Positions 1 to 64,000 of a stretch of 64,000 bases of DNA are shown here, one piece after another. The translations under genes were made by a program, and so were the position numbers. Each line of letters begins with the position of its first letter. Positions within the stretch are counted from its first letter, which is position 1. This DNA is from a virus (Duplodnaviria; Caudoviricetes), in IMG/VR virus record IMGVR_UViG_3300005841_000939; one strand, given 5' to 3'. The notes under the pieces are model-generated. The model had not been told where the DNA came from, did not search any database, and saw only the letters and a list, made by a program, of their open reading frames with translations.

Positions 1-44
1 CCAGAATCAGCATTGAAAGTTTCAAATTATTTGAGTAAATAATT

Positions 45-467
45 ATGCCAAAATATACAAATACAAAACAATTCATTCAGCCAATCATGATTGAAGGAAA
101 GAGATTGTTGGTTAGACCCAATCAAACAATTCAAACTTCTAAGGCAATTGATTTGTCAATTTATTCTTTTCTTGAATTAGCGCCAGATGATCGTGAAATA
201 AGCAATGTTGCTGAAAGTAAAAATCAATTAGTTGTTGATAAAGCTAAAGAAGATCAAATTGCAGAATTAAAAACACATATTGAAAATCTTACGAAGAAGG
301 TAGAAGAACCAGTCGTTTCTCAAGATATATTACAGCGCCTAGAAACTGTAGAAAAAAGACAAAAAGTTTTGAAAGATGCTATAGATACGTTAAATACTGC
401 ATTGTCAAACCTTGAAAGTGAAGTATACTTTAATGGTACCTTCGTAATTGAAGATGAAAATAAATAA
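45..467 (+). CDS. hypothetical protein with coiled-coil C-terminus
   Basis: 140-aa ORF, stop overlaps the next ATG (TAATG). Confidence 0.65.
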   Translation: MPKYTNTKQFIQPIMIEGKRLLVRPNQTIQTSKAIDLSIYSFLELAPDDREISNVAESKNQLVVDKAKEDQIAELKTHIENLTKKVEEPVVSQDILQRLETVEKRQKVLKDAIDTLNTALSNLESEVYFNGTFVIEDENK

Positions 468-634
468 TGTACGACGCAAAATATCAAAAACGAATTGATT
501 CATTCACTACATTTCTATTTGGCAATGTACCTGAACGACCAATTGATTCACCTGATGATTTACCAAATCATGTAAAAACTGATAGAGAGTCAATGATGCC
601 ACATATCAATCAAATTGACGAGGATAAAAAATAA
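467..634 (+). CDS. small hypothetical protein (55 aa, below the ORF-track cutoff)
   Basis: MYDAKYQKRIDSF...EDKK; TAATG overlaps with both neighbours. Confidence 0.5.
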   Translation: MYDAKYQKRIDSFTTFLFGNVPERPIDSPDDLPNHVKTDRESMMPHINQIDEDKK

Positions 635-927
635 TGGCTGCAACAATTCTTACAGTTGGATGTCAAAGCGATCACGGTGGAACAATTATTACAGGTGATC
701 CTTTGTTGACCATTAATGGTAAACCAGTTGCAAGAATTGGTGATTTACACTCATGTCCTCAGTTTTGGGTTTTAGTTCCACACTCAATTACTCCTATTGT
801 AGCATCAAACCCTTGTCCATATCGTCCAAATATAAAAGGTAGATTAGCTGCAATATCTGGTGATACAACAGGTTGTGGAGCACGCCTTTTGCCATGCGCG
901 GATCTTGGTACAATTCCAAGTTGCTGA
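634..927 (+). CDS. PAAR-domain spike-tip protein
   Basis: SDHGGTIITG...INGKPVARIGDLHSCP...H...GDTTGCGARL matches the PAAR Zn-binding pattern. Confidence 0.85.
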   Translation: MAATILTVGCQSDHGGTIITGDPLLTINGKPVARIGDLHSCPQFWVLVPHSITPIVASNPCPYRPNIKGRLAAISGDTTGCGARLLPCADLGTIPSC

Positions 928-978
928 TTGAATTTTCTTCTATACAATAGAAGTGAATTCATTTAAGAAAGAAAAATA

Positions 979-1545
979 ATGACACCAAAAATTTATGTTA
1001 AAGAATCAGCACGCACCGATGCTCCTACTGATAAAGTAGAAGAAAGATTGAAAACTATTCCTGGTTTGGATATTGTTCTTACATCAAATCTTAGAACTTT
1101 CGTGTCAGAAGGTGAAGATTTAGATAAGCTGAAGAAACTTATCTTTTATGGTAAGGGTGAATTGAGTGAAAAAGAATACGAAGGCAATACATTCTCAGAA
1201 GGTCGTTTAGTTGACGAAAAATTTGCTAAAACATTGCATGGTATTCTTGGTATTGCTACTGAATCAGGTGAACTTGTTGAAGCTTTGTTAAACAACATTA
1301 CATCAAATGAAAAAGTTGATGAAAATACAGTTCTTAAGGAAATTGATTCCGTAAACTTAGAAGAAGAAATCGGTGATCTATTCTGGTACATCGCTTTACT
1401 TTGCAGAACTTATAATTTTGACATTGAAAAGCTCATGCAAAAGAATATTGATAAACTCAAGTTGAGATTTCCTAACAAGTTCTCAGAAGAAAAGGCTATC
1501 AATCGTAACGTAGAAAAAGAACGTGTAGTATTGGAAGAAAAGTAA
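979..1545 (+). CDS. MazG-like nucleotide pyrophosphohydrolase
   Basis: LHGILGIATESGEL...LEEEIGDLFWYIA...NIDKLKLRFP all-alpha NTP-PPase motifs. Confidence 0.75.
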   Translation: MTPKIYVKESARTDAPTDKVEERLKTIPGLDIVLTSNLRTFVSEGEDLDKLKKLIFYGKGELSEKEYEGNTFSEGRLVDEKFAKTLHGILGIATESGELVEALLNNITSNEKVDENTVLKEIDSVNLEEEIGDLFWYIALLCRTYNFDIEKLMQKNIDKLKLRFPNKFSEEKAINRNVEKERVVLEEK

Positions 1546-2480
1546 TGGCAAAACCAATAAAAATCGTAGTTCACAATGATCTAGATGGTGGAGGTTCTGC
1601 CATCTGCATTGTGAACTATATTAATCAAAAATATGGTAAAGGTCATCCTTACGATATTTGGTTTGGTGGTTATGACAAGGTCAACCAATATGTTGAACGT
1701 GTCATGGATTGGCCAGACAAATATGAAGAAGTGATTATTGCTGATATTTCTACAAACGTTGAATTAGCTAAAGACTTTCCATCAAATTTCTTGACGTTGG
1801 ATCATCACGATTCAGCAGCAAAGTTGAATGGTATTGGTAATTGTATTATTGATACATCAGGCAATCATTGTGGTGCATCATTATGCTATAAGCATTTGTT
1901 GATGGATAATAACTATGAGTTCAAGCATCTTACAAATTTGGTAAAAATTTGTATTGATTATGACTTGTATCATTTAAAGCTTCCAAAGAATATTGCCAAG
2001 AATTTAAATTTCTTGTATTACTACTATTGGGGTGAAAAGTTTATTGCTAGATTCCTAAATGGATTTGATAAGTTCACTGACACTGAAAAGATTTTCTTGA
2101 AATCAAAATGGGCTGATATTGAAAAACAAATTGCTGATGCAGAGATTATTGATTTATTGCAAGAGGAACCTGGTAAAAAGGGTAAATTTGGAATATTCAT
2201 TATAAAAAGTGGGCAAGATGCAATTAATGATATTTGTGAAAATGCAATAAATGTCCTAGGATACGATATAATCATAGCCGCAAATCCAAATAAAGGTAAG
2301 ATTAGTGTTCGTGCATCAACACATGCAGAAGAAAAAGGTATGCACGTTGGCATGTTACATGAATCTTTAGGTATTGGTGGTGGACACCCTAAAGCTGGCG
2401 GCGCTCAATATGGTTCAGATGACGAACTGGAAAAGATTACTGAAGCTTATGCAAATCGGATTTTAGAACTAGAAATATAA
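1545..2480 (+). CDS. DHH/DHHA1 family phosphoesterase
   Basis: HNDLDG, ADIS, LDHH, DYD and GGGHPKAGG motifs. Confidence 0.8.
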   Translation: MAKPIKIVVHNDLDGGGSAICIVNYINQKYGKGHPYDIWFGGYDKVNQYVERVMDWPDKYEEVIIADISTNVELAKDFPSNFLTLDHHDSAAKLNGIGNCIIDTSGNHCGASLCYKHLLMDNNYEFKHLTNLVKICIDYDLYHLKLPKNIAKNLNFLYYYYWGEKFIARFLNGFDKFTDTEKIFLKSKWADIEKQIADAEIIDLLQEEPGKKGKFGIFIIKSGQDAINDICENAINVLGYDIIIAANPNKGKISVRASTHAEEKGMHVGMLHESLGIGGGHPKAGGAQYGSDDELEKITEAYANRILELEI

Positions 2481-2509
2481 ATAAATCCGATTTCGCATAT
2501 ACTTATGAA

Positions 2510-2728
2510 ATGCGATTAAGCAGAGACGAATTTTATGGTCATGTCAGGATTCAAAAGCTTGCCACGGCCATAAATAAAAAGACTAAAGAGAAACAAAATA
2601 ATCTTCTTGTAAAAGAGCCAGTCCTCATTCAACTATTAAAAGAGAATGAAGACTGGCTTGATTATATTGGTTTGAAATTAGACCTTAAAAATAAAAAGAG
2701 CATTTACCTAAGATGGGATATTGAATAA
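2510..2728 (+). CDS. hypothetical protein
   Basis: 72-aa ORF, translationally coupled to the next. Confidence 0.5.
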   Translation: MRLSRDEFYGHVRIQKLATAINKKTKEKQNNLLVKEPVLIQLLKENEDWLDYIGLKLDLKNKKSIYLRWDIE

Positions 2729-3054
2729 TGGCTTCTTCACCAAAGAAAAAGAAATTTGAGATTTTAGAAGATTCAACATCAGGTTTACGACTTCCGCTTG
2801 ATTTGCTGCTAATACATGATGTTGAAGATTTAGAAGATTCTTTATCCGCCAAATGGGTTGTAGAATCTGATGGAGCAATAACATTTCATAAAACAGATTA
2901 TGATTTAGAACTATTCGTTGAAGATTTAGATGAATTCAAATATTACCAATTAGATGATATTGAACATGATCGTATTCACGCTGCTATTGAATTACTAAAT
3001 AAAGCAGAAGATGATAATTTCTTAGATCATATTCTCAATCGTTTAGTTAGATAA
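2728..3054 (+). CDS. acidic hypothetical protein
   Basis: 108-aa ORF, TAATG overlap. Confidence 0.55.
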   Translation: MASSPKKKKFEILEDSTSGLRLPLDLLLIHDVEDLEDSLSAKWVVESDGAITFHKTDYDLELFVEDLDEFKYYQLDDIEHDRIHAAIELLNKAEDDNFLDHILNRLVR

Positions 3055-3100
3055 TTACGTAATTTTGGTTCTCCTGGATTTATTATATAATGATAAAAGT

Positions 3101-3108
3101 TATAAATA
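3101..3108 (+). promoter_or_regulatory. candidate T4-type late promoter TATAAATA
   Basis: exact octamer 26 nt upstream of the 948-aa ORF; the same octamer lies just upstream of several other ORFs. Confidence 0.45.
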
Positions 3109-3133
3109 GTCTTTAATCTCACGGAGTGACCTA

Positions 3134-5980
3134 ATGCCAGTATCCTTTGTTTCAAAAGATCATGAAAAAGAATGGGACAAAGCCAAAGAAATAGCAACGG
3201 AACGCTTTGGTAGTCAAAAACATAAGTCGTTTTGGGCATTCACTAATTGGATGTATCATAAACTTGTAGGCGAACCATTGTCAGAAACATGGGATCATGA
3301 AAAGCCTATTGCAAAAGACAAACGCGTTTTCCCAACATCATATTATGGATGTTGGAAAGAAATGGAACGTTATATTAATCGCCATCCAGTTTATTCAACT
3401 CTTTCAGAAGATGATAAAGATGAATTGGCACATAATTGGTTCACTAACAATGAAGATCACACAAAATACGAAGTAACCAAACTCAATGAATTTATCAGTA
3501 CATATGGTAACGCAACATATGGAAATAATGGTTTATATGGCGGTGTAACACCTTTTGGTGGTGGACGTGATGAATCTCCCCGTGGTCCAATTGTTTATGG
3601 TTTTCCTGAACCAGGTACTCCATTGAATGGTAGCGGTGGAAGTGGCAATTATGGTTCAACTGTTGGATCAACTATTTCAAATGGAGTTGGAAATGTTCAA
3701 GATGCTGGTGGCCCAAGTGGAGGTGATCCAGCAATTGTAAATATCCCTCCAAAAGAATCAAATTACAAGCCATGGGAAACCACATTAGATAAAGATGGTA
3801 ATGTAGTTTCTGACATTGAACGTAAACAAGTAACACAAGCTGAAACAGATGCTTGGAATGGTCCATTAGGTGATGTTATTACATCATTGGAAGATAATGG
3901 TTTAAATGTTGAAGAATTCAATGACATGACAGAAGAACAGATTGAAGATGCAATTCTTCGTGCTCTGAAAAAAGAAAAATCAAAGCATGATTCACAAAAT
4001 ATGAATCAAAATGTTAATCAAATTCCCGGCACTATTCAAAATAAATTACAAGAAGCTTTTTCTTGGATGTCAGAAGAAGATATGCTTGATGAAGCAAAAC
4101 GTGAAAAGGGAGCAATTCCAAAAGCACGCGATTTGTTATCAAGTAAGTTTGGTGTAAAAAATGCCAAAGATAAAGATGAAAATGGTAGAAAATACGTTTT
4201 GAGTCGCAATGAAATTGAAAAAATAATGCGACAAAAAGGTTTAAATTATGACCCTCAATCAGGCCGTTGGCTTGAAAAGGGTGGTAAAGATCCAGAAGAA
4301 AAAGAAGACGTTGTTGTTGATCCAGAGTCTCCAGCAAAAGATGAAAAAGAAGATCCAGATGCACCTGAATTCACAAAGAAGGTTATTCCTAACGATCCAA
4401 ATCCATTACACAATCTTGAAATAATCGCAAAGATTAAAGATTATGAAGCTAGATACTTGCTTGGATTAGCACATGATGATCAATTGGCAGGTACATATAT
4501 CACTGATCCAAAAACAAATGAAAAGCTACCTCAAATTGATGGTGCAAGCATCCTTGCAAAATTAGAATTGTTGAAATACACTTGGCAACCTGATAAGACA
4601 ATATGGTTGAATCACCAATTGAGTCTTCCACCAGCAGTATTTGCCAATGGAGAAGACCGCCAATTTGTTTCTGGACGTGCAATTCTTTCCGCTATTACCA
4701 ACAATCCAAAATGGATTCAAGTCAATTCAGATGACAGTATGCCAGTTGAGCCTAAAGAATACGTTGCTCAAGAATTAGAGAAGAATGGTTATACTTGGGA
4801 TCCGAATTCATTGCAATGGTCATGGAAACCTGTAACAACACCTCAAACTATGAATGAATCATTTTTGGCAGAAGCAAATGACAATAAGAAAAACGTTGCC
4901 ATTAAGCAAGGTCAAGGTCGTTTCTTATATGACATTGATTCTGTAAACAATGCAAATGATAAAGAACAAATTAAAGATATTTTAAATCGTGCTTCAACAA
5001 AGAAGACTGATGAAAAGAATGTTGCAGTTGATTATCCACACGTTGAAAACTATTTGGATGATAAAGGATTTACTTTTGATCGCAGATTCAATATGTGGGT
5101 TGATCGTGATGGAACATTCCCAGCATCATTAGAAGATTTGGGTGAAACACCAGAAAGTTTTATTGGTCGTGGTATTCTTTATGCAAATGGTGATGAAAGT
5201 GCTATTGCTGTAGAAAATCAAAAAGATTCAACCAAGCGTGCTCCAAGAAAACGCGAAAAAAGCGTTATTGAAGATATGCAAGATCATGGATATTATTTTG
5301 ATGAAAATAGTGGTTGGAAAAAGAAAGAATCTATCCGAACAGAAGATGGACGTGAAATTTCTGAACCTCAAGAAGTTGCAGAATATAAAAAGCAACAACA
5401 AGAAAAGAAACAAGCTGAAATTGCTGCTAAAGAACAAGCAAAACAATTGAAGTTACAGCAACAACAAGCCAAGCAAGCAGAATTAGATAAAGCAAAAGCT
5501 GGCCAAGCACAATCGCAAAGTGAAGCTAGACTTCTTGATGCAAATTATGATCTTTTGAGTCCACAAGACAAACAAGCATATGATGATATGATTCTCAAAA
5601 AATCAGCTATGAAATCTATGGGAATGCAAACCTGGCCAACTGATGAAGAACAACAAAAGAAGGCAATTAAAGATTTCAGAAAATATCACAAGCAAGTTAT
5701 TGACCCAGCAACTGGAAAGAAAACTTGGATCAATCGCAATTCTGATATGAAGAAATTTGTTGAACCAAAATCTCCATTTAGACGTGCATTATCATCTATT
5801 ATAAAAAATACTGGAAGACTAGGTGCCGCAGCAGGAACTGGTTTAGGTGCAGCTTTATGGAATCTTGCAAGAGATAACGTACATGCTGCGGCTTATGCAG
5901 TAAATCCTTGGAATGTTGCCAAGAATGTGCAAAAGCCCGAAAATCTAAGAGCACCACATCCAAAATCAGATTTTAACTAA
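3134..5980 (+). CDS. large hypothetical protein, possibly a head-internal virion protein
   Basis: 948-aa ORF with GGAG RBS, Gly-rich and Gln/Lys coiled-coil segments; function inferred only. Confidence 0.7.
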   Translation: MPVSFVSKDHEKEWDKAKEIATERFGSQKHKSFWAFTNWMYHKLVGEPLSETWDHEKPIAKDKRVFPTSYYGCWKEMERYINRHPVYSTLSEDDKDELAHNWFTNNEDHTKYEVTKLNEFISTYGNATYGNNGLYGGVTPFGGGRDESPRGPIVYGFPEPGTPLNGSGGSGNYGSTVGSTISNGVGNVQDAGGPSGGDPAIVNIPPKESNYKPWETTLDKDGNVVSDIERKQVTQAETDAWNGPLGDVITSLEDNGLNVEEFNDMTEEQIEDAILRALKKEKSKHDSQNMNQNVNQIPGTIQNKLQEAFSWMSEEDMLDEAKREKGAIPKARDLLSSKFGVKNAKDKDENGRKYVLSRNEIEKIMRQKGLNYDPQSGRWLEKGGKDPEEKEDVVVDPESPAKDEKEDPDAPEFTKKVIPNDPNPLHNLEIIAKIKDYEARYLLGLAHDDQLAGTYITDPKTNEKLPQIDGASILAKLELLKYTWQPDKTIWLNHQLSLPPAVFANGEDRQFVSGRAILSAITNNPKWIQVNSDDSMPVEPKEYVAQELEKNGYTWDPNSLQWSWKPVTTPQTMNESFLAEANDNKKNVAIKQGQGRFLYDIDSVNNANDKEQIKDILNRASTKKTDEKNVAVDYPHVENYLDDKGFTFDRRFNMWVDRDGTFPASLEDLGETPESFIGRGILYANGDESAIAVENQKDSTKRAPRKREKSVIEDMQDHGYYFDENSGWKKKESIRTEDGREISEPQEVAEYKKQQQEKKQAEIAAKEQAKQLKLQQQQAKQAELDKAKAGQAQSQSEARLLDANYDLLSPQDKQAYDDMILKKSAMKSMGMQTWPTDEEQQKKAIKDFRKYHKQVIDPATGKKTWINRNSDMKKFVEPKSPFRRALSSIIKNTGRLGAAAGTGLGAALWNLARDNVHAAAYAVNPWNVAKNVQKPENLRAPHPKSDFN

Positions 5981-6612
5981 ATGGTTTGAAAAAAATCATC
6001 CCATTTAGTTTCATTTATTTCAAACCCTGATGTAACCAATACATTTTTAAATTCAATGGCATTATTGTCAGGATTATCAAATACCTGTATTTCTACAGGA
6101 TCGTAGATAAATTGAAACCAATAATTATAGTCTTTTTTAAGCCACAATTTTTTACTTAAATCAATAAAGTCTTGCAGAGTGTTACACTCTAAAATACCTC
6201 TATTAACTGTATGAATATTTCCTTTAACGGATTTTCTTTTAGTAATGAGTCGTAAACGTCTCATTTCAATAAATTTAAATAATTTTGCAGCTAAACTATT
6301 TTCAATATCACCTTGTGTAGAATCATTATAAACGCTAAATGGAATTACCTCATTAAAATGAGAATAATTTTGCATCGTATAGACTTTGTTGGTTATAAAA
6401 TCAACAACAGTTAATCCATAACCATCAGGATATAATGACTTGGTTCTAAATTTTAAATATTTATTTTCTTTTACAATTTCTGGAATATATTTTTCGTCTT
6501 TGGCAATTAAACCTGGATGTTCTACCATCCATTTCATGCCACCAGTGTATGCCTCAAAAAATAAAACTTCGCCCTTAGTATTTCTAAAAGCGAAGTTACA
6601 AGGTCCACCCAT
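5977..6612 (-). CDS. hypothetical protein
   Basis: 211-aa ORF convergent with the 948-aa gene. Confidence 0.6.
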   Translation of the reverse strand: MGGPCNFAFRNTKGEVLFFEAYTGGMKWMVEHPGLIAKDEKYIPEIVKENKYLKFRTKSLYPDGYGLTVVDFITNKVYTMQNYSHFNEVIPFSVYNDSTQGDIENSLAAKLFKFIEMRRLRLITKRKSVKGNIHTVNRGILECNTLQDFIDLSKKLWLKKDYNYWFQFIYDPVEIQVFDNPDNNAIEFKNVLVTSGFEINETKWDDFFQTI

Positions 6613-6644
6613 GGTTTATCTCCAGGGCTACATTGTATTATTTT

Positions 6645-7049
6645 TTATTGATCTGTCCAGCTTACTTCGTAAACGCCAAAACCAGCTTCCTTGATGTAAT
6701 TGATCTTAGGGCGTTTTTCGTTTTCAAACAATGTACACATTTTCAAAAGTACCAAATTTTCTGGACCTTTGAACTTCTTTGCTTGTGTTTCAGCCTTGTA
6801 TTTTTCAGTTAAGAATTTCTTAGCACGACGACTATCAAATTGACCATTAGGTTCTTCTTCAGTTGACTTTTCAAATGTATCAACCTTTGGACGATTTGAT
6901 GCAGGAGCTGCTGTTTCCTGAATTACTTTTCTATTTTGTTGCTGTGGTTGCTTTTGGCCACCATTTTGATTCATCATTGCACGCCAACCCGCTGTTACTT
7001 TGCGTGTTTCGTCTGATGCGCCACCGCCCGAGGGAGTAATAACTGACAT
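6645..7049 (-). CDS. hypothetical protein
   Basis: 134-aa ORF. Confidence 0.6.
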   Translation of the reverse strand: MSVITPSGGGASDETRKVTAGWRAMMNQNGGQKQPQQQNRKVIQETAAPASNRPKVDTFEKSTEEEPNGQFDSRRAKKFLTEKYKAETQAKKFKGPENLVLLKMCTLFENEKRPKINYIKEAGFGVYEVSWTDQ

Positions 7050-7051
7050 AA

Positions 7052-7819
7052 TTAGATACCTTTCTTTCCTACATGAATAACCATACCTTCATTAACATCT
7101 CCTGGGAGAATAATTTCTTGACGTGCTCTTGCACGACGCAAAACATTGTTTTGAGGTTCCATGACTTTACCTCCCATTATAAGAGATTCCATCATCTTAG
7201 TAAATGCTGGAACATAAAGTAAAGTCTTATCTGGACTAACCTTAGTTTCCATAATATAATGATCTTCAAAGTTTTCTGCCAAATTATTTGCAGAATGTTT
7301 TTCCACATGCCAAATCTTGGGAGCATCGCCACTACGCTTTGCTACTTTACCAATTTCTTCATCAAATTGTTCTCTAATGGCATAGACGGGGAAATGCCCC
7401 TTTGGCAAATGATTGATAGATTCTTGTTGAACCCAACGCTTTAATTGAGGATAATCTTCCATCAAATCTAAAGCTTCAGTCAAGTGTTTAACCTTATTTT
7501 CATTAAGATAATCAACTATATGTTTTAGGAAAGTTTCTTTTAAAGAAAGACGATATTCACCCTGCATGAATTCGCGAGGATCTTCTTCAATAATTTCCTC
7601 ATCTTTACCTGTTTTTGACTTATTACGCTTATCACCTTGTCGTTCTTTACGTTTACGTATTTTATCTCGTAAACGAGTCAACCCAGGAGTTTCTGTTACT
7701 CCTGGGTTGAATCCGGTTGTACCACCAAAGCCTTCTAAAAAGACTTCTTGAAGTCGTTCCTTAAGAGTTTTGGGCTTCTGCTCCATTGATAGCTCCAAGA
7801 ACACCCTTTTGGGTGTCAT
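7052..7819 (-). CDS. hypothetical protein
   Basis: 255-aa ORF. Confidence 0.6.
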   Translation of the reverse strand: MTPKRVFLELSMEQKPKTLKERLQEVFLEGFGGTTGFNPGVTETPGLTRLRDKIRKRKERQGDKRNKSKTGKDEEIIEEDPREFMQGEYRLSLKETFLKHIVDYLNENKVKHLTEALDLMEDYPQLKRWVQQESINHLPKGHFPVYAIREQFDEEIGKVAKRSGDAPKIWHVEKHSANNLAENFEDHYIMETKVSPDKTLLYVPAFTKMMESLIMGGKVMEPQNNVLRRARARQEIILPGDVNEGMVIHVGKKGI

Positions 7820-8252
7820 CAGAACTATTTATAGCATTTCCTGGCGAAAACTCTTGTTCGATCACATCCTTGAAGTAATCACGGAACTTTTCGTAACCAA
7901 TGGTGTTCATGATTTCTTCAGGAGCCATGTGATCCAAATAGAATGGCTTTACCGTTGCCCATGGCAGATGATCCAAAAGAAGCAATTCGTCGTAACATTC
8001 AGTCAAAGTTTCAATACCAATAACCTTGCACAGGAATTTCTTGGTGTTGGTGTCATTGATGAATTCGTAAATCAATTCCGAAGTCATGGCCTGCTTGATG
8101 AATTCAATAGCAGAGCATTCAATCTTGATGTACTTGAAGCCATCCTTGTCAAATGTATTCAAGATTTCTGCTGGAAGATGGATACGCATATTGCCTTCCT
8201 TCTTCTCATCAGTTGTTTTGGTGTCTTGTTTGGTATCTGATGTATCAGACAT
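7761..8252 (-). CDS. hypothetical protein
   Basis: ORF-track frame; start moved to the ATG at 8252 (MSDTS), which removes the overlap with recQ. Confidence 0.55.
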   Translation of the reverse strand: MSDTSDTKQDTKTTDEKKEGNMRIHLPAEILNTFDKDGFKYIKIECSAIEFIKQAMTSELIYEFINDTNTKKFLCKVIGIETLTECYDELLLLDHLPWATVKPFYLDHMAPEEIMNTIGYEKFRDYFKDVIEQEFSPGNAINSSDDTQKGVLGAINGAEAQNS

Positions 8253-8254
8253 AT

Positions 8255-9727
8255 TTATTCCTTTTCTAGGCAAACATCACATTTGCCGCATGGTTTTGTT
8301 AATGATCTATCACCGAAGTATGTAAGAACTTGCAGAAGACGACAGTCTGACCTATTGTCTACTAAATTCACCATATCTTGTAGAAGTTTGATTTTATGGT
8401 TTTTTCTCTTTTGTAAAGTATCAAATTTTGGATGATTTTCATCAATACGGTCTACATATTTAACCTTATACATACCTTTACCTTCAGTCTCAACAATACC
8501 AAACAGCTTTAATGCTGTGATTGATCCACTGATGAAGTCGCCTTTTATTTCAGCTTCTTCGGCCATTTGTGCTTGTGTCTTATTGACAATTGACCCATGT
8601 TTAGCTTCAAAATTCAAATATTCCCATAACTTGATAATAGTATCCTTATCAGGGAATCTCATATTGATGAAAAGATTTTGCAGATACATATCCTGGCCCA
8701 TATTCACAAACGTATCGCAATATGATTCTGCGCCATCACGGCCCGCTCTACCAATTTCTTGATACCATGCTTCAATCGTTCCTGGCATACCAGCATGAAT
8801 TACATAACGAACATCCGATTTATCTACACCCATGCCAAATGAACATGTTGCAATAATTGGACCACCTACTTCAAACCAATCATTCTGAATCTGTTCACGC
8901 TCTTTTGACCCTAAACCAGCATGATAAACTCTAGCATGTGTACCAAATCGTTTTATTCCCATCGCAATATCTTCTGCGTTATTTCTTGTACCAGAATAAA
9001 TGATTCCAGTGGGCATACCCTTTTCTACATAATCTATAGCTTGACGAATTACTGTATTATCTCGTTCACCTTTACCTTTTAAAGATGTTATATTAATATT
9101 TAAATTTGACCTGAAGAATCCTTGAACAAATTTCTTTGCATTATGAATTCCAAGTTGAATGACAATATCTTGCTGAACAGTTTTAGTTGCAGTTGCTGTT
9201 ACTGCGATGACTTGTTTTGGTTTTAAACGTTTTATTACTTCACCCAACTTACGATATGTTGGACGAAAATCTTGACCGTATTGTGAAATGCAGTGACTTT
9301 CATCAACTGCGAAAATATTAATTCCAGTTTCTGCAAGCATTGTCAAAAATGCTTCATCTTCAAATCTTTCAGGAGCAACATATAAAATATCAACAATTCC
9401 AAAAAGAATTCCGGCTCGTACCGATTCTTTTTCTTTTGCATTCATTGATGAATTATAGTATTGAGCACTAACACCTTTTCTCTTCAATGTATCAACTTGA
9501 TCTTGCATCAAAGAAATAAGTGGTGAAATAACAATGCTTAATCCTTCCATCATTAACGATGGAATCTGAAATAGTAAACTTTTACCCTTGCCTGTTGGAA
9601 GAATTGCCAATATACCTTTATTTGTTTCATAATCTAGAGCAGCGTCAATAATTTCGCCCTGCCCCTCTCTAAAAGTTTCGTATTTAAAAACTTCTGTTAA
9701 TACTTCTTCTTTTGTTTTATAAGCCAT
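8255..9727 (-). CDS. recQ: RecQ-family DNA helicase
   Basis: LPTGKGKS, SPLISLMQDQV, YVAPERF, AVDESHCISQYGQDFRP, FGMGVDKSDVR, QEIGRAGRDG, CR...YFG...CGKCDVC. Confidence 0.93.
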   Translation of the reverse strand: MAYKTKEEVLTEVFKYETFREGQGEIIDAALDYETNKGILAILPTGKGKSLLFQIPSLMMEGLSIVISPLISLMQDQVDTLKRKGVSAQYYNSSMNAKEKESVRAGILFGIVDILYVAPERFEDEAFLTMLAETGINIFAVDESHCISQYGQDFRPTYRKLGEVIKRLKPKQVIAVTATATKTVQQDIVIQLGIHNAKKFVQGFFRSNLNINITSLKGKGERDNTVIRQAIDYVEKGMPTGIIYSGTRNNAEDIAMGIKRFGTHARVYHAGLGSKEREQIQNDWFEVGGPIIATCSFGMGVDKSDVRYVIHAGMPGTIEAWYQEIGRAGRDGAESYCDTFVNMGQDMYLQNLFINMRFPDKDTIIKLWEYLNFEAKHGSIVNKTQAQMAEEAEIKGDFISGSITALKLFGIVETEGKGMYKVKYVDRIDENHPKFDTLQKRKNHKIKLLQDMVNLVDNRSDCRLLQVLTYFGDRSLTKPCGKCDVCLEKE

Positions 9728-9737
9728 TCATTTGATT

Positions 9738-10463
9738 TTATCCATGAGCTAACGCTAAACAATACGCAGTTTTCTTGATTTCAGCGTGCAGATTAGCTCT
9801 TGCCTTTGATTCAAATGGCTTGAAGGCATCAGTACGATATAAGGAAGTTCTCTTATCTAATTGATTGAGAAAATCAAGTCTTCCAGTATATAATGCTTTA
9901 GGTTCATAAAGATCAGAAAATTCAGCAATAATTGCTTTATTCATTTCATCAAAATCTTCTGTATCCGCAGCAAATCCAGCAAGGTCAATATCCATCAAAA
10001 GATTGACATTTTGTTTATGAACGCCTTGGTCATCCCACCAAGCACACAGCGTGTCCTTGAGATGTTCAGATGTTGCTGAAATATAATTGTAAAGATAAAT
10101 TCCTTCCTGTTTAGAAATAAATTTATCCATAATTGCAATTGCAAAGTTAGCTGAATTCTCTTCATTCTTTTTATTTCCAGGGATATAGATGGCATCGTGG
10201 AATAAGAATGCTAATCCAACTTCTTTATTAACATCAATTTTGTTTTTATTGCAAAAATCAACACACCATGCAAGATGCGCAACGGTATGATAATGAACAT
10301 TATCATGATTCATTGAAAATGTCACCAAGTCAACAATCCACGCTATATAAACTTCATCAATTTTATATTCATCTAAAACGTTTCCAAAAAAATTAAGTAT
10401 TATAAGCCTTGTGTTATCAAAATCCGAAGAATCTTGAGTATCATGAATATCGTAAAATTTCAT
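9738..10463 (-). CDS. HD-superfamily metal-dependent phosphohydrolase
   Basis: HYHTVAH...FHDAIY...NEENSA...MDIDLAGFA pattern. Confidence 0.7.
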   Translation of the reverse strand: MKFYDIHDTQDSSDFDNTRLIILNFFGNVLDEYKIDEVYIAWIVDLVTFSMNHDNVHYHTVAHLAWCVDFCNKNKIDVNKEVGLAFLFHDAIYIPGNKKNEENSANFAIAIMDKFISKQEGIYLYNYISATSEHLKDTLCAWWDDQGVHKQNVNLLMDIDLAGFAADTEDFDEMNKAIIAEFSDLYEPKALYTGRLDFLNQLDKRTSLYRTDAFKPFESKARANLHAEIKKTAYCLALAHG

Positions 10464-10466
10464 AAG

Positions 10467-10982
10467 TCACTTAAATTTATAAATGGTTGTGGGGATGTCG
10501 TTATTGATCCAAATTTCTTGGATCAAGGCTTCAAGGATATTCCAATCGCCACCAGCTAAACCAGCACCAAACATAGGAGCATGAATTGATCCTCCATTTT
10601 TTGATACTACTTTACGAACACGGTCCATAGCTTGAGCAACAGCCAAATATCTGATTGGAGCATTACCCTTTTCATCTTGCCCCATCATATGCTGGCCGAT
10701 CATATTGCAGATGATTGTATTTTTAGGTTCTACTTGAACGTATTGGACTTGACCCAAGGCAAATGGAATGCTGGTATCACCGACTTTCCAAATCTTGTCG
10801 CTATGCCATTTCTTATAGTTTACCCTGGGAGCATCCCAACGGGCATTTAAAGCAGCAACAAACCCACTTCCATAACCACCAATATCATTGCAAACATGGG
10901 GAATGAATTTAAGTCCTTCAACGACTGATTCTAAACAGTCTCCTTCAACATAATTGATGATGCTCATGGAAAAAATTGCCAA
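10467..10982 (-). CDS. macrodomain (ADP-ribose-processing) protein
   Basis: EGD, HVCNDIGGYGSGFVAAL, IHAPMFGAGLAGGDW. Confidence 0.8.
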   Translation of the reverse strand: MAIFSMSIINYVEGDCLESVVEGLKFIPHVCNDIGGYGSGFVAALNARWDAPRVNYKKWHSDKIWKVGDTSIPFALGQVQYVQVEPKNTIICNMIGQHMMGQDEKGNAPIRYLAVAQAMDRVRKVVSKNGGSIHAPMFGAGLAGGDWNILEALIQEIWINNDIPTTIYKFK

Positions 10983-11194
10983 TTCTCATCAGGACTGTAT
11001 TCACCTGCTTCAGCATCAAAGCCTGGTTGATTAAAACCAAACTCATGAAGTTTTTTCAAATCTTCTTCTGAAACCGGCTTTTGGGTAGCGTAGACGTATA
11101 TAATATCGTGATCAGCATCAACGTGATGGTCATCAGGATTATCATAATACTTTTGAAGGATTTTTAGACCTTCAATTATCTCATTGAGTTTCAT
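10964..11194 (-). CDS. small hypothetical protein
   Basis: 76-aa ORF, ATGA overlap with the upstream gene. Confidence 0.55.
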   Translation of the reverse strand: MKLNEIIEGLKILQKYYDNPDDHHVDADHDIIYVYATQKPVSEEDLKKLHEFGFNQPGFDAEAGEYSPDENWQFFP

Positions 11195-11748
11195 AGCCCA
11201 AATTGCTTTGTTAATTCTGCGATTGTTGGGAGGAATTTATCTTTCAACCGCTCATCATCAATTTTGAAAATTTGCAGGACGAATATACCGTGATTGATTT
11301 CTTTTTGCTTGATCTTTCTTTTTGATGTCACCAATGTCATATTATATTGGTGTGCAACTTGAGATAGACCGGCCATCATGGTCATATCCTTATTCATGGA
11401 AAGTGGCCACCAGAATAAATCAACGAAGATACGTTCCTGAGTCTCTATGGTATTGTATTGGTTCATACGACGCACGGCATCGCTGTTCAAAAAATCATCC
11501 CAAAATTCATCACTATCAATGAATTTGTCACCCATTTCAGCTTTGAACAAGCCAACACAACTATTCCAATGAACGCTTAATTCAAAATTTGCAAAAGCAA
11601 CAGCCTCATTCAAGAGTTTTTCAAGAGGACTTACCGGGATTTGGGAGAAGTCGCTAATTGGTTCATTTTCCTGATACTCATGATTATCTTGCATATGGGT
11701 GGCTTTCTGATTCGCTTTTGATGATAGTCGTTCAAAACGCACTGTCAA
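11191..11748 (-). CDS. hypothetical protein
   Basis: 185-aa ORF; start uncertain. Confidence 0.5.
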   Translation of the reverse strand: MTVRFERLSSKANQKATHMQDNHEYQENEPISDFSQIPVSPLEKLLNEAVAFANFELSVHWNSCVGLFKAEMGDKFIDSDEFWDDFLNSDAVRRMNQYNTIETQERIFVDLFWWPLSMNKDMTMMAGLSQVAHQYNMTLVTSKRKIKQKEINHGIFVLQIFKIDDERLKDKFLPTIAELTKQFGL

Positions 11749-11820
11749 ATAGTGTCCTGTTGCACTTTAAAATGCAACACATCATGCAACTGACACATTT
11801 GAAACAGACTAAACCATTAA

Positions 11821-11857
11821 AAAAGAAAACCCTTGACAAATTTCTCTGTCAAGGGTT
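11821..11857 (-). terminator. rho-independent terminator after the small tRNA cluster
   Basis: AACCCTTGACA/TGTCAAGGGTT 11-bp stem followed by TTCTTTTTT on the minus strand. Confidence 0.8.
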
Positions 11858-11862
11858 CTTTA

Positions 11863-11940
11863 TGGAGCGTTTACCGGGATTTGAACCCGGACCGTCAGCT
11901 TGGAAGGCTGTAATGCTAGCCGTTAAAACACCATAAACGC
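11863..11940 (-). tRNA. tRNA-Gly(TCC)
   Basis: cloverleaf, loop CTTCCAA, GGTTCAAATCC T arm, encoded CCA. Confidence 0.9.
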
Positions 11941-11945
11941 ACACT

Positions 11946-12021
11946 TGGTAGCCCCAGGGGGATTTGAACCCCCGTATCATGACTGAAAATCATGCGTACT
12001 AGGCCGCTGTACGATGGGGCC
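11946..12021 (-). tRNA. tRNA-Glu(TTC)
   Basis: CATGA-TTTTCAG-TCATG anticodon arm, encoded CCA. Confidence 0.9.
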
Positions 12022-12025
12022 ATAA

Positions 12026-12092
12026 TAATCTCAACAAAGTTTGCTCAAGTTATATTTTTTAGCGATGTAAACTTGTGCTGCATTTGAGATTA
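12026..12092 (-). ncRNA. Y RNA-like family, short copy 1 (no tRNA module)
   Basis: TAATCTCAA/TTGAGATTA terminal stem, AAATGC and TACAT motifs, second stem CAAGTT/AACTTG. Confidence 0.6.
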
Positions 12093-12094
12093 AA

Positions 12095-12171
<77 letters not shown>

Positions 12172-12238
12172 TTGGGAATTTAATTTGCGTTCATGTCTCA
12201 GTTGTCAAAATCTCACCATTACTGGCTTGATGGTATAT

Positions 12239-12472
12239 TTATACCAGATTTACATCATATGTCAACTGGCTTTTATTCTCTAATCGTTCACCCAATAAAT
12301 GATGTAAGGTACCCATGTCCTCAACAGTAGCATCGCGCCATGTCTTATAAGGTCTTCCAGGTGAGCAATCATCGTAACAATCCAAAGTTGAGGTTTCATA
12401 TTCAACTTGAAGGATTAAAACCTTGCTGAAAGGCCAACGACTTTTTCTAAAACGAAGTTTTCCAGTCATCAT
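12239..12472 (-). CDS. small hypothetical protein, paralogue of 12708-13091
   Basis: TGKLRFR...LQVE...WRDATVEDM motif. Confidence 0.55.
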   Translation of the reverse strand: MMTGKLRFRKSRWPFSKVLILQVEYETSTLDCYDDCSPGRPYKTWRDATVEDMGTLHHLLGERLENKSQLTYDVNLV

Positions 12473-12768
12473 ACTATTTGTCTCTTTAGCTTATTTATTT
12501 CTTCTTTGAAAAAAACGATTCTACGCCTAATATCAGCATTATGCATCTTAATAGCTTCTTTTTTCGTCTTTGCAAAATATCTTGTAATTGAACTTTTATC
12601 AATCAAATGCGATATGCGACCATCAGGCCAATGTACATCAAAACAATCTTCAAGCATGATTGATTGTGTTGTACGAACTTTTACTAGTTTTTCTGAATCA
12701 TAAAGTATCATAATGTTGTACCTAAAAATATTTGTGAAATGGTAGAAATTGTTGTGTCTTTCCACCAA
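12469..12768 (-). CDS. small hypothetical protein
   Basis: ORF-track frame; true start probably the ATG near 12711. Confidence 0.45.
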   Translation of the reverse strand: MVERHNNFYHFTNIFRYNIMILYDSEKLVKVRTTQSIMLEDCFDVHWPDGRISHLIDKSSITRYFAKTKKEAIKMHNADIRRRIVFFKEEINKLKRQIV

Positions 12769-13091
12769 TAAACGTGTTCACTAACAAAACCACCATATTT
12801 AGTCAATTCATGTTGAACAACTAATTTACCAAAAGATTCCCTAACCCTAACATTACCAGTTATGCATGTCGCTATTCCAGAGCCATTTCCGAATTTATAT
12901 TTCGGAAGTCTTTTCATCACATCGTTTAAATGTTCAACTTTTGCATCTTCCCAACGAGTAGAATTAAGAATGTCATTATCAACAGGAATTGAGGTTTCAT
13001 ACTTTGTGCCAATTTCAATTTGCACAATCACTTTCTTAAAAAGACCTAGTCTTTTTACATTAAATCTAAAATTTCCTGTCAAATATTCCAT
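12708..13091 (-). CDS. hypothetical protein with an internal duplication
   Basis: two TG..R....Q.E....W.D units. Confidence 0.55.
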   Translation of the reverse strand: MEYLTGNFRFNVKRLGLFKKVIVQIEIGTKYETSIPVDNDILNSTRWEDAKVEHLNDVMKRLPKYKFGNGSGIATCITGNVRVRESFGKLVVQHELTKYGGFVSEHVYWWKDTTISTISQIFLGTTL

Positions 13092-14314
13092 CAGCGAATA
13101 TCAATCCTAAATAACGATTTTTTACCATGACGAATAACAATGCTATTTTTCACAATATCGTTATCAGTCACAATGTATGTCATATCATTGATTTTTACAT
13201 CGTTGACAGAAATTGAATTTTCCTTGATCATTCTCTGACCTTCTGAATTTGATTGGGCAATTCCAATCTCTCTCAGTAACATTTTTAATTGTATACCAGT
13301 TTTAATGTCTTCAATTGAAATTACCTTACTTGGAATATTTTCTCCAGTCACATCTCCTGATTTTTTAAATCCTGATTTAATATCATACATTGTCCGACGG
13401 GCAGTAGGTTCACTGCGAACCATTGAGGTTACATCATATGCCAAAATTTCTTTAGCATGATTGATGTCAGTAGAAACCATTTCACTAATTTCTTTCAAAG
13501 GACGCATCGTTAAAAAACGTAGAAGTTTTTCAACATCTTTATCTGGCACATTGCGCCAGAATTGGAAGAAATCAAAATTAGAAGTCAGTTTTTCATCCAA
13601 CCAAATGTTTCCAGTTTCACTTTTTCCAAACTTCTTTCCATTTGATTGAGTAAGCAATGGAAATGTCAATCCGTATGTACGTTGAGAAAACTTTTTACGA
13701 ATCAAATCAATTCCCATAATGATATTACCCCATTGATCTTGACCACCTATTTGAATCGTACAACCATGCATAAAATTCAAATAATAAAAATCATATGCTT
13801 GCATCAACATATAATTGAATTCAAGTGCAGTCAAACCTGTACTCAGACGACTTTTAACTGAATCCATACTAAGCATATGAGCAACACTGAAATGCGGCCC
13901 AATAATTCGTAACATATCAACCCATGGAACTTTATTAAGCCATCCACTATTATTTAAGAAAAAATGATAATATGGATTTTCAACATCATAACAATCGCGC
14001 AATTGTCTTTCAATGAGTTGCGCATTCGTATCAACCTCCTCAACAGTAAGCATCTTTCTAGATTCTGATTTTCCAGAAGGATCACCAATTAAGGCAGTTG
14101 CTCCACCAATAAGAGAAATAGTCCTATGATTGCATTTTTGTAACCATTTCATACACATGATAGGAACAAGACTACCAACATGCAAACTGGATGCAGTAGG
14201 ATCAAATCCACAATATGCAGTAATTTGTTTATTAACTTCAAAATATTCTCGTAAATTATCATCAGTGGTCTGAAAAATCAAACCACGTTCAGCCATAATA
14301 TCATAAAAATTCAT
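13091..14314 (-). CDS. tyrS: tyrosyl-tRNA synthetase
   Basis: YCGFDPTASSLHVGS (HIGH-like), EFNYMLMQAYDF, QIGGQDQWGNI, KFGKS (KMSKS-like), C-terminal S4 domain. Confidence 0.95.
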   Translation of the reverse strand: MNFYDIMAERGLIFQTTDDNLREYFEVNKQITAYCGFDPTASSLHVGSLVPIMCMKWLQKCNHRTISLIGGATALIGDPSGKSESRKMLTVEEVDTNAQLIERQLRDCYDVENPYYHFFLNNSGWLNKVPWVDMLRIIGPHFSVAHMLSMDSVKSRLSTGLTALEFNYMLMQAYDFYYLNFMHGCTIQIGGQDQWGNIIMGIDLIRKKFSQRTYGLTFPLLTQSNGKKFGKSETGNIWLDEKLTSNFDFFQFWRNVPDKDVEKLLRFLTMRPLKEISEMVSTDINHAKEILAYDVTSMVRSEPTARRTMYDIKSGFKKSGDVTGENIPSKVISIEDIKTGIQLKMLLREIGIAQSNSEGQRMIKENSISVNDVKINDMTYIVTDNDIVKNSIVIRHGKKSLFRIDIR

Positions 14315-14319
14315 AAAGA

Positions 14320-14520
14320 TTATTCTTTCGGATTAAGCATTTCTAACAAATTCAATTCTGTCAAATCTTCAATAGATGCATCACACCACACCGGAGATTG
14401 GAAGATTTGCACCACTAAAACTATTTTATCATAATCAGGCTGTTGCACTCCTGGAATTTTTCCTCCAGGAACTTTAATTGTTTGCGGACGAAGTCTGAAT
14501 TTAGCGGCCATAACGTCCAC
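14320..14520 (-). CDS. small hypothetical protein
   Basis: 66-aa ORF. Confidence 0.4.
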   Translation of the reverse strand: MDVMAAKFRLRPQTIKVPGGKIPGVQQPDYDKIVLVVQIFQSPVWCDASIEDLTELNLLEMLNPKE

Positions 14521-15742
14521 TCCTGTTGAATGGGTTTAGAGGATGATATGATTCCCGTCTACCATCTTTATCCCAGGGATTCAGAAGACAGATTGGAACG
14601 TAAATGCCAATATACACAACCTGGATGAGAATCAACCACCAAGCTTTTTCCATTGGAATTTCAGGATCAAGATAATCAAACTTCTTCCAATTCTTGATCG
14701 CATAATTAGTTTCAATTTCTTTTTGAATCGCTGGAAGGGTCTTATCAGTCAACCCATATTTTAAAACATAGGTCTGAATGTTTACTTTCATCAAATCGGA
14801 TTCAGTCCACCCAAAAACTCTGCACCAATCAGGCTTTGCTGAATCTTTTCCTCCAGTTACAATGACAACATCGTTCTTTTTACCGCCAAACCATTTGGTT
14901 TCCAAATCTTGAGAAAGTGAACTGTCGCCATCAAATCCAACAAGAATTAAATTACAATGCTTCTGCGGCCCAATGATAGCATTGACCTGAGACAGCTTCC
15001 AAGAATTAACTTGAACAGTTCCCAGCACACGATTATTACTAAATTGATCAGTTGGCATTGGATAATCAAACAATGCAGGGTTCTTTTGGATTGTTTCCGA
15101 ATATTTGAAAACTGATGAACATGCTTTAACTCGGTTTTCCCAAGTCTTGATAGTTGTCGTCGGATAAACGTAATTATTTGCATTGATAGCAAAATAATCG
15201 TTTGGATCACCAGCAATCATTCTGCTGTTGTGCTCGGTTGTTCTACGATCTCCTGGACGAGCATCTTCGTGGCCGAACTTTGCCAAAATATTTTGATACC
15301 GAGAAGAATCAGTATCATGAGAACCTTCTAAGGTGTCCCAATAATACCAAGAATCGCCATGCCATCGTGTGGTAGGTTCCCAATGATCAAAAACTTTGGT
15401 TTCCCGACGCTCTTTATGCGATCCTGATTTGTATCTACGTCCTTTTGAATCAATTGAATAATCGGCAACATCTTCGTAATAATATTCGGTTCTATAAACC
15501 GCATATTCATAATATTCTTTCCACTTCGGAATAAATTGTGCTTGTGTTACTTGGCCCGACCAAACTTCTTGATCTTCTGTTGCGAAATAAACGCAAGCCT
15601 TATAGAAACAGAAGCTGATTACGATTGAAAGAACTGATGAAATCAGTGCCTCAAGAATATGCATTTTCTTGGTAAAGAGAAAAAGAAACACTGCTACCGA
15701 AATTGGTAGCAGTGCCAGAAACATGCACATCCACATGGACAT
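14501..15742 (-). CDS. membrane protein
   Basis: two N-terminal and one C-terminal hydrophobic segments around a large soluble domain. Confidence 0.7.
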   Translation of the reverse strand: MSMWMCMFLALLPISVAVFLFLFTKKMHILEALISSVLSIVISFCFYKACVYFATEDQEVWSGQVTQAQFIPKWKEYYEYAVYRTEYYYEDVADYSIDSKGRRYKSGSHKERRETKVFDHWEPTTRWHGDSWYYWDTLEGSHDTDSSRYQNILAKFGHEDARPGDRRTTEHNSRMIAGDPNDYFAINANNYVYPTTTIKTWENRVKACSSVFKYSETIQKNPALFDYPMPTDQFSNNRVLGTVQVNSWKLSQVNAIIGPQKHCNLILVGFDGDSSLSQDLETKWFGGKKNDVVIVTGGKDSAKPDWCRVFGWTESDLMKVNIQTYVLKYGLTDKTLPAIQKEIETNYAIKNWKKFDYLDPEIPMEKAWWLILIQVVYIGIYVPICLLNPWDKDGRRESYHPLNPFNRSGRYGR

Positions 15743-15748
15743 GATATT

Positions 15749-16336
15749 TTACTTTTCGATAGTGGTTTTCTTGGGGGACAATCCAAGGTCAGTATCATTA
15801 TCCTGACCTGTAGTGAACGCTTCTTGAGTCGCAGCCGAAGTTACAATCCAATGACTGATATCCTGTTTCTTTCTGCCAAACATGGAAAGAACCAATCCGC
15901 TTGGCTGAACATCAAACATATTGTCATGTTGCAAATTCACATCAACCAATTCCTTCTGAACTCGGTTGAACGTATCACGCTTGGCATTGACAATGTTCAT
16001 CAATTGTTTGAAACTCAGTTCAGGCAGAGTAGGACACGCTTCCTTCACCATCGTTACCAACGTTCCTCCATTTTTACCGCGAGCATTTGAATTGCCAACG
16101 ATAATGTTTGCGATGGCATCTGCCTCAGCCTGCGAAACTTGGGCAGACTGCTTGATGCTCTTGGACATATTATCATGTTCGGACTTGTTGGCTTCCACCT
16201 TGGCCAGAACTTGATTGTTGAGAACTGCTTCCTTGTTGAGGACACCAAGCCCCCACATGAAAACACCAATGAGGATGAGAATGCCGAGAACAGCAATCCC
16301 AAGCCCACATAGCAGCAGAATCTTATTCATTGACAT
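15749..16336 (-). CDS. LemA-like membrane-anchored helical protein
   Basis: N-terminal TM helix and helical-bundle pattern ending FDVQPSGLVLSMFG; family by recall only. Confidence 0.55.
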   Translation of the reverse strand: MSMNKILLLCGLGIAVLGILILIGVFMWGLGVLNKEAVLNNQVLAKVEANKSEHDNMSKSIKQSAQVSQAEADAIANIIVGNSNARGKNGGTLVTMVKEACPTLPELSFKQLMNIVNAKRDTFNRVQKELVDVNLQHDNMFDVQPSGLVLSMFGRKKQDISHWIVTSAATQEAFTTGQDNDTDLGLSPKKTTIEK

Positions 16337-16400
16337 GAAAGGGTCTCCTTGTTATGTGGGCTATCTTAGAATGTCTAGGCTTATGTCAATATATTTTTTA

Positions 16401-17240
16401 TTAACCTTCAAATTTCTTTTTAAGCTCAATATACTTGGAATATTCCTCAGTCTCGGTTGATGATGCTAATCCTTGAAGATTGAATTTGAATATTGAGGAA
16501 ATTACACCTTCACCATAAAAATTGGTTTCAACAAATTGTTGATTGCTCTTTGTACCTTCAACAGTCGCACCAGATTCCAAAGAACGTGGAGTAGGGACAG
16601 AATAACTACAAGGAATACAATTGTTTTGTGCAGAATATTCAGAATTCAATGATTTTGTTTTTCCATCTGAACAAATTGATGCACCAAATGTAATGTTATT
16701 TAAATCATCACCAGCCCAATTTACATTTTGATGCTGAATTTGACCACCAATCAATGTAGTTTGATCAAAAATTGTTGATGGTTGTCTGTATGGAGTGTTC
16801 CAATAACTTCCATTTGGATAAACGCCACCATAAACGTTGTGCCATGGATCATAAACTTTAACAGGTTGTGAAAATAATTTTCTAGCTTTTTCAACTTCAA
16901 ATACAATTGAACCATTATCCTTTGAAGTTGGATCAGAAACAGCTTCATGTGCTTTGCGAACAAATTTGAACTTTTTATCACTATTCAAAAAACGTTCAAG
17001 ATTTACATTTTGGAATGCATTAACAATGAATCCATCACCGAAAATATCAGTACCATCAATTGAAAGCTTCAATTTAATGGCAACATCATTCATATTTTTA
17101 ATTAAGAATTTATATTCCGAATCAAATGGTAAAACTACACGACAACTGCGGGTTTTATCATTTTTAGCAACATCATATTCACGATATGCTGAGCCTGTAT
17201 TACTTAGAACGGAAATAACCGTATCATTTATGTGCATCAT
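16401..17240 (-). CDS. hypothetical protein
   Basis: 279-aa ORF with GGAG RBS. Confidence 0.65.
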   Translation of the reverse strand: MMHINDTVISVLSNTGSAYREYDVAKNDKTRSCRVVLPFDSEYKFLIKNMNDVAIKLKLSIDGTDIFGDGFIVNAFQNVNLERFLNSDKKFKFVRKAHEAVSDPTSKDNGSIVFEVEKARKLFSQPVKVYDPWHNVYGGVYPNGSYWNTPYRQPSTIFDQTTLIGGQIQHQNVNWAGDDLNNITFGASICSDGKTKSLNSEYSAQNNCIPCSYSVPTPRSLESGATVEGTKSNQQFVETNFYGEGVISSIFKFNLQGLASSTETEEYSKYIELKKKFEG

Positions 17241-17371
17241 TTTGTCTCCTTTGTTTTAATCCGAACGATTAGCGGATGGGTTATTTAAATCGTTAGACAA
17301 ATGCAATTTTTCAAATGGCAGTCCATAAGACAACCATGCACCAATTATATATAAAAAATTTATTTCTTCAA

Positions 17372-18538
17372 TTATTTGTTTTTATCGCGAATCATATTGC
17401 GATATGAATCAATATAATCTTTTGTTTCCTGAGGGGCAGCTTTTCTAATCCAAGCACTACCATACCGTTTCCATGCATTGGCAACCTTTGCCGGACCCCA
17501 ATTGTATGCCCCAAGAACCGTCTCATAAGTAATAGGTGTCTTGTATGCTTTCAGCATTTCAGGAATACGTGTGTTGAAGTAATATTTGCATATTTCTTCA
17601 CTATTATTTTTAATGTGATTCCAATCATCAAAATCATAATCTTTTTTCAAACCCTTAATAGCATCTTCCCAAGCACCAGCACGCAATTGAAATTTTCCGC
17701 GCGCATCCGTTCCTTCGTTATGAGCAGAATGATCGTTTTTACTTTCAATAGTTCCAATAATTTTTACATCAATTGTTTTGGGAATAACAAATGCTGGTTT
17801 AGGAGTAATAGCTGGTGGACGAACGATTGGAAGACTTGGTGCTACTTGACGGATTGGAATTGAGAAAATTTTATTTTCTACGAGGGTTGATTCATTACCA
17901 CCAATCGTAGGTGGCATCATTACCGCAAGAGCCATTATCAATGCCGCACTTCCAAACTTGGCAGTGTTTCTAACTTTCTCAGAAAGCACAGAGAAGTCCT
18001 TGATAATAATAAATCTCATATCGGCATTCGCTAATTGGTTAATATCACAATGATCGAATGATTCTAGTTTGGCATTGTATAGTGTCAATGATCCCTTGTT
18101 GGAAATATGATTTTTCCATAAACCAAGTGATAGATTGAACTTACCTAGTTCAGTAAATAATGTATCACCGCTAACAAGGACACCATGACGTTCTATCATA
18201 GCCTCGTAAAGCTGTAATCCATATCCTTTACTTCTTTCGTTTTTTTCAGTACATACCATTTCAACAAATGGAATCACTGAACCATCTTTAAATATTTCAC
18301 CATTACCTTTTTTATATTTTATTTCACATGCAGAAATGCAATCTTCAGGATAACATTTATTGGTTTTAAACAAACCATAAATCATAAATCCATCTTGTTG
18401 ATCAACTCCAAAATATAATTCACCAATTTGTTTTATAAAAACTGGCCAATGCCAGCCAAAATCTTTTGGTGATGAAAAAAATGTGGAAGTATCTTCTGAA
18501 TTAAGATTACTTTTTTCCACTACCTTTATTATTGGCAC
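17372..18538 (-). CDS. lytic transglycosylase (SLT-like) C-terminal domain protein
   Basis: IGTIES...ARGKFQL...LGAYNWGP...PQETKDYI; hydrophobic linker; GNAT-like N-terminal region. Confidence 0.7.
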   Translation of the reverse strand: MPIIKVVEKSNLNSEDTSTFFSSPKDFGWHWPVFIKQIGELYFGVDQQDGFMIYGLFKTNKCYPEDCISACEIKYKKGNGEIFKDGSVIPFVEMVCTEKNERSKGYGLQLYEAMIERHGVLVSGDTLFTELGKFNLSLGLWKNHISNKGSLTLYNAKLESFDHCDINQLANADMRFIIIKDFSVLSEKVRNTAKFGSAALIMALAVMMPPTIGGNESTLVENKIFSIPIRQVAPSLPIVRPPAITPKPAFVIPKTIDVKIIGTIESKNDHSAHNEGTDARGKFQLRAGAWEDAIKGLKKDYDFDDWNHIKNNSEEICKYYFNTRIPEMLKAYKTPITYETVLGAYNWGPAKVANAWKRYGSAWIRKAAPQETKDYIDSYRNMIRDKNK

Positions 18539-19115
18539 GTTTTGTTCTCTTTGACTCTAAGAGTCTGCGTCCTTCAAAATACGCTGCTTTAGCTTGATCA
18601 GCGGTAATTGGTTGGGCTTGTGTTGGATCTACTTCAACTTCTGTATCAACAACGTCTATACCTTCTGGTTCTTGTCCATTTTGTGGCAATTCATCTTGTG
18701 GTGCAGGAAGTGCATTTTGAATTTGTCCAAAATTTGTATTAATATAACCAACAACTTCACTTGTATTGAATTTGTCGCTTACAATACCCTTACTTTGAAG
18801 AATATAACCAATAGTAATTAACAAACTACTAATTTCAGCGTGAGCATCTTCAATTTCATTTTGATTGCCGTCAGTTGATGACGCTTCAACATCTGAACGT
18901 GGTTCATCAATAGGTGTTGTATCACCATTTGTTACTGTAGTTTGTGCAGTACTATCAGGAACAACACCATTAACAATACCACCACCTACACTGGTATCAT
19001 CATTTACATCATCAACAGTTTGACCTGGAATTTCTTCAGTTGGAATACCATAAACAGGATATCCGAAAGATTGTTCAGCTAATTTGCGCAGGCGTGATTG
19101 AAATGATTTGTCCAT
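18507..19115 (-). CDS. acidic hypothetical protein
   Basis: 202-aa ORF with TATAAATA 16 nt upstream (19131-19138). Confidence 0.6.
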   Translation of the reverse strand: MDKSFQSRLRKLAEQSFGYPVYGIPTEEIPGQTVDDVNDDTSVGGGIVNGVVPDSTAQTTVTNGDTTPIDEPRSDVEASSTDGNQNEIEDAHAEISSLLITIGYILQSKGIVSDKFNTSEVVGYINTNFGQIQNALPAPQDELPQNGQEPEGIDVVDTEVEVDPTQAQPITADQAKAAYFEGRRLLESKRTKRANNKGSGKK

Positions 19116-19162
19116 GTTACCCTCATCTCATATTTATATATTTTATGAGCGAATATAACTTT

Positions 19163-19687
19163 TTATGCCTTTCGGCTAACAATCCAGACTCCACCCTTTT
19201 CTTCAACATTGGCAATGTCTTTGATAATTTCTGTAACTTTCTTGACAACTTCAACACAACGGTATTGATGTTTCATTTCTCTACCGCGCAATTTGAATGA
19301 AAGTGTAACTTTACTACCTTCTTCAATAAATTCTTGAATTTTCTTGACCTTTACTTCAAGATCAGCAATTTCAATATTTGGCGTTAGACGAATTTCTTTA
19401 TCATCCGGTGCTTTATGCGTATTATCTTTAACTTTTTTCTTTTGTTCAAAGACATACTTGCCATAATCCATGATTTTTGCAACTGGTGGGTTTGCCTCTG
19501 GAGCAATTTCCACCAAATCAAGACCTACTTCTCTTGATTTCTGCAACGCTTCTTTGTTTCCTATCACTCCAACATTTTCACCATTTTGATCAATCAGACG
19601 GACTTTCCAAGCCTTTATCTGATCATTAATTCGCAATCCATTTGCGGCTTGCTGTGGCTGTTCTCTGAAACTCTTTTTAGGAAACAA
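19163..19687 (-). CDS. infC: translation initiation factor IF-3
   Basis: RINDQI...VRLIDQNGENVGV...GLDLVEIAPEANPPVAKIMDYGKY...KEIRL...GRE; UUG start after GGAG. Confidence 0.92.
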   Translation of the reverse strand: MFPKKSFREQPQQAANGLRINDQIKAWKVRLIDQNGENVGVIGNKEALQKSREVGLDLVEIAPEANPPVAKIMDYGKYVFEQKKKVKDNTHKAPDDKEIRLTPNIEIADLEVKVKKIQEFIEEGSKVTLSFKLRGREMKHQYRCVEVVKKVTEIIKDIANVEEKGGVWIVSRKA

Positions 19688-19767
19688 ACGTGTAACTCCT
19701 GACCATTGGGTCTGAATAGTTGATAGCTTATATACTACTTACTTTATCTACAGCGTCAAATAAAGAA

Positions 19768-20526
19768 TTATTTAACAACTTCTGCATTAGGATTTGCTGG
19801 AGCAGCAGGATTCAAATCTTTTTGAACCTCTTCTTCCATTTGCCATCCAGCATTGAAACCTTCCATCCAGCGAGTAACGTGAGAATAAGATTCCTTACTC
19901 AATTCACTTTCTGCCATTTGGCGAGCCATGTTCTTTGGATTTTCACCAGCTTTAAAACGCTTACGTGCTTCTGCAAAACCTTTTTCAAATGAACTTGTTG
20001 GGCCAGTTTGACCTGGATGTGGAGTGTCAATAATTGCTGATGCACCTTTTACTGGAGCTTCACAAGTTGAACCTGATGTGGTTGGTGCAGCATCATCATC
20101 AACTGCGTCTTCATCAATCTTTTGTTCGCATGGTGCTGTACCAGGAACTTCTTCTTCCAATTTTGGAACTTCTGCAATTACTGCATTTTCTTTAAGAACC
20201 AAAGCAAAAGCTTTTACTGATTCAACGATTTTTTCAAGTTTCTTTTCTGTTTCATATGAAACAACTGATTCTGAAAGCTTGGCAATACCTTCTTCAATTG
20301 GTTGCTTAGGATGAACTGTAGCAATTTGCTTTAATGATTCATTGGCTTTTTTAATATCTTCATAACCACTTATATCATTTGATCTTAGCTTAGATGTACC
20401 GTCTCTAAATAGTTTAACGGCTGTTTCCCAAGTCTCTAAAGCACTACTTTCTATCAAAACTCTTTGATAGTCACTATATTTTGCTTGTGGGGCTTTGAAA
20501 AACTTTGAAAATTCGATTTTTGACAT
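19768..20526 (-). CDS. acidic hypothetical protein
   Basis: 252-aa ORF with GGAG RBS. Confidence 0.6.
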   Translation of the reverse strand: MSKIEFSKFFKAPQAKYSDYQRVLIESSALETWETAVKLFRDGTSKLRSNDISGYEDIKKANESLKQIATVHPKQPIEEGIAKLSESVVSYETEKKLEKIVESVKAFALVLKENAVIAEVPKLEEEVPGTAPCEQKIDEDAVDDDAAPTTSGSTCEAPVKGASAIIDTPHPGQTGPTSSFEKGFAEARKRFKAGENPKNMARQMAESELSKESYSHVTRWMEGFNAGWQMEEEVQKDLNPAAPANPNAEVVK

Positions 20527-20550
20527 GCCAAGAACTCCTAAATCTTGACA

Positions 20551-21906
20551 TTATTTATACTTTTTTTCTTTAAAATGTTCTATCAGACGATCAGGCGTAA
20601 TTTCATACTTATAATCTTGTAAAAAACGACCATGTTGAATGTCATGAGCCAATGATGCAAAAATCTTTGAAAAATCTTTGTATGGAACTGGAACTTTCAT
20701 ATCCGTGAACGCTTTAATTAAGCTATCACCTGAAACTCTCAATATCCATGTATGAGCATAGGTGTCATTCAAATGAAATAATGGCTTATCGAAAATATCA
20801 ATTATTTCTTTATTTGCTTGATGCACATGCAAGCACAAATCAACATACTCTGAAATTGATTCTTGAACTTTTCTAGCGGAACTATGTACTCGCTCCATGT
20901 TCTCTTTTGATTTGTCGTAAAAATAAATGTGCAAGCATTGGTGGCAATGCATTAACGCCTTCCATTCATTCTTATCAGTTATTTTTGTAAAATCTCCACC
21001 ATTGAAGAATAATGCTGGCAACCATACTTTTTCCATTGAAGGAAATTCAGAATCGTCATCATCCTTATTGATGATGATCGGCTTGAAATCATCACCAAAC
21101 AATTCTTTGTCAATTCCATGATCCTTCATGCAATTGACGAATGTGTTATAGTCGCCAGACACACATCCTTTATAAAATTCGGCTTCAAATCTTTCTTTAC
21201 TAATGTTATGCAGTAAAGGAGCATTCCTCTTCATTGCTTGTGAAGTTTTAGGATCAATCTTCAACTTATACCGAGCAACAAATTGCAACGCCCTCAAAAT
21301 TCTTAGAGGATCTTCTGCAAAACGATCATCTGCATTACCAACAGCTTTTAAAATCTTTTTCTTGCCATCGTTCTCTGCTGTTTTATTTGGAGCAATGATA
21401 CGTTGAGGCTGTGCAATTTCAATTGCAAATGCATTGATGGTAAAATCTCTACGCTGCAAATCTTTTTCAATTGGAATTGAAGGATCTACTGACACGACAT
21501 TTCTATCAGTGTCAAAACGAGGAATACTAATCTGACATTCTTTTGTCAAGAAATTATTAATCATCAAAATACCAAACGATTTACCAACCTCATCAATCTT
21601 TAAATTAAAAGTTGCAATCTCTTTTATTATTTCTGTAATTTTTTCATATGCCAATCCAGCCACACAAAAATCATAATCAATTTTCTTCGTTGAATTATAA
21701 TAGTAATATGGTTGATTTTTTGATAATCCTAGGATATAATCCCGAACCATACCACCAACAAAATACAGAGTGCCACCAGCAGCCTGAACAGCAGCACCCA
21801 ACAACAAGATTCGTTCATAATCTCCGATATTAGGAACGAATGACAAGTGAGGATGTCTGTTTGATTTAAGGGCGTCAAAAATCTGGAGATATGGTTGCTG
21901 GGTCAT
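20551..21906 (-). CDS. cca: CCA-adding enzyme / poly(A) polymerase family nucleotidyltransferase
   Basis: FVGGMVRD, DYDF, DLQRRDFTINAFA, RFAEDPLRILRALQF. Confidence 0.88.
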   Translation of the reverse strand: MTQQPYLQIFDALKSNRHPHLSFVPNIGDYERILLLGAAVQAAGGTLYFVGGMVRDYILGLSKNQPYYYYNSTKKIDYDFCVAGLAYEKITEIIKEIATFNLKIDEVGKSFGILMINNFLTKECQISIPRFDTDRNVVSVDPSIPIEKDLQRRDFTINAFAIEIAQPQRIIAPNKTAENDGKKKILKAVGNADDRFAEDPLRILRALQFVARYKLKIDPKTSQAMKRNAPLLHNISKERFEAEFYKGCVSGDYNTFVNCMKDHGIDKELFGDDFKPIIINKDDDDSEFPSMEKVWLPALFFNGGDFTKITDKNEWKALMHCHQCLHIYFYDKSKENMERVHSSARKVQESISEYVDLCLHVHQANKEIIDIFDKPLFHLNDTYAHTWILRVSGDSLIKAFTDMKVPVPYKDFSKIFASLAHDIQHGRFLQDYKYEITPDRLIEHFKEKKYK

Positions 21907-21911
21907 AAAAT

Positions 21912-21943
21912 AAAAAAGTAGAGTGCTTTAAGACACTCTACTT
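21912..21943 (-). terminator. rho-independent terminator after the Ro60 gene
   Basis: AAGTAGAGTG/CACTCTACTT stem followed by a U run. Confidence 0.75.
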
Positions 21944-21969
21944 CTTCAATTTACAGAATCAAGAAGTTT

Positions 21970-23661
21970 TTAGGACTTCTTCTTGATGGCCTTCTTGACA
22001 CCAGCCTTCGCAGCATCAACCACTGGACTTGTTTCCAGGGTAATAGTGTCAATCAACTTCACGAAGTCACCACCATTGTATGTTCCATTGGCGAACAGGT
22101 CAATAACAGTGAAGCAATCATCCGAGAAACCACCGATGTACAATACATCAGTTCCAGTCTTCACTTGTTGTGAAGTGTTAGGAGTCACGTCAATTGAAAC
22201 GAAACGTGCCTTAGGATTGCGACTCTTGAACTTCAACCATTCCGCGTGAGCCGAAGTGCCGTAGTCATTTGACATGTCGCGCCATGATTCATTGTCAGAA
22301 ACCATGATGATCAAGTCACCCTTGGCATTATCACGGTTCAACTTGCGGATTGGCGCACTGCATGAGGTTCCACCTGATGGCAAATGGGCGATGACATTTG
22401 AATTTGATACAACTGAATCACGAGGATTCAAGCGGCATGGAACAACATCATCACTGAAACAGATTACCTCTGCATCTGGATTCTTGCGCAAAACAGCCGA
22501 AGCCACCAATGCAGCAACATCGCGACAAGACACCTTTGAAGAAGTATTGCCACGGTTTCCAGTCACAGGAGAACCCATTGAACCTGACACGTCAACGCAT
22601 ACATACACCTTACCTGCGAAGGTTGGAATATTCTCGGTTGAGATTTCCAATGCGTCTTGCAACGCATTAGTGATTTGCGAAGGAATTCCTTCCTCAACAT
22701 TCTTGTATGCTGCCAAGAGTTGGTAAGGGAATACCTTACTCTTCTCAATTGATGCGCGATCACGGAGCTTATCCGAAACAGTGCCAATCATCTTGGAATC
22801 GTTGAAAACTCCTTGACGCAAGAAAGTATTCAAGTTCATGCGAGTTGCATGCCAAGGAGCATTCTTCGCAATTGCAGTCCACTCGGGTGTTCCGAGATTC
22901 AATGCAGTCAGAAGACGGAATTCCACATCAGGAATTTCTGAAATGTTGGCCTTACCAGAAAGAACAGAAGTCTTGAACTTCTCGTACTTTTGCACAGTTT
23001 CAGGAAGTTCTGACAAAAGGACAGTGGTTGCACGCCCGTGCTTGTCATTAACCATATCACTCTTGCGAGTAACAACCTTCTTGCCGATGAGATATGCGAA
23101 CAATGCAGCTTGCACACTATCACGAGGAGCAGGGTGAGCCATCTTGATCACGTCAGCAATTGATGGATCATTACCAACTGAATCCTTGAAGAGGGAATCA
23201 TCACGACGGGTCTTGAACCATGCATTGATGAGCTTCTTCACACTGGTACCGAAAGACTTACGTCCAACCTTACCAGAACGGATGATTTGACAGAAGTTAC
23301 GCAACATCTTACCGTTGTCGATAACTTGAGGGAACACTACCTTCAAAACACTCACATCCTTAGATGCGAGAATTGCACATAGAAGTGCAGGAGTGTCCTT
23401 CATGAAAGAGTGCTTGCGTGCGTAGATTGCAGTACGACCGATGAAAGTCGCAGGAACCTTGTTGCAGAGCGAGATGATTTCTGCAAGTTGATCACCAGCA
23501 GAAGTATAGAAGGTATTTCCCAAAGTACCAACGATGGCCATTTGCGCCAGCTTTTCGCGGTCGCCGAGGTCATACGCAGCCCCGCCAGCGTGGTTTACCA
23601 CAGTGGCAACGGGAGACTTGGACTTAGGAGTTGAGGAACCGAAGAGATTCTTATTAGCCAT
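21970..23661 (-). CDS. rsr: Ro60/TROVE-domain RNA-binding protein (Rsr) with C-terminal vWA domain
   Basis: NHAGGAAY, GTLGNTFY, MKDTPALL, NGKMLRNF, RMNLNT, VFPYQLLAAY, VDVSGSM, SDNESW; start placed at the ATG at 23661 (563 aa). Confidence 0.92.
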   Translation of the reverse strand: MANKNLFGSSTPKSKSPVATVVNHAGGAAYDLGDREKLAQMAIVGTLGNTFYTSAGDQLAEIISLCNKVPATFIGRTAIYARKHSFMKDTPALLCAILASKDVSVLKVVFPQVIDNGKMLRNFCQIIRSGKVGRKSFGTSVKKLINAWFKTRRDDSLFKDSVGNDPSIADVIKMAHPAPRDSVQAALFAYLIGKKVVTRKSDMVNDKHGRATTVLLSELPETVQKYEKFKTSVLSGKANISEIPDVEFRLLTALNLGTPEWTAIAKNAPWHATRMNLNTFLRQGVFNDSKMIGTVSDKLRDRASIEKSKVFPYQLLAAYKNVEEGIPSQITNALQDALEISTENIPTFAGKVYVCVDVSGSMGSPVTGNRGNTSSKVSCRDVAALVASAVLRKNPDAEVICFSDDVVPCRLNPRDSVVSNSNVIAHLPSGGTSCSAPIRKLNRDNAKGDLIIMVSDNESWRDMSNDYGTSAHAEWLKFKSRNPKARFVSIDVTPNTSQQVKTGTDVLYIGGFSDDCFTVIDLFANGTYNGGDFVKLIDTITLETSPVVDAAKAGVKKAIKKKS

Positions 23662-23763
23662 GATGCATTTTCCTTTCAGGAAACAATTGGTTGGCGAGTT
23701 AGTATAGAGATAAATTTTAAAGTGACAAGTGTTAATTGTCACCAAAGAATATACCTATTATAC

Positions 23764-24411
23764 TTAAATAATTATTTTTTCAACTACGGTACTATCATCA
23801 ATGATGACTGCACCAAGTTGACCGTTACCATCCGATTTACCGCATTGTAAATCCACACAATATGCGTTTGGCTCAACGTCAATAACATGTGAATGAATGT
23901 GGCCGAAGATAACCGGTTTATCGCTGGTTTCACCAGGATATTTTTCTGATAATTTCATCCGAATTGGTTTACCCTCAGCATCAAAACCAGCAACCCATCC
24001 ATAGAAGAATCGGTCAAAAGGAACATTGTCCCAATCATGTTGAAATAGGGCAGCCGGGGCATGTGAAATTCCGACGTGTTCGGTTTTGAAATAATGGCGC
24101 TGCTTGTCTCGGGTATCACCAACACAGTTGAGAAGGGCAGTTTTAAATGCCTCAAAGTCACGATCAGTCAATTGTTCCGGAAAAACACGCTTCTCTTTGC
24201 GAATCTTTTTCAGATAAGCAAATTCGTGATTTCCAACTAGACGAATGCTGTTAGGAACTGATGCACAATAATTTAAAACATCAATTGGCTGAGGACCACG
24301 GTCAACGTAATCACCAACGAAAACGACCAGATCAACTTTTGAGAAATATGAATCAAGTTGACGAACCTTGTCGTAAACTCCGTGAATGTCACCAACAGCT
24401 AAGATACGCAT
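23764..24411 (-). CDS. calcineurin-like metallophosphoesterase
   Basis: GDIHG, GDYVDRG, GNHE, FGH motifs. Confidence 0.88.
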   Translation of the reverse strand: MRILAVGDIHGVYDKVRQLDSYFSKVDLVVFVGDYVDRGPQPIDVLNYCASVPNSIRLVGNHEFAYLKKIRKEKRVFPEQLTDRDFEAFKTALLNCVGDTRDKQRHYFKTEHVGISHAPAALFQHDWDNVPFDRFFYGWVAGFDAEGKPIRMKLSEKYPGETSDKPVIFGHIHSHVIDVEPNAYCVDLQCGKSDGNGQLGAVIIDDSTVVEKIII

Positions 24412-24515
24412 GATGTATCAAGTATAGAGATAAGGTGTAAAAATCAATCATTACCTTGAATGCTACTTTATAGATAATTCATTGAATATGCATGCGCTTA
24501 TGGTATAAAGCAATA

Positions 24516-24635
24516 ATGCTCAAGAAGATTTCTATTGGTTTTATGGTTATTTTAGGTATGTTCCTGATTACAGGATGTTCATGCAGAATAAAAGAACATA
24601 CCTACAATACACTGACATTAGAAATTGGTCAGTAA
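24516..24635 (+). CDS. small putative lipoprotein (39 aa, not in the ORF track)
   Basis: MLKKISIGFMVILGMFLITGC signal peptide with lipobox; upstream TTGAAT-N16-TATAAA. Confidence 0.45.
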   Translation: MLKKISIGFMVILGMFLITGCSCRIKEHTYNTLTLEIGQ

Positions 24636-24886
24636 TCTTTGCGACGATTTGTAACTTCATGTGAAGTTAATTTAGATAAACATTCACGTTCTTCATTGGT
24701 CAACGTTTGAAGAAGTGCGCCAGGCAATAAATCTGCTGGAATTTCTTTTCCACTACGAAAACATTCTTTTAAACGATCGGGATCAGGTGATCCAACCATA
24801 TACCTGCGCATAATAGCTTGATCAATTAATTTCTGAAAAACATCAAGTGGTTGCATTACGATTCTTCCCAAGGAAAAACTAACCAA
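24629..24886 (-). CDS. small hypothetical protein
   Basis: 85-aa ORF; start uncertain. Confidence 0.4.
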   Translation of the reverse strand: MVSFSLGRIVMQPLDVFQKLIDQAIMRRYMVGSPDPDRLKECFRSGKEIPADLLPGALLQTLTNEERECLSKLTSHEVTNRRKDY

Positions 24887-25317
24887 CCTTCTGGTTTTCT
24901 ACTACCAATATATTTATTTTTACTTATTTTCTTTGCATATAAAGCTGCAATAGAATAATTTTCAACATTATTTTTTGTTAAAACTTTTTCCAGCCATTTA
25001 ATTGTTCGTCCACTATCAATTAGATCATCAACAAACAATACATGTTCAACTTCCCAATTGAAAAGCTGTGCCAATTCGTTTTCAGAAATGCTATCTGAAC
25101 TTATTTTTGTTTGAATATCAGTACCTTTGTAAAAACTTATACGAATATCAGAATAAGGTACATCCAGTAGCAAAGCAATTCGCTTGGCTGGTATGACACC
25201 ACCATTGCGAATACCCACAACTCGGGTAAAACGCTCTGTACCTGCTTCAATCTGTTTAACAATTGCATCTGTTTGTACAAATATGTCTTGCCATCTTAAA
25301 ATAACTTTTTCTGTCAT
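24856..25317 (-). CDS. type I phosphoribosyltransferase
   Basis: VVGIRNGG, VLFVDDLIDSGRT PRPP-binding loop, WLVFPWE. Confidence 0.85.
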   Translation of the reverse strand: MTEKVILRWQDIFVQTDAIVKQIEAGTERFTRVVGIRNGGVIPAKRIALLLDVPYSDIRISFYKGTDIQTKISSDSISENELAQLFNWEVEHVLFVDDLIDSGRTIKWLEKVLTKNNVENYSIAALYAKKISKNKYIGSRKPEGWLVFPWEES

Positions 25318-26312
25318 TTTAATTCCGATTTAATATTCTTACCTTCAAAAGTTTTAATCAATTCATCAAAAGTAAGATTGCACACTTCATCAATCCAATC
25401 ACCTACAAAATACAATTTAGTGCTACCGTTAATAACACCAAATAAAATTGGATCTTTTTTCTTAGCAAGTATTTCAGCTTCTTCTTGCTTTGTATGTTTG
25501 AAAGCAGTAACAGAAGGATCATAATGAAGGATGACATAATTGTCAAACGCCATCAATTCATCAACAAGCAATTTCTTTTTAATAATATCATATGGAATTT
25601 CACGATGAAAATTCTTAATGTAATCCAAACGTAGACCTTTTTCAGATTCTGCAACAAACGATGCAACATCTGATTCATCCAAATATTTGACATTGTTGGA
25701 TGCAAACAAACGAGCCTCAAATTCAGCAACATCACGTTGATTTTCGTATGTTTCTTTCAACGAAGTTTGTCCAGCAATCTTTGCTTTTTCAATCATTTCT
25801 TGAATAAGTTTTACCTTATTATCATATTTCTTTAAATCAACCAATCCTGACTTTATAATATGGAAAAGTTGTTGTGCATCGTATTTTGGAACAACATCAA
25901 CTTCTTTTACCGCTTTAGCTTGCTTCCCATAATCATTTTCTTCTCGCCAATATAGAATTGCAGATTTAATGACAGAAAATAGTGAACGCTTATGAGGTTG
26001 ATAATTTATTATTCCCAAGGAATCTACTGCATTAAATCTTTGAAAAGCTGAGGTTTGATTTGTAAAACCATTTCCTTCTATTTGATTGAATACAGGACGC
26101 ATAACGATTTCACCCGATGATGTTGGTGCATCTTTATCCATACTATTTCTATCTTCAACAAATTTTTTCCATTTAGGTAATTCTCTATCAATAGAAATAC
26201 CACCATTCATATCTTCAAATATTGCAAGGTGCCATTTGCCAGAGGAATCTTTAAAAATCATAGTCGTTGAATTATAGCGTCCAATATGACGTGTCAAATT
26301 GTCCTTGGTCAA
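25314..26312 (-). CDS. hypothetical protein
   Basis: 332-aa ORF. Confidence 0.65.
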   Translation of the reverse strand: MTKDNLTRHIGRYNSTTMIFKDSSGKWHLAIFEDMNGGISIDRELPKWKKFVEDRNSMDKDAPTSSGEIVMRPVFNQIEGNGFTNQTSAFQRFNAVDSLGIINYQPHKRSLFSVIKSAILYWREENDYGKQAKAVKEVDVVPKYDAQQLFHIIKSGLVDLKKYDNKVKLIQEMIEKAKIAGQTSLKETYENQRDVAEFEARLFASNNVKYLDESDVASFVAESEKGLRLDYIKNFHREIPYDIIKKKLLVDELMAFDNYVILHYDPSVTAFKHTKQEEAEILAKKKDPILFGVINGSTKLYFVGDWIDEVCNLTFDELIKTFEGKNIKSELK

Positions 26313-26796
26313 CTTTATTGAGTTCTTCTTTCAATTTATCCCATGTAGGAAATAGATGTTGACTCTTAACAAGGACTGGAACCCAAAAATTGAACTTATC
26401 CAATTGACTGCGATCATATTTAAGAAGGACAGGTTTCTTTTGAATATGCGAGGCCATAACTACTTCGTGCCAGGTCCCAACTGTTGGAATTTCAGGATTG
26501 TAATTCACAATGATGAAATCGCTTTTATCAACCGAACGCAAATCCCAACGCGCAACAGGCCAAAACAATTTTTTGTGTTCTTCCCATTTTTCTTGCATGA
26601 TCAAATCTTTAAAGCGTTGGCGTTCCTCTGGTGTTTCTGCAAGACCCTCTTTATCTTTCTTCAATGGATCCAATACATTCACACCAAGATCAGCAAGGAA
26701 TGGCTTTATTCCTTCTCGCCAATTACTCATTTCAGTACTTGATGCTGCTGCAATTGGACCGCAGAGATAGCAAGTTTTACCTTTGAGATATTCCAT
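26272..26796 (-). CDS. nucleoside 2-deoxyribosyltransferase-like protein
   Basis: CYLCGPI...VLDPL...DLRSVDKSDFIIV...GTWHEV. Confidence 0.7.
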   Translation of the reverse strand: MEYLKGKTCYLCGPIAAASSTEMSNWREGIKPFLADLGVNVLDPLKKDKEGLAETPEERQRFKDLIMQEKWEEHKKLFWPVARWDLRSVDKSDFIIVNYNPEIPTVGTWHEVVMASHIQKKPVLLKYDRSQLDKFNFWVPVLVKSQHLFPTWDKLKEELNKVDQGQFDTSYWTL

Positions 26797-27143
26797 TAGT
26801 GAGATTCTCCGCCACCATTACGATTTGGAATAACTGGCTCAGGACAAACATCAACTTTTGGTATATTTTGAAGTTCGGGATAAATGCTTGTTGTATCGCC
26901 ATTCTTTTCAATACAAGTATCTTCATATCCTGCAACTTGGCGACGATATAATTCAATTTTAGAGCATTCTAATGCGCCAATTACTTCGTTGAGAACTGCA
27001 TAACTAACACCCTTCTTACGAATGTATGCATGAACCATTTCAGTAATTGCATAATTTAAATCACCAGCAACAGTTGCTTCCTTAGCAATCGCTTGTGCAT
27101 GATCAAAATATTTACTGCGATTTTCTTGTTTAATATAAGGCAT
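26796..27143 (-). CDS. small hypothetical phage protein
   Basis: MPYIKQENR...GDLNYAIT...KIELYRRQVAGYED. Confidence 0.6.
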   Translation of the reverse strand: MPYIKQENRSKYFDHAQAIAKEATVAGDLNYAITEMVHAYIRKKGVSYAVLNEVIGALECSKIELYRRQVAGYEDTCIEKNGDTTSIYPELQNIPKVDVCPEPVIPNRNGGGESH

Positions 27144-27355
27144 TAGTGTTCAACCTCCAAAATAGCAACTATTTCATTACCATTATCAACATCATTAAGG
27201 GCAGAATTCAATTGTGCGGATGTCGGCTTTTTATCAAAACCAACAGTAAATGATGAACCGTCAATAGAATCTACGAAAACAACTACATATGTTTTCTTAA
27301 ATTTTTTGTCTTCTTTTTGTTTTATTATTTTAAATGGTACAAGCTTCGTTTTCAT
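27143..27355 (-). CDS. small hypothetical protein
   Basis: 70-aa ORF, TAATG coupling. Confidence 0.5.
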   Translation of the reverse strand: MKTKLVPFKIIKQKEDKKFKKTYVVVFVDSIDGSSFTVGFDKKPTSAQLNSALNDVDNGNEIVAILEVEH

Positions 27356-27387
27356 ACCAACGATTTTATCGTTTTATAGAAACAAAA

Positions 27388-27696
27388 TCAAGAATTTTTC
27401 TTAGCAACTATTTCATCTATTTCTGCATAGGAATAGACAATTTTAATCAATTTATCTACGCCTAATGCCTTCAATATATTTAAAGCTCTTGTTGTTGGAT
27501 TCAATAATGCAATTACTCGGCCATTGCTGAAGTTAATAAACGAAATAAATGTTGAATTAACAACATGTAAAGCTGACATATCAAAAACAATCCATTTTTC
27601 TTTAATCAATGATTCATCAATTAGTTCAAGATCATGTAAATCATTAAGAGAACGAATTTCTATGATCTTGTACATTTGGCTTGTTATGCTACTCAT
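27388..27696 (-). CDS. STAS-domain anti-sigma-factor antagonist-like protein
   Basis: IVFDMSALHVVNSTFI...LNILKALGVDKLI. Confidence 0.6.
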   Translation of the reverse strand: MSSITSQMYKIIEIRSLNDLHDLELIDESLIKEKWIVFDMSALHVVNSTFISFINFSNGRVIALLNPTTRALNILKALGVDKLIKIVYSYAEIDEIVAKKNS

Positions 27697-27719
27697 ATTT
27701 TTATTAACCTCAACAAATT

Positions 27720-28505
27720 TTATACATGCTTCTTAACAAATGCATCTGCTCCAACATCATCAACTGCCAAATATCCACCTTTAGTCTTAATATTCTTTTT
27801 CATTTCAGTGATCAAGTTTGAAACATCATCTTGATAACCTAAATCATGTTGTGCATCACTTAGAACTGATTTAGCCCAATCAACAGGATCTTTACCACCA
27901 CATTGTGCTTTCAATTTTTCTTTTGCGTCAGGATCTAAGGCACTAAATACATCATCAAAATTACTCAAAAGAACATCAACAGATGTAATTGCACCAACAG
28001 CAGCCTTTTTGTTTGCATCGTAATTTGGTAAGCAGCGTTGTGCTACCATTTGAATTGATGAACCAATGATATTAAATGGTGGACCCATAAATTTACCAAC
28101 AAAACCTGCAGCCATAGCACCAAATCCAAGAATAGAAGCCCATCCTATAGCACCAAACCCTTGTGGACCTTGACTAACAAAGTTTGAAATTTTAACTAAT
28201 TCAGTATTTTGTTGACCTGGTTGCTTTATCTTTTCAGCATCAACAATTTGTTGTGCAGTTGATGTTGCTTGTATTTCATGATCGGGATCAATTTTATTAG
28301 CCGCTGCATCTGATGTATATGCAATGAAACGCAATGCATCATCTGGCGATACACCACCAGGATATTGTGCTGATTTAGCAACTTCACTATCGTTACGTAA
28401 CTGCTTAATTGCATATTCTTCACTTGAAGAACGTAAACAACCACTTGTAACAAATATGCTTACAATTAAAAAGACTTGAAGAGAATATTTATACAAGATG
28501 TTCAT
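27720..28505 (-). CDS. putative lipoprotein with a Gly-rich hydrophobic segment
   Basis: signal peptide ending VTSGC; GFGAIGWASILGFGAMAAGFVG; TATAAATA 22 nt upstream. Confidence 0.6.
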   Translation of the reverse strand: MNILYKYSLQVFLIVSIFVTSGCLRSSSEEYAIKQLRNDSEVAKSAQYPGGVSPDDALRFIAYTSDAAANKIDPDHEIQATSTAQQIVDAEKIKQPGQQNTELVKISNFVSQGPQGFGAIGWASILGFGAMAAGFVGKFMGPPFNIIGSSIQMVAQRCLPNYDANKKAAVGAITSVDVLLSNFDDVFSALDPDAKEKLKAQCGGKDPVDWAKSVLSDAQHDLGYQDDVSNLITEMKKNIKTKGGYLAVDDVGADAFVKKHV

Positions 28506-28544
28506 AGTAGTTGCTCCTACTACGACTATTTATAAATATTTTTA

Positions 28545-29609
28545 CTAAATACGGTTTCCTGTGAAGTAATACGCCAAACTTACATCATATCCTTCACTCT
28601 TTTCATTCTTGCTGTCATATGCAATTATTGAGAATGTGTGAACATCATTAGTCAATTCAGTTGTTAGAATTGAACCATTTAATCCTGGATTTTGTGCATA
28701 AGATTTATTCCATAAATCAATGAGCCAAGCCTGTTTACCACCATCAATTGATACTGCTATTTTTCCTGAACTCTTTGTTGATAACCAATACAATCCAAAC
28801 ACACTTCCTCTAAAAATACCAAATAATGGAACACCCTTTTGGAACGATTCAAACAAATTGAACTCGCGATTTCCATAATCGTTCCAAGGTATCTTTTTCC
28901 ATCCACCAGTTGGAGAAAATTCATTGGTACGAGGAGTATCTATTAAAAAATTACCATCAATACGTGCTGGTACTGATTTGTGCTCAATTGCAAAAATATT
29001 CTCTTCAATAAAATCTGTCAATGCTTTAGCATATGCCGCATGTCCAAAATTATTTGGATGCCAACGGGCATCTTGCATCAAATCATCAATTGCCCATTTT
29101 GAAAGTTGTTCACCTTTCCAGAGATATTGTCCAACATCTATTGTTGGAATACCATATGTATTCATAATTGGACGATACCATTTATCTAATTGATGACGTT
29201 CTAAACCCTGATAATGCTTCGTTAAGAAACCACCATATGGATATATATTGAAAATAAATGTTGATGGCAAATGCGTTCTAATCAAACGAATTGCAGTTTC
29301 TAACCACATTCTACCCGATTCTGATGGTAGATGCCAATCTTCACCCGCAATCTCTAATAATAAAATATCTGGCTTTTCTTTTAAAATAGCCTCCATGAAA
29401 TATACTGATAAATGAATTGATGAGTTTCTAGGATATCCTAGATTCATTTCAATTACTTGAGAATTTACAAATTTATCAGAAAACCAATTGCAAAATAATC
29501 TTGAAAAGCGTTCATCATCAGGATTAGCTAAACCAAATCCCTCAGTAATGCAACTACCAACAAATGCTATTTTTACAGGTTTACCAGCAAAATCACTAAT
29601 TAGATCCAT
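28545..29609 (-). CDS. SGNH/GDSL hydrolase-family protein
   Basis: IAFVGSCITEG block I, DARWHPNNFGH block V. Confidence 0.7.
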   Translation of the reverse strand: MDLISDFAGKPVKIAFVGSCITEGFGLANPDDERFSRLFCNWFSDKFVNSQVIEMNLGYPRNSSIHLSVYFMEAILKEKPDILLLEIAGEDWHLPSESGRMWLETAIRLIRTHLPSTFIFNIYPYGGFLTKHYQGLERHQLDKWYRPIMNTYGIPTIDVGQYLWKGEQLSKWAIDDLMQDARWHPNNFGHAAYAKALTDFIEENIFAIEHKSVPARIDGNFLIDTPRTNEFSPTGGWKKIPWNDYGNREFNLFESFQKGVPLFGIFRGSVFGLYWLSTKSSGKIAVSIDGGKQAWLIDLWNKSYAQNPGLNGSILTTELTNDVHTFSIIAYDSKNEKSEGYDVSLAYYFTGNRI

Positions 29610-29640
29610 TCACCCATTATAGAATGGGTGGACCAAATTA

Positions 29641-30450
29641 TCAATCGTTTTTCAAATTATACTTACGGAGCAGCTTATGACCAATCTGTTCCTTCTTATA
29701 TCCATATGCAAATGGACTACCATAAACACGGATACGATCCTGTCTAGCATCTGATCTAATAACACTTCTGTTAAATTCACGAATTTTCCAGTCAATGTTA
29801 GAAATACGTGAAAAATCCAGAAGAACATCACCATATTCAAAATCATACATACGATGACGAATATGAATCATGTACCAAATGCCCTTAATTTTGTGCAATT
29901 GGTGTTCATCATCAATCTCTACACGTTCATAGCTTGATTTGGAAACTACTCTTTTTTCAGGCGCATCAAGCATCGCCATCAATTCATTAGTTTCGGGATG
30001 AACCCACGCCAAATAACTATATCTGGACTTATAAATTGGTGAAAAGCCAGCGGCCCTATATTCTGCCACTTGATGAGGAATATTATCAATCATCACAACA
30101 TTCAATGCAACGTATTGCAATGCGTGTTCACGAACATGATTCTGCACTACAGAATTGCTATTGTTCTTCTCACAAATTTCAGCAAAAACATTATCCCACT
30201 TCTTACCAATTTTGCTTTTGATAAATCTTTTCAGAGGAGAAAGATGATCAGAAAGCGTACGCTTATTATAACCAAATTTACGGGTATTGCTTTGATAATG
30301 AGGAAGATCATCAACATCATCCCCATCCTCAAATTCTGATTTCCATTTGGAACGCAAACGACTTTCATAATATGCGGCTGATTTCTCTCCGCATTCATAG
30401 CATCCACGCCTAGAACTCTCAACAATCACTTTGTCCATATCATCGCGCAT
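29641..30450 (-). CDS. hypothetical protein
   Basis: 269-aa ORF. Confidence 0.65.
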   Translation of the reverse strand: MRDDMDKVIVESSRRGCYECGEKSAAYYESRLRSKWKSEFEDGDDVDDLPHYQSNTRKFGYNKRTLSDHLSPLKRFIKSKIGKKWDNVFAEICEKNNSNSVVQNHVREHALQYVALNVVMIDNIPHQVAEYRAAGFSPIYKSRYSYLAWVHPETNELMAMLDAPEKRVVSKSSYERVEIDDEHQLHKIKGIWYMIHIRHRMYDFEYGDVLLDFSRISNIDWKIREFNRSVIRSDARQDRIRVYGSPFAYGYKKEQIGHKLLRKYNLKND

Positions 30451-30505
30451 AATATAATCTCTTTGTTAAGGTTAATTGTATCCTGAGCGATGATATGTCA
30501 AGCGT

Positions 30506-31285
30506 TTACTTGCTATATCTGCCCTTGTTGTCTCTTGGTTGATTTGCCCAATGTGGCAATGAACCTTGGACGTTCACTTGTACTTGAACTGATGCAGGAG
30601 TTGGTGTAGGAGCTGACAATGATTTTTGTACAGGTGCTGCAAGAGAATTGTTATATTCTGTTACATCTTGATCAGTGAATGCAGCCTTACTACCAAATGA
30701 ACGTGAACGGGTAACACTCTTACCTAATGTATCAATGGCACTCTTTGTACCCGCAGATGATCCTGCGTAAGTCATTGATGAACCCTTAGCAATACCAATT
30801 CGTTGAGCACTCAAAATTGCATCTTGATTAGCACCCAAAAATACAAATTCCCAATTATAAACTTCTTCTTGATGTCTGATCTTTTCAGCAATCGTCTTTG
30901 CTGTAGCCGTTCTACTCATATTTTCTTCACCGTCAGTCAAGATGGCAACGATAACCTTTGATGGACGATCCCATTCATTCATTTGTGATAGCTTTCTACC
31001 AATGGAATCAATTGTTTCATTGATGGCATCATACAAAGCAGTATTTCCATTTGGATAATAATGCTTTTGATATTCTAATGTTGGAATAGTGTTGATATTT
31101 ACGAAATCAAATAATGATCTAACGGAGTCACTAAATTTATTAAGAGTGAAGCTGACTTCACCTTGCAAATTCTTTTGTTCAGTGATGAATTGGTTTAATC
31201 CACCAACAGTGTCTGATGCAACGCGCCCCATTGATGAACTTTCATCTAGAACTATTGCGATTGCTGCGTAATTTTGTTTTGTCAT
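30506..31285 (-). CDS. vWA-domain protein
   Basis: VLDESSSM (MIDAS), TALYDAI, ILTDGEEN, FVFLGAN. Confidence 0.8.
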   Translation of the reverse strand: MTKQNYAAIAIVLDESSSMGRVASDTVGGLNQFITEQKNLQGEVSFTLNKFSDSVRSLFDFVNINTIPTLEYQKHYYPNGNTALYDAINETIDSIGRKLSQMNEWDRPSKVIVAILTDGEENMSRTATAKTIAEKIRHQEEVYNWEFVFLGANQDAILSAQRIGIAKGSSMTYAGSSAGTKSAIDTLGKSVTRSRSFGSKAAFTDQDVTEYNNSLAAPVQKSLSAPTPTPASVQVQVNVQGSLPHWANQPRDNKGRYSK

Positions 31286-32163
31286 TTTATTTTCTCTAGT
31301 TTGTGTCCAAATCTATTAGCAAGTTTTTCAAGGTTTAAAACTTCTTGAGCAATGATTGGAACTGGTTTATTGGACTCAATTTTATTTTGTTTTCCTTGAG
31401 TTGCAACTGGTTTTTTAATTGAAACTTTCTTTAAATTAGTACTAACAGCATTAAAATTTTTATTTTTAAAGGTTTCAATCATTTTTAGTAAAGTCTTAGA
31501 ACATCTATCAATCACGTTTTGATCATGGATTGCCAACTCATTAACATAAATTACTTCAATTCCAGATACTTTAGAAAAACTGATGTTAACGTTATTTTTT
31601 TTCTTACGGAATGTCTTTTCAAGAACAAACTCATGCATAGGTTTTCCGTCTCGGAACATATCCAAATAATATCCAGCAACCATAGCAACCAAGAAATCCT
31701 GAGTATATAGTGGGAAAACAATATATGGATTGTCGCGAATATATTGTTCGCGTTTATCAGCATCCATTCCATTTAACATACAATCTCCAAATTTTTCAGA
31801 AATATTTTTATTGTCTAACGTATTAGTTTTAATTTCACCAAAAATTGGTTTATTATCATTTATTTCAATAATGCAATCATAGTTTGTTTCATATTCGTCA
31901 GGATACATCTTAGTTGCCCCTAGAATATCTGCCAAAACAAATGCTGTATGTGTTTCCTTTACACCAGCTTGTGAATTATTTCTAAGAAGAAGTTTTGCAG
32001 AATAATACTCTGTCAGCCCGTTAATACCAGATTCTTTGACGTAATGGTCATATTCTTTTTTATTCTTAGACATATTCGCAAAGTACAACGACTTAGCCAA
32101 CTTAATCCTTGAATTTTCAAAGTCATTGAACTGAATTTTATTATATTTTTTCTTTTTATTCAT
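31282..32163 (-). CDS. possible PD-(D/E)XK endonuclease
   Basis: NYDCIIE...IFGEIKT spacing; weak. Confidence 0.35.
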   Translation of the reverse strand: MNKKKKYNKIQFNDFENSRIKLAKSLYFANMSKNKKEYDHYVKESGINGLTEYYSAKLLLRNNSQAGVKETHTAFVLADILGATKMYPDEYETNYDCIIEINDNKPIFGEIKTNTLDNKNISEKFGDCMLNGMDADKREQYIRDNPYIVFPLYTQDFLVAMVAGYYLDMFRDGKPMHEFVLEKTFRKKKNNVNISFSKVSGIEVIYVNELAIHDQNVIDRCSKTLLKMIETFKNKNFNAVSTNLKKVSIKKPVATQGKQNKIESNKPVPIIAQEVLNLEKLANRFGHKLEKIK

Positions 32164-32218
32164 ATTTAAAGAATATTATACGCCTTTCATATTAGGCCGC
32201 AAAATGTTTATATAGGTG

Positions 32219-32250
32219 AAAAAACCCATATACATTTCTGCATATGGGTT
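32219..32250 (-). terminator. terminator closing the large tRNA/ncRNA array
   Basis: AACCCATAT/TATATGGGTT stem followed by a U run. Confidence 0.7.
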
Positions 32251-32260
32251 ATCCACTTTA

Positions 32261-32336
32261 TGGTGCTGACAGAGGGAATTGAACCCCCAACCTATTGTTT
32301 ACAAAACAATTGCTCTGCCAATTGAGCTATGTCAGC
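32261..32336 (-). tRNA. tRNA-Thr(TGT)
   Basis: ATTGT-TTTGTAA-ACAAT arm, encoded CCA. Confidence 0.9.
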
Positions 32337-32372
32337 ATAAAAACATTATAAACGGTAGAATCAAAAAACAAG

Positions 32373-32448
32373 TGGTCAGGGTAACGAGAATTGAACTCGT
32401 GTTTCATCCGTGACAGGGATGCGTAATAAGCCACTATACCATACCCCG
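32373..32448 (-). tRNA. tRNA-Asp(GTC)
   Basis: CATCC-CTGTCAC-GGATG arm, encoded CCA. Confidence 0.88.
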
Positions 32449-32453
32449 AAAAT

Positions 32454-32528
32454 TGGCCGCTTCCGTGGGATTCGGACCCACATGACAAGGTTCGTAGCCT
32501 TGTATCCTTCCAGTTAGATGAAGAAGCG
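32454..32528 (-). tRNA. tRNA-Arg(ACG)
   Basis: CAAGG-CTACGAA-CCTTG arm, encoded CCA. Confidence 0.85.
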
Positions 32529-32543
32529 AAACATAAAACAAAT

Positions 32544-32618
32544 TGGCGTCCCATAAAGGATTTGAACCTTTTCTCTCAGTTTAGAAGACTGATTTGCTTC
32601 CAATTACAACAACGGGAC
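32544..32618 (-). tRNA. tRNA-Arg(TCT)
   Basis: TCAGT-CTTCTAA-ACTGA arm, encoded CCA. Confidence 0.87.
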
Positions 32619-32626
32619 AAGAAAAA

Positions 32627-33048
32627 ACATATGGTGTGCTATGCTGGGCCAAAGTCTATTGAGGTATATTCTTGAGAAGTCGGGCATACAACCTTTTGCT
32701 TATCAATTGCAACGCCCTCAAACCCACCGTTCCGTAAGATACTTGATGGGCAATTCTCATGTCGTCTGTTATATCAACTTACACAAGCTTTATTGGGTCG
32801 GAAATCATGCATTGCTGCAATCAAAAACCCCTTGCTCCCTGTAACTGCTTGCGCAATTTATGGGTTCTTTCGATGTAAGCCAATATCGTCAACTCTATCC
32901 TAGGGTTATAAGTCTGGACTGTTGCTATGCACTCCCTGATTGCTATTCAGTTCGCTGTGCTGCCAGAAACTCTTGAACCGTTTGCGCGACAGTTCTTCCC
33001 TTCGACACTCCTTAGATGATGCCTTGTTAAAGGCCACATCCCATATGC
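32627..33048 (-). ncRNA. large structured ncRNA (~420 nt), GOLLD/ROOL-class-like, family not verified
   Basis: terminal helix GCATATGG/CCATATGT, GCAA-tetraloop hairpins, further helices, no credible ORF on the array strand, flanked by tRNAs. Confidence 0.62.
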
Positions 33049-33052
33049 AAAT

Positions 33053-33127
33053 TGGTTCCCCGTCTGAGAATTGAACTCAGGTCTCCAGCGTCACAAGCCG
33101 ATATACTGCCATTGTACGAACGAGGGA
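33053..33127 (-). tRNA. tRNA-His(GTG), atypical acceptor stem
   Basis: TCGGC-TTGTGAC-GCTGG arm; A73, no G-1. Confidence 0.75.
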
Positions 33128-33207
33128 ATAACAAAACCGATTTTTTCCATAGCTCGGTAAACACTATGTTCCTTAGACGAGAACACGTTCATAGAAATTT
33201 CAAATAT

Positions 33208-33282
33208 TGGTTCCCCATCCGAGAATCGAACTCGGGTCTCCGGTGCCACAAACCAGCGTACTAACCACTGTACGAATGAGAG
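33208..33282 (-). tRNA. tRNA-His(GTG) second copy, atypical acceptor stem
   Basis: CTGGT-TTGTGGC-ACCGG arm; A73, no G-1. Confidence 0.75.
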
Positions 33283-33283
33283 A

Positions 33284-33595
33284 ATGAGAAAGACATTTTA
33301 TAATATTGCAATGCTTCGTTTAAAAACATTACGTGATGGACATACTTGTGTATTTTGTGGCCTAACATCTAAGCTAGGTAACAAGTCATGCCGAAATCTC
33401 ATAGAGATTCATCATATTATTGAACGTCAAGATGGCGGATCTAACGAAAGTTCAAATTTAATTCCATGCTGTTCCAATCACCATTCGCTTATCCATTCAG
33501 GAAGCATCAACGTTGATCGTTGGTACAAATCCACAAAAGGATGGCTATTGCGATGGACAGATGAAACTGGTGTTGAACACTATTCACCAGAATAA
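33284..33595 (+). CDS. HNH endonuclease, antisense to the array
   Basis: CVFCG...IEIHHII...GGSN..SNLIPCCSNHHSLIH. Confidence 0.82.
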   Translation: MRKTFYNIAMLRLKTLRDGHTCVFCGLTSKLGNKSCRNLIEIHHIIERQDGGSNESSNLIPCCSNHHSLIHSGSINVDRWYKSTKGWLLRWTDETGVEHYSPE

Positions 33596-33599
33596 AAAA

Positions 33600-33945
33600 T
33601 TGTTTGAATGGTGTGTTATTACACCAAAGAACCGGTTTTCTTTACTCTTAATCAAACACGAATTATAAAAAGACACATTGAAAAAGTAATGTATTGTCTC
33701 TTTATAAAAGGAGAATAACTCCAAAGTTTCGTTCTTAAACATGTAGCTGACTCCGGTCAAAGAGTAGGATTATGAATCCTTGCGCGGTTTGTTCAGAAGA
33801 GGTTGCTAGCTAATCCCTTCGTCGTCATACTTTATTTACCTTTTTTATCAGGACCATATGACAATCATCGGGCAAGCACCTTGCTATTCAGCGAATTCAC
33901 TCTTTAAAAGATGGCTACTTCTAAGCCGACTTCCCATTCAAACAA
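33600..33945 (-). ncRNA. 23S rRNA GTPase-associated-centre (H42-H44) mimic RNA with a large insert
   Basis: 12-bp terminal inverted repeat; GGAAGTCGGCTTAGAAGTAGCCATCTTTTAAAGAG at the 5' end and TTCTTTGGTGTAATAACACAC at the 3' end. Confidence 0.72.
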
Positions 33946-33951
33946 AAAGAA

Positions 33952-34108
33952 TTTCACGACAAAAGTGCCAAAGTAGACTCCTTGCGGATTAGCTGTGTCT
34001 ATCATTTCCACCATACTCCCAATTGGTGGGAGCACCGGGATTTAAACCACGGATGTACCTAAGTACGGCTACGGTTATATAATGTAAACTTTAACTGCAT
34101 TCGTGAAA
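33952..34108 (-). ncRNA. Y RNA-like (YrlA-type) with permuted class II tRNA module
   Basis: TTTCACGA/TCGTGAAA stem, GAATGC, TACAT; variable arm, T arm, closed acceptor TGCTCCC-ACCAATT-GGGAGTA, D arm. Confidence 0.75.
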
Positions 34109-34110
34109 AG

Positions 34111-34185
34111 TGGTGCGTCGTCTTGGAATCGAACCAAGTCCCGAGGATTAAAAGTCCCCTGCTCCACCATTTGAGCTTACAACGC
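34111..34185 (-). tRNA. tRNA-Lys(TTT)
   Basis: GGGGA-CTTTTAA-TCCTC arm, encoded CCA. Confidence 0.9.
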
Positions 34186-34189
34186 GTGT

Positions 34190-34501
34190 TTATTTCTTTG
34201 GTAAATTGCCAGTTATGAAAAATTTAAGACGTTGAAAAAAGCCCATATGAACTATTTCTTCATATGACATCAACATACTTTCCATACATGAATCTTTTAA
34301 CTTATTACTTTCTTCAATCTTTTTATTTTCTTCAATCAGTCTTTTATTTTCGGATTGAAGTGAAACATAATGCTTTTGTTGATATTCGATCAAACCAGCA
34401 TGAAATGCAGTTCCGCCAACCAAAATAAATTCACGAAGTGGAATTGATTGAGGCATTGAGTCTTGCATCTGTTGCGCAGCTTTTTCTAAATCTTTAGTCA
34501 T
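34190..34501 (-). CDS. hypothetical protein
   Basis: 103-aa ORF inside the array. Confidence 0.5.
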   Translation of the reverse strand: MTKDLEKAAQQMQDSMPQSIPLREFILVGGTAFHAGLIEYQQKHYVSLQSENKRLIEENKKIEESNKLKDSCMESMLMSYEEIVHMGFFQRLKFFITGNLPKK

Positions 34502-34669
34502 TTTATTTCTTTGTGATTGGTTTTAACGGACTTTGATCCATACCCTGGACCAAACTTTTCTATCTGCTTCTTATACCACAATGCATGTGATCTAAGCCTT
34601 AAGAAATCGCCAGGTCCACTTCCTTTTGGTATCGGAATTTTTCTGAACATGGCATCTCCTTTCTTAATT

Positions 34670-34744
34670 TGGTGGGTCGTCACGGAATCGAACCGTGTTC
34701 TCAGGATTAAGAGTCCTATGCATCGCCATTTATGCTTACAACCC
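34670..34744 (-). tRNA. tRNA-Lys(CTT)
   Basis: TAGGA-CTCTTAA-TCCTG arm, encoded CCA. Confidence 0.9.
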
Positions 34745-34748
34745 AAAT

Positions 34749-35036
34749 TTATATTAAAGATAGTGTTGATTCATCAAATAGGAATTCTTTTTTGACTTGT
34801 TCAATTGGAACTTTTATGACTTGTTCGTGAAATTGCCTAGTTTCTTTATAAGACGATTTTGAATGCTTATATACATGACGAATTAGCACCGTCTTTTCAG
34901 TGACCTTCGCAATTTTACCAAACATGAATGATCTATATTCCAATTCTACAAATAAAACCCAATCACCTGCAGCTAATTCATTGCCAAGAAAATCTTTGTT
35001 CATGGCGAAAGTATATGCAACCAATTTCGTTGTCAA
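34749..35036 (-). CDS. hypothetical protein
   Basis: 95-aa ORF; start uncertain. Confidence 0.5.
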   Translation of the reverse strand: MTTKLVAYTFAMNKDFLGNELAAGDWVLFVELEYRSFMFGKIAKVTEKTVLIRHVYKHSKSSYKETRQFHEQVIKVPIEQVKKEFLFDESTLSLI

Positions 35037-35420
35037 TTCTAAAAGGATACCTGGTTAAGCAGCAGGGTGAGGTTACGATTCTGTCGTCACAGACCGATTA
35101 AATATTCTTCACTCATCACAAACGCCAAACAGTCATCATCCATTCCATTATCAATTATGACTGGACCTGTTGCTTCTGCACCATACATTTTGATGGCATT
35201 TTCCATGGAATCTTCACACAGTTTTTTGAATTCTGGATATTCCATGATGATCACTTTATAATTCTAAGAGGATAAAATTTTGTTTCATCCTTCTTTTTAT
35301 TCTTTGGATTCTTACTACGTTTTTGTTCAGATTCATGCAAAAGTTTTGCATAAATTTTCTGAAACTCTTCTAACGTGATTCCTATATCGTCATCTTCTTT
35401 CATGATGAGTCTTTCTAAAA

Positions 35421-35496
35421 TGGTGGAGACGGCAGGACTCGAACCTGTAACCCTCTACGTGCAAGGCAGATGCTCTACCAATTGAGCTACGTCCCC
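35421..35496 (-). tRNA. tRNA-Ala(TGC)
   Basis: GGGGACG acceptor with G3-U70, CTTGCAC loop, encoded CCA. Confidence 0.92.
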
Positions 35497-35595
35497 ATTT
35501 TGTTTATTGATATTTAGCTTTCGCTATTTTCTTCTTCCATGATGGCCAGGAATTAAACTTTTTCTTAGCCTCTTTTAAAATTTGTGCAGATGATT

Positions 35596-36039
35596 TCATA
35601 TTTTATTGGCGAATGTATAAAACATTCCAGTCTTTGTGTCAATGAATTTATATTCCTCAACTTTATATTCAAAAACTAATGAAAATATTCCGTCTGTATC
35701 ATTTAAATCATGATCTAACTTAGTTCCATGATAGAGACCTGCCAGATAAATTTTAGTAAATTCAAGTTTCAATATTACATCACCATTTTTTGCTATTTGT
35801 GATGTAACAATTTTTTCTGGTTGTTTAAACATCAATTCAAGTGTTTTTGGATTTTTATCATCAACTAACATTTTTATTTTTAATGTATCTTTATTAGTGA
35901 AGTCAACCGTTCTCACAAGTGTTGTTAGTTCGTTCTTTGGAACTAGTTCTACGCCATTAGCATCAAAGGCTTCTACTAAAAATAGATATGATCTTAATGG
36001 ATCATTAAAAAGAAATTCTGGTTTTGGAATATTATTCAT
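35596..36039 (-). CDS. hypothetical protein
   Basis: start placed at MNNIPKPEF (36039); the longer ORF-track version runs through tRNA genes. Confidence 0.55.
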   Translation of the reverse strand: MNNIPKPEFLFNDPLRSYLFLVEAFDANGVELVPKNELTTLVRTVDFTNKDTLKIKMLVDDKNPKTLELMFKQPEKIVTSQIAKNGDVILKLEFTKIYLAGLYHGTKLDHDLNDTDGIFSLVFEYKVEEYKFIDTKTGMFYTFANKI

Positions 36040-36080
36040 ACAAGTAATTATACAAAATATATTACAATATGCGAGAAAAA

Positions 36081-36156
36081 TGGTTGGGGAGGAAGGATTC
36101 GAACCTTCAACTTCTGGATTCAAAGTCCAGCGTTCTACCGATTGAACTACTCCCCA
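36081..36156 (-). tRNA. tRNA-Gln(TTG)
   Basis: CTGGA-CTTTGAA-TCCAG arm, U1-A72, encoded CCA. Confidence 0.92.
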
Positions 36157-36165
36157 ATGAAAATT

Positions 36166-36247
36166 TGGTGTGCCTGAGAGGACTTGAACCTCCACCCTTT
36201 CGGACTAGTTTCTAAAACTAGCGCGGCTGCCATTACGCCACAAGCAC
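36166..36247 (-). tRNA. tRNA-Leu(TAG)
   Basis: CTAGT-TTTAGAA-ACTAG arm, long variable arm, encoded CCA. Confidence 0.92.
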
Positions 36248-36262
36248 ATGATGAAATTGAAA

Positions 36263-36349
36263 TGGTGTGTCCAAAAGGAGTCGAACCTTCACCCCTGTTA
36301 CGGGATTAGCACCTCAAGCTAACGCGGCTGCCAATTACGCCATAGACAC
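36263..36349 (-). tRNA. tRNA-Leu(GAG)
   Basis: TTAGC-TTGAGGT-GCTAA arm, long variable arm, encoded CCA. Confidence 0.92.
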
Positions 36350-36356
36350 ATAAAAA

Positions 36357-36417
36357 TCAAGACTAATATTTGAGAAGTTTTGTTGTTTCATAATGTAAAC
36401 TTCTGCGGCATTCTTGA
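36357..36417 (-). ncRNA. Y RNA-like family, short copy
   Basis: TCAAGA/TCTTGA stem, GAATGC, GAAGTTT/AAACTTC stem, TACAT. Confidence 0.6.
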
Positions 36418-36427
36418 AAAAATAAAA

Positions 36428-36522
36428 TGGCGCCCCAGGATGGATTTGAACCACCAACCTCTTCTTGATCCCCCAAGGGATGGCCTTGATCAAGAATCAC
36501 TCTACATTTGAGCTACCGGGGC
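36428..36522 (-). ncRNA. tRNA-like RNA with an extended, non-canonical anticodon arm
   Basis: normal acceptor, D and T arms and CCA; 9-bp TTCTTGATC/GATCAAGAA stem enclosing 17 nt. Confidence 0.65.
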
Positions 36523-36532
36523 ATATAAAAAA

Positions 36533-36607
36533 TGGCACCCAAGATAGGACTCGAACCTATAACATCCTGATTAACAGTCAGGCTCTCTACCATTGAGATA
36601 CTCGGGT
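36533..36607 (-). tRNA. tRNA-Asn(GTT)
   Basis: CCTGA-CTGTTAA-TCAGG arm, G73, encoded CCA. Confidence 0.9.
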
Positions 36608-36617
36608 ACAAAAAAAA

Positions 36618-36708
36618 TGGCTGGTAGTGAGGGACTCGAACCCCCATGATGTTTTTCACATCGGCTCGTTAACAGCGGGCTGCCTTACCAAATTCGGCAC
36701 AACTACCA
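36618..36708 (-). tRNA. tRNA with Asn anticodon (GTT) and a class II long variable arm
   Basis: loop CTGTTAA; variable hairpin GATGT-GAAAA-ACATC; G73; encoded CCA. Confidence 0.75.
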
Positions 36709-36720
36709 ATGAAAATAAAA

Positions 36721-36806
36721 TGGAGTCTGTAGCAGGATTTGAACCTGCGTGTGGTTTCCCAAACGGTTTTGCAAACCGTCGCTTTCAGCCGCTCAGCCAT
36801 ACAGAC
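36721..36806 (-). tRNA. tRNA-Cys(GCA) with a long variable arm
   Basis: ACGGT-TTGCAAA-ACCGT arm, U73, variable hairpin TGG-GAAA-CCA. Confidence 0.85.
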
Positions 36807-36812
36807 ATATAA

Positions 36813-36891
36813 TCGCAACAAAATTTAAAAAGTTTTGGTTTTTCCAGAGCAAGCTCGGGTATATTAGATGTAAACTTTTCAGCATTTGCGA
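36813..36891 (-). ncRNA. Y RNA-like family, short copy
   Basis: TCGCAA/TTGCGA stem, AAATGC, AAAAGTTT/AAACTTTT stem, TACAT, one internal hairpin. Confidence 0.6.
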
Positions 36892-36902
36892 AATAAAAAG
36901 AA

Positions 36903-37037
36903 TAAAGCGACAAAAAGTATGAAGTGGTTTTTCGTGTGTTAGCCGTTACACCACCACCCGTTATGGTCGGGCAGCCAGGAATCGAACCTAGATCACGTTC
37001 TCCGAATGAATGTACACCTCAAAAGGCATTCGCTTTA
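36903..37037 (-). ncRNA. Y RNA-like (YrlA-type) with permuted tRNA module
   Basis: TAAAGCGA/TCGCTTTA stem, GAATGC, TACAT; T arm CTAGGTTCGATTCCTGG, closed acceptor CTGCCCG-ACCATAA-CGGGTGG, D arm. Confidence 0.8.
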
Positions 37038-37039
37038 AA

Positions 37040-37116
37040 TGGTGGTCCCTCAGGGAATCGAACCCTAACCTCAGGTTTTTCAAACCTACGTGCATACCTA
37101 ATTACACCAAAGGACC
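37040..37116 (-). tRNA. tRNA-Phe(GAA)
   Basis: TAGGT-TTGAAAA-ACCTG arm, encoded CCA. Confidence 0.9.
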
Positions 37117-37133
37117 ATAATATCTTAAAAAAT

Positions 37134-37223
37134 TGGCGGATAGAGAGGGATTTGAACCCCCGGAACGTTTTCACGCTCATCGGTTTAGTAAACCGGCGCA
37201 TTCGGCCACTCTGCCATCTATCC
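37134..37223 (-). tRNA. tRNA-Ser(ACT), rare A34 anticodon
   Basis: Ser-type body nearly identical to 40811-40900; loop TTACTAA. Confidence 0.8.
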
Positions 37224-37232
37224 GTATGAAAC

Positions 37233-37306
37233 TGGTCGGTAATGATGGAGTCGAACCATCGCATTGGCCTTATGAGAGCCACGTTCTGCCGTTAAACTAA
37301 ATACCG
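37233..37306 (-). tRNA. tRNA-Met or Ile2 (CAT)
   Basis: TGGCT-CTCATAA-GGCCA arm, encoded CCA. Confidence 0.8.
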
Positions 37307-37310
37307 ATAC

Positions 37311-37386
37311 TGGCACGCTGGGCAGGACTTGAACCTGCAACACCTGGTTTTGGAAACCAGTGCTCTGCCGATTGAGCTACCAGCGT
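37311..37386 (-). tRNA. tRNA-Trp(CCA)
   Basis: CTGGT-TTCCAAA-ACCAG arm, G73, encoded CCA. Confidence 0.92.
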
Positions 37387-37393
37387 ATGAAAC

Positions 37394-37603
37394 TTAAAAA
37401 TCTTTCTCTTCAAGCAAATTTGTGCAACGACCTTCTGCAACTGCTCTATTTATGTCATCAAATTCTTTTTTGATTTCATCAAGCAATGCTTTCTTTTCTT
37501 CTTCTGATATATCAGAAGAATTTAACCTTTCTTCGGTTTTCTCATCCAAATGAATGCAACTTGAAATCATTCCTTCTGATAACCATTCCTGTGGAACTAT
37601 CAT
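37394..37603 (-). CDS. small hypothetical protein
   Basis: 69-aa ORF, ATGA coupling. Confidence 0.5.
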   Translation of the reverse strand: MIVPQEWLSEGMISSCIHLDEKTEERLNSSDISEEEKKALLDEIKKEFDDINRAVAEGRCTNLLEEKDF

Positions 37604-38205
37604 TTGTCTTCTTTCTCTAAAAGGTTGTTAAAAATGATTTTGCAAATGGCCTTGCCACGACGGTCAATATGCTTCCACTTGATCTTAAAAGAATCCGAAT
37701 CAATACCACCAAACATATTGGCATTTGAATGGATTTCAGCAAGACCTGCAATTAGAAGTGTTATTGCTTCTTTGCGTTTGCAAAATTCTTCAATTTGTTC
37801 TGCTTTGAGACGATGAATATCCATATCCAACCTAATGAGATTGGCAATTTGTTCATCACCTCCATGATCTAACCAAATTTGTGCAGAAATTTCCGCATGA
37901 TTTGGAAAATGAATGCGACCTTCGCTATCAGTTTCCTGACAGAATGGTTTGCCGCAATCATGAAAAAGGGCATACTCAAGAATTGTTTCGGTGTCTAACA
38001 GATTCCCTAAAATCTGTGACTTGTATAATTGAAACCATTCAGGGAGTCGCCAATTTGGCAACACCTATGTTTCACCTTTTATAAACTGAATCAACTCTTG
38101 AAGATGATTCTTGACTGATTCTCCGTGTTGGAGAATCGTTTGATGTTGATTTTGATTACAACCCTTCATCTTTTCGATGAGGATCTACTGAAAGTCCTGC
38201 TTCAT
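37600..38205 (-). CDS. HD-like phosphohydrolase interrupted by two in-frame TAG codons (readthrough gene or pseudogene)
   Basis: AAGGA RBS + ATG at 38205; TAG at 38185-38187 and 38065-38067; TILQHG...FHDCGKP...HFPNHA; ends at TGA. Confidence 0.6.
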
Positions 38206-38380
38206 GATGTTCCTTAAATGGTTGATGCGAGAGCGAGCGATGTTGCTATGCGTGAAAGTTCGTCATTTCTTTTACTATCAATTTGACCATTGTTCCATCC
38301 AATTTCTCGAATGTGAAATGCCAACGCCAAAGAATTTTCAAATTCTTCAACTTCAATTAATTTTTCTCCAACTCTAATCA

Positions 38381-38689
38381 TCATTTCAATCTTTCTGATT
38401 TTTGAATTGCGAGTTGTTTTGACGATTTAATTTTATTATACAAGTCATCAGGATGGAAATTTGGTTCCCATTCTTTCCCTTGTGTAATATGAAATTTTTC
38501 TGCCATCATGTGATGGGTTGGGCAAAGAGAAATACCATTCTCTTTGACATAGCCACCGTTTGGCATTTCATTTCGATCAGTTATGTGATGCGCATCAAGA
38601 TTTTCTTTAATGTCACAAAACAAACATTTGCCACCGTCTCGCTTGAAGACTGCGTTGCGAAATGCTGAACGAATTTCCTTCTTGTTCAT
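38381..38689 (-). CDS. HNH endonuclease
   Basis: VFKRDGGKCLFC...LDAHHI...NGISLCPTHH. Confidence 0.82.
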   Translation of the reverse strand: MNKKEIRSAFRNAVFKRDGGKCLFCDIKENLDAHHITDRNEMPNGGYVKENGISLCPTHHMMAEKFHITQGKEWEPNFHPDDLYNKIKSSKQLAIQKSERLK

Positions 38690-38738
38690 GGCTTACGACA
38701 TAAGTTTAAGCCTTGTTTTTATATGTCAACTGAAAAAA

Positions 38739-38890
38739 CACCTGGGTATTCGCTGTCTTTCAAACTCTGGTTAGTTGATGCATTCAACATCACCAATGCG
38801 CCAAGTGTGTATTGAAAATGCCGCAGTCAGGATATGCGCCAGCTTTGAACTTCTAGTTAGTTGATGCATCAACATCACTAATGCGCCTGA
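38739..38890 (-). ncRNA. tandem pair of ~65-nt structured motifs of unknown function
   Basis: two copies of GGCGCATTRGTGATGTTGA(A)TGCATCAACTAACYAG, each in its own closing helix, with a compensatory A-U/G-C change. Confidence 0.55.
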
Positions 38891-38901
38891 GATTGGCTTT
38901 T

Positions 38902-38977
38902 TGGTGGACAATGAGGGATTTGAACCCCCGACCTCTTGAATGTAAATCAAGCACTCTAGCCGCTGAGTTAATCGTCC
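38902..38977 (-). tRNA. tRNA-Val(TAC)
   Basis: CTTGA-TTTACAT-TCAAG arm, encoded CCA. Confidence 0.92.
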
Positions 38978-38994
38978 AAAAATTGAAATTATAA

Positions 38995-39137
38995 AGGCAG
39001 CTTTCAATCGCGACCATATCGTATAATTTCTTCCTGTTTTTTATCCATGATGGATCATCATGCTATGCTTTTGACTTGTTGCAAACAAGCAATGTTATGC
39101 ATTAACATTGTTAGCATCTAACCGTCGCTAGATGCCC
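38995..39137 (-). ncRNA. candidate multi-hairpin ncRNA
   Basis: four consecutive hairpins inside GGGCA/TGCCT ends. Confidence 0.4.
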
Positions 39138-39145
39138 AAAAAAGA

Positions 39146-39212
39146 AATACGACTAAAAGCGAATAAGAGGGGTTATCTTAAATGGATGTACTCCTATTCT
39201 AGCATTCGTATT
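39146..39212 (-). ncRNA. Y RNA-like family, short copy
   Basis: AATACGA/TCGTATT stem, GAATGC, GAATAGGAG/CTCTTATTC stem, TACAT. Confidence 0.62.
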
Positions 39213-39214
39213 AT

Positions 39215-39300
39215 TGGTGCCCATAGCCGGACTTGAACCAGCACCCCTGTTACGGGAGAGGATTTTGAATCCACCGCGGCTGCCATTACGCCATACGGGC
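39215..39300 (-). tRNA. tRNA-Leu(CAA)
   Basis: loop TTCAAAA, long variable arm, encoded CCA. Confidence 0.9.
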
Positions 39301-39342
39301 AAAAATTGATTGTCTAAAATGGTTGTGAATACTTTCGTTTAT

Positions 39343-39446
39343 AGAAATGGTCTGCCGTAGCACGTTGGCCATTTCTTTGACGGGAGCATTCATATCTAAA
39401 AGGTGCCAATAATATCCCCAAAGCTGCCGTAGCACGTTCTATGAGG
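39343..39446 (-). repeat. two hairpins sharing the 15-mer AACGTGCTACGGCAG
   Basis: identical 15-mer at 39352-39366 and 39424-39438, each capping a different basal stem. Confidence 0.6.
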
Positions 39447-39458
39447 AAGATGGCGAAA

Positions 39459-39532
39459 TTGCTGCGACACTTGGATTTAAACCAAGACTTTCCGATTTCC
39501 CCTCGGTGCTCTAATTATTAAGCTATATCACA
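39459..39532 (-). pseudogene. degenerate tRNA-like gene
   Basis: acceptor, D and T arms pair; anticodon loop GGGGAAA lacks U33; ends GCAA instead of NCCA. Confidence 0.55.
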
Positions 39533-39538
39533 ATAAGA

Positions 39539-39615
39539 TGGTCAGTATGAGAGGATTTGAACCTCTGACTTCTGGCTTCCAAAACCAGCACTCTTCCAGG
39601 CTGAGCTACACACTG
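39539..39615 (-). tRNA. tRNA-Pro(TGG)
   Basis: CTGGT-TTTGGAA-GCCAG arm, C1-G72, encoded CCA. Confidence 0.88.
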
Positions 39616-39623
39616 ATAAAAAG

Positions 39624-39725
39624 TTTCACAACAAAATAAAAAAGAAGTGCTCCCCAATAGAGCATCTGAGGTTTCCCTAAGATTGGAATCGAACCAATAA
39701 TGTATTCTTTTTAGCATTTGTGAAA
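39624..39725 (-). ncRNA. Y RNA-like with reduced tRNA module
   Basis: TTTCACAA/TTGTGAAA stem, AAATGC, TACAT; T arm ATTGGTTCGATTCCAAT, GAAA-capped stem, TGCTC/GAGCA hairpin. Confidence 0.68.
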
Positions 39726-39731
39726 ATGAAA

Positions 39732-39818
39732 TGGTGGGTGAAATAGGACTCGAACCTATGAAGTCATTAAAGACGGGACGTTTACAGCGTCCAGCAATTG
39801 CCGCTATGCGATTCACCC
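39732..39818 (-). tRNA. tRNA-Tyr(GTA)
   Basis: GGACG-CTGTAAA-CGTCC arm, long variable arm, encoded CCA. Confidence 0.92.
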
Positions 39819-39823
39819 AAAAA

Positions 39824-39964
39824 TATCACGACTAAATTGCGAAAGAAAATGGCTTGCGCCGAATCGGCTGTTCTACCGCTGAACTACATCACACCGAAAT
39901 GTGATGGTGGGATTTGAACCCACGACAGGCTGATGGAATGTAATCCTTCATTGCATTCGTGATA
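39824..39964 (-). ncRNA. Y RNA-like (YrlA-type) with permuted tRNA module
   Basis: TATCACGA/TCGTGATA stem, GAATGC, TACAT; T arm GTGGGTTCAAATCCCAC, closed acceptor CATCACA-TTTCGG-TGTGATG, D arm TAGTTCAGCGGTAGAAC. Confidence 0.82.
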
Positions 39965-39975
39965 AAAACTGAAAA

Positions 39976-40052
39976 TGGTCGGACATGCTGGATTTGAACC
40001 AGCGGTCTCTTGCTCCCAAAGCAAGCGCGATACCAGGCTACGCTAATGTCCG
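39976..40052 (-). tRNA. tRNA-Pro(TGG) second copy
   Basis: CTTGC-TTTGGGA-GCAAG arm, encoded CCA. Confidence 0.92.
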
Positions 40053-40056
40053 AAAA

Positions 40057-40131
40057 GCCGATCCGTCAAGATTTTAACTTGAATCTCCCAGCGTATAGTG
40101 CCAGGCATTCTTTACGTTGAACTACGAATCG
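40057..40131 (-). ncRNA. tRNA-like RNA with a 9-nt anticodon loop (CACTATACG)
   Basis: 7-bp acceptor, D and T arms; no GG in the D loop; no encoded CCA. Confidence 0.55.
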
Positions 40132-40146
40132 AAAAGTAAACTAAAA

Positions 40147-40223
40147 AGGCCCGACTGTCAAGATTTGAACTTGAATTTTCCAGCCATGACGGCCGGACGT
40201 TCTTTGCATTGAACTACAATCAG
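40147..40223 (-). ncRNA. tRNA-like RNA with a 9-nt anticodon loop (CCGTCATGG), paralogue of 40057-40131
   Basis: same D and T arm sequences, covarying acceptor stem; ends GCCT. Confidence 0.55.
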
Positions 40224-40228
40224 AAAAA

Positions 40229-40361
40229 GAAACGACTAAAAGCGAAAAGATGTATTACGCGCTCTACCGGTGAGCTAAACGAGCAAATTGGCGCCCGCTC
40301 CAGGAATCGAACCTGGTCCTCGTCCTTAACATGGATGTAATCCTTTCAAAGCATTCGTTTC
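40229..40361 (-). ncRNA. Y RNA-like (YrlA-type) with permuted tRNA module
   Basis: GAAACGA/TCGTTTC stem, GAATGC, GAAAGGAT/ATCTTTTC, TACAT; T arm CCAGGTTCGATTCCTGG, closed acceptor AGCGGGC-GCCAATTT-GCTCGTT, D arm. Confidence 0.82.
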
Positions 40362-40370
40362 AAAGAAAAG

Positions 40371-40501
40371 GTCTGACAAATATTAGAGAAATTGTTTTTT
40401 AATGCTACCGTTACACCATACACACCTTTCGATGTGCAATAGGATTCGAACCTATACCCTTTGATTATCGGTCAATGTAAATCTCTCAAAGGCATTCAGA
40501 C
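40371..40501 (-). ncRNA. Y RNA-like (YrlA-type) with permuted tRNA module
   Basis: GTCTGA/TCAGAC stem, GAATGC, GAGAGAT/ATTTCTC, TACAT; T arm ATAGGTTCGAATCCTAT, closed acceptor TGCACAT-CGAAAG-GTGTGTA, D arm. Confidence 0.8.
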
Positions 40502-40504
40502 TTG

Positions 40505-40580
40505 TGGTTGGCATACCAGGAATCGAACCTGGATCTTAACTTTATCAGAGTTATGTGATGAACCATTCTACTATACGCCA
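40505..40580 (-). tRNA. tRNA-Ile(GAT)
   Basis: TAACT-CTGATAA-AGTTA arm, encoded CCA. Confidence 0.88.
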
Positions 40581-40583
40581 ATA

Positions 40584-40696
40584 TGGTGATGTCGATTTTT
40601 AGGCCGACACCACTAATCCAACGTTTAAACTCGGTTTTACCCAAATCTCCTAACGTTGGCAAAAGGAATGCTACTAGCCTTTCGACTAATAGCATT
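40584..40696 (-). ncRNA. candidate three-hairpin ncRNA
   Basis: ATGCTATTAGTC-GAAA-GGCTAGTAGCAT, CCAACGTT/AACGTTGG and GGTGTCG/CGACATC stems. Confidence 0.4.
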
Positions 40697-40810
40697 TTTA
40701 ATGCTATTTTTTGATTCTACAGTTATAAAGTTTTCAAGTTTGAATCTGGAACCATTATTCTGTCGTTCTTGGGTTTAGCAAGAACTATCCTTTTTGGTTT
40801 GTCGATTCAT

Positions 40811-40900
40811 TGGCGGATAGAGAGGGATTTGAACCCCCGGAGCCCTTTCAGGCCCTCTAGTTTTCAAGACTAGCGCAATAAGCCGCTCTGCCATCTATCC
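40811..40900 (-). tRNA. tRNA-Ser(TGA)
   Basis: CTAGT-CTTGAAA-ACTAG arm, long variable arm, G73, encoded CCA. Confidence 0.93.
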
Positions 40901-40930
40901 AGCACATTCTAAATTTTTCAAAGATACTAC

Positions 40931-41108
40931 AAAACGAAAAACCCTGAGACTTTTTGGTCCCAGGGTCTTGAGTCAGTCAGTTATGACCTTCTCAGTTGGG
41001 ACCACTTCCGTTTCTATCCAACGGATTTGAGCGGCAAGGATATGTATTAAATGCTACTTGAGCATTCCAGACCTTGCTTTTCATAATGAGTTGATGGGAG
41101 CGTTTCAT
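40931..41108 (-). promoter_or_regulatory. leader-peptide transcription attenuator heading the tRNA/ncRNA array
   Basis: 38-aa leader ORF 41108-40992; terminator 40931-40966 (10-bp stem + U tract); antiterminator GGTCCCA/TGGGACC. Confidence 0.68.
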
Positions 41109-41164
41109 GGCGTTATGTTGATATTTATATATAACTTATTCTAGCATGCAAGAGAAATTTTTTC

Positions 41165-41608
41165 TCAGAAATCTAGAAGCTTGTAAACCTTGTCTTTTGC
41201 GTGTGTTAAGTCGTTGATGATTACATCAAACTTGGGATGCTTGTTTCTACGCTCACGTTCTAAGAAGTCAACGTACCACTCAAGTTGTCCTATGATTTTA
41301 TTTGCGTAGGATCTAACATTGTGTGGATTCACATTTTGACCTTGAACTTGAATATACTTATTCATTTTCTCTACGAGGTCCAAAATAGCCTTGTAATCTT
41401 TTATTCTAAAATATGAAATAGGATCACCATTTTCATCACGTTCAAATGGTGCTATTTTTTTATCAAACTGATGAATACGGTCATCAAAACCACTTAACAG
41501 TTGCCATACACGAAAAAATCTTTCTGATAGAGGTAAGCTTCTTTGTGCTTCTACATGAGCGTTTTCTAAAAACTTACTCCATTGTCTTTTCATGAATGCA
41601 GGGTGCAT
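41165..41608 (-). CDS. hypothetical protein
   Basis: 147-aa ORF, loosely similar to the upstream neighbour (W..FLE). Confidence 0.6.
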   Translation of the reverse strand: MHPAFMKRQWSKFLENAHVEAQRSLPLSERFFRVWQLLSGFDDRIHQFDKKIAPFERDENGDPISYFRIKDYKAILDLVEKMNKYIQVQGQNVNPHNVRSYANKIIGQLEWYVDFLERERRNKHPKFDVIINDLTHAKDKVYKLLDF

Positions 41609-41616
41609 ATTAGTCC

Positions 41617-42063
41617 TTAGAAATTTAATTCTTTGAATGCCGCTGGCAAGGCTTTTATCAAATTATTGGCTGCTTCATCAACTTTCTTATCATGACCACG
41701 TAAAGAAATTAATTTCTTAGCATAATTTGACATTGAATTGATAATGCCGTCACGGTAAACTTTTACTTTTTCAATATTTGGATTTTCATTTTTATACAAA
41801 TATTTACGAAGGGCATCCCAAGTACTTACAATATCTTTTAACTTATTTGTATCATAAAAAGATTTTTGTTCGCCGGTTTGAGAATCCATATTTTTATCCC
41901 AACCACCTGCACGTTCAGCTTTATACAAATCATCAATAAATGCTGATACTTCGCGATAACCCTTCATTATTTTATCTTCTACAGAATTACCAAGGGTAAT
42001 CATCTGTGGACGTTCAAGAAATAATTTCCATTTATTTTTAAATTGTTGTTTTTCTGTAGCCAT
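41617..42063 (-). CDS. hypothetical protein
   Basis: 148-aa ORF. Confidence 0.6.
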   Translation of the reverse strand: MATEKQQFKNKWKLFLERPQMITLGNSVEDKIMKGYREVSAFIDDLYKAERAGGWDKNMDSQTGEQKSFYDTNKLKDIVSTWDALRKYLYKNENPNIEKVKVYRDGIINSMSNYAKKLISLRGHDKKVDEAANNLIKALPAAFKELNF

Positions 42064-42209
42064 GATTATTTCTTTGGATTGTGTTTAAAATATTCAACTT
42101 GTTGAATTCTTTTTTCTGCTTGCTTGTGAGAAAGATTACTTTTAGAGAGATTTTTCTTTCCATCCTTGCTTACAACTTTGTATCCACTTTTTGTTTTTCT
42201 GATCATAAT

Positions 42210-43496
42210 TTACCCCAAAATAACGTTGAATTTATCACCTTCACCAGTGATCTTTTTTCCCTTATTCATCTTTTGATATGCATTCCAACCTTCGTTGATT
42301 TTCTTCAATTTAGATTTTTTGCGATCATCAGTTGTAACTTGTTCATAAAAATCAATCTTTGGTCCACAATCCATGCGACCAACGCCAGCATGTACAGGGG
42401 ATTGTTCTTTGATTTGTTCATCATCTTCAACAGGTTCTTCATCGTCTTGTTCAATATCGGCTGGTTTATCAGCAGCAACTTTAACATTATTATGTTTAGG
42501 TTTGAAATCGTGATGAATCACTTTCTTTGTTTCTTGATCAAAACCAAGAGCAGGATCATCTGGATCTAACAACCAAGTATCGCCACTTGCAATTTTCTTG
42601 AGCAATTCATTTTGTGCTTTAGTATCAAGACCCTTGATAATTTCTTGACGCTTCTTAAATCCACTTGCAAATGCACCATAGATATTAGCAATACGAACAT
42701 CATTGAAAATCTTTGCTGACAAATCAACCAATTGATTCCAATAATTGTAATCTTTGTTATTCTTCATCCAACTTGCAAAACTTGAAACACGCTCTGGAAT
42801 TTGTGATTTATTTGGATCAGCATCAACAACGTTTTTACGTTCACGACCATTGTCTTGTATACGTCCAAATAAATTTGGGGCTTCTGTGAGAGTACCTTTA
42901 TTTGCAACACCAAGTTTACCTGCAACTTCTGGTAATAGGTATGGAAGTAAAGCACCACGACCTTCTTTTGAATTAATTACAAAGTTTCTGAAACCATCAG
43001 TGTTATCAATATTTGGATAACCCAAATAATCAATACCTAGCCCAATGCCACGCTTTCTTACTGCTTCTGCAACCAATTTATTAAATTCGTCAACATGATT
43101 ATTTGCACTTGCTACAGCTTCAACTGACATTTCTGCCATTTCATCACGGTAAGAATTAAGTAATTCTAAAATTATATTAGTATCGCCTGATACAGATACA
43201 TTTGACAAATCTTTTGTAGCTTCTCTTGCAAAATCATGATAGACCTTATACATGGTCTTATCTTTCTTTGCTTTCTCAGCTTTCAAAATCTTTTGATATT
43301 CTGGATTCTTTGAAAGATCAGCAATATTCTTACCAAATGTTCTCAAGAAATCATCTTGAGAATCAAATTTACCGCCAGCAATTGGTGCGTCAGGATGAAC
43401 ATCTGATCCACCAAAAGCTTCATCCTCTTTAAGCAATTTACGCTTTTGGAAGACTTTCCAGTCACCTTTACCAGTATTGATGTATTCTTGATCCAT
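42210..43496 (-). CDS. hypothetical protein, possibly virion-internal
   Basis: 428-aa ORF, GGAG RBS, TATAAATA at 43521-43528. Confidence 0.65.
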   Translation of the reverse strand: MDQEYINTGKGDWKVFQKRKLLKEDEAFGGSDVHPDAPIAGGKFDSQDDFLRTFGKNIADLSKNPEYQKILKAEKAKKDKTMYKVYHDFAREATKDLSNVSVSGDTNIILELLNSYRDEMAEMSVEAVASANNHVDEFNKLVAEAVRKRGIGLGIDYLGYPNIDNTDGFRNFVINSKEGRGALLPYLLPEVAGKLGVANKGTLTEAPNLFGRIQDNGRERKNVVDADPNKSQIPERVSSFASWMKNNKDYNYWNQLVDLSAKIFNDVRIANIYGAFASGFKKRQEIIKGLDTKAQNELLKKIASGDTWLLDPDDPALGFDQETKKVIHHDFKPKHNNVKVAADKPADIEQDDEEPVEDDEQIKEQSPVHAGVGRMDCGPKIDFYEQVTTDDRKKSKLKKINEGWNAYQKMNKGKKITGEGDKFNVILG

Positions 43497-43541
43497 TAGG
43501 TTCTCCTAGTATCTTTTACGTATTTATATGTTTTAAAAGCC

Positions 43542-43578
43542 AAAAAATAAACCTATGGAAATTTCTTCCATAGGTTTA
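43542..43578 (-). terminator. rho-independent terminator
   Basis: TAAACCTATGGAA/TTCCATAGGTTTA 13-bp stem followed by a U run. Confidence 0.8.
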
Positions 43579-43603
43579 CTAGATTCTAATTACTTTTTTA
43601 CTA

Positions 43604-44503
43604 TTATTCTTCGTCGGACTTATGTCCAGTTACTTTATGCTTTTCTTTTGAATCTGAACTAATCTTTGATGAAGACAACTTACCTTTGAGTTTTTCTATC
43701 TTTTTCTTCAATTCTTCTTTTTCTTCTGGATCAGTTTCATCGGCAAGCCACTTCTTAAGGCCTTCCAATTCTTTCTTCAAAGCTTCAAGATTTTGTTCGT
43801 TGAACTTTTGAACGCGGCCAGCTTGGAATGACTTCCATGACTTGCGACCTTCCATCATTGGGTCACGTTGCTTTTCACGATCTGCGGCATCTTGTTCTGC
43901 CTTATCGTCTGAATTGCAAACTTCTTCTTCCTTCAATTCAGTATCATCAACTGGTGCTGCATCGTCAGATGGAGCAACATCACCTACTGGTGCATCCAAT
44001 GCTGGATCAGCAACTGGTGCTGCATCAGGAACCATTGCACCTGAAGCGCCTGGGATTGCTGAATCAACTGGTTGAAGAATATTTGCAACATCTTGAATTG
44101 TCATTGTTGCTGGGAAAGTGACAACCATGAATTGGCCACTTTGATCATCATTAACTGATGCATTAAAGATACCATTTTCATTGACTGATTCTGCAATATT
44201 AACATCTGATGGGAGACCCTTCAAATATTTTGTAACGAAATCAGTTGTTGCCAACTTTGCTTGTGGATCAGCGGCAGCACCTTCTGCTGATGCATCTGGT
44301 GTAGTTGCAGGAACTTCTGGTGAAGTAACATCAACTGGTGCTGGTGCATCAGTTGCGGATGGATCTACTACTGGATCTTCCTCTTCTTCTTTTACTTTAA
44401 CGAGTCCCCAACTCTCTTTAAGAATTTGCTTATATGTTGAACGAAGGTCTTTACTGAGCTTGTTGCGCTTTTCGATAAGTTCGTCTCTTTTATTCATATC
44501 CAT
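43604..44503 (-). CDS. acidic Pro/Ala/Asp-rich hypothetical protein
   Basis: 299-aa ORF, TATAAATA at 44538-44545. Confidence 0.65.
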   Translation of the reverse strand: MDMNKRDELIEKRNKLSKDLRSTYKQILKESWGLVKVKEEEEDPVVDPSATDAPAPVDVTSPEVPATTPDASAEGAAADPQAKLATTDFVTKYLKGLPSDVNIAESVNENGIFNASVNDDQSGQFMVVTFPATMTIQDVANILQPVDSAIPGASGAMVPDAAPVADPALDAPVGDVAPSDDAAPVDDTELKEEEVCNSDDKAEQDAADREKQRDPMMEGRKSWKSFQAGRVQKFNEQNLEALKKELEGLKKWLADETDPEEKEELKKKIEKLKGKLSSSKISSDSKEKHKVTGHKSDEE

Positions 44504-44596
44504 CTGAATGACTCCTAAGTAAAATGAATCTGAGATTTATTTATACACTTCTTTGATGTAAAATACTATGAAGCATAAATAAGAGAGTGAGATACC

Positions 44597-45376
44597 ATGG
44601 AAAAAAATAAATTTGAAGAAGGTCTGATCAAACAAGTATCAAGTCTAGCTAACGCTGGTGACGGTAATGATGGTCAAAAGAAAGTATTAGTTAATCAAGC
44701 AATTCAAATAAAAACACAAGATGCAAAATCTTTAAAAGATTTACAAGCTAATTTAAAAAAGTCACAAAGCGTTATCAGTAAGTCAATTAACTTGGTGACT
44801 GACCGTGATACTCGCAATGCGATGCAAAAAACTGTTGCTAATTTAAATAATACGTTGAAACAAAAATCTGATAAAGTTGGTGCTGATATTGACGCTATTA
44901 AGAGCGAAGCCAAAGAAGCGTTGGCTGTTTTGGATGCCCAAAAAACAACTGATCAAGAAGATAATCAAACCAGTACAATAGGGAGTTTTAAAAATACTAT
45001 GTCATTCATGGAAGAAAGCGAAGCCCTATTAGCAGGTAATAATTTACAGAAGATAGAAGATTTCCTTAAATCATCACCTTATTTAATGCTTCAAATATTG
45101 TCAACTGCAATAATGAATAAGCCTGGATTTCCAACTTGGTCATTGGCTGACATTGAATCAAACCCAAGTATTCTTCGTTCACCTGAAATGAAGGTAAAAA
45201 TGCAAAAAGTGGCAAATTCCAACTTTCCTGCATTCTTCAACAGTACTTTTAAGAAAGTTTTTCCGGCCGCTGGAAACAATCCGTCAGCATGGGCAAAACA
45301 ATTCAGCAATGACACCGCAGATTTAAACAACCCAAGAGTCGTTGAACTTCTGCAACGTGTCACAAATGTAAATTAA
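44597..45376 (+). CDS. hypothetical protein
   Basis: 259-aa ORF. Confidence 0.6.
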   Translation: MEKNKFEEGLIKQVSSLANAGDGNDGQKKVLVNQAIQIKTQDAKSLKDLQANLKKSQSVISKSINLVTDRDTRNAMQKTVANLNNTLKQKSDKVGADIDAIKSEAKEALAVLDAQKTTDQEDNQTSTIGSFKNTMSFMEESEALLAGNNLQKIEDFLKSSPYLMLQILSTAIMNKPGFPTWSLADIESNPSILRSPEMKVKMQKVANSNFPAFFNSTFKKVFPAAGNNPSAWAKQFSNDTADLNNPRVVELLQRVTNVN

Positions 45377-45927
45377 ACGTAAGCGTGAACAACTACACCG
45401 TCTGCTACACGCTTTACTTGATCCTCTTCCCATTTAAATCCATGTTTGCGTAATTCTGGCAAAATATGAGATTCATCAATGGTATTTTTACCTTTAAATT
45501 TAAAATATAGTCCAGGTTTTTCATTATTCTTGGCATCACGAACAGGAAAGACTTCTAAAATTTCATCACCTTCAGACAAATTCATAGTACATTCAAACAT
45601 ATGTTCTTTATGAGGTGAATATTTGAGAGGAAAGCCCATCTTTCTAAGAGTAGGACGTACTGAACCCCAATACTTATCAACATCTGTATAGGAACTTGGT
45701 GTTTTTACAATAAAATATTTGCCTTCATGCAAATCTTCTTTCAAATCTTCAGTAACGAATGATGGAGTTTCTACTGATTCTTCCATTTTGAAGATTGATT
45801 TAATACGCTCACCAGCTTTTACAGAAACTTCTTCTTTTTTCTCAACTTGCTTTTGCACGATAACTTTTTCTGGAGGATTGGTTAGTAACCCTTGAATGCG
45901 ATCCCTGTATGTTGGTTTGTTTTCCAT
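45373..45927 (-). CDS. hypothetical protein
   Basis: 184-aa ORF. Confidence 0.6.
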   Translation of the reverse strand: MENKPTYRDRIQGLLTNPPEKVIVQKQVEKKEEVSVKAGERIKSIFKMEESVETPSFVTEDLKEDLHEGKYFIVKTPSSYTDVDKYWGSVRPTLRKMGFPLKYSPHKEHMFECTMNLSEGDEILEVFPVRDAKNNEKPGLYFKFKGKNTIDESHILPELRKHGFKWEEDQVKRVADGVVVHAYV

Positions 45928-46234
45928 ATTTTTCCTTTAGTTTCTCAAGTCGTCGCAATGAATATATTACATTTGGTGTTTTTGTACGATAAAGCTCAAC
46001 CCATTCATTTATCTTATATGAGTTTAATATCTTTTCTAATGTATTAAATCTTTCTCGTAATTGCTGATTTGTAAAACACTTGTGAATAATTACATGACAT
46101 GTTTGACAAATATAAATTGTCGGTTCACTCTTTTCTTCACCCTTATAAGATGGTAAAAGATGATGCCATGTCATATATTGTTTGCTATGGTTTCTGCCGC
46201 ATATTGGACAGACATACATATCATCCAGGCTCAT
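45842..46234 (-). CDS. HNH-like Zn-binding protein
   Basis: CPICGR...TWHHLLP...ICQTCHVIIH. Confidence 0.65.
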   Translation of the reverse strand: MSLDDMYVCPICGRNHSKQYMTWHHLLPSYKGEEKSEPTIYICQTCHVIIHKCFTNQQLRERFNTLEKILNSYKINEWVELYRTKTPNVIYSLRRLEKLKEKYGKQTNIQGSHSRVTNQSSRKSYRAKAS

Positions 46235-46272
46235 TCAGTCATATTTTAGTTATCCACCCTTCATACTCTTAT

Positions 46273-46788
46273 TTATTCGTTTTCTCTTTTTGGAATAAGT
46301 GTATATGAAATGAATTCAGTCCATGGACCATCGTTTTGTTGTGAAATCCAATCCTTACTATCAAAGAATGGAAAAACAGTATCACCTACTACATTCATAT
46401 TCATAACATTTAGATACATGCGATCAACCAATCCACGACGTAATGCCTCTTCATAGATTTGAGTTCCACCAATAATAAATGCTTCAAGTACTTGAGTGTC
46501 ATCAATTGCATCAATGGCTTGTTCTAAAGATGAAACGAAAATTGGACCATCTTTATTATCTGATCCCAAACCATGCAATTGAGGATCTCTTGTAACAACT
46601 ATATTAAATCTATCCTTTAATGGGCGATTACGTAATGATTCCCAAGTTTTTCGGCCCATGATAACAGGATGCCCGATTGTCTTTTGTTTAAAATAGTCCA
46701 TATCTTGCTTGCTTTTCCAAGGTATTACTCCTTGGTTGCCAATAACACGATTTTGTGACATTGCTGCGATAAGTGAAATAGTTAACAT
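46273..46788 (-). CDS. folA: dihydrofolate reductase
   Basis: IAAMSQNRVIGNQGVIPW...DMDYF...VIMGRKTWES...PLKDR...IIGGTQIY...GDTVFP. Confidence 0.95.
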   Translation of the reverse strand: MLTISLIAAMSQNRVIGNQGVIPWKSKQDMDYFKQKTIGHPVIMGRKTWESLRNRPLKDRFNIVVTRDPQLHGLGSDNKDGPIFVSSLEQAIDAIDDTQVLEAFIIGGTQIYEEALRRGLVDRMYLNVMNMNVVGDTVFPFFDSKDWISQQNDGPWTEFISYTLIPKRENE

Positions 46789-46795
46789 AATTTTC

Positions 46796-47506
46796 CTATG
46801 GTAATGGTAATCCTAAAAATTTATATGCTTCGTCTCTTGCAACCATCAATTCATTTGTCTTTTCAATAGACCCACCTCTATCAGGGTGACGAATCATGAT
46901 TTGCTTTCTAAAGTTTCTTTTGATCAATTCTTCATTAATTGGTTCATATAATCCAAAGCCAAGAATTTCGCGCCATTTAATTTCAGTAGATGGTGCTGGT
47001 GGAGGTGGTGGCCGTTGTTGATATTGTTTGGCGCGCTCTTTAGCTTCTTCTTGATTAAGCTTTTCGTTTTCTTTACGAACTTTTTCATGCCATTCATTCC
47101 ATTTACGGCGATCTTCATCTTCTTGCTTCTTTTTACGTTCCTCACGTTTATTTTTATGTTCTTCTTCTAAATCATTTACAGCTTTTTTGAAGATGTCATC
47201 AATTGATCCCCAATCAACATGATTTGAAATAGATACCTGACGTTGATTTGCAAACGGATCAGCAACTTGCTCAACATTTTTTGTATCGGACACAACTGAA
47301 AATGTAAAATCATTTCCCAATTTCTTTTGAATATCACCAACAATCAAATTGGCAATGAAGATGCAAGTAGTTTTATCAAAATATGGATCACCTAAACGGC
47401 GAAACAATTGTGGATTCCTTATTCTTGTATCTTGCCAATATTGATAAACATCGTGCCAAGAAACAGAAAATCCTTTAACAAAAAATACTTGAGATTGATC
47501 AATCAC
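46796..47506 (-). CDS. protein with a C-terminal J-domain (DnaJ-like)
   Basis: WREILG...IKRNFRK...HPDRGG...AY. Confidence 0.75.
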   Translation of the reverse strand: MIDQSQVFFVKGFSVSWHDVYQYWQDTRIRNPQLFRRLGDPYFDKTTCIFIANLIVGDIQKKLGNDFTFSVVSDTKNVEQVADPFANQRQVSISNHVDWGSIDDIFKKAVNDLEEEHKNKREERKKKQEDEDRRKWNEWHEKVRKENEKLNQEEAKERAKQYQQRPPPPPAPSTEIKWREILGFGLYEPINEELIKRNFRKQIMIRHPDRGGSIEKTNELMVARDEAYKFLGLPLP

Positions 47507-47757
47507 TTTATCTTAACTGTATATTGAAATTCATTTTGACTTACTGTTGACTCTGCAATTATTTTATTTGCAAAATCATCAACATCCAATGGTGAAAATT
47601 TATAGACTTTCATTGCTGAAGCCAATTCTTGAATACGTGCTAATTTGGTTGTGTAATCTCTTGTAGCTTTTGTTTGAAACAAAATCAAATCATACGCCAC
47701 AAGAGACAACCCAATACATATTAAAGCTGTAAATATCCATTGAAAAACATTCTTCAT
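47503..47757 (-). CDS. small membrane protein
   Basis: N-terminal hydrophobic helix. Confidence 0.5.
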   Translation of the reverse strand: MKNVFQWIFTALICIGLSLVAYDLILFQTKATRDYTTKLARIQELASAMKVYKFSPLDVDDFANKIIAESTVSQNEFQYTVKIK

Positions 47758-47996
47758 TTTACTTCCTTAAAACGAGGTACTTTATTTCCCTCAAATTCAA
47801 CTAATTCCGTCCATGTGCTGATAAGCCGCAAATTCCATTTGTCGCTTATTTCTTCATCTTTACCTGGTTTACTAATTCTTTTGTAAACAACATATTTGTC
47901 CATAGTTTCAACATCTTCTGCAAAATTAATAATCTCTACCCAATGCCCATTTCTAAAATTTTCCCATTTTGTACCAATCTTTAGAGGTTTGTACAA
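47754..47996 (-). CDS. small hypothetical protein
   Basis: 80-aa ORF; start uncertain. Confidence 0.45.
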   Translation of the reverse strand: MYKPLKIGTKWENFRNGHWVEIINFAEDVETMDKYVVYKRISKPGKDEEISDKWNLRLISTWTELVEFEGNKVPRFKEVK

Positions 47997-47998
47997 GA

Positions 47999-48247
47999 TT
48001 AATTAACCTCCCTAATGAAGTTATTTGAAATTGAAATATGGTCGTATGGATATACATCAAAATCTGATGACAACGGTGCTGTCTTATCAATGCGAACAAT
48101 GTAATAGGTAAAAATATGTTCCATTGCAATACCTTCAATACTACCAGGATACCATTTACCTTCGTATTGAAATTCTATTTTCAAACCAGGTTTAAATTTG
48201 GTTGCATAGTAATCTGTTAAGTCTTGTTTTGTTTGTGTCATAGCCAA
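47999..48247 (-). CDS. small hypothetical protein
   Basis: 82-aa ORF. Confidence 0.45.
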   Translation of the reverse strand: MAMTQTKQDLTDYYATKFKPGLKIEFQYEGKWYPGSIEGIAMEHIFTYYIVRIDKTAPLSSDFDVYPYDHISISNNFIREVN

Positions 48248-48267
48248 TTTATTCTAATTGATAAAAC

Positions 48268-48306
48268 AAAAAAATAAAGAGTGTGGAATGAACCACACTC
48301 TTTATT
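48268..48306 (-). terminator. rho-independent terminator after the SPFH gene
   Basis: ATAAAGAGTGTGG/CCACACTCTTTAT stem followed by a U run. Confidence 0.8.
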
Positions 48307-48326
48307 CAGACTGACTTTAAAGAATA

Positions 48327-49640
48327 TTACTTCTTTTCAGGAGTCGTAATCGTCATGTCAAGAGACAAGTCCTTTGCAGTCTTGACCATCAACATTTGCA
48401 TCAGAGCTTGAGCCTCCGAATCAGCAGTCCCACCAGTGCCTGATCCACCACCAGCCATCCAAATATTCGGGACCCTCTTTTGTGCGATAGCATCGGCATA
48501 TACCTTTTGCACAGCAACATATGCTTCAAGCTTTTGAGTCAAAGCACCGTCAGCACCTAACACCAATCGCTTTCTTTCAGCTTCACCAGTACCAATTTCA
48601 ATTTCTCTCTGCTTTTGGAGCTTCGCAGCATCCAATTCAAGTGCTGCAACTTCTTTTACCTGTTCAGCAAGAACAAGTGCTTGCTCCTTGGTTTTTGTGG
48701 CGACAGTTACCAACTTTTCAGCATTGATGGTTGCAACCGAAGCTTCTTGTTGAGCACGCACTTCCGCTTGAATTTTTTCTTGTTCTTTTTCGTACTTGGC
48801 CTTCATCACGTTGGCTTTACCAGTTTCTTCAGCAGTGATTGAGTCCTGTTGAGCACGCAAAGCATTTGCCTTTGCAGTTTGAACTGACATAATGGCTTCT
48901 TGCTGAGTTTTGATCTGCGCTTGAACGCGATCCTCATACTCAAAAGCCTTGACTTCAAAGTTTGAAAGATGGATACCCAATCCTTCAATTGGATTCTTTT
49001 CACGCTTTGCAACGCCACGCTCATCAACCATGATTTCTTTGACAACACGATTCACCATTTGACCAGTGATCGGATCAGCATCTTTGACTTGTACGTCCTT
49101 GGTGACATACAAACCATTTTCAATTTGATCCCAAGCGAGACGGAAGAAGTCTGAACGCTTATCCGAATATGATTCCTTGGCAGTCATAAAGTTAGCTGAC
49201 ATGATCAGCGCCTTACGAACAATCGGAAGAATCAGTTTATATTCAAGATCATCGTAAGTCTTGAAACCATGTACCGTGATCAGTTCAATTGCTTCTTTTT
49301 CAGATTTTGGCAAGTCAACACGACAGGTACCAGAAATGTGACAGACGGAACCGTCATTGAAACGAACTTCTACACTTGCATCAATCTTCTTGTCCTTTTC
49401 ATTTATTCCACCTTCTGAATCCTTGGTGAAATAGAATGTTTCTGAAACAGGAAATACGCTTACAGCGCCAAATCCTTGAAAATACATACCTGGACGCATG
49501 TATGCGGTCATTTCACCTGATCCAAGAGCCTGTTTGACGTGATAAGAACCACGATCAACTGTCTCAAATAATGATGGGAATGATACTGCAACTGCCAACA
49601 AGACAATTGCGATGAGGATATAACTGAATCTGATTTCCAT
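48327..49640 (-). CDS. SPFH/Band 7 domain membrane protein
   Basis: N-terminal TM helix, SPFH-like core, long Ala/Glu/Lys coiled coil; start placed at MEIRF (49640). Confidence 0.7.
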   Translation of the reverse strand: MEIRFSYILIAIVLLAVAVSFPSLFETVDRGSYHVKQALGSGEMTAYMRPGMYFQGFGAVSVFPVSETFYFTKDSEGGINEKDKKIDASVEVRFNDGSVCHISGTCRVDLPKSEKEAIELITVHGFKTYDDLEYKLILPIVRKALIMSANFMTAKESYSDKRSDFFRLAWDQIENGLYVTKDVQVKDADPITGQMVNRVVKEIMVDERGVAKREKNPIEGLGIHLSNFEVKAFEYEDRVQAQIKTQQEAIMSVQTAKANALRAQQDSITAEETGKANVMKAKYEKEQEKIQAEVRAQQEASVATINAEKLVTVATKTKEQALVLAEQVKEVAALELDAAKLQKQREIEIGTGEAERKRLVLGADGALTQKLEAYVAVQKVYADAIAQKRVPNIWMAGGGSGTGGTADSEAQALMQMLMVKTAKDLSLDMTITTPEKK

Positions 49641-49641
49641 G

Positions 49642-49875
49642 TTACTTTTGTTCTTTCTGTTTTTGAAGGGCTTCATCAGCCTGTTTGATTTCTTCGTTGA
49701 GTTGTTTCTTTTTAGTGAGAATTTCAAGTTCTTTACGCTTGGATTCTGCTTCTTGTTCTAGCACACCGATTTCTTTTTCAACTGCTTTAATTTGAGGTTT
49801 ATGAGAAATCTTGAGTGCCAAAGCAATCACAGCGATTGCTAAAAACACGATAATAACGAATAGGAATGCTACCAT
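49642..49875 (-). CDS. small membrane-anchored coiled-coil protein
   Basis: TM helix followed by a charged helix; immediately upstream of the SPFH gene. Confidence 0.6.
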   Translation of the reverse strand: MVAFLFVIIVFLAIAVIALALKISHKPQIKAVEKEIGVLEQEAESKRKELEILTKKKQLNEEIKQADEALQKQKEQK

Positions 49876-49938
49876 GTTGGATCCTTACTTATGAGGAATC
49901 CAATAATAGCGTCTGAAAATCAATGTTCAATAATAACT

Positions 49939-51069
49939 TTATTGAAAATGTAGGTACTTATTGACCGCTGATATAACATCAGAGGTTTTTATCATATCCA
50001 TACATTTAGGAATAATTGCATTACCTTCTGTTTGAATAGGGAAGGAACACAATGACTTATCCTTGTGATCATTATCACCTCTAGCAACAATTCGGCTCTT
50101 CCAACATCCACCGGTTTCACAGCATTTTAATGACCCAATAGTGTGAAGAAATTGATGACCAGGATATTCTTCCCATTGTACAGGTTCTCTGCCACCAGCA
50201 ATAACTACACAAGGACGTAATTTAGGTCTTCCTGGTTTGGTTTCTACAGCAGCAGCCAAGTGCATTAAAAATGTTACACCACAAATTACACCGTCAGCAT
50301 GATACATTAATCGTACCATTTGACGAAGATCAGTTTTACCAACCAAGTTGATTACACCTTTTAATGGTGGATGATTATGATTACCCTCACCAACTTGCAC
50401 AAACTGAATTACACCTTTGAAATGATCAACAACTTCTTGGAATCTACCTGGATGCCACCATTTTGTTGTGAAATCATATTTCCCACCCGAAACAATTAAC
50501 CAATATCTTGTATCAGTTTTTGTTACTTCTTGAACTTGAGAAATCCATGATTTTTCAGCAGCAGACAAATGAATATCACCTTTAAATGCAGATGGCGGTA
50601 TTTTTGTATCTAAATGATTTTCTAGGTCCATCCGATAACCATGAATAAAATGGTATGGAAGTTGATTTGATTGATTAATCAATGGATAATTCATATTTAA
50701 AATACGAACTTCAGGATCTTTTTCATCAAGCTTTGTGATGTATGGATTATTATCCCACAGCGATCCGCAACTTGTTCTTACATCAGTTAAAAATGCTTTT
50801 GGATATGCTTTATGCAAATCTCTAACAGCAGCAGTCAATGTAACAATATCACCAGGTGACAATGAAGATTTTAAAATTAATTTTTGTGGTTTAGGGGAAA
50901 AGACTGTTTCAATTGGTGATGCCGATATATCTACAGTATTTGATTGAAAAATGTTAAAAACAGGTTTACCATTTAAAGTCAATTCATTCCATTTTGGTTT
51001 ATCACCTGATAATGAAACTACCTCAATATTATTAGGTTGATCTGTAGGTTCTATTTCCATTTCATCCAT
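49939..51069 (-). CDS. glycosyltransferase, family 9 (heptosyltransferase)-like
   Basis: SPGDIVTLTAAVRDL, W....F.EVV, NLVGKTDLRQ, ADGVICGVTFLMHLAAA. Confidence 0.75.
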   Translation of the reverse strand: MDEMEIEPTDQPNNIEVVSLSGDKPKWNELTLNGKPVFNIFQSNTVDISASPIETVFSPKPQKLILKSSLSPGDIVTLTAAVRDLHKAYPKAFLTDVRTSCGSLWDNNPYITKLDEKDPEVRILNMNYPLINQSNQLPYHFIHGYRMDLENHLDTKIPPSAFKGDIHLSAAEKSWISQVQEVTKTDTRYWLIVSGGKYDFTTKWWHPGRFQEVVDHFKGVIQFVQVGEGNHNHPPLKGVINLVGKTDLRQMVRLMYHADGVICGVTFLMHLAAAVETKPGRPKLRPCVVIAGGREPVQWEEYPGHQFLHTIGSLKCCETGGCWKSRIVARGDNDHKDKSLCSFPIQTEGNAIIPKCMDMIKTSDVISAVNKYLHFQ

Positions 51070-51070
51070 T

Positions 51071-52288
51071 TTATATCAATTTCTTTATATTATCAATCAC
51101 AAATTCACCTAAAATAGGGCGTGTTGGACTCAAAACGTGTTTATATTCTAATGATTCTTTTTTAAAGAAAGAGCCAGGTCGTTTATCTAATCCCCTATCA
51201 TAAATATTTTTACTAATGATATGAATACTTTCATCTTTAGGTTCATCATACCAAGAAGGTAAATGTTCAATCCAAATACCAATAGTTGGATGTGTATTGC
51301 AAGCCATACTTAAATGATAAGGTCCAGTTGGAACACCTATTGTTAAATTTGCTCTACGTATTAATGTTTGAATGATCATCCCAAAAGGTAAAAAAGATAA
51401 ATCAGGAGTACCAAAAACATCAGCATATGAATAACAATGATGTTCTAAATTCTTTACTGTATTTTTTTCAGTAAAATGTCTATCTTCCATAACTAAGAAA
51501 ATCCATTTATCATCATGTTCTTTTAGAAGCTTGATAAAATCACGAACTTCTTCACCTTCATGACGTTTTTCTTCAACTAAATCTTCTCTAAATTCATGCC
51601 CCCAATTTTTACCAATAGCAGTGTAACCTACACGACTAATGATGCATAATTTCTTTTTTGCATCTAAACCTATTTTATTTTGCAAACGTGATTCTATCAT
51701 CGCATCAAGTGGAGTTGGTGCTAAAGAAATATATGTTTGTAAACTAGAAAAAATAGTCTTATCTTCTTTTTTATAATCTGTCAAAAACTTTAAAAGATTT
51801 CTACCTTTTGTATGAAATGGAAATTCTGAATTTCCATGGGTTTCTGGAAACCATGACCACAACATATGTCTAATATTATTTTTCTTACAAACTTCATATA
51901 GAGATATTGGCAATTTTAAGGGCTTCAATGTTCCATCAACAGTATGATATTCCAAACTGAAATGTTTGCAGCCATATTTTCCACCATCTGAACAATGTGT
52001 GCTGTTATAACCTGTTTTTATTGTTTTAACTTTGTCAGTTCCATCATGAATATACACATTATCATCACCAAAACGTGTTATCCAATATGTATTTGATTTT
52101 TCTAAAAGAGGTAAAATATAACTAACAAAGATTTGATCACCAAATCCATGCGGCCAATAAATCAAAATGTTTTGATTTTTTAAATTCTTAAAATCGCCAC
52201 GATCATGTGAATGGACATACATTTCCCATTCCTCAGTAGCGAAATTAAAAGATTTTGAAAAATATTCAATCTCTTCGCGTGTACTCAC
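51071..52288 (-). CDS. second GT-B glycosyltransferase-like protein
   Basis: PHGFGDQIF; LIRRANLTIGVPTGPYHLS. Confidence 0.55.
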   Translation of the reverse strand: MSTREEIEYFSKSFNFATEEWEMYVHSHDRGDFKNLKNQNILIYWPHGFGDQIFVSYILPLLEKSNTYWITRFGDDNVYIHDGTDKVKTIKTGYNSTHCSDGGKYGCKHFSLEYHTVDGTLKPLKLPISLYEVCKKNNIRHMLWSWFPETHGNSEFPFHTKGRNLLKFLTDYKKEDKTIFSSLQTYISLAPTPLDAMIESRLQNKIGLDAKKKLCIISRVGYTAIGKNWGHEFREDLVEEKRHEGEEVRDFIKLLKEHDDKWIFLVMEDRHFTEKNTVKNLEHHCYSYADVFGTPDLSFLPFGMIIQTLIRRANLTIGVPTGPYHLSMACNTHPTIGIWIEHLPSWYDEPKDESIHIISKNIYDRGLDKRPGSFFKKESLEYKHVLSPTRPILGEFVIDNIKKLI

Positions 52289-52297
52289 TCATAGATT

Positions 52298-52984
52298 TTA
52301 CGAATCTTCTGGTGGATTTATTATAGGAGCAGCATCCAAATCACAAACTAAACCATATGTGCCAACATTAACTGTTCTTGTAGCACTTGATCCTGTAATT
52401 AACCAATCCGTTGTTGGACTATCAACTGTTTGAGCAATTGAAACGATTCTCCATGATGGAGATGGGACATAATTTCCATACCAATCAAATCCACCATCGT
52501 TTTGTGCAGTATAAAAGTATGCACATCCCGTTTGCACACAGCAACTAGTAATGTCTGGACGATAAATCATTCCATATTCTGTTCTATATCCTACTAATGT
52601 TGGATATGTTGGTTTTACTAATTGAACATATCCAGGTACAGTTTCACTCAACCACAATTTAACACCCATTTGTCCTGGAAGAGTTGAATTATTTTCTTGA
52701 ACAACTCCACCAATTTGATTGAAATATGATTTAGCAAATGGAAAACGATATGACATCGGGCATGGTTCACATTTTAACCAAAAATGTCTATCATCTACAA
52801 TGGACCACACAACACCAATAACTTGTGATGGTTTAAAATCACTAGCATAAGCTAATTTGTATTGACCAGATTCGTGCATATACAAAATTTGACCAGGAAC
52901 AAAATTTACAGGATAATCATGTTCAATCAACTTAGGATCATGATGAATATGAGAAATAGTTTTATCGCGTTGATGAATTGTCAT
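52298..52984 (-). CDS. hypothetical protein, paralogue of the N-terminus of 52986-56771
   Basis: RDKTISHIHHDPKLI...LWLSETVPG...VGYRTEYGMIYRPD...CC. Confidence 0.7.
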   Translation of the reverse strand: MTIHQRDKTISHIHHDPKLIEHDYPVNFVPGQILYMHESGQYKLAYASDFKPSQVIGVVWSIVDDRHFWLKCEPCPMSYRFPFAKSYFNQIGGVVQENNSTLPGQMGVKLWLSETVPGYVQLVKPTYPTLVGYRTEYGMIYRPDITSCCVQTGCAYFYTAQNDGGFDWYGNYVPSPSWRIVSIAQTVDSPTTDWLITGSSATRTVNVGTYGLVCDLDAAPIINPPEDS

Positions 52985-52985
52985 A

Positions 52986-55900
52986 TTAACTTACCGTGGT
53001 TGTTAATGTAGATGCGAATGGGTATCCACATTGATCTTGTACGAGGGTATATCCACCAGTAAATTGATTTGGAATGCAATTACATGAATTATCAACTGCA
53101 CACCAACCGCCAGTTGTCCATTGTCCAAGGGTGCAATCCCATACCCAATCAGGAGAAGTATTTGTTGGATCATCAGTATAAACTCCAGTTGGAGCACAAA
53201 ACTGACATGTTAATCCATCCGGTGGAAAAGGATCATTTTGTGATTCAGCATAAATTAATGAATATGTTACAGTTGTAGCTGTTGATGCTGTCTTTTTATA
53301 AATTTGAGTTGTAGTACAATTACAATCGCTTGAACCTGTGTCACCACCTGATGATTGAAAATTATATGTCAATGTATCTGGTCCATCTGTACATGGATCA
53401 ATTGAGCCGCCACTTGATGTTTCCGAAGAGTCTGCTGATGAATCACTTGATCCTGGAGGAGTACCAGAAGAATCATTTGTAGAAGAAATACTTGAATTTG
53501 CTGAAGAATCGTTTGATGCACTACTTGTGGATGAATTAACTGATGAATTTGATGATGAATTATTTGATGCACTACTTGTTGATGATTGTTCAGATGATCC
53601 TACTGATGAACAGCATGTCGGACCTGGACCAAATCCTGGTAAACCAGCACTTGGCTTACCTGATCCGGTTGGAACATATATTCCATTAAATGCAGTGCAA
53701 TCATCGGATAATTGCCATCCATCATTTGAATCGCACGGAACATCAGTTGACAAAGGAGCAACTGGATCTGAATCCAATTCCCAAGCTGAAGTTTCACAGT
53801 TATAAACAGCGTGGAAATACCAGAAATCACAATTTGTTGTTGATGAGTTACTACTTACAGTTTCAGAAGAATTTTGTGATGAATTACTAGATGTTTGTGA
53901 ATTAACTGAGGACGCACTTGAAACTTCTGATGATGTCATTGATGATGGGCAACATGTTGGCCCTGGACCAATATCAGGATAATAATCAATACATGGTTGA
54001 TTTGTAAAAGGGGTTCCTGCTGGAACATAAACAGTTTTTGTTGCATTACAATCGTCAGATAATTGCCATGGTGTATCAGTTCCACATTCTTGATCAGTTG
54101 AAGATGATACAACACTTACAAACCAAGAGAATGAACCATTACATCCACCAGGTTCATCGCACCAGTAAAATGCAGCTAAGGAATAAATGTCACATAATCC
54201 CGAAGCAGATGATGTTGTTTCAGATGAGTTGTTTGAAGATTCACTTGAAATAGTTGATGATGTGGCAGATGATGCCGAAGAAACAATGGATGATACACCA
54301 CTTGAAACAGATGAAGATATTTCTGATGAATTATTTGATGATTCTTCAGATGATTGTGTTGAAGAAGTTGATGAACTACTTACACATTCACAACCAACAG
54401 GTTGAAATGTTGGTGCATCTGGTGCCGCTGGATATGGGGGAATATCACCTGGATTTTGTGGATCACAGCATCCTGACAATCTTGTGTAATAACGATATGT
54501 GCAAGCATCACCAAACGCAAGCCATTGATCAAAAGTAAAAGTATTTTCTGTACAATCAGCATAAACGCCAGTTACCGAACCCCATGTACATGTGGTTTGA
54601 TTATAAACCGTTTCCCATCCATAAATAATGCGTCCAGGAGTATCACCGCCACAAGAATTATCACTTGAAATTGTTGATGATTGGTCACTACTACCTTGTT
54701 GAGAAGATTGTGTTGATTGTTGACTTGAAGTTGTTCCAGATGATTGTGTATTACTACTTCCTTGTTTAGAAGATTGTGCGGATGATTCTTGACTTGATTC
54801 TGCTGATGATTCCTCAGATGATTCAACTGACGATTCTTGACTTGATTCGGCTGATGATTCTTCGGAAGATTCACTTGATGATGAACAAACACACAAATCT
54901 GGTTTAGGTGCAGTTGGTGCAGTTGGTGTTGGGGGTGGTGGTGAACCAGCAGAAACATAAATTTGTGTATCAAGACTGCAATCGCCACTAACAATTCCCT
55001 GATGCCAATCAACATTAGATGAACATAATGTATTGTGTATGACAACAGGTACAGAATCAACATTCCAAGTATTTGTAGAACAATCATATTCTGCAAAGAA
55101 TGTATATTGATCACACAATTGTTCAGAAGATGAAGAATGAGAACCTTGTGATGATGAAGATGATGGGCAACAATCATCCAATGGTTCTAATCCTTGATCA
55201 GTAGGATTTACTGGTACAACATAATCTTGTGTTTCACAATCAACAGAAGAATTACATGTTACTGGTGCAGTTGTTGTTGTGTAAATGTGGGCAACGCATG
55301 AAGATGTTGGAACAAGTTCCCAAACATTCAATACCTGACCAATACTGCAATCATAAGGATTTATTATAGAAATTGCTGGGTCTGACCAGGCTTGTGTTGA
55401 ACAATTAAATACTGATCGCCATTGTGCAACACAAATTGGAATTCCAGGACCAGATGATGAATTTCCAGAATTATTTGAACTACCTTGACTTGAATTATTT
55501 GAATTACTTGTAGATGATTGGCTAATTGATGATTGGCTAATTGATGATTGGCTTATTGAAGATTGACTAATTGATGAATGACTAATTGAAGAATTTGATT
55601 GTGATGAGACAACCGACGAAACGCTTGAATTATTTGAAGATATGTTTGAAGATATGTTTGATGATTCTTCGGATGATATACTTGATTCTTCGGATGATTC
55701 GCTTGATGATAATTCGGAAGATGAAGATTCAAAAACTTCTGATGATGCATTGCTTGATGACGAATGATTTATACTATTTGATTCGGATGAACTTCCACAG
55801 CAAGCATCATGATCACCTTGAACAGCGACTGGTTTATTAGTTGGTGGTAAAAGGACAACAGGGCATCCACCTTCCGATCCAGTGATACTTGAGCCACTTG

Positions 55901-56771
55901 AAAATGATTCAAGTGAAGTGCCAGAAGAATCGGTATCACATAAAATACCAATTTGCCAATAATGTGCAACACATCCAGTCTTTACCCAAACACCTAATGG
56001 TTCCCCTGGACCAGTTACTGAACAAATTATTTGAACAAGAATCGGTGATGTCCAATCAGATGTATTACAATCATATGACGATGTATACAAATAATAACAA
56101 TGTTTTATTTCTTCACTTGAATTACTACTTGATGAAAAATTAGATGAAAATTGTGAACTACTAGCGATTGATAATGAAGAAGATTGACTAGGTGATTCTG
56201 AACTTGAAGTCAAACTTGAGAAAAATGATGATTCACTTGAAATCAAACTTGAAAGACTTGAAGACATTGAACTTATACTAGAAGTTGGTTCAATGTTACA
56301 GCAAAAAATAGTGTCTGGACGATAATACAAACCAAATTCTGTTTTAAATCCAACTGCAAGAGGCCAGACCTTTGGTTTAAAAATTTGTACGCCACCTGGT
56401 TCAGTTTCACTCAACCAAAGACGATCACCAATATTTCCTGGAATCTTAAAAGGATTAACATTATATTCATCAACCGTACCATCACCATTTGTTAAGAAAA
56501 ATTCTGGACCAAAAGGAAAACGATATTTAACTGGCCCAACACTCATTCTTAAATAAAAATGATCTTCATCTATAAATGACCAAACGTAACCATGAATAAA
56601 AGTTTTTTGTTTACTTGAGCCAGAAAGGCCAGGTTTATATAGATCATCCGTGTCTAAATATACAAATTGACCAACTTTAAGAGTAGATTGGCAACCAATT
56701 TGAGTTATCAACTTGGGATCAGTATGAAGATGCGAAACAGTTTTATCCCGTACAGAAACAGTCATAGCCAT
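52986..56771 (-). CDS. 1261-aa mucin-like protein: Ser-rich linkers alternating with six Cys/Trp modules
   Basis: Y.C....W......C.....W......C modules separated by SSES/SSNS tracts. Confidence 0.75.
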   Translation of the reverse strand: MAMTVSVRDKTVSHLHTDPKLITQIGCQSTLKVGQFVYLDTDDLYKPGLSGSSKQKTFIHGYVWSFIDEDHFYLRMSVGPVKYRFPFGPEFFLTNGDGTVDEYNVNPFKIPGNIGDRLWLSETEPGGVQIFKPKVWPLAVGFKTEFGLYYRPDTIFCCNIEPTSSISSMSSSLSSLISSESSFFSSLTSSSESPSQSSSLSIASSSQFSSNFSSSSNSSEEIKHCYYLYTSSYDCNTSDWTSPILVQIICSVTGPGEPLGVWVKTGCVAHYWQIGILCDTDSSGTSLESFSSGSSITGSEGGCPVVLLPPTNKPVAVQGDHDACCGSSSESNSINHSSSSNASSEVFESSSSELSSSESSEESSISSEESSNISSNISSNNSSVSSVVSSQSNSSISHSSISQSSISQSSISQSSISQSSTSNSNNSSQGSSNNSGNSSSGPGIPICVAQWRSVFNCSTQAWSDPAISIINPYDCSIGQVLNVWELVPTSSCVAHIYTTTTAPVTCNSSVDCETQDYVVPVNPTDQGLEPLDDCCPSSSSSQGSHSSSSEQLCDQYTFFAEYDCSTNTWNVDSVPVVIHNTLCSSNVDWHQGIVSGDCSLDTQIYVSAGSPPPPTPTAPTAPKPDLCVCSSSSESSEESSAESSQESSVESSEESSAESSQESSAQSSKQGSSNTQSSGTTSSQQSTQSSQQGSSDQSSTISSDNSCGGDTPGRIIYGWETVYNQTTCTWGSVTGVYADCTENTFTFDQWLAFGDACTYRYYTRLSGCCDPQNPGDIPPYPAAPDAPTFQPVGCECVSSSSTSSTQSSEESSNNSSEISSSVSSGVSSIVSSASSATSSTISSESSNNSSETTSSASGLCDIYSLAAFYWCDEPGGCNGSFSWFVSVVSSSTDQECGTDTPWQLSDDCNATKTVYVPAGTPFTNQPCIDYYPDIGPGPTCCPSSMTSSEVSSASSVNSQTSSNSSQNSSETVSSNSSTTNCDFWYFHAVYNCETSAWELDSDPVAPLSTDVPCDSNDGWQLSDDCTAFNGIYVPTGSGKPSAGLPGFGPGPTCCSSVGSSEQSSTSSASNNSSSNSSVNSSTSSASNDSSANSSISSTNDSSGTPPGSSDSSADSSETSSGGSIDPCTDGPDTLTYNFQSSGGDTGSSDCNCTTTQIYKKTASTATTVTYSLIYAESQNDPFPPDGLTCQFCAPTGVYTDDPTNTSPDWVWDCTLGQWTTGGWCAVDNSCNCIPNQFTGGYTLVQDQCGYPFASTLTTTVS
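55513..55590. repeat. 15-bp tandem repeat encoding SSISQ-type units
   Basis: gattggctaattgat-like unit, about five degenerate copies. Confidence 0.7.
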
Positions 56772-56813
56772 TATTTATATATTTCTCTTGGTTATATAAT
56801 AATATCATAAGAG

Positions 56814-56996
56814 GTGAAAATGTCAGAAATCAAGTGTCCTAACTGTAGCGGAGTATTAAATGTTAATGGAAAATCCAAAAATAGAGTAATTTGCCAAAAA
56901 TGCCTTCAAGAAACTGGAAAGACTTTTATAATGATTGAAACAAAATCTAATCAAGATATTCAAAATCTTGGCGATGGATTTTTTACTAAATCATAA
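56814..56996 (+). CDS. small Zn-ribbon protein
   Basis: CPNC...CQKC. Confidence 0.55.
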   Translation: MKMSEIKCPNCSGVLNVNGKSKNRVICQKCLQETGKTFIMIETKSNQDIQNLGDGFFTKS

Positions 56997-57005
56997 AGGT
57001 AAAAC

Positions 57006-57602
57006 ATGACAACAATTATTGGATTGGCAGGACCAGGTGGTGTTGGAAAATCAACCACATCTAAGGCTATTTCAAAACTGTTAAAAGATGATGGTTATAC
57101 TGTAACTTCATCTGCATTTGCTGAACCACTTTATGAAGTGACATCATTAATTACCGGAATTCCTGTAGAAAAACTAAAATCTCAGGATTATAAAGAAACT
57201 CCTTGGACTGATAATAATGCGCCTATTCCATGTCTTTCTGAATGGACTCCAAGAAAATTATTACAAATTATTGGAACTGAATGCTTTAGAGAAAATATTA
57301 ACTATGATTTTTGGATTCAATTAGCAATATCAAGAGTAAAAAATTATGATTTTGCAATATTTGAAGATGCTAGATTTGTCAACGAATATGAAAAATGTCA
57401 TGTTGTTTATGAATTGGCAAGACCTGGCGTTGAATATAAAATGAATCATCCTTCTGCGATGCCACCAGATAAAAAATATATAAATTCTATAATAGAACTA
57501 ACACCAAATTTAGATTTTTCACCTTGGGTGCAAGATATAATTCATTATAGAAAGTATGGTTATGGGCTGGAATGTCTTCAAGTTAATAAGAATAAAGTGT
57601 AA
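57006..57602 (+). CDS. deoxynucleoside monophosphate kinase
   Basis: IIGLAGPGGVGKST, FAEPL, TPRKLLQIIGTECFR, EDARFVNE. Confidence 0.85.
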   Translation: MTTIIGLAGPGGVGKSTTSKAISKLLKDDGYTVTSSAFAEPLYEVTSLITGIPVEKLKSQDYKETPWTDNNAPIPCLSEWTPRKLLQIIGTECFRENINYDFWIQLAISRVKNYDFAIFEDARFVNEYEKCHVVYELARPGVEYKMNHPSAMPPDKKYINSIIELTPNLDFSPWVQDIIHYRKYGYGLECLQVNKNKV

Positions 57603-57774
57603 CGACTGCAAAGAAACTATTGATGCTCCAAAAGACGGTAAAACTTGGAAGGAATGTAGTTGTGGTGGTTGTGCTGTAAAAGGTGCAGGCGTTGCTAAAC
57701 AAATTCGTGGGAAAAATTACGAGGATCTTTCAATAGAAAATTGGGAAGGTCTTGAGGGAGTTGATTCAAAATGA
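57556..57774 (+). CDS. small Cys-rich protein
   Basis: CNDC...CSCGGC; start uncertain. Confidence 0.5.
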   Translation: MVMGWNVFKLIRIKCNDCKETIDAPKDGKTWKECSCGGCAVKGAGVAKQIRGKNYEDLSIENWEGLEGVDSK

Positions 57775-58421
57775 ATTCTCTAACTCCTGCTGAAAGTAAA
57801 GAAAATATAGTTACTTTACTTTTAAATAAATCAATATTAACTGAAAAAGACTTTGCCAACTTTAATAGTTGTAAAGCTTTTATCATTGATACCTATATGA
57901 CTGTACCTATGTATAGACCTCTTGTTGTTAAAATGTTTGGTGTTCTAGGTGACCCACAATTTTCAACATTAGAATCAAAATATTGGCAATGTAAAACAGA
58001 AGCTGAAACTCATGCTAATGAATTAATTAGAGAAATGCATGATTTAGAAAAGTTGAAGATTAATATTGATAGAAGTGAATATATTCTTAACAACAAAATG
58101 AAAAGCAATGAGCCAAACGAAGAATTAAATTTTGATCGTAGAGAACTTGCTGTAAATATTTCTCTTCTCAAATTTGAATTTGCTCAACTTGAAAAGAAAA
58201 TTAAATATCGTATTGAAGAAGTGACTGAATGGAAAAAAATAAGTGATTCTTTGTCAAGCTCAAAAGAATTTAATCCACAAACATATGCTCAAATGCTTTT
58301 GGTATCCCTAGAAAATAAATGGGATAAAGATTTAGAAAATCCACTAGTTAAAGATGATGACAAAGTTGTCATTAAGCAAAAACTAGATGGATTACGTAAA
58401 GTTAAAAGCCAACCACGCTAA
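57771..58421 (+). CDS. coiled-coil hypothetical protein
   Basis: 216-aa ORF. Confidence 0.6.
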   Translation: MNSLTPAESKENIVTLLLNKSILTEKDFANFNSCKAFIIDTYMTVPMYRPLVVKMFGVLGDPQFSTLESKYWQCKTEAETHANELIREMHDLEKLKINIDRSEYILNNKMKSNEPNEELNFDRRELAVNISLLKFEFAQLEKKIKYRIEEVTEWKKISDSLSSSKEFNPQTYAQMLLVSLENKWDKDLENPLVKDDDKVVIKQKLDGLRKVKSQPR

Positions 58422-60267
58422 CACGTACTGATACCGTATCAGCCATAATCAATTTAAATGAATTTATGGAGAGCGCAACTACCTCTTGTGGAATTATCTT
58501 TCTATTAGTTGCAACATCTGTGACTGAAACAATAAAATCATTCTTATCAAATAATGAGAAATTATGATTGATAATAACTTGGAAACCAGTGTACGAAACT
58601 TCTGATGGGAATGAATATGTTACTGGTGTAAAATCACCAGTAGCAACAGTTAGAGTATATTTACTTCCAACTCCTCCACCGCCGCCAGCACCAACAGTAA
58701 CAACTTGTAATCCATTCCAATATTGAAGATTTCCATTACCCTTATTGTACCAAAATGGGACACCATAATTTAAATCATAATATTGAAAATTTGAAACATC
58801 AGCAGGATCTACTTGTCCTAAACGTAATTCATTTTTTACACCAATACCAAATGCGAAACTTTCTTTATTCCAGAAAGATTTAACAGGTTTTACTGAATTA
58901 TTCCCACCGGTTGCAGGAGAGCTAGTTGTTGGTGTTGATGTAGTAGGCGTAGAACTTGTTGATGGAGTAACAATTTGAACGTTATATATTTCATCAATAC
59001 CGGTTGCATTTAATACAACGGTTGAATCAACTTCAATCCAATCAACCAAGAGTGTTGTTCCGCCAGCACCTTCTTCAATTGGATTATATGAATCACGGAC
59101 AATGTTTGCATTGTGAATATCAACGATTGATGTATCAAATGCTTTCAAAAGCTTTGTCTTAACTCCAACAAAATAAACACTATTCCAATAACTCTTCTCA
59201 TCTAACGTTGGATTGATCAATTTCAATCTACCATTAAGGACAGTAGCTCCAACAAACGATGTTACCTTTGTAGCATCAACATTAACGTTGCCGTTTGATT
59301 GTTGTGGAAAAGCCAATTGCAAATCTTGGACAAATAAACTTGTTTCTCCGTTGTGATCCAAATAAAATAACTGAATGTCACTACTTGTTGAAAGAAGATT
59401 TGTAAAACTACCTAAATGAATATTTTTTGCAAAAACTGATGAAACTAGACGAACGCCAATATTAGATACATCTACTAAACGAACGTTCTTTTGTGTCCCG
59501 TTTACAAACGAAACACCAACATTTTCAATGTATGTTCCACTCTTATCCTTAACAAATGAATTGATTGGAGAATTTACAACGTGGATTGCTGAAACATAAT
59601 TACAATTTACAAATTCAAAATGAACATCCTTGATCAATGTTGAAATATTATTTTTAACTCCGTCTGTGTCAATTTGAATGAAATCAACATTATTTCCAAG
59701 TGTACCTGCAAAATTTGTCAAACGAATAGTTGGATTACCATATCCAATGATTTGAATCCCATTTTTCTTCAAAATTATTGGAAGCCATGTACCATCATAA
59801 ACAAATTCATGGACACCAATATCAGTAGTCAATTCTGCTGGACCTTGATCACGATGCGACCCCATCAAAACTATATTTACAGTATTGTAGCCATTGAAAG
59901 TCAATGAATCTGCATAAATTGCAGCAGATTTCAAGTTATTGTAAATTTGTCCTTCAACTACCATATCATTTGGAATAGTTGGATCAACAAAAAGAGTTTT
60001 ACCAACACTTTGCAAATATGCAGCTTGATTTAGGAATGTTAATGCTTGTTGAACAGTTGTAGCACCAACAAAAAATGTTCCAGTATTATCAAAAGGAATT
60101 TCGTTACTGTCAATTTTCTTCAACAACTCAGTTAAAGTTACGCCTGATGGATTTGGATCATCAGAAAATATCAAATTTCCTGTTGAATCCGAAGTAATAG
60201 CATTGACAATGCGCCCAACTTGGATGCGGGATGCCTTGAACGGTTCGTTTGCTGACATCTTATGCAT
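58402..60267 (-). CDS. tail fibre / tail spike-like protein
   Basis: 621 aa, beta-rich Asn/Val/Thr composition, PTTS linker; function inferred. Confidence 0.5.
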   Translation of the reverse strand: MHKMSANEPFKASRIQVGRIVNAITSDSTGNLIFSDDPNPSGVTLTELLKKIDSNEIPFDNTGTFFVGATTVQQALTFLNQAAYLQSVGKTLFVDPTIPNDMVVEGQIYNNLKSAAIYADSLTFNGYNTVNIVLMGSHRDQGPAELTTDIGVHEFVYDGTWLPIILKKNGIQIIGYGNPTIRLTNFAGTLGNNVDFIQIDTDGVKNNISTLIKDVHFEFVNCNYVSAIHVVNSPINSFVKDKSGTYIENVGVSFVNGTQKNVRLVDVSNIGVRLVSSVFAKNIHLGSFTNLLSTSSDIQLFYLDHNGETSLFVQDLQLAFPQQSNGNVNVDATKVTSFVGATVLNGRLKLINPTLDEKSYWNSVYFVGVKTKLLKAFDTSIVDIHNANIVRDSYNPIEEGAGGTTLLVDWIEVDSTVVLNATGIDEIYNVQIVTPSTSSTPTTSTPTTSSPATGGNNSVKPVKSFWNKESFAFGIGVKNELRLGQVDPADVSNFQYYDLNYGVPFWYNKGNGNLQYWNGLQVVTVGAGGGGGVGSKYTLTVATGDFTPVTYSFPSEVSYTGFQVIINHNFSLFDKNDFIVSVTDVATNRKIIPQEVVALSINSFKLIMADTVSVRVSVVGF

Positions 60268-61624
60268 CTCCTTGGAACTTTAATTTTGTGGCAATCCAGT
60301 CAACTTGGCCAACAAATTTTCTTTCAGTTCTAATTATAAACCCTTGGTTTGTTTTGTTAGTGTACCAAACATTTATATTTTTATTGTTTGATAATGTAAT
60401 GGAATAGTCACTACTACTGAATGCTGTATCAAATGTAATTGATTGCAAATCGGAATTGTTGAACGCGATGACTCCAGCTTTTCTTCCAACAATATCAGTT
60501 GGTGTTGTATCAAAAATCATTACATCAATACTTGATGAAACGATAGGCTGATCAGAAATACCATTTGGTAAACCAATTACACGACGTTCAAGAGCTTTAT
60601 AGCGAACATCAGTTGTATCTTCAGTTGGAACATATAACGCTCCACTTACATTTTCACATTTTGAACCATATACATCAAAATTTGAAGTGTCCGGATAATA
60701 TTCTTCAACATGGAATTGAATTATCAAATCATGTGTAGGTTCAGTTTCAGCCAAAGCAATTTGTTCAGTTGTTGGACATTGGCAATTTAATTTTTGAATG
60801 GCTTCAATAACTGTAATTATTTTACCGGTATATGATAAAGTAATTTGTTCTTCTGTTGGTAATGGTGTTTCATTTTGAACAGCTTTTCTATCCAACTCAA
60901 TACCATTTGTTTTATCAAAAAGTCTAAAAACAACAGCTTTATCAGACATGATTAAACGCATATTGGTTTTTGCCAATATGAATGCAACTTTATTTGAATC
61001 TACTGGAGGAATAGTTATCTTTAAATTTGGAACATCATGCCACTTCCAAGAACCGTCAGTTTCATTTTTCCAATCACCCACATAATCTTTAATATATTGA
61101 TCAATTGAAAATGTTTTAGTTCCAACTGAAAATGTTGGATATGCTGAATTTATACTTTTATCAAAAAGACGAGGTATACCATATTCAGGTGATGTATTTG
61201 TAGCAAGATTAGGATCACCATTAATATTAACAATTAAATTATTACAATCGTTATCAGTAAATCTTTTTGAACCAATCCAGAAAATTCCACCATTGGTTAA
61301 TTTGTTTTTCCAATCAATGTATGCTCCAACTATTTCTTGGAGCGAATAGGCTTTTGTAACTGATGAATCTTTAAAATATAGCTTACCATTACTAACATAT
61401 ACACCCTTAATTCTTGTATATAAATCTTCAAGAGTTAAAGTTTCAACTTTTTCTCCTGTTATATCAACTAAGTTTTGAGTGTAATTGTCTTTAAAATGCA
61501 ATTTGCCATCAGCATCCAAGAAAATAGCATTGTCAATAGATTGTACATCGGTAGCAGATGTATTTGGTATTCCAAGTGTTATACCATCCGCCAAGAATGC
61601 ATTATTTGAAGGATCTGATGCCAT
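60260..61624 (-). CDS. putative tail-associated protein
   Basis: C-terminal F...F....YSITLS.N.N..VW.TNKT..GF.I domain shared with the next gene. Confidence 0.5.
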   Translation of the reverse strand: MASDPSNNAFLADGITLGIPNTSATDVQSIDNAIFLDADGKLHFKDNYTQNLVDITGEKVETLTLEDLYTRIKGVYVSNGKLYFKDSSVTKAYSLQEIVGAYIDWKNKLTNGGIFWIGSKRFTDNDCNNLIVNINGDPNLATNTSPEYGIPRLFDKSINSAYPTFSVGTKTFSIDQYIKDYVGDWKNETDGSWKWHDVPNLKITIPPVDSNKVAFILAKTNMRLIMSDKAVVFRLFDKTNGIELDRKAVQNETPLPTEEQITLSYTGKIITVIEAIQKLNCQCPTTEQIALAETEPTHDLIIQFHVEEYYPDTSNFDVYGSKCENVSGALYVPTEDTTDVRYKALERRVIGLPNGISDQPIVSSSIDVMIFDTTPTDIVGRKAGVIAFNNSDLQSITFDTAFSSSDYSITLSNNKNINVWYTNKTNQGFIIRTERKFVGQVDWIATKLKFQGDA

Positions 61625-61657
61625 ATTTTCTATTTATCTATTTTTTATTGGTTTATC

Positions 61658-63994
61658 TTATTTGTTCCACTCATAACCATCAAATTCACCCAAACTAGAG
61701 ATGTCAGTTTCAGTAACGTTTATTACTGCTGTTGCTAAGAATGCAACTTCACCCTTCCAATCTGCTAATTCAGTGTTAATTGTAAAGCCAGCAACGGTTT
61801 TATCAGTCCACCAAACTTCAACATTATCATTTGGTGTCAAAGCAATTGAATAATTTACATCAATTTCACTTGGGAATGGTTTATCAAATATTGCAGTTGA
61901 TGTATTTGTACCATCAAAAACAACAGTACCCGTTCTTTCAACAATAATATTTGATTCAGCATCAAAAATTATTACATTAAGGTCAGAACTTGCTCCGGTT
62001 CCAGAAATTGGTACGGTCACATTTGGATTTTCTATTGTTGAGAAGAAACGACGACCAAGATAATTAGTTAAATATGTATCTTCTTCTGGAATTGTTTGAG
62101 TATCCCACACGAAAATACGTTTTGTAGTTGGTGATGCGTGAATACCTGATCCAACAAGAGTTCTACCGACATTTCTATCAACTCGGTGACCACCAACAAC
62201 GATTGCACGTAACGGAGTACCGAATGCCATTTGCCCGATATGCCATCCACCAATTTGACGCCATTGGTTTGCCAACTTCTCAATACTTTGTGGTGTATTC
62301 CAAATAGTATCGTAATTAGGAGCATCGCCACCAAGCCCAACACCGTCCATGTGACGCTTCCATGTACTTGATTTCCAATTTACTCCTGTATTTTCTGGCT
62401 TAATATCATAACCATTTGATTGAATCCATGATGCAGGGACTTTGTAACGCTTATCATCATGCCATTCTTGAACAAATGTAGTTGACCATTCAGTATATGA
62501 AACACCAGAAACTGGAATTGTTGACAAATCAATTGTTTTTGTTTCAGCAGATGTATCACAATCACTTAGACAATCAGATACATCTATAAACAATTGTCCA
62601 CTTTTGCATTCTTGTGTTGAAACAAATAATTTTCCAGTGGCAATTGAATTAATATTAACAACAAAGGTTTCGCCGAAAGTACCAAATCCAAATATCAATT
62701 CATACAATGATGGTGAAATTTGATTTATAGTTTGATATGTGAAATCTGCAGGGAAATTAAATGTTTGTGCAATGCAATTATTGACAAGACTTCCACCAAC
62801 ATTTGTATTTACTACATCATGCGGATTGCCTAAAGTTTGTGCGCCATTTAATGTTATTCCTGATGCATCAAAACAATAACCTGATGGGGAAATAACAAAT
62901 GATGAAGCTACAGCCCAAACGCAAGGATCAAAATAATGATATTGAACAAGATTTGAAATGGTATCATTTCCTTCAATTGTTTCGCCACTAATGCCGATCA
63001 ATTGGAAATTAGTTGGGAATGTTCCTTGTCCAGAGCAACATGTTGCACTAATATCAACAGTCAACAATGCAGGGATTGCATTTACAACCAAATCACCATA
63101 TGCACATTGATTTTCATCAAACGAAACATTGAATTGACGAACACATCCGCCACTTGCATTATTTTGTTGGAATTGCCATCCAACAACCTTATTTTTACTT
63201 GGTGCAATAATATCGTAAATCAGAGTTGTTTGTGAGCCGCTAGCAGATGTCACCAATGGAGAATATGAATTAAATGCAAAATGATCTGGCCATGTTGCGG
63301 ATGTAGGAGTACATGTATTTGTTACTTCCAAATCAAGTCCATATGAAACGCCTTCTGTTATCAATCCTGCAAAACATGCACCAGAAATGTTGATAACATT
63401 CAATACCTCACCGCAAGGTGAACCATCTTCAGCAGATAATGAAACATTCTGAACTGACCATCTACCAATAGGACCAACCTTGTTTATTGCAATTGCTTCG
63501 TGCTCTTGAATTTCACTCAAGCCACGAATAAGAACGCGACGATTTACAATAGCAGCAATTGAATCTGATGATACAGAAAGTGTTGCAACTTCATAATCTT
63601 CTGTCAAATGATTACCATCTGATCTTTCATCACGATGACTAAATGCCATATCAAGATCAAATGTTGCGCCACTATTGAATACAGCACTCCACAAAGGAGT
63701 ACCCCAACGCGAATCTTTTGCAGTTTTATTTTCTGCATTAATATCCAAATATGAAACAATATCTGAACCACATTTTTCAAGTGATGATGCCCACAATTCT
63801 CTAGTTGAGTCAACCTCAACCATGACTGCATTCCAATCATTCATTGATAATTCAAGGGATGCAGTTCCATACGCATACTTAGCACCAGACAAGTTTCCAC
63901 TTGTTGGTGTTTCAGTACTGACATACATCATAACATTTTGTATTGAATTAATTGGTTGGCCACTGATGATTGCAGTGTTGTACATATTATCCAA
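61658..63994 (-). CDS. putative tail-associated protein, probably 5'-truncated by the window edge
   Basis: frame is open to position 64000; same C-terminal domain as 60260-61624. Confidence 0.55.
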   Translation of the reverse strand: MDNMYNTAIISGQPINSIQNVMMYVSTETPTSGNLSGAKYAYGTASLELSMNDWNAVMVEVDSTRELWASSLEKCGSDIVSYLDINAENKTAKDSRWGTPLWSAVFNSGATFDLDMAFSHRDERSDGNHLTEDYEVATLSVSSDSIAAIVNRRVLIRGLSEIQEHEAIAINKVGPIGRWSVQNVSLSAEDGSPCGEVLNVINISGACFAGLITEGVSYGLDLEVTNTCTPTSATWPDHFAFNSYSPLVTSASGSQTTLIYDIIAPSKNKVVGWQFQQNNASGGCVRQFNVSFDENQCAYGDLVVNAIPALLTVDISATCCSGQGTFPTNFQLIGISGETIEGNDTISNLVQYHYFDPCVWAVASSFVISPSGYCFDASGITLNGAQTLGNPHDVVNTNVGGSLVNNCIAQTFNFPADFTYQTINQISPSLYELIFGFGTFGETFVVNINSIATGKLFVSTQECKSGQLFIDVSDCLSDCDTSAETKTIDLSTIPVSGVSYTEWSTTFVQEWHDDKRYKVPASWIQSNGYDIKPENTGVNWKSSTWKRHMDGVGLGGDAPNYDTIWNTPQSIEKLANQWRQIGGWHIGQMAFGTPLRAIVVGGHRVDRNVGRTLVGSGIHASPTTKRIFVWDTQTIPEEDTYLTNYLGRRFFSTIENPNVTVPISGTGASSDLNVIIFDAESNIIVERTGTVVFDGTNTSTAIFDKPFPSEIDVNYSIALTPNDNVEVWWTDKTVAGFTINTELADWKGEVAFLATAVINVTETDISSLGEFDGYEWNK

Positions 63995-64000
63995 TGAATC

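Follow-up and report, generated by a model that had tools for sequence, protein, structure and literature searches.

A family of phage RNAs resembling the GTPase-associated center of 23S rRNA, with a member in the tRNA array of a 262.5-kb rhizosphere phage

In bacterial ribosomes, the GTPase-associated center (GAC) is formed by helices H42–H44 of 23S rRNA (nucleotides 1051–1108 in E. coli), and the protein that recognizes this fold, uL11, is needed for the activation of RelA. In the real GAC, C1072 pairs with C1092 and is hydrogen bonded to G1099, G1071 pairs with G1091, and a single base pair, which is C-G in H. marismortui, closes the U1082–A1086 mini-hairpin, whilst the uL10/bL12 stalk is built on the extended H42 with its Kt-42 (PMC2952862). 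That RNAs outside the ribosome may mimic rRNA sites is a principle established for the mRNA leaders of ribosomal-protein genes (PMC10931766). Such leaders, including the L10(L12)4 site of the rplJ leader and the uL1 site of the L11 operon, are loose mimics that reside in 5′ UTRs and act in cis. Other RNAs that invite comparison are the Y RNAs, the partners of Ro60, which mimic tRNA through their tRNA-like domains, and ROOL and GOLLD, which are large structured phage RNAs of obscure function that are often found beside phage tRNAs. Finally, phage PhiTE reportedly produces a pseudo-ToxI RNA that imitates a host RNA and neutralizes a host system, in that case by copying an antitoxin repeat that belongs to a single defence system.

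The locus considered here lies in a 64,000-nt stretch of viral DNA (IMGVR_UViG_3300005841_000939; "the window"), which is part of a 262.5-kb virus record that is 97% complete and derives from rhizosphere metagenomes. Among the sequencing runs listed as containing the stretch, there was no RNA run. The features of the element and its immediate surroundings are as follows.

34111..34185, minus strand: upstream tRNA-Lys(UUU) (ARAGORN, Rfam)
33600..33945, minus strand: whole GAC-like RNA, copy 1 (346 nt), both halves of which are matched by covariance model R1
33934..33945, minus strand: 5′ strand of the H42-like closing helix, TTGTTTGAATGG (RNA UUGUUUGAAUGG), its last G being the equivalent of G1055
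33900..33933, minus strand: 5′ core, GGAAGTCGGCTTAGAAGTAGCCATCTTTTAAAGAG
33908..33933, minus strand: H43 copy (G1056–U1081) with the 1067 loop GGCUUAGAAGUAGCC; A1067 equivalent at 33922 and U1072 at 33917
33903..33907, minus strand: mini-hairpin U1082-U-A-A-A1086, a single-pair hairpin as in rRNA
33899..33902, minus strand: GAGU (G1087-A1088-G1089-U1090), the final core nucleotides 5′ of the insert
33629..33898, minus strand: variable insert (Px domain), 270 nt, with a base helix of GAAUU (33898–33894) and GGUUC (33633–33629)
33625..33628, minus strand: UUUG linker from the insert to H44
33611..33631, minus strand: 3′ core, TTCTTTGGTGTAATAACACAC
33612..33624, minus strand: H44 copy (G1091–A1103), GUGUAAUAACACA; A1095 equivalent at 33620 and U1092:A1099 at 33623/33616
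33600..33611, minus strand: 3′ strand of the closing helix, CCATTCAAACAA (RNA CCAUUCAAACAA), beginning with the equivalent of C1104
33208..33282, minus strand: next downstream tRNA-His(GUG) (ARAGORN, Rfam)
32628..33049, minus strand: GAC-like RNA, copy 2 (~422 nt), between tRNA-His and tRNA-Arg

A first-pass annotation, made from the sequence alone, had placed a 12-bp inverted repeat at 33600–33611/33934–33945 of the minus strand, quoted the 5′ and 3′ core strings, and estimated the insert at ~270 nt; all three are present as described, the insert measuring 270 nt (33898–33629), and the 23S 1051–1108 string that it had given is exactly that of E. coli rrlB, which is our 23S reference. The two terminal strands are a perfect 12-bp complement, and from 5′ to 3′ the RNA thus runs from the 12-bp terminal helix through GAAGUCGGCUUAGAAGUAGCCAUCUUUUAAAGAGU, the 270-nt insert and UUUG to GUGUAAUAACACA. 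Motif anchoring independently gave the same bounds (33600..33945). Between positions 1055 and 1104, 41 of the 50 core bases are identical to E. coli 23S, and seven of the nine differences fall into coordinated sets (1058/1080, 1072/1092/1099 and 1090/1101). The H43 copy is identical to E. coli at 1062–1071 and 1073–1079, as is the GUAAUA loop of H44, and both GAC loops are therefore kept, as had been claimed. At the 1072/1092/1099 triple, the window element has U1072, U1092 and A1099. Covariance model R1, which was built from nine short elements, all of them from other phages, matches the window at 33841–33945 (44 bits, E 7e-10) and 33600–33728 (23 bits), and in E. coli 23S rRNA it matches the GAC site only (40.8 bits). 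The match of 33945–33600 to the GAC is beyond chance. The secondary structure is that of the GAC, with H43 and its 1067 loop and H44 and its 1095 loop closed by an H42-like helix, and sequence and covariation point to the same tertiary contacts, namely the 1082:1086 pair and the 1072/(1092:1099) and 1071/(1091:1100) triples.

When set beside the bacterial GAC, the phage family retains the H43 and H44 loops, the U1060/U1078 mismatch, G1093/A1098, the 1082:1086 mini-hairpin, the 1071/1091:1100 and 1072/1092:1099 contacts and the G1056/A1103 junction. In contrast to its ribosomal counterpart, the phage RNA is free-standing, and its closing helix is a simple stem, arbitrary in sequence, that lacks Kt-42; the 5′ strand of its H44 is broken after U1090 by the variable domain and UUUG; U1090-A1101 replaces the A-U pair of E. 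coli; and the exposed loop bases vary. Nor does the locus resemble a genuine 23S gene or fragment, given that H44 is interrupted and no other rRNA was found in the window or the genome. The expectation that no further rRNA-like sequence would be found nearby was borne out by a scan of the window with Rfam 15, which reported only the 30 tRNAs at gathering score. Because the stem is a plain helix of 9–10 bp and the extended H42 with Kt-42 is absent, only the minimal 58-nt uL11 domain has been copied, and uL10, which had been put forward as one possible target, is consequently unlikely.

The other described systems differ from the phage RNA in what is copied and where. Like the ribosomal-protein leaders, it is an extra-ribosomal RNA that imitates an rRNA protein-binding site, but the leaders are loose copies, whereas the phage element is a near-exact one with a full tertiary fold that resides in tRNA arrays; neither a uL11 nor a bL12 gene that it could autoregulate was found in the genome, and its neighbors are tRNAs and an HNH gene on the opposite strand. 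As with Y RNAs, it would be a stable non-coding RNA imitating an RNA of translation, phage-borne near tRNAs, except that the molecule mimicked is rRNA rather than tRNA. The Y RNA partner, Ro60, is encoded by the phage in the window, yet is absent from four of five other carrier records, three of which are complete phage genomes. ROOL and GOLLD have no rRNA-like core, and the element has no Rfam match to either. The decoy principle attributed to pseudo-ToxI may apply here too, with the difference that the GAC-like RNA copies a universal ribosomal domain.

The first-pass annotation had considered that the element might correspond to an already catalogued motif. This was not substantiated, as there was no Rfam 15 match, and Rfam searches of 33200–34300 at E-values up to 10 gave nothing relevant, with no group I or II intron or LSU model reportable. 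Likewise, no description of a phage GAC mimic was found in full-text literature searches or in the large motif-discovery papers. The element therefore belongs to a phage RNA family for which we found no prior description, although one cannot be fully excluded, since many subscription journals are outside the coverage of such searches.

The first relatives were identified by blastn of the 5′ motif against GenBank phages, which returned Aeromonas phage 4_4572 and Ralstonia phage RSP15. The architecture, including an H44-like 3′ end, is shared by the two, and in neither is the element annotated. Exact-pattern scans of IMG/VR gave 23 loci with the 5′ motif and at least 120 with the 3′ motif, and both halves occur in order at at least 109 viral loci (H43-to-H44 distance 88–412 nt), which include at least 100 distinct elements. 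R1 recovers nearly all of these loci. Among bacterial and archaeal genome and MAG contigs, 33 of 120 matches to the 3′ motif are true members, with labels that include Clostridia, Bacteroidota, Neisseriaceae, Acidimicrobiales, Chloroflexota and others, and many of these are located in tRNA-dense, phage-like stretches. Cultured carriers found by blastn are GAP32, CBB, fHe-Yen9-03/04, XaC1, XacN1, pf16, UNO-G1W1 and ME3, to which the Lak megaphages can be added; the element is unannotated in all of these jumbo phage and Lak records. The family thus spans jumbo phages and megaphages of Proteobacteria, Bacteroidota, Firmicutes, Actinobacteria and others, and the window element has all of its features (closing helix, H43, GAGU, an insert on a base helix, UUUG, H44 and CACAC).

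Support for a common structure came from several measures of covariation. RNAalifold, applied to 39 short members, predicted four helices, namely the closing helix, the top of H43, the insert base and H44. In a 97-sequence R1 alignment, standard pairs occupy 94.3% of cells, compared to 67.9% in shuffles, and compensatory changes are found in 20 of the 24 pairs (shuffle mean, 15.5). The covariation score is 0.655 versus 0.154 for shuffled alignments, with none of 500 shuffles reaching it, and slid partners score 0.09–0.17. The first 9–10 pairs of the closing helix covary with all Watson-Crick types, and pairing decays beyond them. The per-position counts that follow refer to 100 distinct elements among the matches listed, in the anchored analysis. 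Positions 1058:1080 form a pair in 98/100 members, and each of the four Watson-Crick types is represented, whilst U1060/U1078, G1093/A1098 and R1056/A1103 stay non-canonical across the family, as they are in rRNA. The insert-base pairs P1–P3 are formed in 99, 100 and 90 of 100 members, respectively, by many pair types. GAGU is present in 100/100, a figure that is partly anchored by the search regular expression, and also in all 19 members found by the 5′ pattern alone; the UUUG linker occurs in 18 of the 19 found by that motif alone. RNAalifold predicts that the UG of the linker pairs with C1102/A1103, a pairing that is invariant and so has no covariation support.

Positions that take part in the tertiary fold also covary. 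The 1082:1086 pair is U-A in 66 members, C-G in 20 and A-U in 12, and hence is paired in 98/100. At 1092:1099, there are 72 C-G, 23 U-A and 5 U-G pairs (n=100), and nucleotide 1072 tracks this pair in 100/100, being C with every C:G (72/72) and U with every U:R (28/28). G1071, G1091 and C1100 are invariant. As the covariation of 1082:1086 and of the 1072 triple matches the contacts of the real GAC (PMC2952862), the family has, judged from these alignments, been selected to keep the GAC tertiary fold and not merely two hairpins. One detail of the first-pass annotation, an AAAGAG/TTCTTT helix from which the insert would hang, is contradicted by this covariation, which favors the 1082:1086 pair and a separate insert-base helix; the bases of the rejected AAAGAG/UUCUUU helix are those of the 1082–1086 hairpin, the insert-base helix and the linker. 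Its central proposal of a free-standing GAC mimic was upheld by the core identity, the size of the family and the covarying secondary and GAC-specific tertiary interactions.

In contrast to the fold-determining bases, which are nearly invariant across the 100 members, the exposed loops vary (A1067 is A in 83% and G in 15%; G1068, 77%; A1096, 82%; C at 1097, 55%). To our knowledge, nearly all bacterial 23S rRNAs have A at 1067, and neither U/U:A at 1072/1092:1099 nor C:G or A:U at 1082:1086 is a usual bacterial state. Set against this bacterial conservation, the variable loops and near-invariant fold bases would fit with recognition of the RNA through its fold.

All 30 tRNAs of the window (ARAGORN, Rfam) are on the same strand as the element. 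There is no ORF on that strand between the element and the next tRNA, and a scan around the element gave no promoter- or terminator-like sites that would set it apart from the array. A search of phage genomes for the element in tRNA clusters, which had been suggested at the outset, revealed the large family described above and the same co-orientation: tRNAs are found at 78 of 109 loci, every nearby tRNA is co-oriented with the element, and in approximately one quarter of cases a tRNA lies within 30 nt on either side. Such proximity and co-orientation suggests that the RNA is co-transcribed with the tRNAs and released by tRNA-processing enzymes. An HNH endonuclease gene (33284–33595, plus strand) ends 5 nt from the 3′ end of the element on the opposite strand, so the array transcript would run antisense to it. 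Within the array there are also a second small HNH gene (38381–38689, minus strand), an HD-domain protein gene (37600–38064, minus strand) and a tRNA with anticodon UCA (40148–40223, minus strand), which ARAGORN labels SeC and which may be of the opal-suppressor type.

Further away on the minus strand, the window encodes Ro60 (TROVE and Ro60 vWA domains; 21970–23745), a CCA-adding/poly(A)-polymerase-type nucleotidyltransferase (20551–21906) and TyrRS (13091–14314). The first two genes are adjacent in this phage, and the three constitute a set of translation and RNA-quality-control genes near tRNA arrays; Pnkp-Rnl and CCA-adding enzymes are similarly found near other family loci. Across 109 loci there is no conserved protein neighbor, the largest cluster being TerD (13/109), followed by smaller clusters of HNH/GIY-YIG, RNase H, Pnkp-Rnl, CCA-adding enzyme and P-type ATPase. 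Ro60/TROVE was considered as a universal partner and rejected, as it is present in only one of the five other carrier records checked. Searches of the 262-kb phage genome for uL11 (PF00298) and bL12 (PF00542) gave no match. With no conserved neighbor, no phage uL11 or bL12, and a patchy distribution of Ro60, any protein partner is most likely supplied by the host.

What might such an RNA do? We tentatively favor, with slightly less than even confidence, the idea that host uL11 binds it and that the resulting particle would stand in, as a decoy, for the L11 stalk base and factor-binding site. In such a scheme, the element would be a stable non-coding RNA, co-transcribed with the tRNA array and cut out of the array transcript by tRNA-processing nucleases. 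Its two ends would fold into the three-dimensional domain of 23S 1051–1108, the minimal uL11/thiostrepton-binding GAC, with the variable domain projecting from a single fixed site in H44. Host uL11, which recognizes this fold, could then bind the RNA, giving a complex that mimics the L11 stalk base away from the ribosome, and this RNA–uL11 particle would compete with ribosomes for ligands that dock at the factor-binding site. The likeliest payoff would be a blunted host response acting through that site, which might be achieved by two routes: uL11 could be drained, such that RelA-dependent stringent signalling fails, or the RNA could absorb a GAC-directed factor or enzyme.

Several observations argue for a uL11 decoy. 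The core is near-exact, the family is large, covariation extends to tertiary contacts, and the part of the ribosome copied is the domain for uL11 only. Conservation is at the level of the fold, with no conserved phage protein neighbor or uL11/bL12 gene, and the element is accompanied by co-oriented tRNAs and by genes for translation and RNA repair (TyrRS, CCA-adding-type enzyme, Ro60). Against it, cellular uL11 is mostly ribosome-bound, so titration would require high levels of the RNA; the insert breaks the 5′ strand of H44, which might interfere with uL11 binding; and the ~11% of members that carry a copy of the sarcin-ricin loop (SRL; see below) point to ligands that touch both elements, i.e., translational GTPases, and not to uL11 alone.

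Extended to the family, the proposal would be that large phages of many phyla make a free imitation of the factor-binding site, always including the GAC and sometimes the SRL, that acts with host uL11 to neutralize as yet unrecognized host responses, such as stringent signalling or immune toxins directed at the GAC or SRL. We regard this broader version as possible, but on the doubtful side. If true, these RNAs would constitute a type of viral counter-defence RNA not seen before, comparable to phage tRNA arrays except that the attack being countered is directed at rRNA. The family would be the first stand-alone RNA class found to reproduce a functional rRNA domain as far as its tertiary contacts. 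It offers a testable handle on how large phages control host translation or stress signalling, and may point to host defences directed at the ribosomal GTPase center.

One alternative is that a host enzyme attacking the factor-binding site is inhibited by the RNA or takes it as a decoy substrate. Such an enzyme might be an ADP-ribosyltransferase, a nuclease or a glycosidase that serves abortive infection or warfare between bacteria. With the toxin absorbed by the free RNA, the ribosomes would be spared, much as tRNA arrays and RNA repair are thought to counter tRNA-directed defences. There is precedent for a toxin of this kind, as Tre23 ADP-ribosylates H44 around 1095–1098 (PMC8661411). The elements are moreover found in tRNA arrays beside RNA-repair-type genes (Pnkp-Rnl, CCA-adding enzymes and Ro60), and a subset adds a copy of the SRL, the other classic toxin target. 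However, we know of no anti-phage system that targets the GAC, and the presumptive target bases are only loosely kept (A1067 is G in 15%, and 1096 and 1097 vary). In addition, a stoichiometric decoy would have to outcompete tens of thousands of ribosomes. Overall, we consider a toxin decoy to be unlikely.

It is also conceivable that the GAC fold is no more than a handle for stabilization or processing, possibly capped by uL11, which locks the 5′ and 3′ ends together, and that the insert is the functional cargo. Inserts are indeed extremely diverse. Their lengths span 41 to about 330 nt, and the point of entry is always the same permissive position between U1090 and the UUUG linker, where H44 is interrupted in its 5′ strand. 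Subfamilies with conserved modules of their own can be distinguished; in a comparison with the family inserts, that of the window had no similarity to any other. On the other hand, members with a minimal 41-nt hairpin as insert keep the full core, the window insert has no excess folding stability (z −0.86 relative to shuffles), and the only recognizable cargo is the SRL, a functional partner of the GAC. We therefore view a pure scaffold as quite improbable.

A third possibility is that the RNA, by reproducing the surface on which factors dock, binds or regulates translational GTPases (EF-G, EF-Tu, IF2, RF3, BipA, HflX or others of this kind) so as to sequester, protect or retune a host factor. 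Approximately 11 of 100 members, 385–429 nt long, carry an SRL-copy hairpin, AGUACGAGAGGA(A/G)N, whose flanking stems covary, and in this subfamily a single RNA thus combines both rRNA elements of the GTPase-binding site. EF-G and IF2 are reported to bind isolated rRNA-domain oligonucleotides, the isolated SRL RNA among them (PMC3496166 and works cited there). Yet most members have no SRL, and this includes the window's, as AGUACGAGAGGA gave no match at up to two mismatches in the window or up to one in the genome. Furthermore, a phage needs active elongation factors, and the factor-contacting positions A1067, 1096 and 1097 vary within the family. A GTPase binder accordingly seems to us very unlikely.

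The last alternative, of a functionless fragment of host 23S, an assembly chimera (the join with rRNA sequence that the first-pass annotation had named as a possible refutation) or rRNA exons around a self-splicing intron, could draw on the high rRNA identity and the adjoining HNH endonuclease gene, but it is hardly credible in the face of more than 130 independent members with compensatory changes, isosteric variants (U/U:A at 1072/1092:1099 in 23%; C:G or A:U at 1082:1086 in 32%), recovery of the same stretch from three separate rhizosphere metagenome runs, and inserts of 41 to about 330 nt with no intron or LSU model of Rfam reportable at E-values up to 10.

The inserts have further properties that deserve description. 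SRL-bearing members are L059 (5927–6353), L041, L050, L027, L067, L110, L138, L056, L093, L070 and L079, the last of which has two SRL-copy hairpins, and the related element of the Lak megaphages (H52–H66) has a copy of AGUACGAGAGGA too. In the window insert, there is a 9-nt match (33750–33758, minus strand) to GACCGGAGU, which flanks the SRL on its 3′ side (23S 2664–2672), and a 14-nt match (33724–33737, minus strand) to 23S 2756–2769; both have chance-level E-values, and together, being in rRNA order, they may be a coincidence or a decayed remnant. Eight members (L044, L130, L136, L090, L054, L120, L003 and L001) have in common a module, ACCCCG-(GAAA/UAAC/GAGA)-CGGUAAGG, in the 3′ part of the insert, which forms a hairpin with a GNRA/UMAC-type tetraloop and is followed by UAAGG. 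Another insert subfamily, comprising RSP15, GAP32, L004, L013 and L025, has CAGGGGAAGGACAAGU and GACCCUYAGAG in common. The insert of L060 (14197–14350) contains a second H44-like string, UAAUAGCUCAC, that is identical to 23S 1094–1104. A few members (L075, 1050–1182; L034, 811–982; L113, 1035–1216; L087, 937–1113) possess a second insertion site, with an extra hairpin between 1077 and 1078 of H43.

Copy 2 in the window is more divergent. It begins directly after a tRNA-His (33053–33126) and ends 9 nt before tRNA-Arg (32544–32618), and is matched by R1 at 32906–33052 (24.3 bits at full model length). By eye, it keeps the closing helix (CAUAUGG/CCAUAUG), the lower stem of H43, C1082:G1086, GAGU, UUUG, CACAC and the core junction, and its insert is ~340 nt. 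Both the 1067-type and the 1095-type loops are remodelled, to GCC-UUUAACAA-GGC and GC-CCAGCAUA-GC, respectively. Since neither canonical loop survives in copy 2, presentation of A1067 and A1095 cannot be a property of all copies, which counts against the uL11 decoy. A scan of viral contigs gave no second instance of the remodelled loops, the only matches being to unrelated coding sequence, and copy 2 may be either a decaying copy or one with a new role. With such a remodelled-loop paralogue, isosteric triples and two permissive insertion sites, the family represents a natural mutational survey of the GAC fold, which is useful for RNA structural biology and for the design of RNA scaffolds. More than one GAC-like copy is also found elsewhere, with two in L055 (3972–4089 and 4829–4946) and three within a few kb in L094 (2698–2896, 3885–4040 and 4758–5057).

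Follow-up and report, generated by a model that had tools for sequence, protein, structure and literature searches.

A rhizosphere jumbo phage with a 262-kb (262,529-bp) genome carries ten YrlA-type small RNA genes between its tRNA genes, together with its own Ro60. These ten elements are very probably paralogous Y RNA genes, sharing a handle that would dock the phage Ro60 and bearing distal modules that would act as the effector or specificity end. Shown directly are their membership of the family, by sequence and by structure, the covariation, the number of copies, where they lie in the genome, and that Ro60 co-occurs with them.

YrlA (Rfam RF02553), a Y RNA that mimics tRNA and occurs in bacteria and mycobacteriophages, is a ligand of bacterial and phage Ro60/Rsr (Chen et al. 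2014, PMC4201824; Wang et al. 2018, bioRxiv 10.1101/312249). Because phage YrlA RNAs have already been published (Chen 2014; phiLo 2025), the present set belongs to a kind of system already known. Apparently new are the copy number, the embedding in tRNA arrays, and the existence of minimal forms.

The original prediction, made from the 64,000-nucleotide stretch analysed here (the window), listed ten minus-strand elements with a common layout. Exactly ten are present at those positions (see the table), and all follow the layout: terminal stem; RAAUGC; second stem; UACAU; variable insert; second stem'; U-rich tract; GUY; and terminal stem'. The regular expression RAATGC-N6-16-TACAT matches the window 11 times on the minus strand and not at all on the plus strand. 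The eleventh match (~41042-41067) is attributed to chance, because it has no closing stems, is missed by both covariance models described below, and lies in a leader/terminator region.

Covariance model R1 was trained on five long copies only. Searched against the 262,529-bp genome, it returned the five untrained copies as its next-best matches (47.6, 40.2, 39.6, 28.5, and 27.9 bits; E 1.6e-7 to 2.5e-3), beyond which the genome yielded just tRNA T-arm fragments with E of at least 0.07. The family-wide model R2 recovered the same ten from the whole genome (E 1.2e-22 to 1.4e-5), followed by a gap and then by matches with E of at least 0.037. The two covariance models, a kind of test that the original prediction had proposed, find these ten and none other in 262 kb.

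Table. The ten Y RNA genes, the Ro60 gene, and its neighbours (window coordinates).
Feature	Position	Strand	Matches	Remarks
Y RNA + tRNA-like module	40371..40501	-	R1 97.8 bits, R2 86 bits	7-bp acceptor stem, CGAAAG closing loop; 3 nt past tRNA-Ile
Y RNA + tRNA-like module	40229..40361	-	R1 119.9 bits; Rfam YrlA 32.6 bits, full-length alignment	7-bp acceptor stem, loop opens G-CCA; T arm identical at 17/17 positions to that of neighbouring tRNA-Ile
Y RNA + tRNA-like module	39824..39964	-	R1 98.3 bits; Rfam YrlA 37.9 bits	7-bp acceptor stem, closed loop; additional hairpin past D arm
Y RNA, compact tRNA-like module	39624..39725	-	R1 40.2, R2 60.2, Rfam YrlA 41.7 bits	Excluded from R1 training; T arm, short GAAA-capped hairpin, D-arm-like hairpin
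Minimal Y RNA (handle only, A-rich apical loop)	39146..39212	-	R1 47.6, R2 47.9 bits	Excluded from R1 training; starts 2 nt past tRNA-Leu
Y RNA + tRNA-like module	36903..37037	-	R1 125.1 bits; Rfam YrlA 22.5 bits	7-bp acceptor stem, loop opens A-CCA
Minimal Y RNA, small apical hairpin	36813..36891	-	R1 39.6, R2 46.6 bits	Excluded from R1 training
Minimal Y RNA	36357..36417	-	R1 28.5 bits; R2 33.6 bits (E 1.4e-5)	Excluded from R1 training
Y RNA + tRNA-like module	33952..34108	-	R1 99.2 bits	7-bp acceptor stem, loop opens A-CCA; T loop UUUAAAU; extra 3' hairpin
Minimal Y RNA	12026..12092	-	R1 27.9 bits; R2 39.6 bits (E 4.6e-7)	Excluded from R1 training; flanked by tRNA-Met and tRNA-Glu; separate three-tRNA cluster
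Ro60 gene (TROVE + vWA), presumed protein partner	21970..23661	-	Pfam, PDB matches	Start ATG at 23661
tRNA nucleotidyltransferase (CCA-adding enzyme family)	20551..21906	-	Pfam PolyA_pol 1.4e-11; PHROG 2244 1e-40	
Calcineurin-like metallophosphoesterase	23764..24411	-	Pfam Metallophos 9.9e-15; PHROG 246 1.3e-20	

The handle comprises a 7-bp terminal stem ending in an R-Y and an A-U pair; an internal loop, with AUG invariant on its 5' side and G on its 3' side; a second stem of 9 bp; and UACAU. Among the ten copies, 89.8% of cells are paired, compared with 63% after shuffling and 39-52% in slid controls, and 21 of the 26 pairs have changed on both sides (6 of 7 in the terminal stem). The purine-pyrimidine covariation originally described holds without exception: GAAUGC accompanies GUC in seven copies, and AAAUGC accompanies GUU in three. 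Extending the comparison to 85 distinct homologues, drawn from some 30 phage contigs, gives 93.1% of cells paired, compensatory change in 25/26 pairs, and a family covariation score of 0.70, against 0.18 for shuffled alignments and at most 0.12 for slid controls. Across backgrounds of 29-66% GC, conservation reaches 97-100% for AAUG, 93-100% for UACAU, and 97-99% for the GU of GUC, although these pairing and motif-conservation figures are somewhat inflated by an alignment (A4) fitted to the model with one pattern-chosen member per locus. The family-wide 5' consensus is CGAAUGC. The RNA structure of this family is under selection.

The elements align from one end to the other with the Rfam YrlA consensus (..CgaAUGC-stem-CUAc..T arm, acceptor hairpin, D arm..cUuGucG..) and are therefore YrlA homologues, as their earlier identification as Y RNAs implied. 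In the proposed search with a YrlA model, three copies scored 32.6-41.7 bits (E 7e-9 to 3e-6), but every score (best 41.7, 37.9, and 32.6) falls below the Rfam gathering score of 69 bits. Phages with published YrlA RNAs score in the same range, their best RF02553 matches being 36 bits in Cali (190 nt upstream of Ro) and 42 bits in CcrColossus. The strict published 5' motif GNCGAAN0-1G is matched by none of the ten copies, each lacking the G two bases ahead of the C; that position falls within the covarying stem. Five copies have the CGAAUG core and the others have AGAAUG, UGAAUG, or CAAAUG; RAAUG is common to all ten.

Six copies contain the YrlA tRNA-like module, with T arm, closed acceptor stem-loop, and D arm in that order; the other four are minimal, YrlB-like handles with an A-rich loop. 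In five of the six modules the T arm leads straight into a 7-bp acceptor stem, after which come U8-N9 and a D arm whose loop has GG, and in three the closing loop opens with N-CCA. Long forms throughout the family have an acceptor stem of at least 6 of 7 bp in 58/64 cases, and their loops open with N-CCA in 11, compared with about one expected by chance.

Resemblance to YrlA extends from the CGAAUGC-type 5' motif in the terminal stem, the UuGUCG 3' strand, and the second stem to the domain order and the strand shared with Ro60; the 7-bp acceptor stem is that of Mycobacterium smegmatis YrlA. There are differences as well. YrlA occurs in 1-4 copies within 4 kb of Ro60, whereas this phage has ten copies roughly 10-17 kb away and inside tRNA arrays; an invariant UACAU replaces the CUAc of Rfam, and CCA is genomically encoded in three copies. 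The second, shorter Y RNA of Salmonella Typhimurium and M. smegmatis, YrlB, also has the Ro60-binding motif and is processed together with YrlA out of a common precursor (Chen 2014). The minimal copies here, by contrast, have the complete two-stem handle of the long copies, topped only by an A-rich loop; M. smegmatis YrlB retains a possible T arm.

The presumed protein partner is a genuine Ro60. As originally predicted, the gene encodes Ro60, with Pfam matches above cut-off to vWA_Ro60 (68.9 bits, cut-off 27.7; E 6.6e-19) and TROVE (29.1 bits, cut-off 23; E 7.4e-7), that is, both the HEAT-repeat ring and the C-terminal vWA domain. Structural matches in the PDB are Rsr (2NVO, 1.5e-21), Ro60 (9NEN, 2.5e-19), and phiLo (9KOP, 5e-16), along with 1YVP. 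An AAAGGA ribosome-binding site precedes the start codon. The elements lie on the same strand, 9.9 to 16.8 kb distant; the working definition of Chen 2014 (same strand as Ro60, within ~4 kb) fits by strand, but not by distance. Each element is preceded at 2-13 nt by a tRNA or a further element, and eight of ten are also followed by one at 2-11 nt. From spacers of 2-13 nt, the predicted co-transcription with tRNAs would follow.

The family is kept in about 30 other phage contigs, from 29 to 66% GC, among them Mx1, a cultured phage of Myxococcus. Most of these contigs hold more than one copy (up to 7), and the copies mostly lie beside tRNAs: 57 of 78 homologues in other phages have a tRNA or element on the same strand at most 30 nt away. 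Ten is the largest set found in this multi-copy family, which occurs in many large phages that encode Ro60. The idea that this phage had expanded its Y RNAs to ten is thus right in number, but the number is the top end of a continuum: large relatives of the phage carry 4-7 copies, and for this family array embedding is normal. Ro60 homologues occur in 19/30 motif-bearing IMG/VR records (base rate in INPHARED, 383/50,697 phage records). Among records at least 90% complete the count is 9/10, which answers the original call for a co-occurrence check; the exception is G012, a complete 70-kb phage with two copies and no detectable Ro60. Conversely, contigs found through the Ro60 protein contain the RNA in 4/4 cases, as does Mx1. 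In relatives such as G014, three copies abut Ro60.

From these observations we infer a path for transcription, processing, Ro60 binding, and partner recruitment. The Y RNAs would be transcribed within polycistronic tRNA precursors and released by the enzymes that trim the flanking tRNAs: the RNase P cut at the 5' end of the next tRNA would create the Y RNA 3' end, and 3'-end processing of the upstream tRNA its 5' end. By homology, the conserved handle is where the phage's own Ro60 ring would dock, and the variable distal module presumably forms the effector or specificity end. In six copies this module would take the form of a tRNA elbow and an acceptor minihelix (T arm, 7-bp acceptor stem, D arm), the anticodon arm being replaced by the Y stem; three of these encode discriminator-CCA where the closing loop begins. 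M. smegmatis YrlA, with its 7-bp acceptor stem, undergoes RNase P cleavage and CCA gain in vivo (PMC4201824). The phage modules probably are cut in the same way, yielding two halves held by the handle and exposing a real CCA end; a CCA-adding enzyme is encoded beside Ro60. The four minimal copies would present just an 18-30 nt A-rich single-stranded loop. In this manner one Ro60 might form a choice of RNPs, whose most likely role in infection is to guide or hold back a host exoribonuclease (PNPase-type) and tRNA-handling enzymes. A search of the phage genome found no encoded PNPase/RNase PH domain, RtcB, or PF09414 RNA ligase, so any effector must be host-derived.

Thermus phage phiLo provides a precedent. 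In the parts of the report drawn on here (NAR 2025, PMC12135203), its Ro60 binds two phage Yrl RNAs (Yrl1/Yrl2) through a CGAA motif and complexes with host PNPase, the likely third partner; phiLo, like the present phage, has no PNPase of its own. Those parts place both RNAs directly upstream of Ro60 and describe no tRNA-like module or tRNA-array embedding.

Might the RNAs work independently of Ro60, as tRNA mimics? They could act as decoys or sponges, drawing off host enzymes or defence toxins that read the elbow, acceptor stem, or CCA end, the handle being a mere stable scaffold in place of the anticodon arm. We consider this unlikely, even though six copies have the full elbow and acceptor minihelix, three encode CCA, and G012 has copies without Ro60. 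(A preprint also ties a Ro60-like protein of phage Bas63 to counter-defence; bioRxiv 10.1101/2024.10.10.617714.) A mere scaffold has no need of invariant unpaired bases, yet 4/10 copies and 13/86 family members without the module keep the handle with its AAUG, UACAU, and GU. Moreover, the handle matches the YrlA motif implicated in Ro60 binding, and Ro60 accompanies the RNA in nine of ten complete genomes. Modules without an anticodon arm cannot decoy anticodon nucleases. The Bas63 protein (gp130 of this Felix O1-type phage) is Ro60-like, whereas here the protein is a TROVE Ro60 by its sequence, and the handle belongs to YrlA.

The spacing of 2-13 nt from tRNAs, and the U-rich tracts that follow the elements, would also suit cis-acting structured spacers, insulators or RNase entry sites whose only role is to organise how the long tRNA precursor folds and is processed, and which are then degraded. 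This is very unlikely: in these arrays the majority of tRNA junctions lack such an element; some homologues in other phages sit next to Ro60 and away from tRNAs; and a complete tRNA-like module plus YrlA handle, kept across 29-66% GC, far exceeds the needs of a spacer. Hardly credible is an origin as permuted or decayed tRNA genes, or as a MITE-like mobile repeat inserting between tRNAs. A circularly permuted tRNA gene would indeed run in the same order as the modules (T arm, acceptor 3' strand, CCA, linker, acceptor 5' strand, D arm). However, the anticodon arm with its 7-nt loop is absent, the Y handle standing in its place, so decoding is impossible; four copies have no tRNA part whatever; and at the element loci ARAGORN and the Rfam tRNA model made no calls except one 19-bit partial match. 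The terminal stems could pass for the inverted repeats of a mobile element, but they vary between copies and covary, with both sides changed in most pairs, rather than conserving a sequence. That is the behaviour of an RNA helix, not of an end recognised by a transposase.

The Ro60 gene itself has a CCA-adding enzyme family gene directly downstream and a metallophosphoesterase gene directly upstream. The tRNA/Ro60 region of Mx1 likewise holds a phosphoesterase.

Ten minus-strand elements, named here by their first window coordinate, lie exactly where the original prediction placed them and share one layout. Four to seven variable bases precede RAATGC, a 9–12 nt arm, TACAT, and an insert of 18–110 nt; in the 3′ part the arm's complement comes first, then a T-rich tract and G-T-Y, and last the bases complementary to the opening ones. 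The covariation claimed for the ends also holds: seven copies join GAATGC with GTC and three join AAATGC with GTT, with no exceptions. Scanning the genome for a loose stem-plus-RAATG pattern gave more than 200 chance matches, and became informative only once TACAT was required as well. The expression RAATGC-N6-16-TACAT matches the minus strand of the window 11 times and the plus strand not at all. (The eleventh match has no closing stems or helices, is unscored by both covariance models described below, and is treated as chance. It falls in a short leader, just upstream of the array's first tRNA, with a strong terminator-like hairpin at its end.)

A covariance model built from the copies, the approach originally proposed, recovers the whole set. 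Model R1, trained on the five longest copies only, was searched against the entire genome, and its ten top matches coincide with the ten elements. The five copies outside the training set scored 47.6 to 27.9 bits (E 1.6e-7 to 2.5e-3); the next-ranking matches are tRNA T-arm fragments (E≥0.07). Model R2, built from 86 homologues, most of them from other phages, finds the same ten (E 1.2e-22 to 1.4e-5), followed by a gap up to E≥0.037. In the ten-copy alignment, itself model-fitted, 89.8% of cells are paired, against 63% in shuffled sequences and 39–52% with slid partners, and both bases differ between copies in 21 of 26 pairs. The family is genuine, and this phage genome holds ten members of it.

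What kind of RNA is this? With the Rfam YrlA model (RF02553), the kind of check suggested originally, three long copies align over its full length, at 37.9, 32.6, and 41.7 bits, all below the gathering score of 69. These low scores are not disqualifying, because the same model gives only 36 bits for mycobacteriophage Cali and 42 bits for CcrColossus, both reported as having YrlA. (The Cali match sits 190 nt upstream of the Cali Ro gene.) The Rfam consensus reads, from the 5′ end, acggCgaAUGC, stem, CUAc, T arm, acceptor-like hairpin, D arm, the stem's partner, and cUuGucGccg. Element 40229 agrees in every block, including CGAAUGC and UAGUCG; RAATGC, TACAT, and GTY therefore line up with conserved parts of the YrlA consensus. 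CGAAUG corresponds to GNCGAAN0-1G, proposed as the Ro60 recognition site (Chen et al. 2014, PMC4201824). In a cryo-EM structure, phiLo Ro60 is contacted by the CGAA core (PMC12135203).

All ten elements thus carry one handle (terminal stem, RAAUGC, second stem, UACAU, and the closing GUY), and differ in what the handle encloses. A tRNA-like module is present in six copies (40371, 40229, 39824, 39624, 36903, and 33952). It runs from a 5-bp T stem, capped by a UUCRAWU-type loop, directly into an acceptor-like hairpin; two bases separate this hairpin from a D arm with GG in its loop. The handle itself stands where a tRNA has its anticodon arm. Five of the six modules have an acceptor stem of exactly 7 bp, and in three of the six the closing loop begins with a discriminator and CCA (G-CCA-AUUU, A-CCA-UAA, and A-CCA-AUU). 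Compared with the phage tRNAs, none of the module acceptor stems matches a particular tRNA. The T arms are closer: that of 40229 is identical at 17/17 positions to the T arm of tRNA-Ile, two genes upstream, and that of 40371 shares 16/17 with tRNA-Tyr. Such near-identity hints, on sequence grounds, that tRNA genes and Y RNA modules have exchanged sequence locally. The four minimal copies (39146, 36813, 36357, and 12026; 61–79 nt) are just the handle, capped by an A-rich loop of 18–30 nt.

The window corresponds, in reverse complement, to bases 70471–134470 of a 262,529-bp IMG/VR virus record (97% complete by CheckV; GC 35.9%). Sequencing runs containing the phage sequence are all DNA, from rhizosphere metagenomes; run searches returned no RNA-seq run. 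ARAGORN finds 30 tRNA genes in the window, every one on the minus strand, and 34 genome-wide, of which 33 encode CCA; Rfam adds three or four further tRNA-like matches. Two adjacent odd tRNAs, the tRNA-SeC and its tRNA-like neighbor, are alike and have enlarged anticodon regions. Large ORF-poor gaps lie within the array beside element 33952. A promoter and terminator scan of the arrays found sites no more numerous than in shuffled sequence, so transcription units are not definable. Compared with cultured phages by Megablast, the array region gave short tRNA matches only.

The predicted Ro60 gene encodes a protein with TROVE and vWA_Ro60 domains, above both Pfam cut-offs. Its PDB matches include Deinococcus radiodurans Rsr (1.5e-21), vertebrate Ro60, and phiLo Ro60, and its ATG start at 23661 has an AAAGGA site ahead. 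Together with TyrRS, IF3, a separate vWA protein, and the CCA-adding enzyme, Ro60 forms a translation and tRNA-maintenance island. The phage genome was also searched for RtcB, an RNase PH/PNPase domain, and PF09414 RNA ligase, and none of these was found.

Coordinates of elements, genes, and neighboring features in the window and in related records
Feature	Sequence	Position	Strand	Remark
Element 40371	window	40371-40501	-	
Element 40229	window	40229-40361	-	
Element 33952	window	33952-34108	-	
tRNA-Ile	window	40505-40580	-	
tRNA-SeC	window	40148-40223	-	anticodon UCA per ARAGORN; would be opal-suppressor-like
tRNA-like	window	40058-40131	-	Rfam only, 36.7 bits
tRNA-like	window	39462-39532		Rfam only
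tRNA-like	window	36431-36522		Rfam only
ORF-poor gap	window	33284-33951	-	
ORF-poor gap	window	32619-33052	-	
Leader	window	40938-41129	-	
Terminator-like hairpin	window	40969-40938		
Eleventh pattern match	window	~41042-41067	-	
Ro60	window	21970-23661	-	
tRNA nucleotidyltransferase (CCA-adding enzyme)	window	20551-21906		flanks Ro60
Metallophosphoesterase	window	23764-24411		flanks Ro60
TyrRS	window	13091-14314		Ro60 block
IF3 (translation initiation factor)	window	19163-19687		Ro60 block
vWA protein	window	30506-31285		Ro60 block
Tandem elements	L041 (G012)	19510-19780		
Element	Mx1 (L033)	45520-45625		
CDS WNM70101.1 (hypothetical protein)	Mx1 (L033)	45524-45646		
Handle and tmRNA regions	L012	12249-12386, 12647-13061		

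The association with Ro60 extends beyond this genome. A protein-based search for Ro60 yielded four IMG/VR contigs (43–49% identity; GC 32%, 52%, and 59%), all with R1 matches within tRNA arrays, one to four copies apiece. Conversely, a DNA pattern combining handle and T loop identified 32 stretches across 30 IMG/VR records. The co-occurrence with Ro60 that the original prediction had proposed to look for in other phages is evident here: 19 of the 30 records encode a Ro60 homologue, as do nine of the ten that are at least 90% complete, whereas any Ro60 match occurs in just 383 of 50,697 cultured phage records. A complete 70-kb phage (L041) with terminal repeats has two tandem elements, and no Ro60 is detectable in it by protein search or Pfam vWA_Ro60; this phage may rely on host Rsr. 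Copy numbers at E≤1e-3 reach seven (in a 392-kb record), six, and, in four records, five; the present genome has eight at this threshold and ten altogether. The 392-kb record carries three copies directly upstream of Ro60 and four others 12–30 kb off, and so bridges the canonical position next to rsr and the dispersed layout.

Family-wide comparison bears out the structure. A same-strand tRNA or sister element lies within 30 nt for 57 of the 78 homologues outside the window, and within 200 nt for 68. Lengths are bimodal, 60–85 nt and 102–168 nt. Among 85 distinct sequences, 93.1% of cells are paired, 25 of 26 pairs show compensatory change, and the covariation score is 0.70 (0.18 for shuffles; at most 0.12 for slid controls), figures that lean high because the alignment is model-fitted and the pattern chose a single member at each locus. 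Invariant positions are AAUG, UACAU, the T loop, one D-loop G, and the GU of GUC. At least six of seven acceptor base pairs form in 58 of 64 long forms, and in 11 the loop opens with N-CCA, roughly tenfold more than chance predicts. Mx1, a cultured Myxococcus phage, encodes a Ro60 44.7% identical and has two copies, at 45168–45293 and 45520–45625, in a tRNA array 11 kb away; one overlaps a CDS (WNM70101.1) that is probably a mis-annotated RNA gene.

Several other readings can be weighed against this conservation. The elements are not a mobile repeat, since their terminal inverted repeats covary rather than staying conserved; nor are they permuted tRNA genes, which the absence of an anticodon arm rules out. 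The same absence rules out decoys for anticodon nucleases, though some modules may be decoys for enzymes acting on the acceptor end or elbow. A decoy role independent of Ro60 would draw on the tRNA resemblance, but leaves the invariant unpaired handle bases unaccounted for in copies that have no tRNA part, and is distinctly unlikely. That the elements merely space the tRNAs is less probable still: spacers would not account for conservation over 29–66% GC, or for copies that sit beside Ro60, distant from tRNAs.

A Y RNA family bound by Ro60 is the likely reading. Judged from sequence, the evidence shows a conserved handle of two stems, homologous to the part of YrlA that binds Ro60; distal modules that vary; close packing among tRNAs; and genome-level linkage to Ro60. 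Because the spacers are 2–13 nt, the Y RNAs would be expected to be excised from the tRNA precursor by tRNA-processing enzymes. The handle, on published precedent, would then bind phage Ro60. Mycobacterium smegmatis YrlA is cut by RNase P, and Rsr immunoprecipitates yield two halves, the 5′ half CCA-ended (PMC4201824). On this model, copies with 7-bp acceptor stems would be RNase P substrates, which is consistent with the encoded N-CCA in three copies and with the adjacent CCA-adding enzyme. By analogy with D. radiodurans, Salmonella, and phiLo, the RNP probably engages host PNPase. More speculatively, the A-rich loops of the minimal copies could be single-strand binding sites. A larger proposal is tentative and, as one joint claim, rather unlikely: the paralogues would be non-redundant, each module linking the one Ro60 ring to its own host or phage partner, and the set serving as a combinatorial RNP toolkit to protect the 34-tRNA pool from host tRNA-directed defences; and array-embedded Y RNA sets would be general, and undescribed, in large Ro60-encoding phages. 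The modules would be six different tRNA look-alikes, three maturing to split RNAs with a genuine CCA end, and four single-stranded-loop forms; PNPase, RNase P, the CCA-adding enzyme next to Ro60, and toxins that attack the acceptor end are candidates for the partners.

The usual picture of Y RNAs in bacteria and phages is of one to four genes beside rsr. In contrast, a single phage here has ten, and the same handle family is multi-copy within the tRNA arrays of many large phages; phage Y RNAs have therefore been missed by genome annotation, as the Mx1 copy exemplifies. YrlA RNAs as such are established in phages: Chen et al. reported them in 22 (PMC4201824), and PMC12135203 adds CcrColossus and phage G as well as binding of phage Yrl RNAs by phiLo Ro60. 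A preprint guessed that some "tRNA genes" beside a Ro60-like gene are Y RNAs (bioRxiv 10.1101/2024.10.10.617714). Neither multi-copy, tRNA-array-embedded YrlA-type organisation in large phages nor the ten-copy extreme was found in the main texts searched; minimal handle-only paralogues and recurrent encoded CCA were likewise not found in the literature searched.

In the ten elements a constant Ro60 handle carries modules that vary, a natural series usable for testing the Y RNA tether model, and the 7-bp acceptor stems with encoded CCA offer a direct route to testing RNase P processing. Both tests are feasible in Mx1, which has a tractable host and two copies. A different insert occurs in a relative, the 59% GC contig L012: one handle encloses not a permuted module but an almost complete tRNA whose parts follow the normal order (D arm, AAU-bearing anticodon arm, T arm, and an acceptor of about 4 bp). 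Just downstream of Ro60 in the same contig, the next element is followed by a tmRNA gene.

Follow-up and report, generated by a model that had tools for sequence, protein, structure and literature searches.

Several systems are known in which the parts of a tRNA are encoded in permuted order. For instance, the red alga Cyanidioschyzon merolae possesses permuted tRNA genes, in which the 3' half is placed ahead of the 5' half and a short intervening sequence lies at the acceptor end; these genes retain the whole anticodon arm, and their mature products are ordinary decoding tRNAs. Moreover, circularly permuted ssrA genes of alphaproteobacteria and some cyanobacteria encode a two-piece tmRNA, with the T arm, the acceptor 3' strand and CCA located upstream of the acceptor 5' strand. 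The intervening segment is processed, yielding two pieces that are base-paired to each other and carry a CCA end, and the molecule is alanylated, has a tag reading frame and a reduced D arm and lacks a Ro-binding frame. The YrlA-type Y RNAs have also been described as circularly permuted tRNAs (PMC4201824; 10.1101/312249). RNase P cleavage and CCA gain have been shown experimentally for the YrlA RNA of M. smegmatis (Chen 2014, PMC4201824), and an origin of YrlA from dimeric tRNAs, possibly with multiple origins, has been published (10.1101/312249, citing Sim and Wolin 2018). An RNA of Bxz1-type mycobacteriophages has been counted as YrlA as well (Chen 2014, PMC4201824). Both the permuted-tRNA design and the idea of capture are already known.

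The window analysed here, a stretch of 64,000 nucleotides, derives from a 262-kb soil phage. It contains five long Y RNAs (Y1 to Y5) and one reduced copy (Y6), all where the first-pass annotation had placed them, and short Y RNAs that consist of the frame only (Table 1). In total, the Y frame occurs ten times in this phage.

Table 1 Y RNAs and two protein-coding genes in the window (positions refer to the whole stretch)
Feature	Position	Strand	T arm	Acceptor 3' strand	Closing loop	Acceptor 5' strand	D arm
Y1, long Y RNA, class II Leu-like permuted tRNA module	33954..34106	(-)	34035-34052	34028-34034	ACCAAUU, 34021-34027	34014-34020	33995-34011
Y2, long Y RNA	36905..37035	(-)	36975-36991	36968-36974	ACCAUAA, 36961-36967	36954-36960	36936-36951
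Y3, long Y RNA	39825..39963	(-)	39907-39923	39900-39906	UUUCGG, 39894-39899	39887-39893	39870-39884
Y4, long Y RNA	40229..40361	(-)	40300-40316	40293-40299	GCCAAUUU, 40285-40292	40278-40284	40261-40275
Y5, long Y RNA	40371..40501	(-)	40439-40455	40432-40438	CGAAAG, 40426-40431	40419-40425	40402-40416
Y6, reduced Y RNA: frame of the long copies and a T arm, then two hairpins	39626..39723	(-)	UUGG-UUCGAUU-CCAA				
Short Y RNA, frame only, without tRNA-like module	39147..39211	(-)					
Short Y RNA, frame only	36813..36891	(-)					
Short Y RNA, frame only	36357..36417	(-)					
Short Y RNA, frame only, within the second, smaller tRNA cluster	12029..12089	(-)					
Ro60/Rsr ortholog of the phage (TROVE and Ro60 vWA domains), presumed partner	21970..23745	(-)					
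CCA-adding enzyme or poly(A) polymerase family nucleotidyltransferase, directly downstream of Ro60	20551..21906	(-)					

The frame consists of a terminal stem with CGAAUGC on the 5' strand, a second stem, a UACAU junction, which is universal among these Y RNAs, and UUUUGUCG on the 3' strand. The motif reads CGAAUG in Y1 to Y4 and UGAAUG in Y5, and the terminal stem covaries across the copies (CGA/UCG, CAA/UUG, UGA/UCA). As the first-pass annotation had described, all five long copies combine a T arm, a closed acceptor stem and a D arm with the Ro-type stem in place of the anticodon arm. The module starts with the variable region, which is followed by a T arm with a 5-bp stem (with a single bulged U in Y1) and a 7-nt loop. 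The T arm abuts an acceptor hairpin paired at 7/7 positions, to which U8-N9 and the D arm are joined. In every module, the Y frame stands where the anticodon loop would be, and only 0-5 bp are left of the anticodon stem. Among the nucleotides engaged in tRNA tertiary contacts, U8 is present in 5/5 copies, and the D-loop GG and a UUCRAWU T loop are present in Y2 to Y5, which are class I-like. Y1 is a genuine class II, Leu-like module, as had been proposed from its variable hairpin (GUAC-UUAG-GUAC, located 5' of the T arm), and the closest relatives of its D region are tRNA-Leu. The exceptional GA in its D loop and the UUU of its T loop (UUUAAAU) can be read as a compensated change from G19:C56 to A19:U56.

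A covariance model of the permuted core was built from 22 cores, three from the window and 19 from other phages. The long copies scored 27.3 (Y1), 56.9 (Y2), 60.5 (Y3), 43.7 (Y4) and 53.7 bits (Y5), and the junctions of real tandem tRNAs reached a maximum of 37.7 bits. In the 22-core alignment, 15/15 pairs are kept, 13 of them with two-sided changes, whereas about 43% of the cells pair in control structures shifted by 1-3 columns. None of the tRNA genes found with ARAGORN and Rfam overlaps a module; the single Rfam tRNA match over the modules, on that of Y5, has 19 bits and E = 4.6. The permuted order and the absent anticodon arm set the modules apart from the tRNA family (RF00005). From the C. 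merolae genes, with which they share the order of the halves, they differ by having the Y frame in 5/5 cases where a complete anticodon stem-loop would be expected. The permuted tRNA-like domain is a feature shared with two-piece tmRNA, and the Ro-binding frame is one of the differences.

The resemblance to YrlA (RF02553; S. Typhimurium, M. smegmatis) goes further and includes a predicted Ro60/Rsr partner, a terminal stem whose 5' strand bears a CGAA motif, the order of T arm, closed acceptor stem and D arm, the conserved tertiary nucleotides and, in some members, long class II-like variable loops. The acceptor of M. smegmatis YrlA also has 7 bp. Binding by Ro60 and modification by TruB and DusA are further criteria for the YrlA class. 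The phage RNAs differ in being present in ten copies scattered through tRNA arrays, in the UACAU junction, in an acceptor of exactly 7 bp in 5/5 long copies and in the full NCCA with a leader-like spacer that is encoded in three closing loops; moreover, the G upstream in the YrlA motif GNCGAA is not conserved. The distance between the long copies and the Ro60 gene is 10-17 kb and exceeds the limit of about 4 kb used for YrlA, which is a confidence filter and not a functional requirement (Chen 2014, PMC4201824). The Rfam YrlA scores in the window (Y6 41.7, Y3 37.9, Y4 32.6 and one further match with 22.5 bits) are all below the gathering score of 69 bits, and no YrlA is among the 150 Rfam matches listed for 11 related loci. 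The YrlA RNA of mycobacteriophage Cali (Bxz1-type) is likewise below the Rfam threshold (36.1 bits) and scored 45.6 bits with our module model. It also has a phage-encoded Ro60 partner and the T arm, closed acceptor and D arm, but is a single copy just upstream of the Ro gene, with a long, extended acceptor hairpin and no NCCA.

The frame was also detected in Myxococcus phage Mx1 and in four phages that had been located via their Ro60 proteins (43-49% identical); one of the four is represented by two identical contigs. A search of IMG/VR with a frame-plus-T-arm pattern matched 105 stretches, from which about 100 modules could be parsed. Thus, the RNA composed of frame and module is present in at least 100 IMG/VR phage loci, which is a new finding. 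In another phage, the Y frame encloses a tRNA in normal order. Our best explanation, to which we assign a probability of roughly 60% as a whole, is that the Y RNAs form a large, phage-specific subfamily of the YrlA class within phage tRNA arrays, that their modules are old lineages, and that cleavable NCCA loops stand beside tetraloops.

The closing loops are exactly those quoted in the first-pass annotation. NCCA followed by a short spacer occurs in three of them (Y1, Y2 and Y4); simple arithmetic with the loop base frequencies gives a chance of about 7e-5 for NCCA at the exact post-discriminator position in 3/5 loops. The loop of Y3 is a UUCG tetraloop atop an eighth pair, U-G, and that of Y5 is a GAAA tetraloop closed by C-G. 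Among 68 parsed modules, NCCA directly follows the acceptor 3' strand (loop offset 1) in 15, as compared to 1.3 expected (P = 2.6e-12), and is nearly absent from other loop offsets. The NCCA loops end with U in 12/15 cases, the last base being A in Y2, and 18/70 loops end with UAU. Of the leaders of real tRNAs at those loci, 57% have U at -1, and the most frequent final triplet is UAU. The NCCA enrichment and the tendency of closing loops to end like genuine tRNA 5' leaders are also new findings. The NCCA in the loops greatly exceeds chance and looks like a tRNA 3' end plus an inter-tRNA spacer, and CCA is encoded by 33 of the 34 predicted tRNA genes of this genome. However, the interpretation of CCA as a relic is doubtful. 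The Y2 ortholog of a distant phage, G003, retains ACCAUAA while all seven acceptor pairs have changed and the acceptor strands agree at 2/14 positions, a new observation that argues for selection rather than decay. The tRNA 3' end in the closing loop is thus probably conserved and functional and not a leftover. NCCA loops and tetraloops alternate inside single lineages, and this alternation could also be caused by repeated refreshment from tRNA genes.

The presumed partner of these RNAs is the product of the ORF with a Ro60 vWA domain (6.6e-19) and a TROVE domain (7.4e-07), which is named Rsr by NCBIfam with a score below the family cut-off. The conserved frame would be bound by this Ro60 protein and display the anticodon-less tRNA body. 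We suppose that the closing loops constitute two functional classes. The loops with NCCA and a short, mostly U-ending spacer may be cleaved by RNase P, for which M. smegmatis YrlA is the precedent, and their 3' side may be trimmed or repaired to CCA. The product would be a two-piece Y RNA bearing a true tRNA acceptor end, and the tetraloop copies Y3 and Y5 would stay in one piece. The nucleotidyltransferase encoded next to Ro60 is a candidate for repairing the CCA end of cleaved Y RNAs. A bolder idea, which we regard as a long shot, is that the phage clade keeps a panel of Y RNAs that differ in identity (class II Leu-like, Glu/Gln-like and generic), of which those with NCCA are cut by RNase P into two pieces, have their CCA end maintained by the CCA-adding enzyme of the phage and serve as decoys or adaptors on Ro60. 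If true, the targets of the Ro60 particle would be factors that recognize the body and the acceptor end of a tRNA; LeuRS and other synthetases that do not depend on the anticodon, or host defence enzymes directed against tRNAs, could be among them.

The first-pass annotation had regarded the modules as mutually unrelated and as exchangeable elbows, acquired by repeated capture of neighbouring tRNA halves into a constant frame. A constant frame and differing kinds of elbow are indeed present, but two of the modules, Y2 and Y4, are related. Across the frame, the variable region and the T arm, they have 71% identity (15% in the acceptor region), which is on par with the 73% that Y2 shows to an ortholog from another phage, and their homology covers the variable region as well as what is left of the anticodon stem. 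Y2 and Y4 share one Y RNA ancestor. Orthologs of Y1, Y2, Y4 and Y5 could be aligned in phages whose Ro60 is less than 50% identical where measured (a Y2 ortholog is located at about L011:16158-16295), and look-alikes were noted for Y3. In comparisons with tRNAs, the window modules show identities of 0.74-0.81, inside the background (95th percentile 0.83), and none of this phage's own tRNAs resembles a module above background. Given these old lineages with orthologs, the lack of a match to own tRNAs and the Y2/Y4 homology, recent repeated capture is unsupported. The five modules would instead be old paralog lineages of at least two kinds, the class II Leu-like Y1 and the class I-like Y2 to Y5, that are maintained together in many phages.

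It is unlikely that each module was independently captured from a different tandem tRNA pair and that NCCA is a decaying, recent relic. Such a scenario would account for the enriched NCCA and leader-like loops, for loop spacers that match those separating real neighbouring tRNAs (median 5 nt), for the coexistence of class I and class II modules and for the normal-order tRNA inside the frame of another phage. The raw material, tandem tRNA genes of the same isotype, is available in these phages, too: among 116 adjacent tRNA pairs, 14 junctions are 6-7/7 complementary, including Leu(gag)-Leu(tag) of this window. However, two different tRNAs rarely yield a full acceptor stem because only 1/116 junctions is 7/7 complementary and only 3 of the 14 reaching at least 6/7 join different isotypes. 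Capture would fit an L-type module of another phage, which shares 89% identity with a real tRNA-Leu over both halves and 17/17 positions in the T arm, whereas none of the eight tRNAs that could be parsed from part of the G003 genome matches the acceptor of the Y2 ortholog found there. The orthologs in distant phages, the extended Y2/Y4 homology and the conservation of ACCAUAA beside a stem saturated with changes also speak against it. Compensatory turnover of the helices implies that acceptor stems retain no signal of origin, and an ancient origin of the old lineages from tandem same-isotype tRNAs is plausible.

Descent of all modules from a single ancestral permuted YrlA, with NCCA loops and Leu-like features arising secondarily by selection for recognition by tRNA enzymes, appears quite improbable. 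The common ancestor of Y2 and Y4 fits this view, as do the saturated stems and the D-arm types G, E and A, which differ chiefly in compensated stem pairs around a common AAYGGUA loop; moreover, D-arm sequence alone predicts the isotype poorly (38% accuracy). However, several Leu features coincide in Y1 and other L-type modules, namely the Leu-type 3-bp D stem and loop, UG at positions 8-9 and a variable arm of 15-16 nt with a 4-bp stem, to which Y1 adds A73. The five nearest D-region relatives are all tRNA-Leu in 12/15 L-type modules, and the 89% match mentioned above suggests that this lineage may be a separate tRNA derivative and not a diverged paralog. The notion that the elements are no Y RNAs but functionless remnants of tandem tRNA genes, in the form of degenerate junctions or pseudogenes, an artefact that has been warned of (Chen 2014, PMC4201824) and that the junction scores of up to 37.7 bits recall, is effectively refuted by conservation and covariation of the frame in ten copies here and in more than 100 phage loci, together with perfectly complementary acceptor strands, compensatory changes throughout the modules, a cleanly missing anticodon arm and a Ro60 gene in the same genome.

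The reduced sixth copy, Y6, has the frame and the T arm, but the pair of acceptor and D arm is absent, and its covariance-model score is 18.7 bits. Two Y RNAs of other phages, with starts at L012:17989 and L011:15965, are look-alikes of Y6.

Ten occurrences of a motif of the shared Ro-type frame (CGAAUGC, a short variable stretch and UACAU) were found in the window, all on the minus strand; they correspond to five long Y RNAs (Y1 to Y5), one reduced copy (Y6) and four short copies. Folding revealed that Y1 to Y5 follow one common plan, in which the ends are paired in a terminal stem, followed by an internal loop and a second stem, and the multiloop contains the variable region, a T arm, an acceptor hairpin and a D arm. 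Each of the five T stems abuts an acceptor stem paired at 7/7 positions, and U8-N9 and the D arm come next. A covariance model of the module, the permuted, anticodon-less tRNA body within the frame, was built on 22 cores, of which the window supplied three and other phages 19. The five window modules scored 60.5, 56.9, 53.7, 43.7 and 27.3 bits, and real tandem-tRNA junctions reached at most 37.7 bits under this model. The sites of the five long copies and the reduced sixth, as well as the order T arm, acceptor, D arm in the long copies, proposed in a first-pass annotation, were confirmed, and the closing loops are exactly as quoted there. The Rfam model of YrlA, the known bacterial Y RNA class partnering Ro60/Rsr (RF02553), matched four of the six copies below threshold (41.7, 37.9, 32.6 and 22.5 bits; cut-off 69). 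Directly 3' of each long Y RNA lies a U-rich tract of the UUCUUUUU type (e.g. 33945-33953, 36895-36904 and 40225-40228), possibly the tail of a terminator or a tail that binds protein.

Long and reduced Y RNAs and the genes around Ro60 (window coordinates)
Feature	Position	Strand	Remark
Y1, long Y RNA	33954-34106	-	
Y2, long Y RNA	36905-37035	-	
Y3, long Y RNA	39825-39963	-	
Y4, long Y RNA	40229-40361	-	
Y5, long Y RNA	40371-40501	-	
Y6, reduced Y RNA	39626-39723	-	
Ro60/Rsr ortholog	21970-23745	-	
CCA-adding-type nucleotidyltransferase	20551-21906	-	directly downstream of Ro60
Calcineurin-like phosphoesterase	23764-24411	-	upstream of Ro60; weak similarity to Pnkp phosphatase part
TyrRS	13091-14314	-	near Ro60
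IF3	19163-19687	-	near Ro60

The permuted design and the idea of a dimeric-tRNA origin are not new because the YrlA order, its processing by RNase P with CCA and the dimer model have already been published. YrlA is defined by a T arm that precedes and a D arm that follows the closed acceptor; the YrlA of M. smegmatis, whose acceptor is 7 bp long, is cleaved by RNase P and acquires CCA (Chen et al. 2014, PMC4201824). Moreover, Wang et al. (10.1101/312249) describe long class II-like variable loops as common among YrlA RNAs and cite a model in which YrlA arose from dimeric tRNA transcripts, possibly several times. The phage RNAs with permuted modules are a variant of the YrlA-type design and not a wholly new one. 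The YrlA-type RNA of mycobacteriophage Cali likewise has a low Rfam score (36.1 bits), but it differs by a long acceptor hairpin without CCA.

The Y RNA frame is also present in phages found via their Ro60 proteins, which are 43-49% identical to that of the window, and in Mx1. A search of IMG/VR with a frame and T-arm pattern matched 105 stretches, which on parsing yielded about 100 modules containing an acceptor hairpin; a clear D arm was recognised in 87 of these. All 15 pairs are kept in the 22-core alignment and 13 have changed on both sides; as the cores were selected for pairing, the information lies in these double changes and not in the 100% pairing. In control structures shifted by 1-3 columns on the same alignment, about 43% of the cells pair. 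No YrlA row at the Rfam gathering cut-off was found among the 150 matches listed for 11 related loci, and many large phage genomes probably lack an annotation of this family, which lies below the cut-off. The automatic 3'-end finder shortened some relatives, and the 3'-frame alignments of the other phages are partial. Frame and junction segments were also clustered by semi-global similarity, but short-sequence artefacts dominated and the result was dropped. In a related phage (IMGVR_UViG_3300010430_000022, locus L012:12251-12384), the Y frame surrounds a normal-order tRNA (Rfam tRNA 56.1 bits at 12289-12361) whose anticodon arm is intact, and an upstream hairpin closes the distal acceptor part. 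This is a different way to mount a tRNA body on the same frame.

The closing loops were analysed in 70 modules whose acceptor pairs at 7/7 positions and whose loop does not exceed 20 nt; in 68 of them the loop has at least 4 nt. In 15 of these 68 loops (1.3 expected, P = 2.6e-12), NCCA, i.e. the discriminator plus CCA, stands immediately behind the acceptor 3' strand, and CCA is almost absent at other offsets. Ten of the 15 NCCA loops have A as the discriminator, four have G and one has U; 12 of the 15 have a final U. Moreover, 18/70 closing loops end in UAU. In the real tRNA genes of the same loci, U occupies position -1 in 57%, and UAU is the commonest leader ending (9/33 in the genome of the window). 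The spacer between adjacent real tRNAs has a median of 5 nt, and in the NCCA loops of the window 3-4 nt remain after NCCA. Judged from the NCCA counts, the leader-like endings and the spacer lengths, about one fifth of the loops match the 3' end of one tRNA fused to the 5' leader of another. A further 12/70 loops are tetraloops of the GNRA or YNCG type (CUCG). NCCA loops were not significantly enriched where the phage tRNA genes encode CCA (6/14 vs 4/24, Fisher P = 0.13).

It had been proposed that new Y RNAs arise repeatedly by capture of tRNA sequences. Each window module was re-permuted and both halves were compared with the 33 standard tRNAs of the phage, which gave best identities of 0.68-0.73; the mean identity between modules (0.60) equals that of unrelated tRNA pairs (0.59). 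With 457 phage tRNAs from all loci, the window modules reached 0.74-0.81, which is inside the background of different-isotype tRNAs (95th percentile 0.83). Since the identities lie within the background, neither the 33 own nor the 457 phage tRNAs give a sign of recent capture, and repeated capture as a recent process in this phage is not borne out by modules that match tRNAs only at background level and belong to old lineages. The low similarity among the modules does not prove separate origins either because the helices are saturated with changes. Two local resemblances were set aside. The Y5 acceptor matches tRNA-Leu(gag) at 6/7 positions and was not counted, about 0.2 such chance matches being estimated over all comparisons. 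The Y4 T arm (40300-40316) is identical to that of the nearby tRNA-Ile (40516-40532) at 17/17 positions, both on the minus strand; this is no evidence of capture because Y4/Y2-type orthologs of other phages have this T arm as well, with at most one base changed. Isotype assignment by nearest neighbour over positions 8-26, which is 38% accurate on real tRNAs, was used only for the well-separated Leu type (recall 0.79), and Y2 to Y5 were left unlabelled.

For 116 pairs of neighbouring tRNAs, the 3' acceptor strand of the upstream member was compared with the 5' strand of the downstream one; the two are complementary at 7/7 positions in one pair and at 6/7 in 13. Tandem duplicates could be the seed of a permuted module, and two unrelated neighbouring tRNAs only rarely, because 11/14 of the pairs with complementary junctions are same-isotype neighbours, including Leu(gag)-Leu(tag) of the window. 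The latter junction (36222-36290, minus strand) is 6/7 complementary, has a 15-nt spacer and scores 32.3 bits under the module model. A dimeric-tRNA origin requires starting material of this kind.

Four of the window modules (Y1, Y2, Y4 and Y5) could be aligned with copies in other phages; for Y3, only look-alikes were found among the tabulated modules. In Y5 and five copies from other phages, the D arm and the T arm are nearly invariant and the acceptor stems are entirely different. Y2 and Y4 align with two sister groups that have a variable-region motif and an RCG(A/U)AAA junction in common. Over the frame, variable region and T arm, Y2 and Y4 are 71% identical, and Y2 and its ortholog 73%; in the acceptor region the identity of Y2 and Y4 is 15%. 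Because they are as close to each other as Y2 is to its ortholog, Y2 and Y4 arose by duplication of one Y RNA. Thus, the modules described earlier as unrelated to each other include plain paralogs. The assignment of Y1 to a class II, Leu-type module was upheld. Y1 and its relatives have a Leu-type D arm, UG at positions 8-9 and a variable arm of 15-16 nt with a 4-bp stem, the nearest relatives of their D arms are nearly all tRNA-Leu, and Y1 itself has A73. The variable-arm hairpin is common to Y1 and the other Leu-type modules and covaries; one Leu-type relative has the CCGCAAGG hairpin in common with Y1. The D-loop GA and T-loop UUU of Y1 stand in place of GG and UUC in the other Leu-type modules, and this apparent replacement of G19:C56 by A19:U56 would support a real elbow fold. 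A Leu-type module in another phage shows 0.89 identity to a real tRNA-Leu over both halves. The best explanation, at least of the class II lineage, is that it is a separate derivative of tRNA-Leu or a conversion. A single ancestral YrlA as the source of all modules agrees with the descent of Y2 and Y4 from one Y RNA, but not with this reading of the class II lineage. Phages usually carry one module per kind (e.g. at loci L086 and L127), and the window copies appear, from sequence comparison, to be old lineages that were vertically kept.

The Y2 ortholog in the distant phage record G003 (~L011:16158-16295) has kept the variable-region motif, the D arm and the junction after the D arm; compensated changes have altered its frame stem 2, its T stem and its acceptor stem. 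The acceptor strands match those of Y2 at 2/14 positions (manual count) and were not copied from any of eight tRNAs parsed from part of G003. The loop beside this acceptor still begins with ACCAUAA. NCCA is probably under selection because unconstrained loop bases should drift at least as far as the adjoining stems. Thus, the CCA, initially regarded as a relic, is more probably functional than vestigial. By analogy with the M. smegmatis YrlA, RNase P would cleave the Y RNAs with NCCA loops 5' of the acceptor 5' strand, and the 3' side would then be trimmed or repaired by a CCA-adding enzyme. A candidate for such a repair is the phage-encoded CCA-adding-type protein, whose gene lies next to Ro60. 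Such processing would be the simplest function. Of the earlier interpretation, the constant frame, the differing kinds of module and the junction-like NCCA loops are retained; repeated capture, a relic CCA and the unrelatedness of all modules are not.

So far, the dimeric-tRNA origin of YrlA was supported by gene order and nearby tRNA genes. The phage family supplies what the dimer model predicts, namely an acceptor of exactly 7 bp, closed by a loop that contains a discriminator, CCA and a spacer resembling a leader, and this junction signal is strong over about 70 modules. Moreover, the conservation of the junction turns a question of history into a testable question of function: are many phage Y RNAs processed to two-piece RNAs with a CCA end? 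According to a preprint, a phage Ro60-like protein counters a bacterial defence (PMC11482910). As several kinds of module coexist and a Ro60-like protein reportedly acts in anti-defence, the tRNA-like end may have a role in the conflict between phage and host.

The window corresponds to positions 70471-134470, minus strand, of a 262.5-kb IMG/VR virus record with an estimated completeness of 97%. Three sequencing runs, all of rhizosphere metagenome DNA, are listed as containing the phage, and none of RNA; a megablast search with the region found no match among 50,697 phage records. The closest named relative of the window Ro60 is a protein of Myxococcus phage Mx1 (44.7% identity). With TyrRS, IF3, the nucleotidyltransferase and the phosphoesterase, Ro60 lies in a translation and RNA-repair neighbourhood. 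The window has 30 tRNA genes, every one on its minus strand, and 33 of the 34 tRNA genes predicted genome-wide encode the CCA end. Two paralogous tRNA-like genes (40058-40131 and 40148-40223, minus strand) are located between Y4 and tRNA-Pro; they have neither an encoded CCA nor the D-loop GG and score 41.6 and 36.7 bits with the Rfam tRNA model. One of them was labelled 'SeC' by ARAGORN (anticodon UCA) and could be an opal-reading or non-canonical tRNA. Furthermore, Rfam detected a 92-nt tRNA (36431-36522, minus strand, 42.5 bits), uncalled by ARAGORN, between tRNA-Asn and a short Y RNA. Related phages also possess full tmRNA genes (126-130 bits; L012:12647-13062, L044:8943-9300 and L046:6180-6529), which lie within the tRNA array at most 1 kb from Y RNAs.
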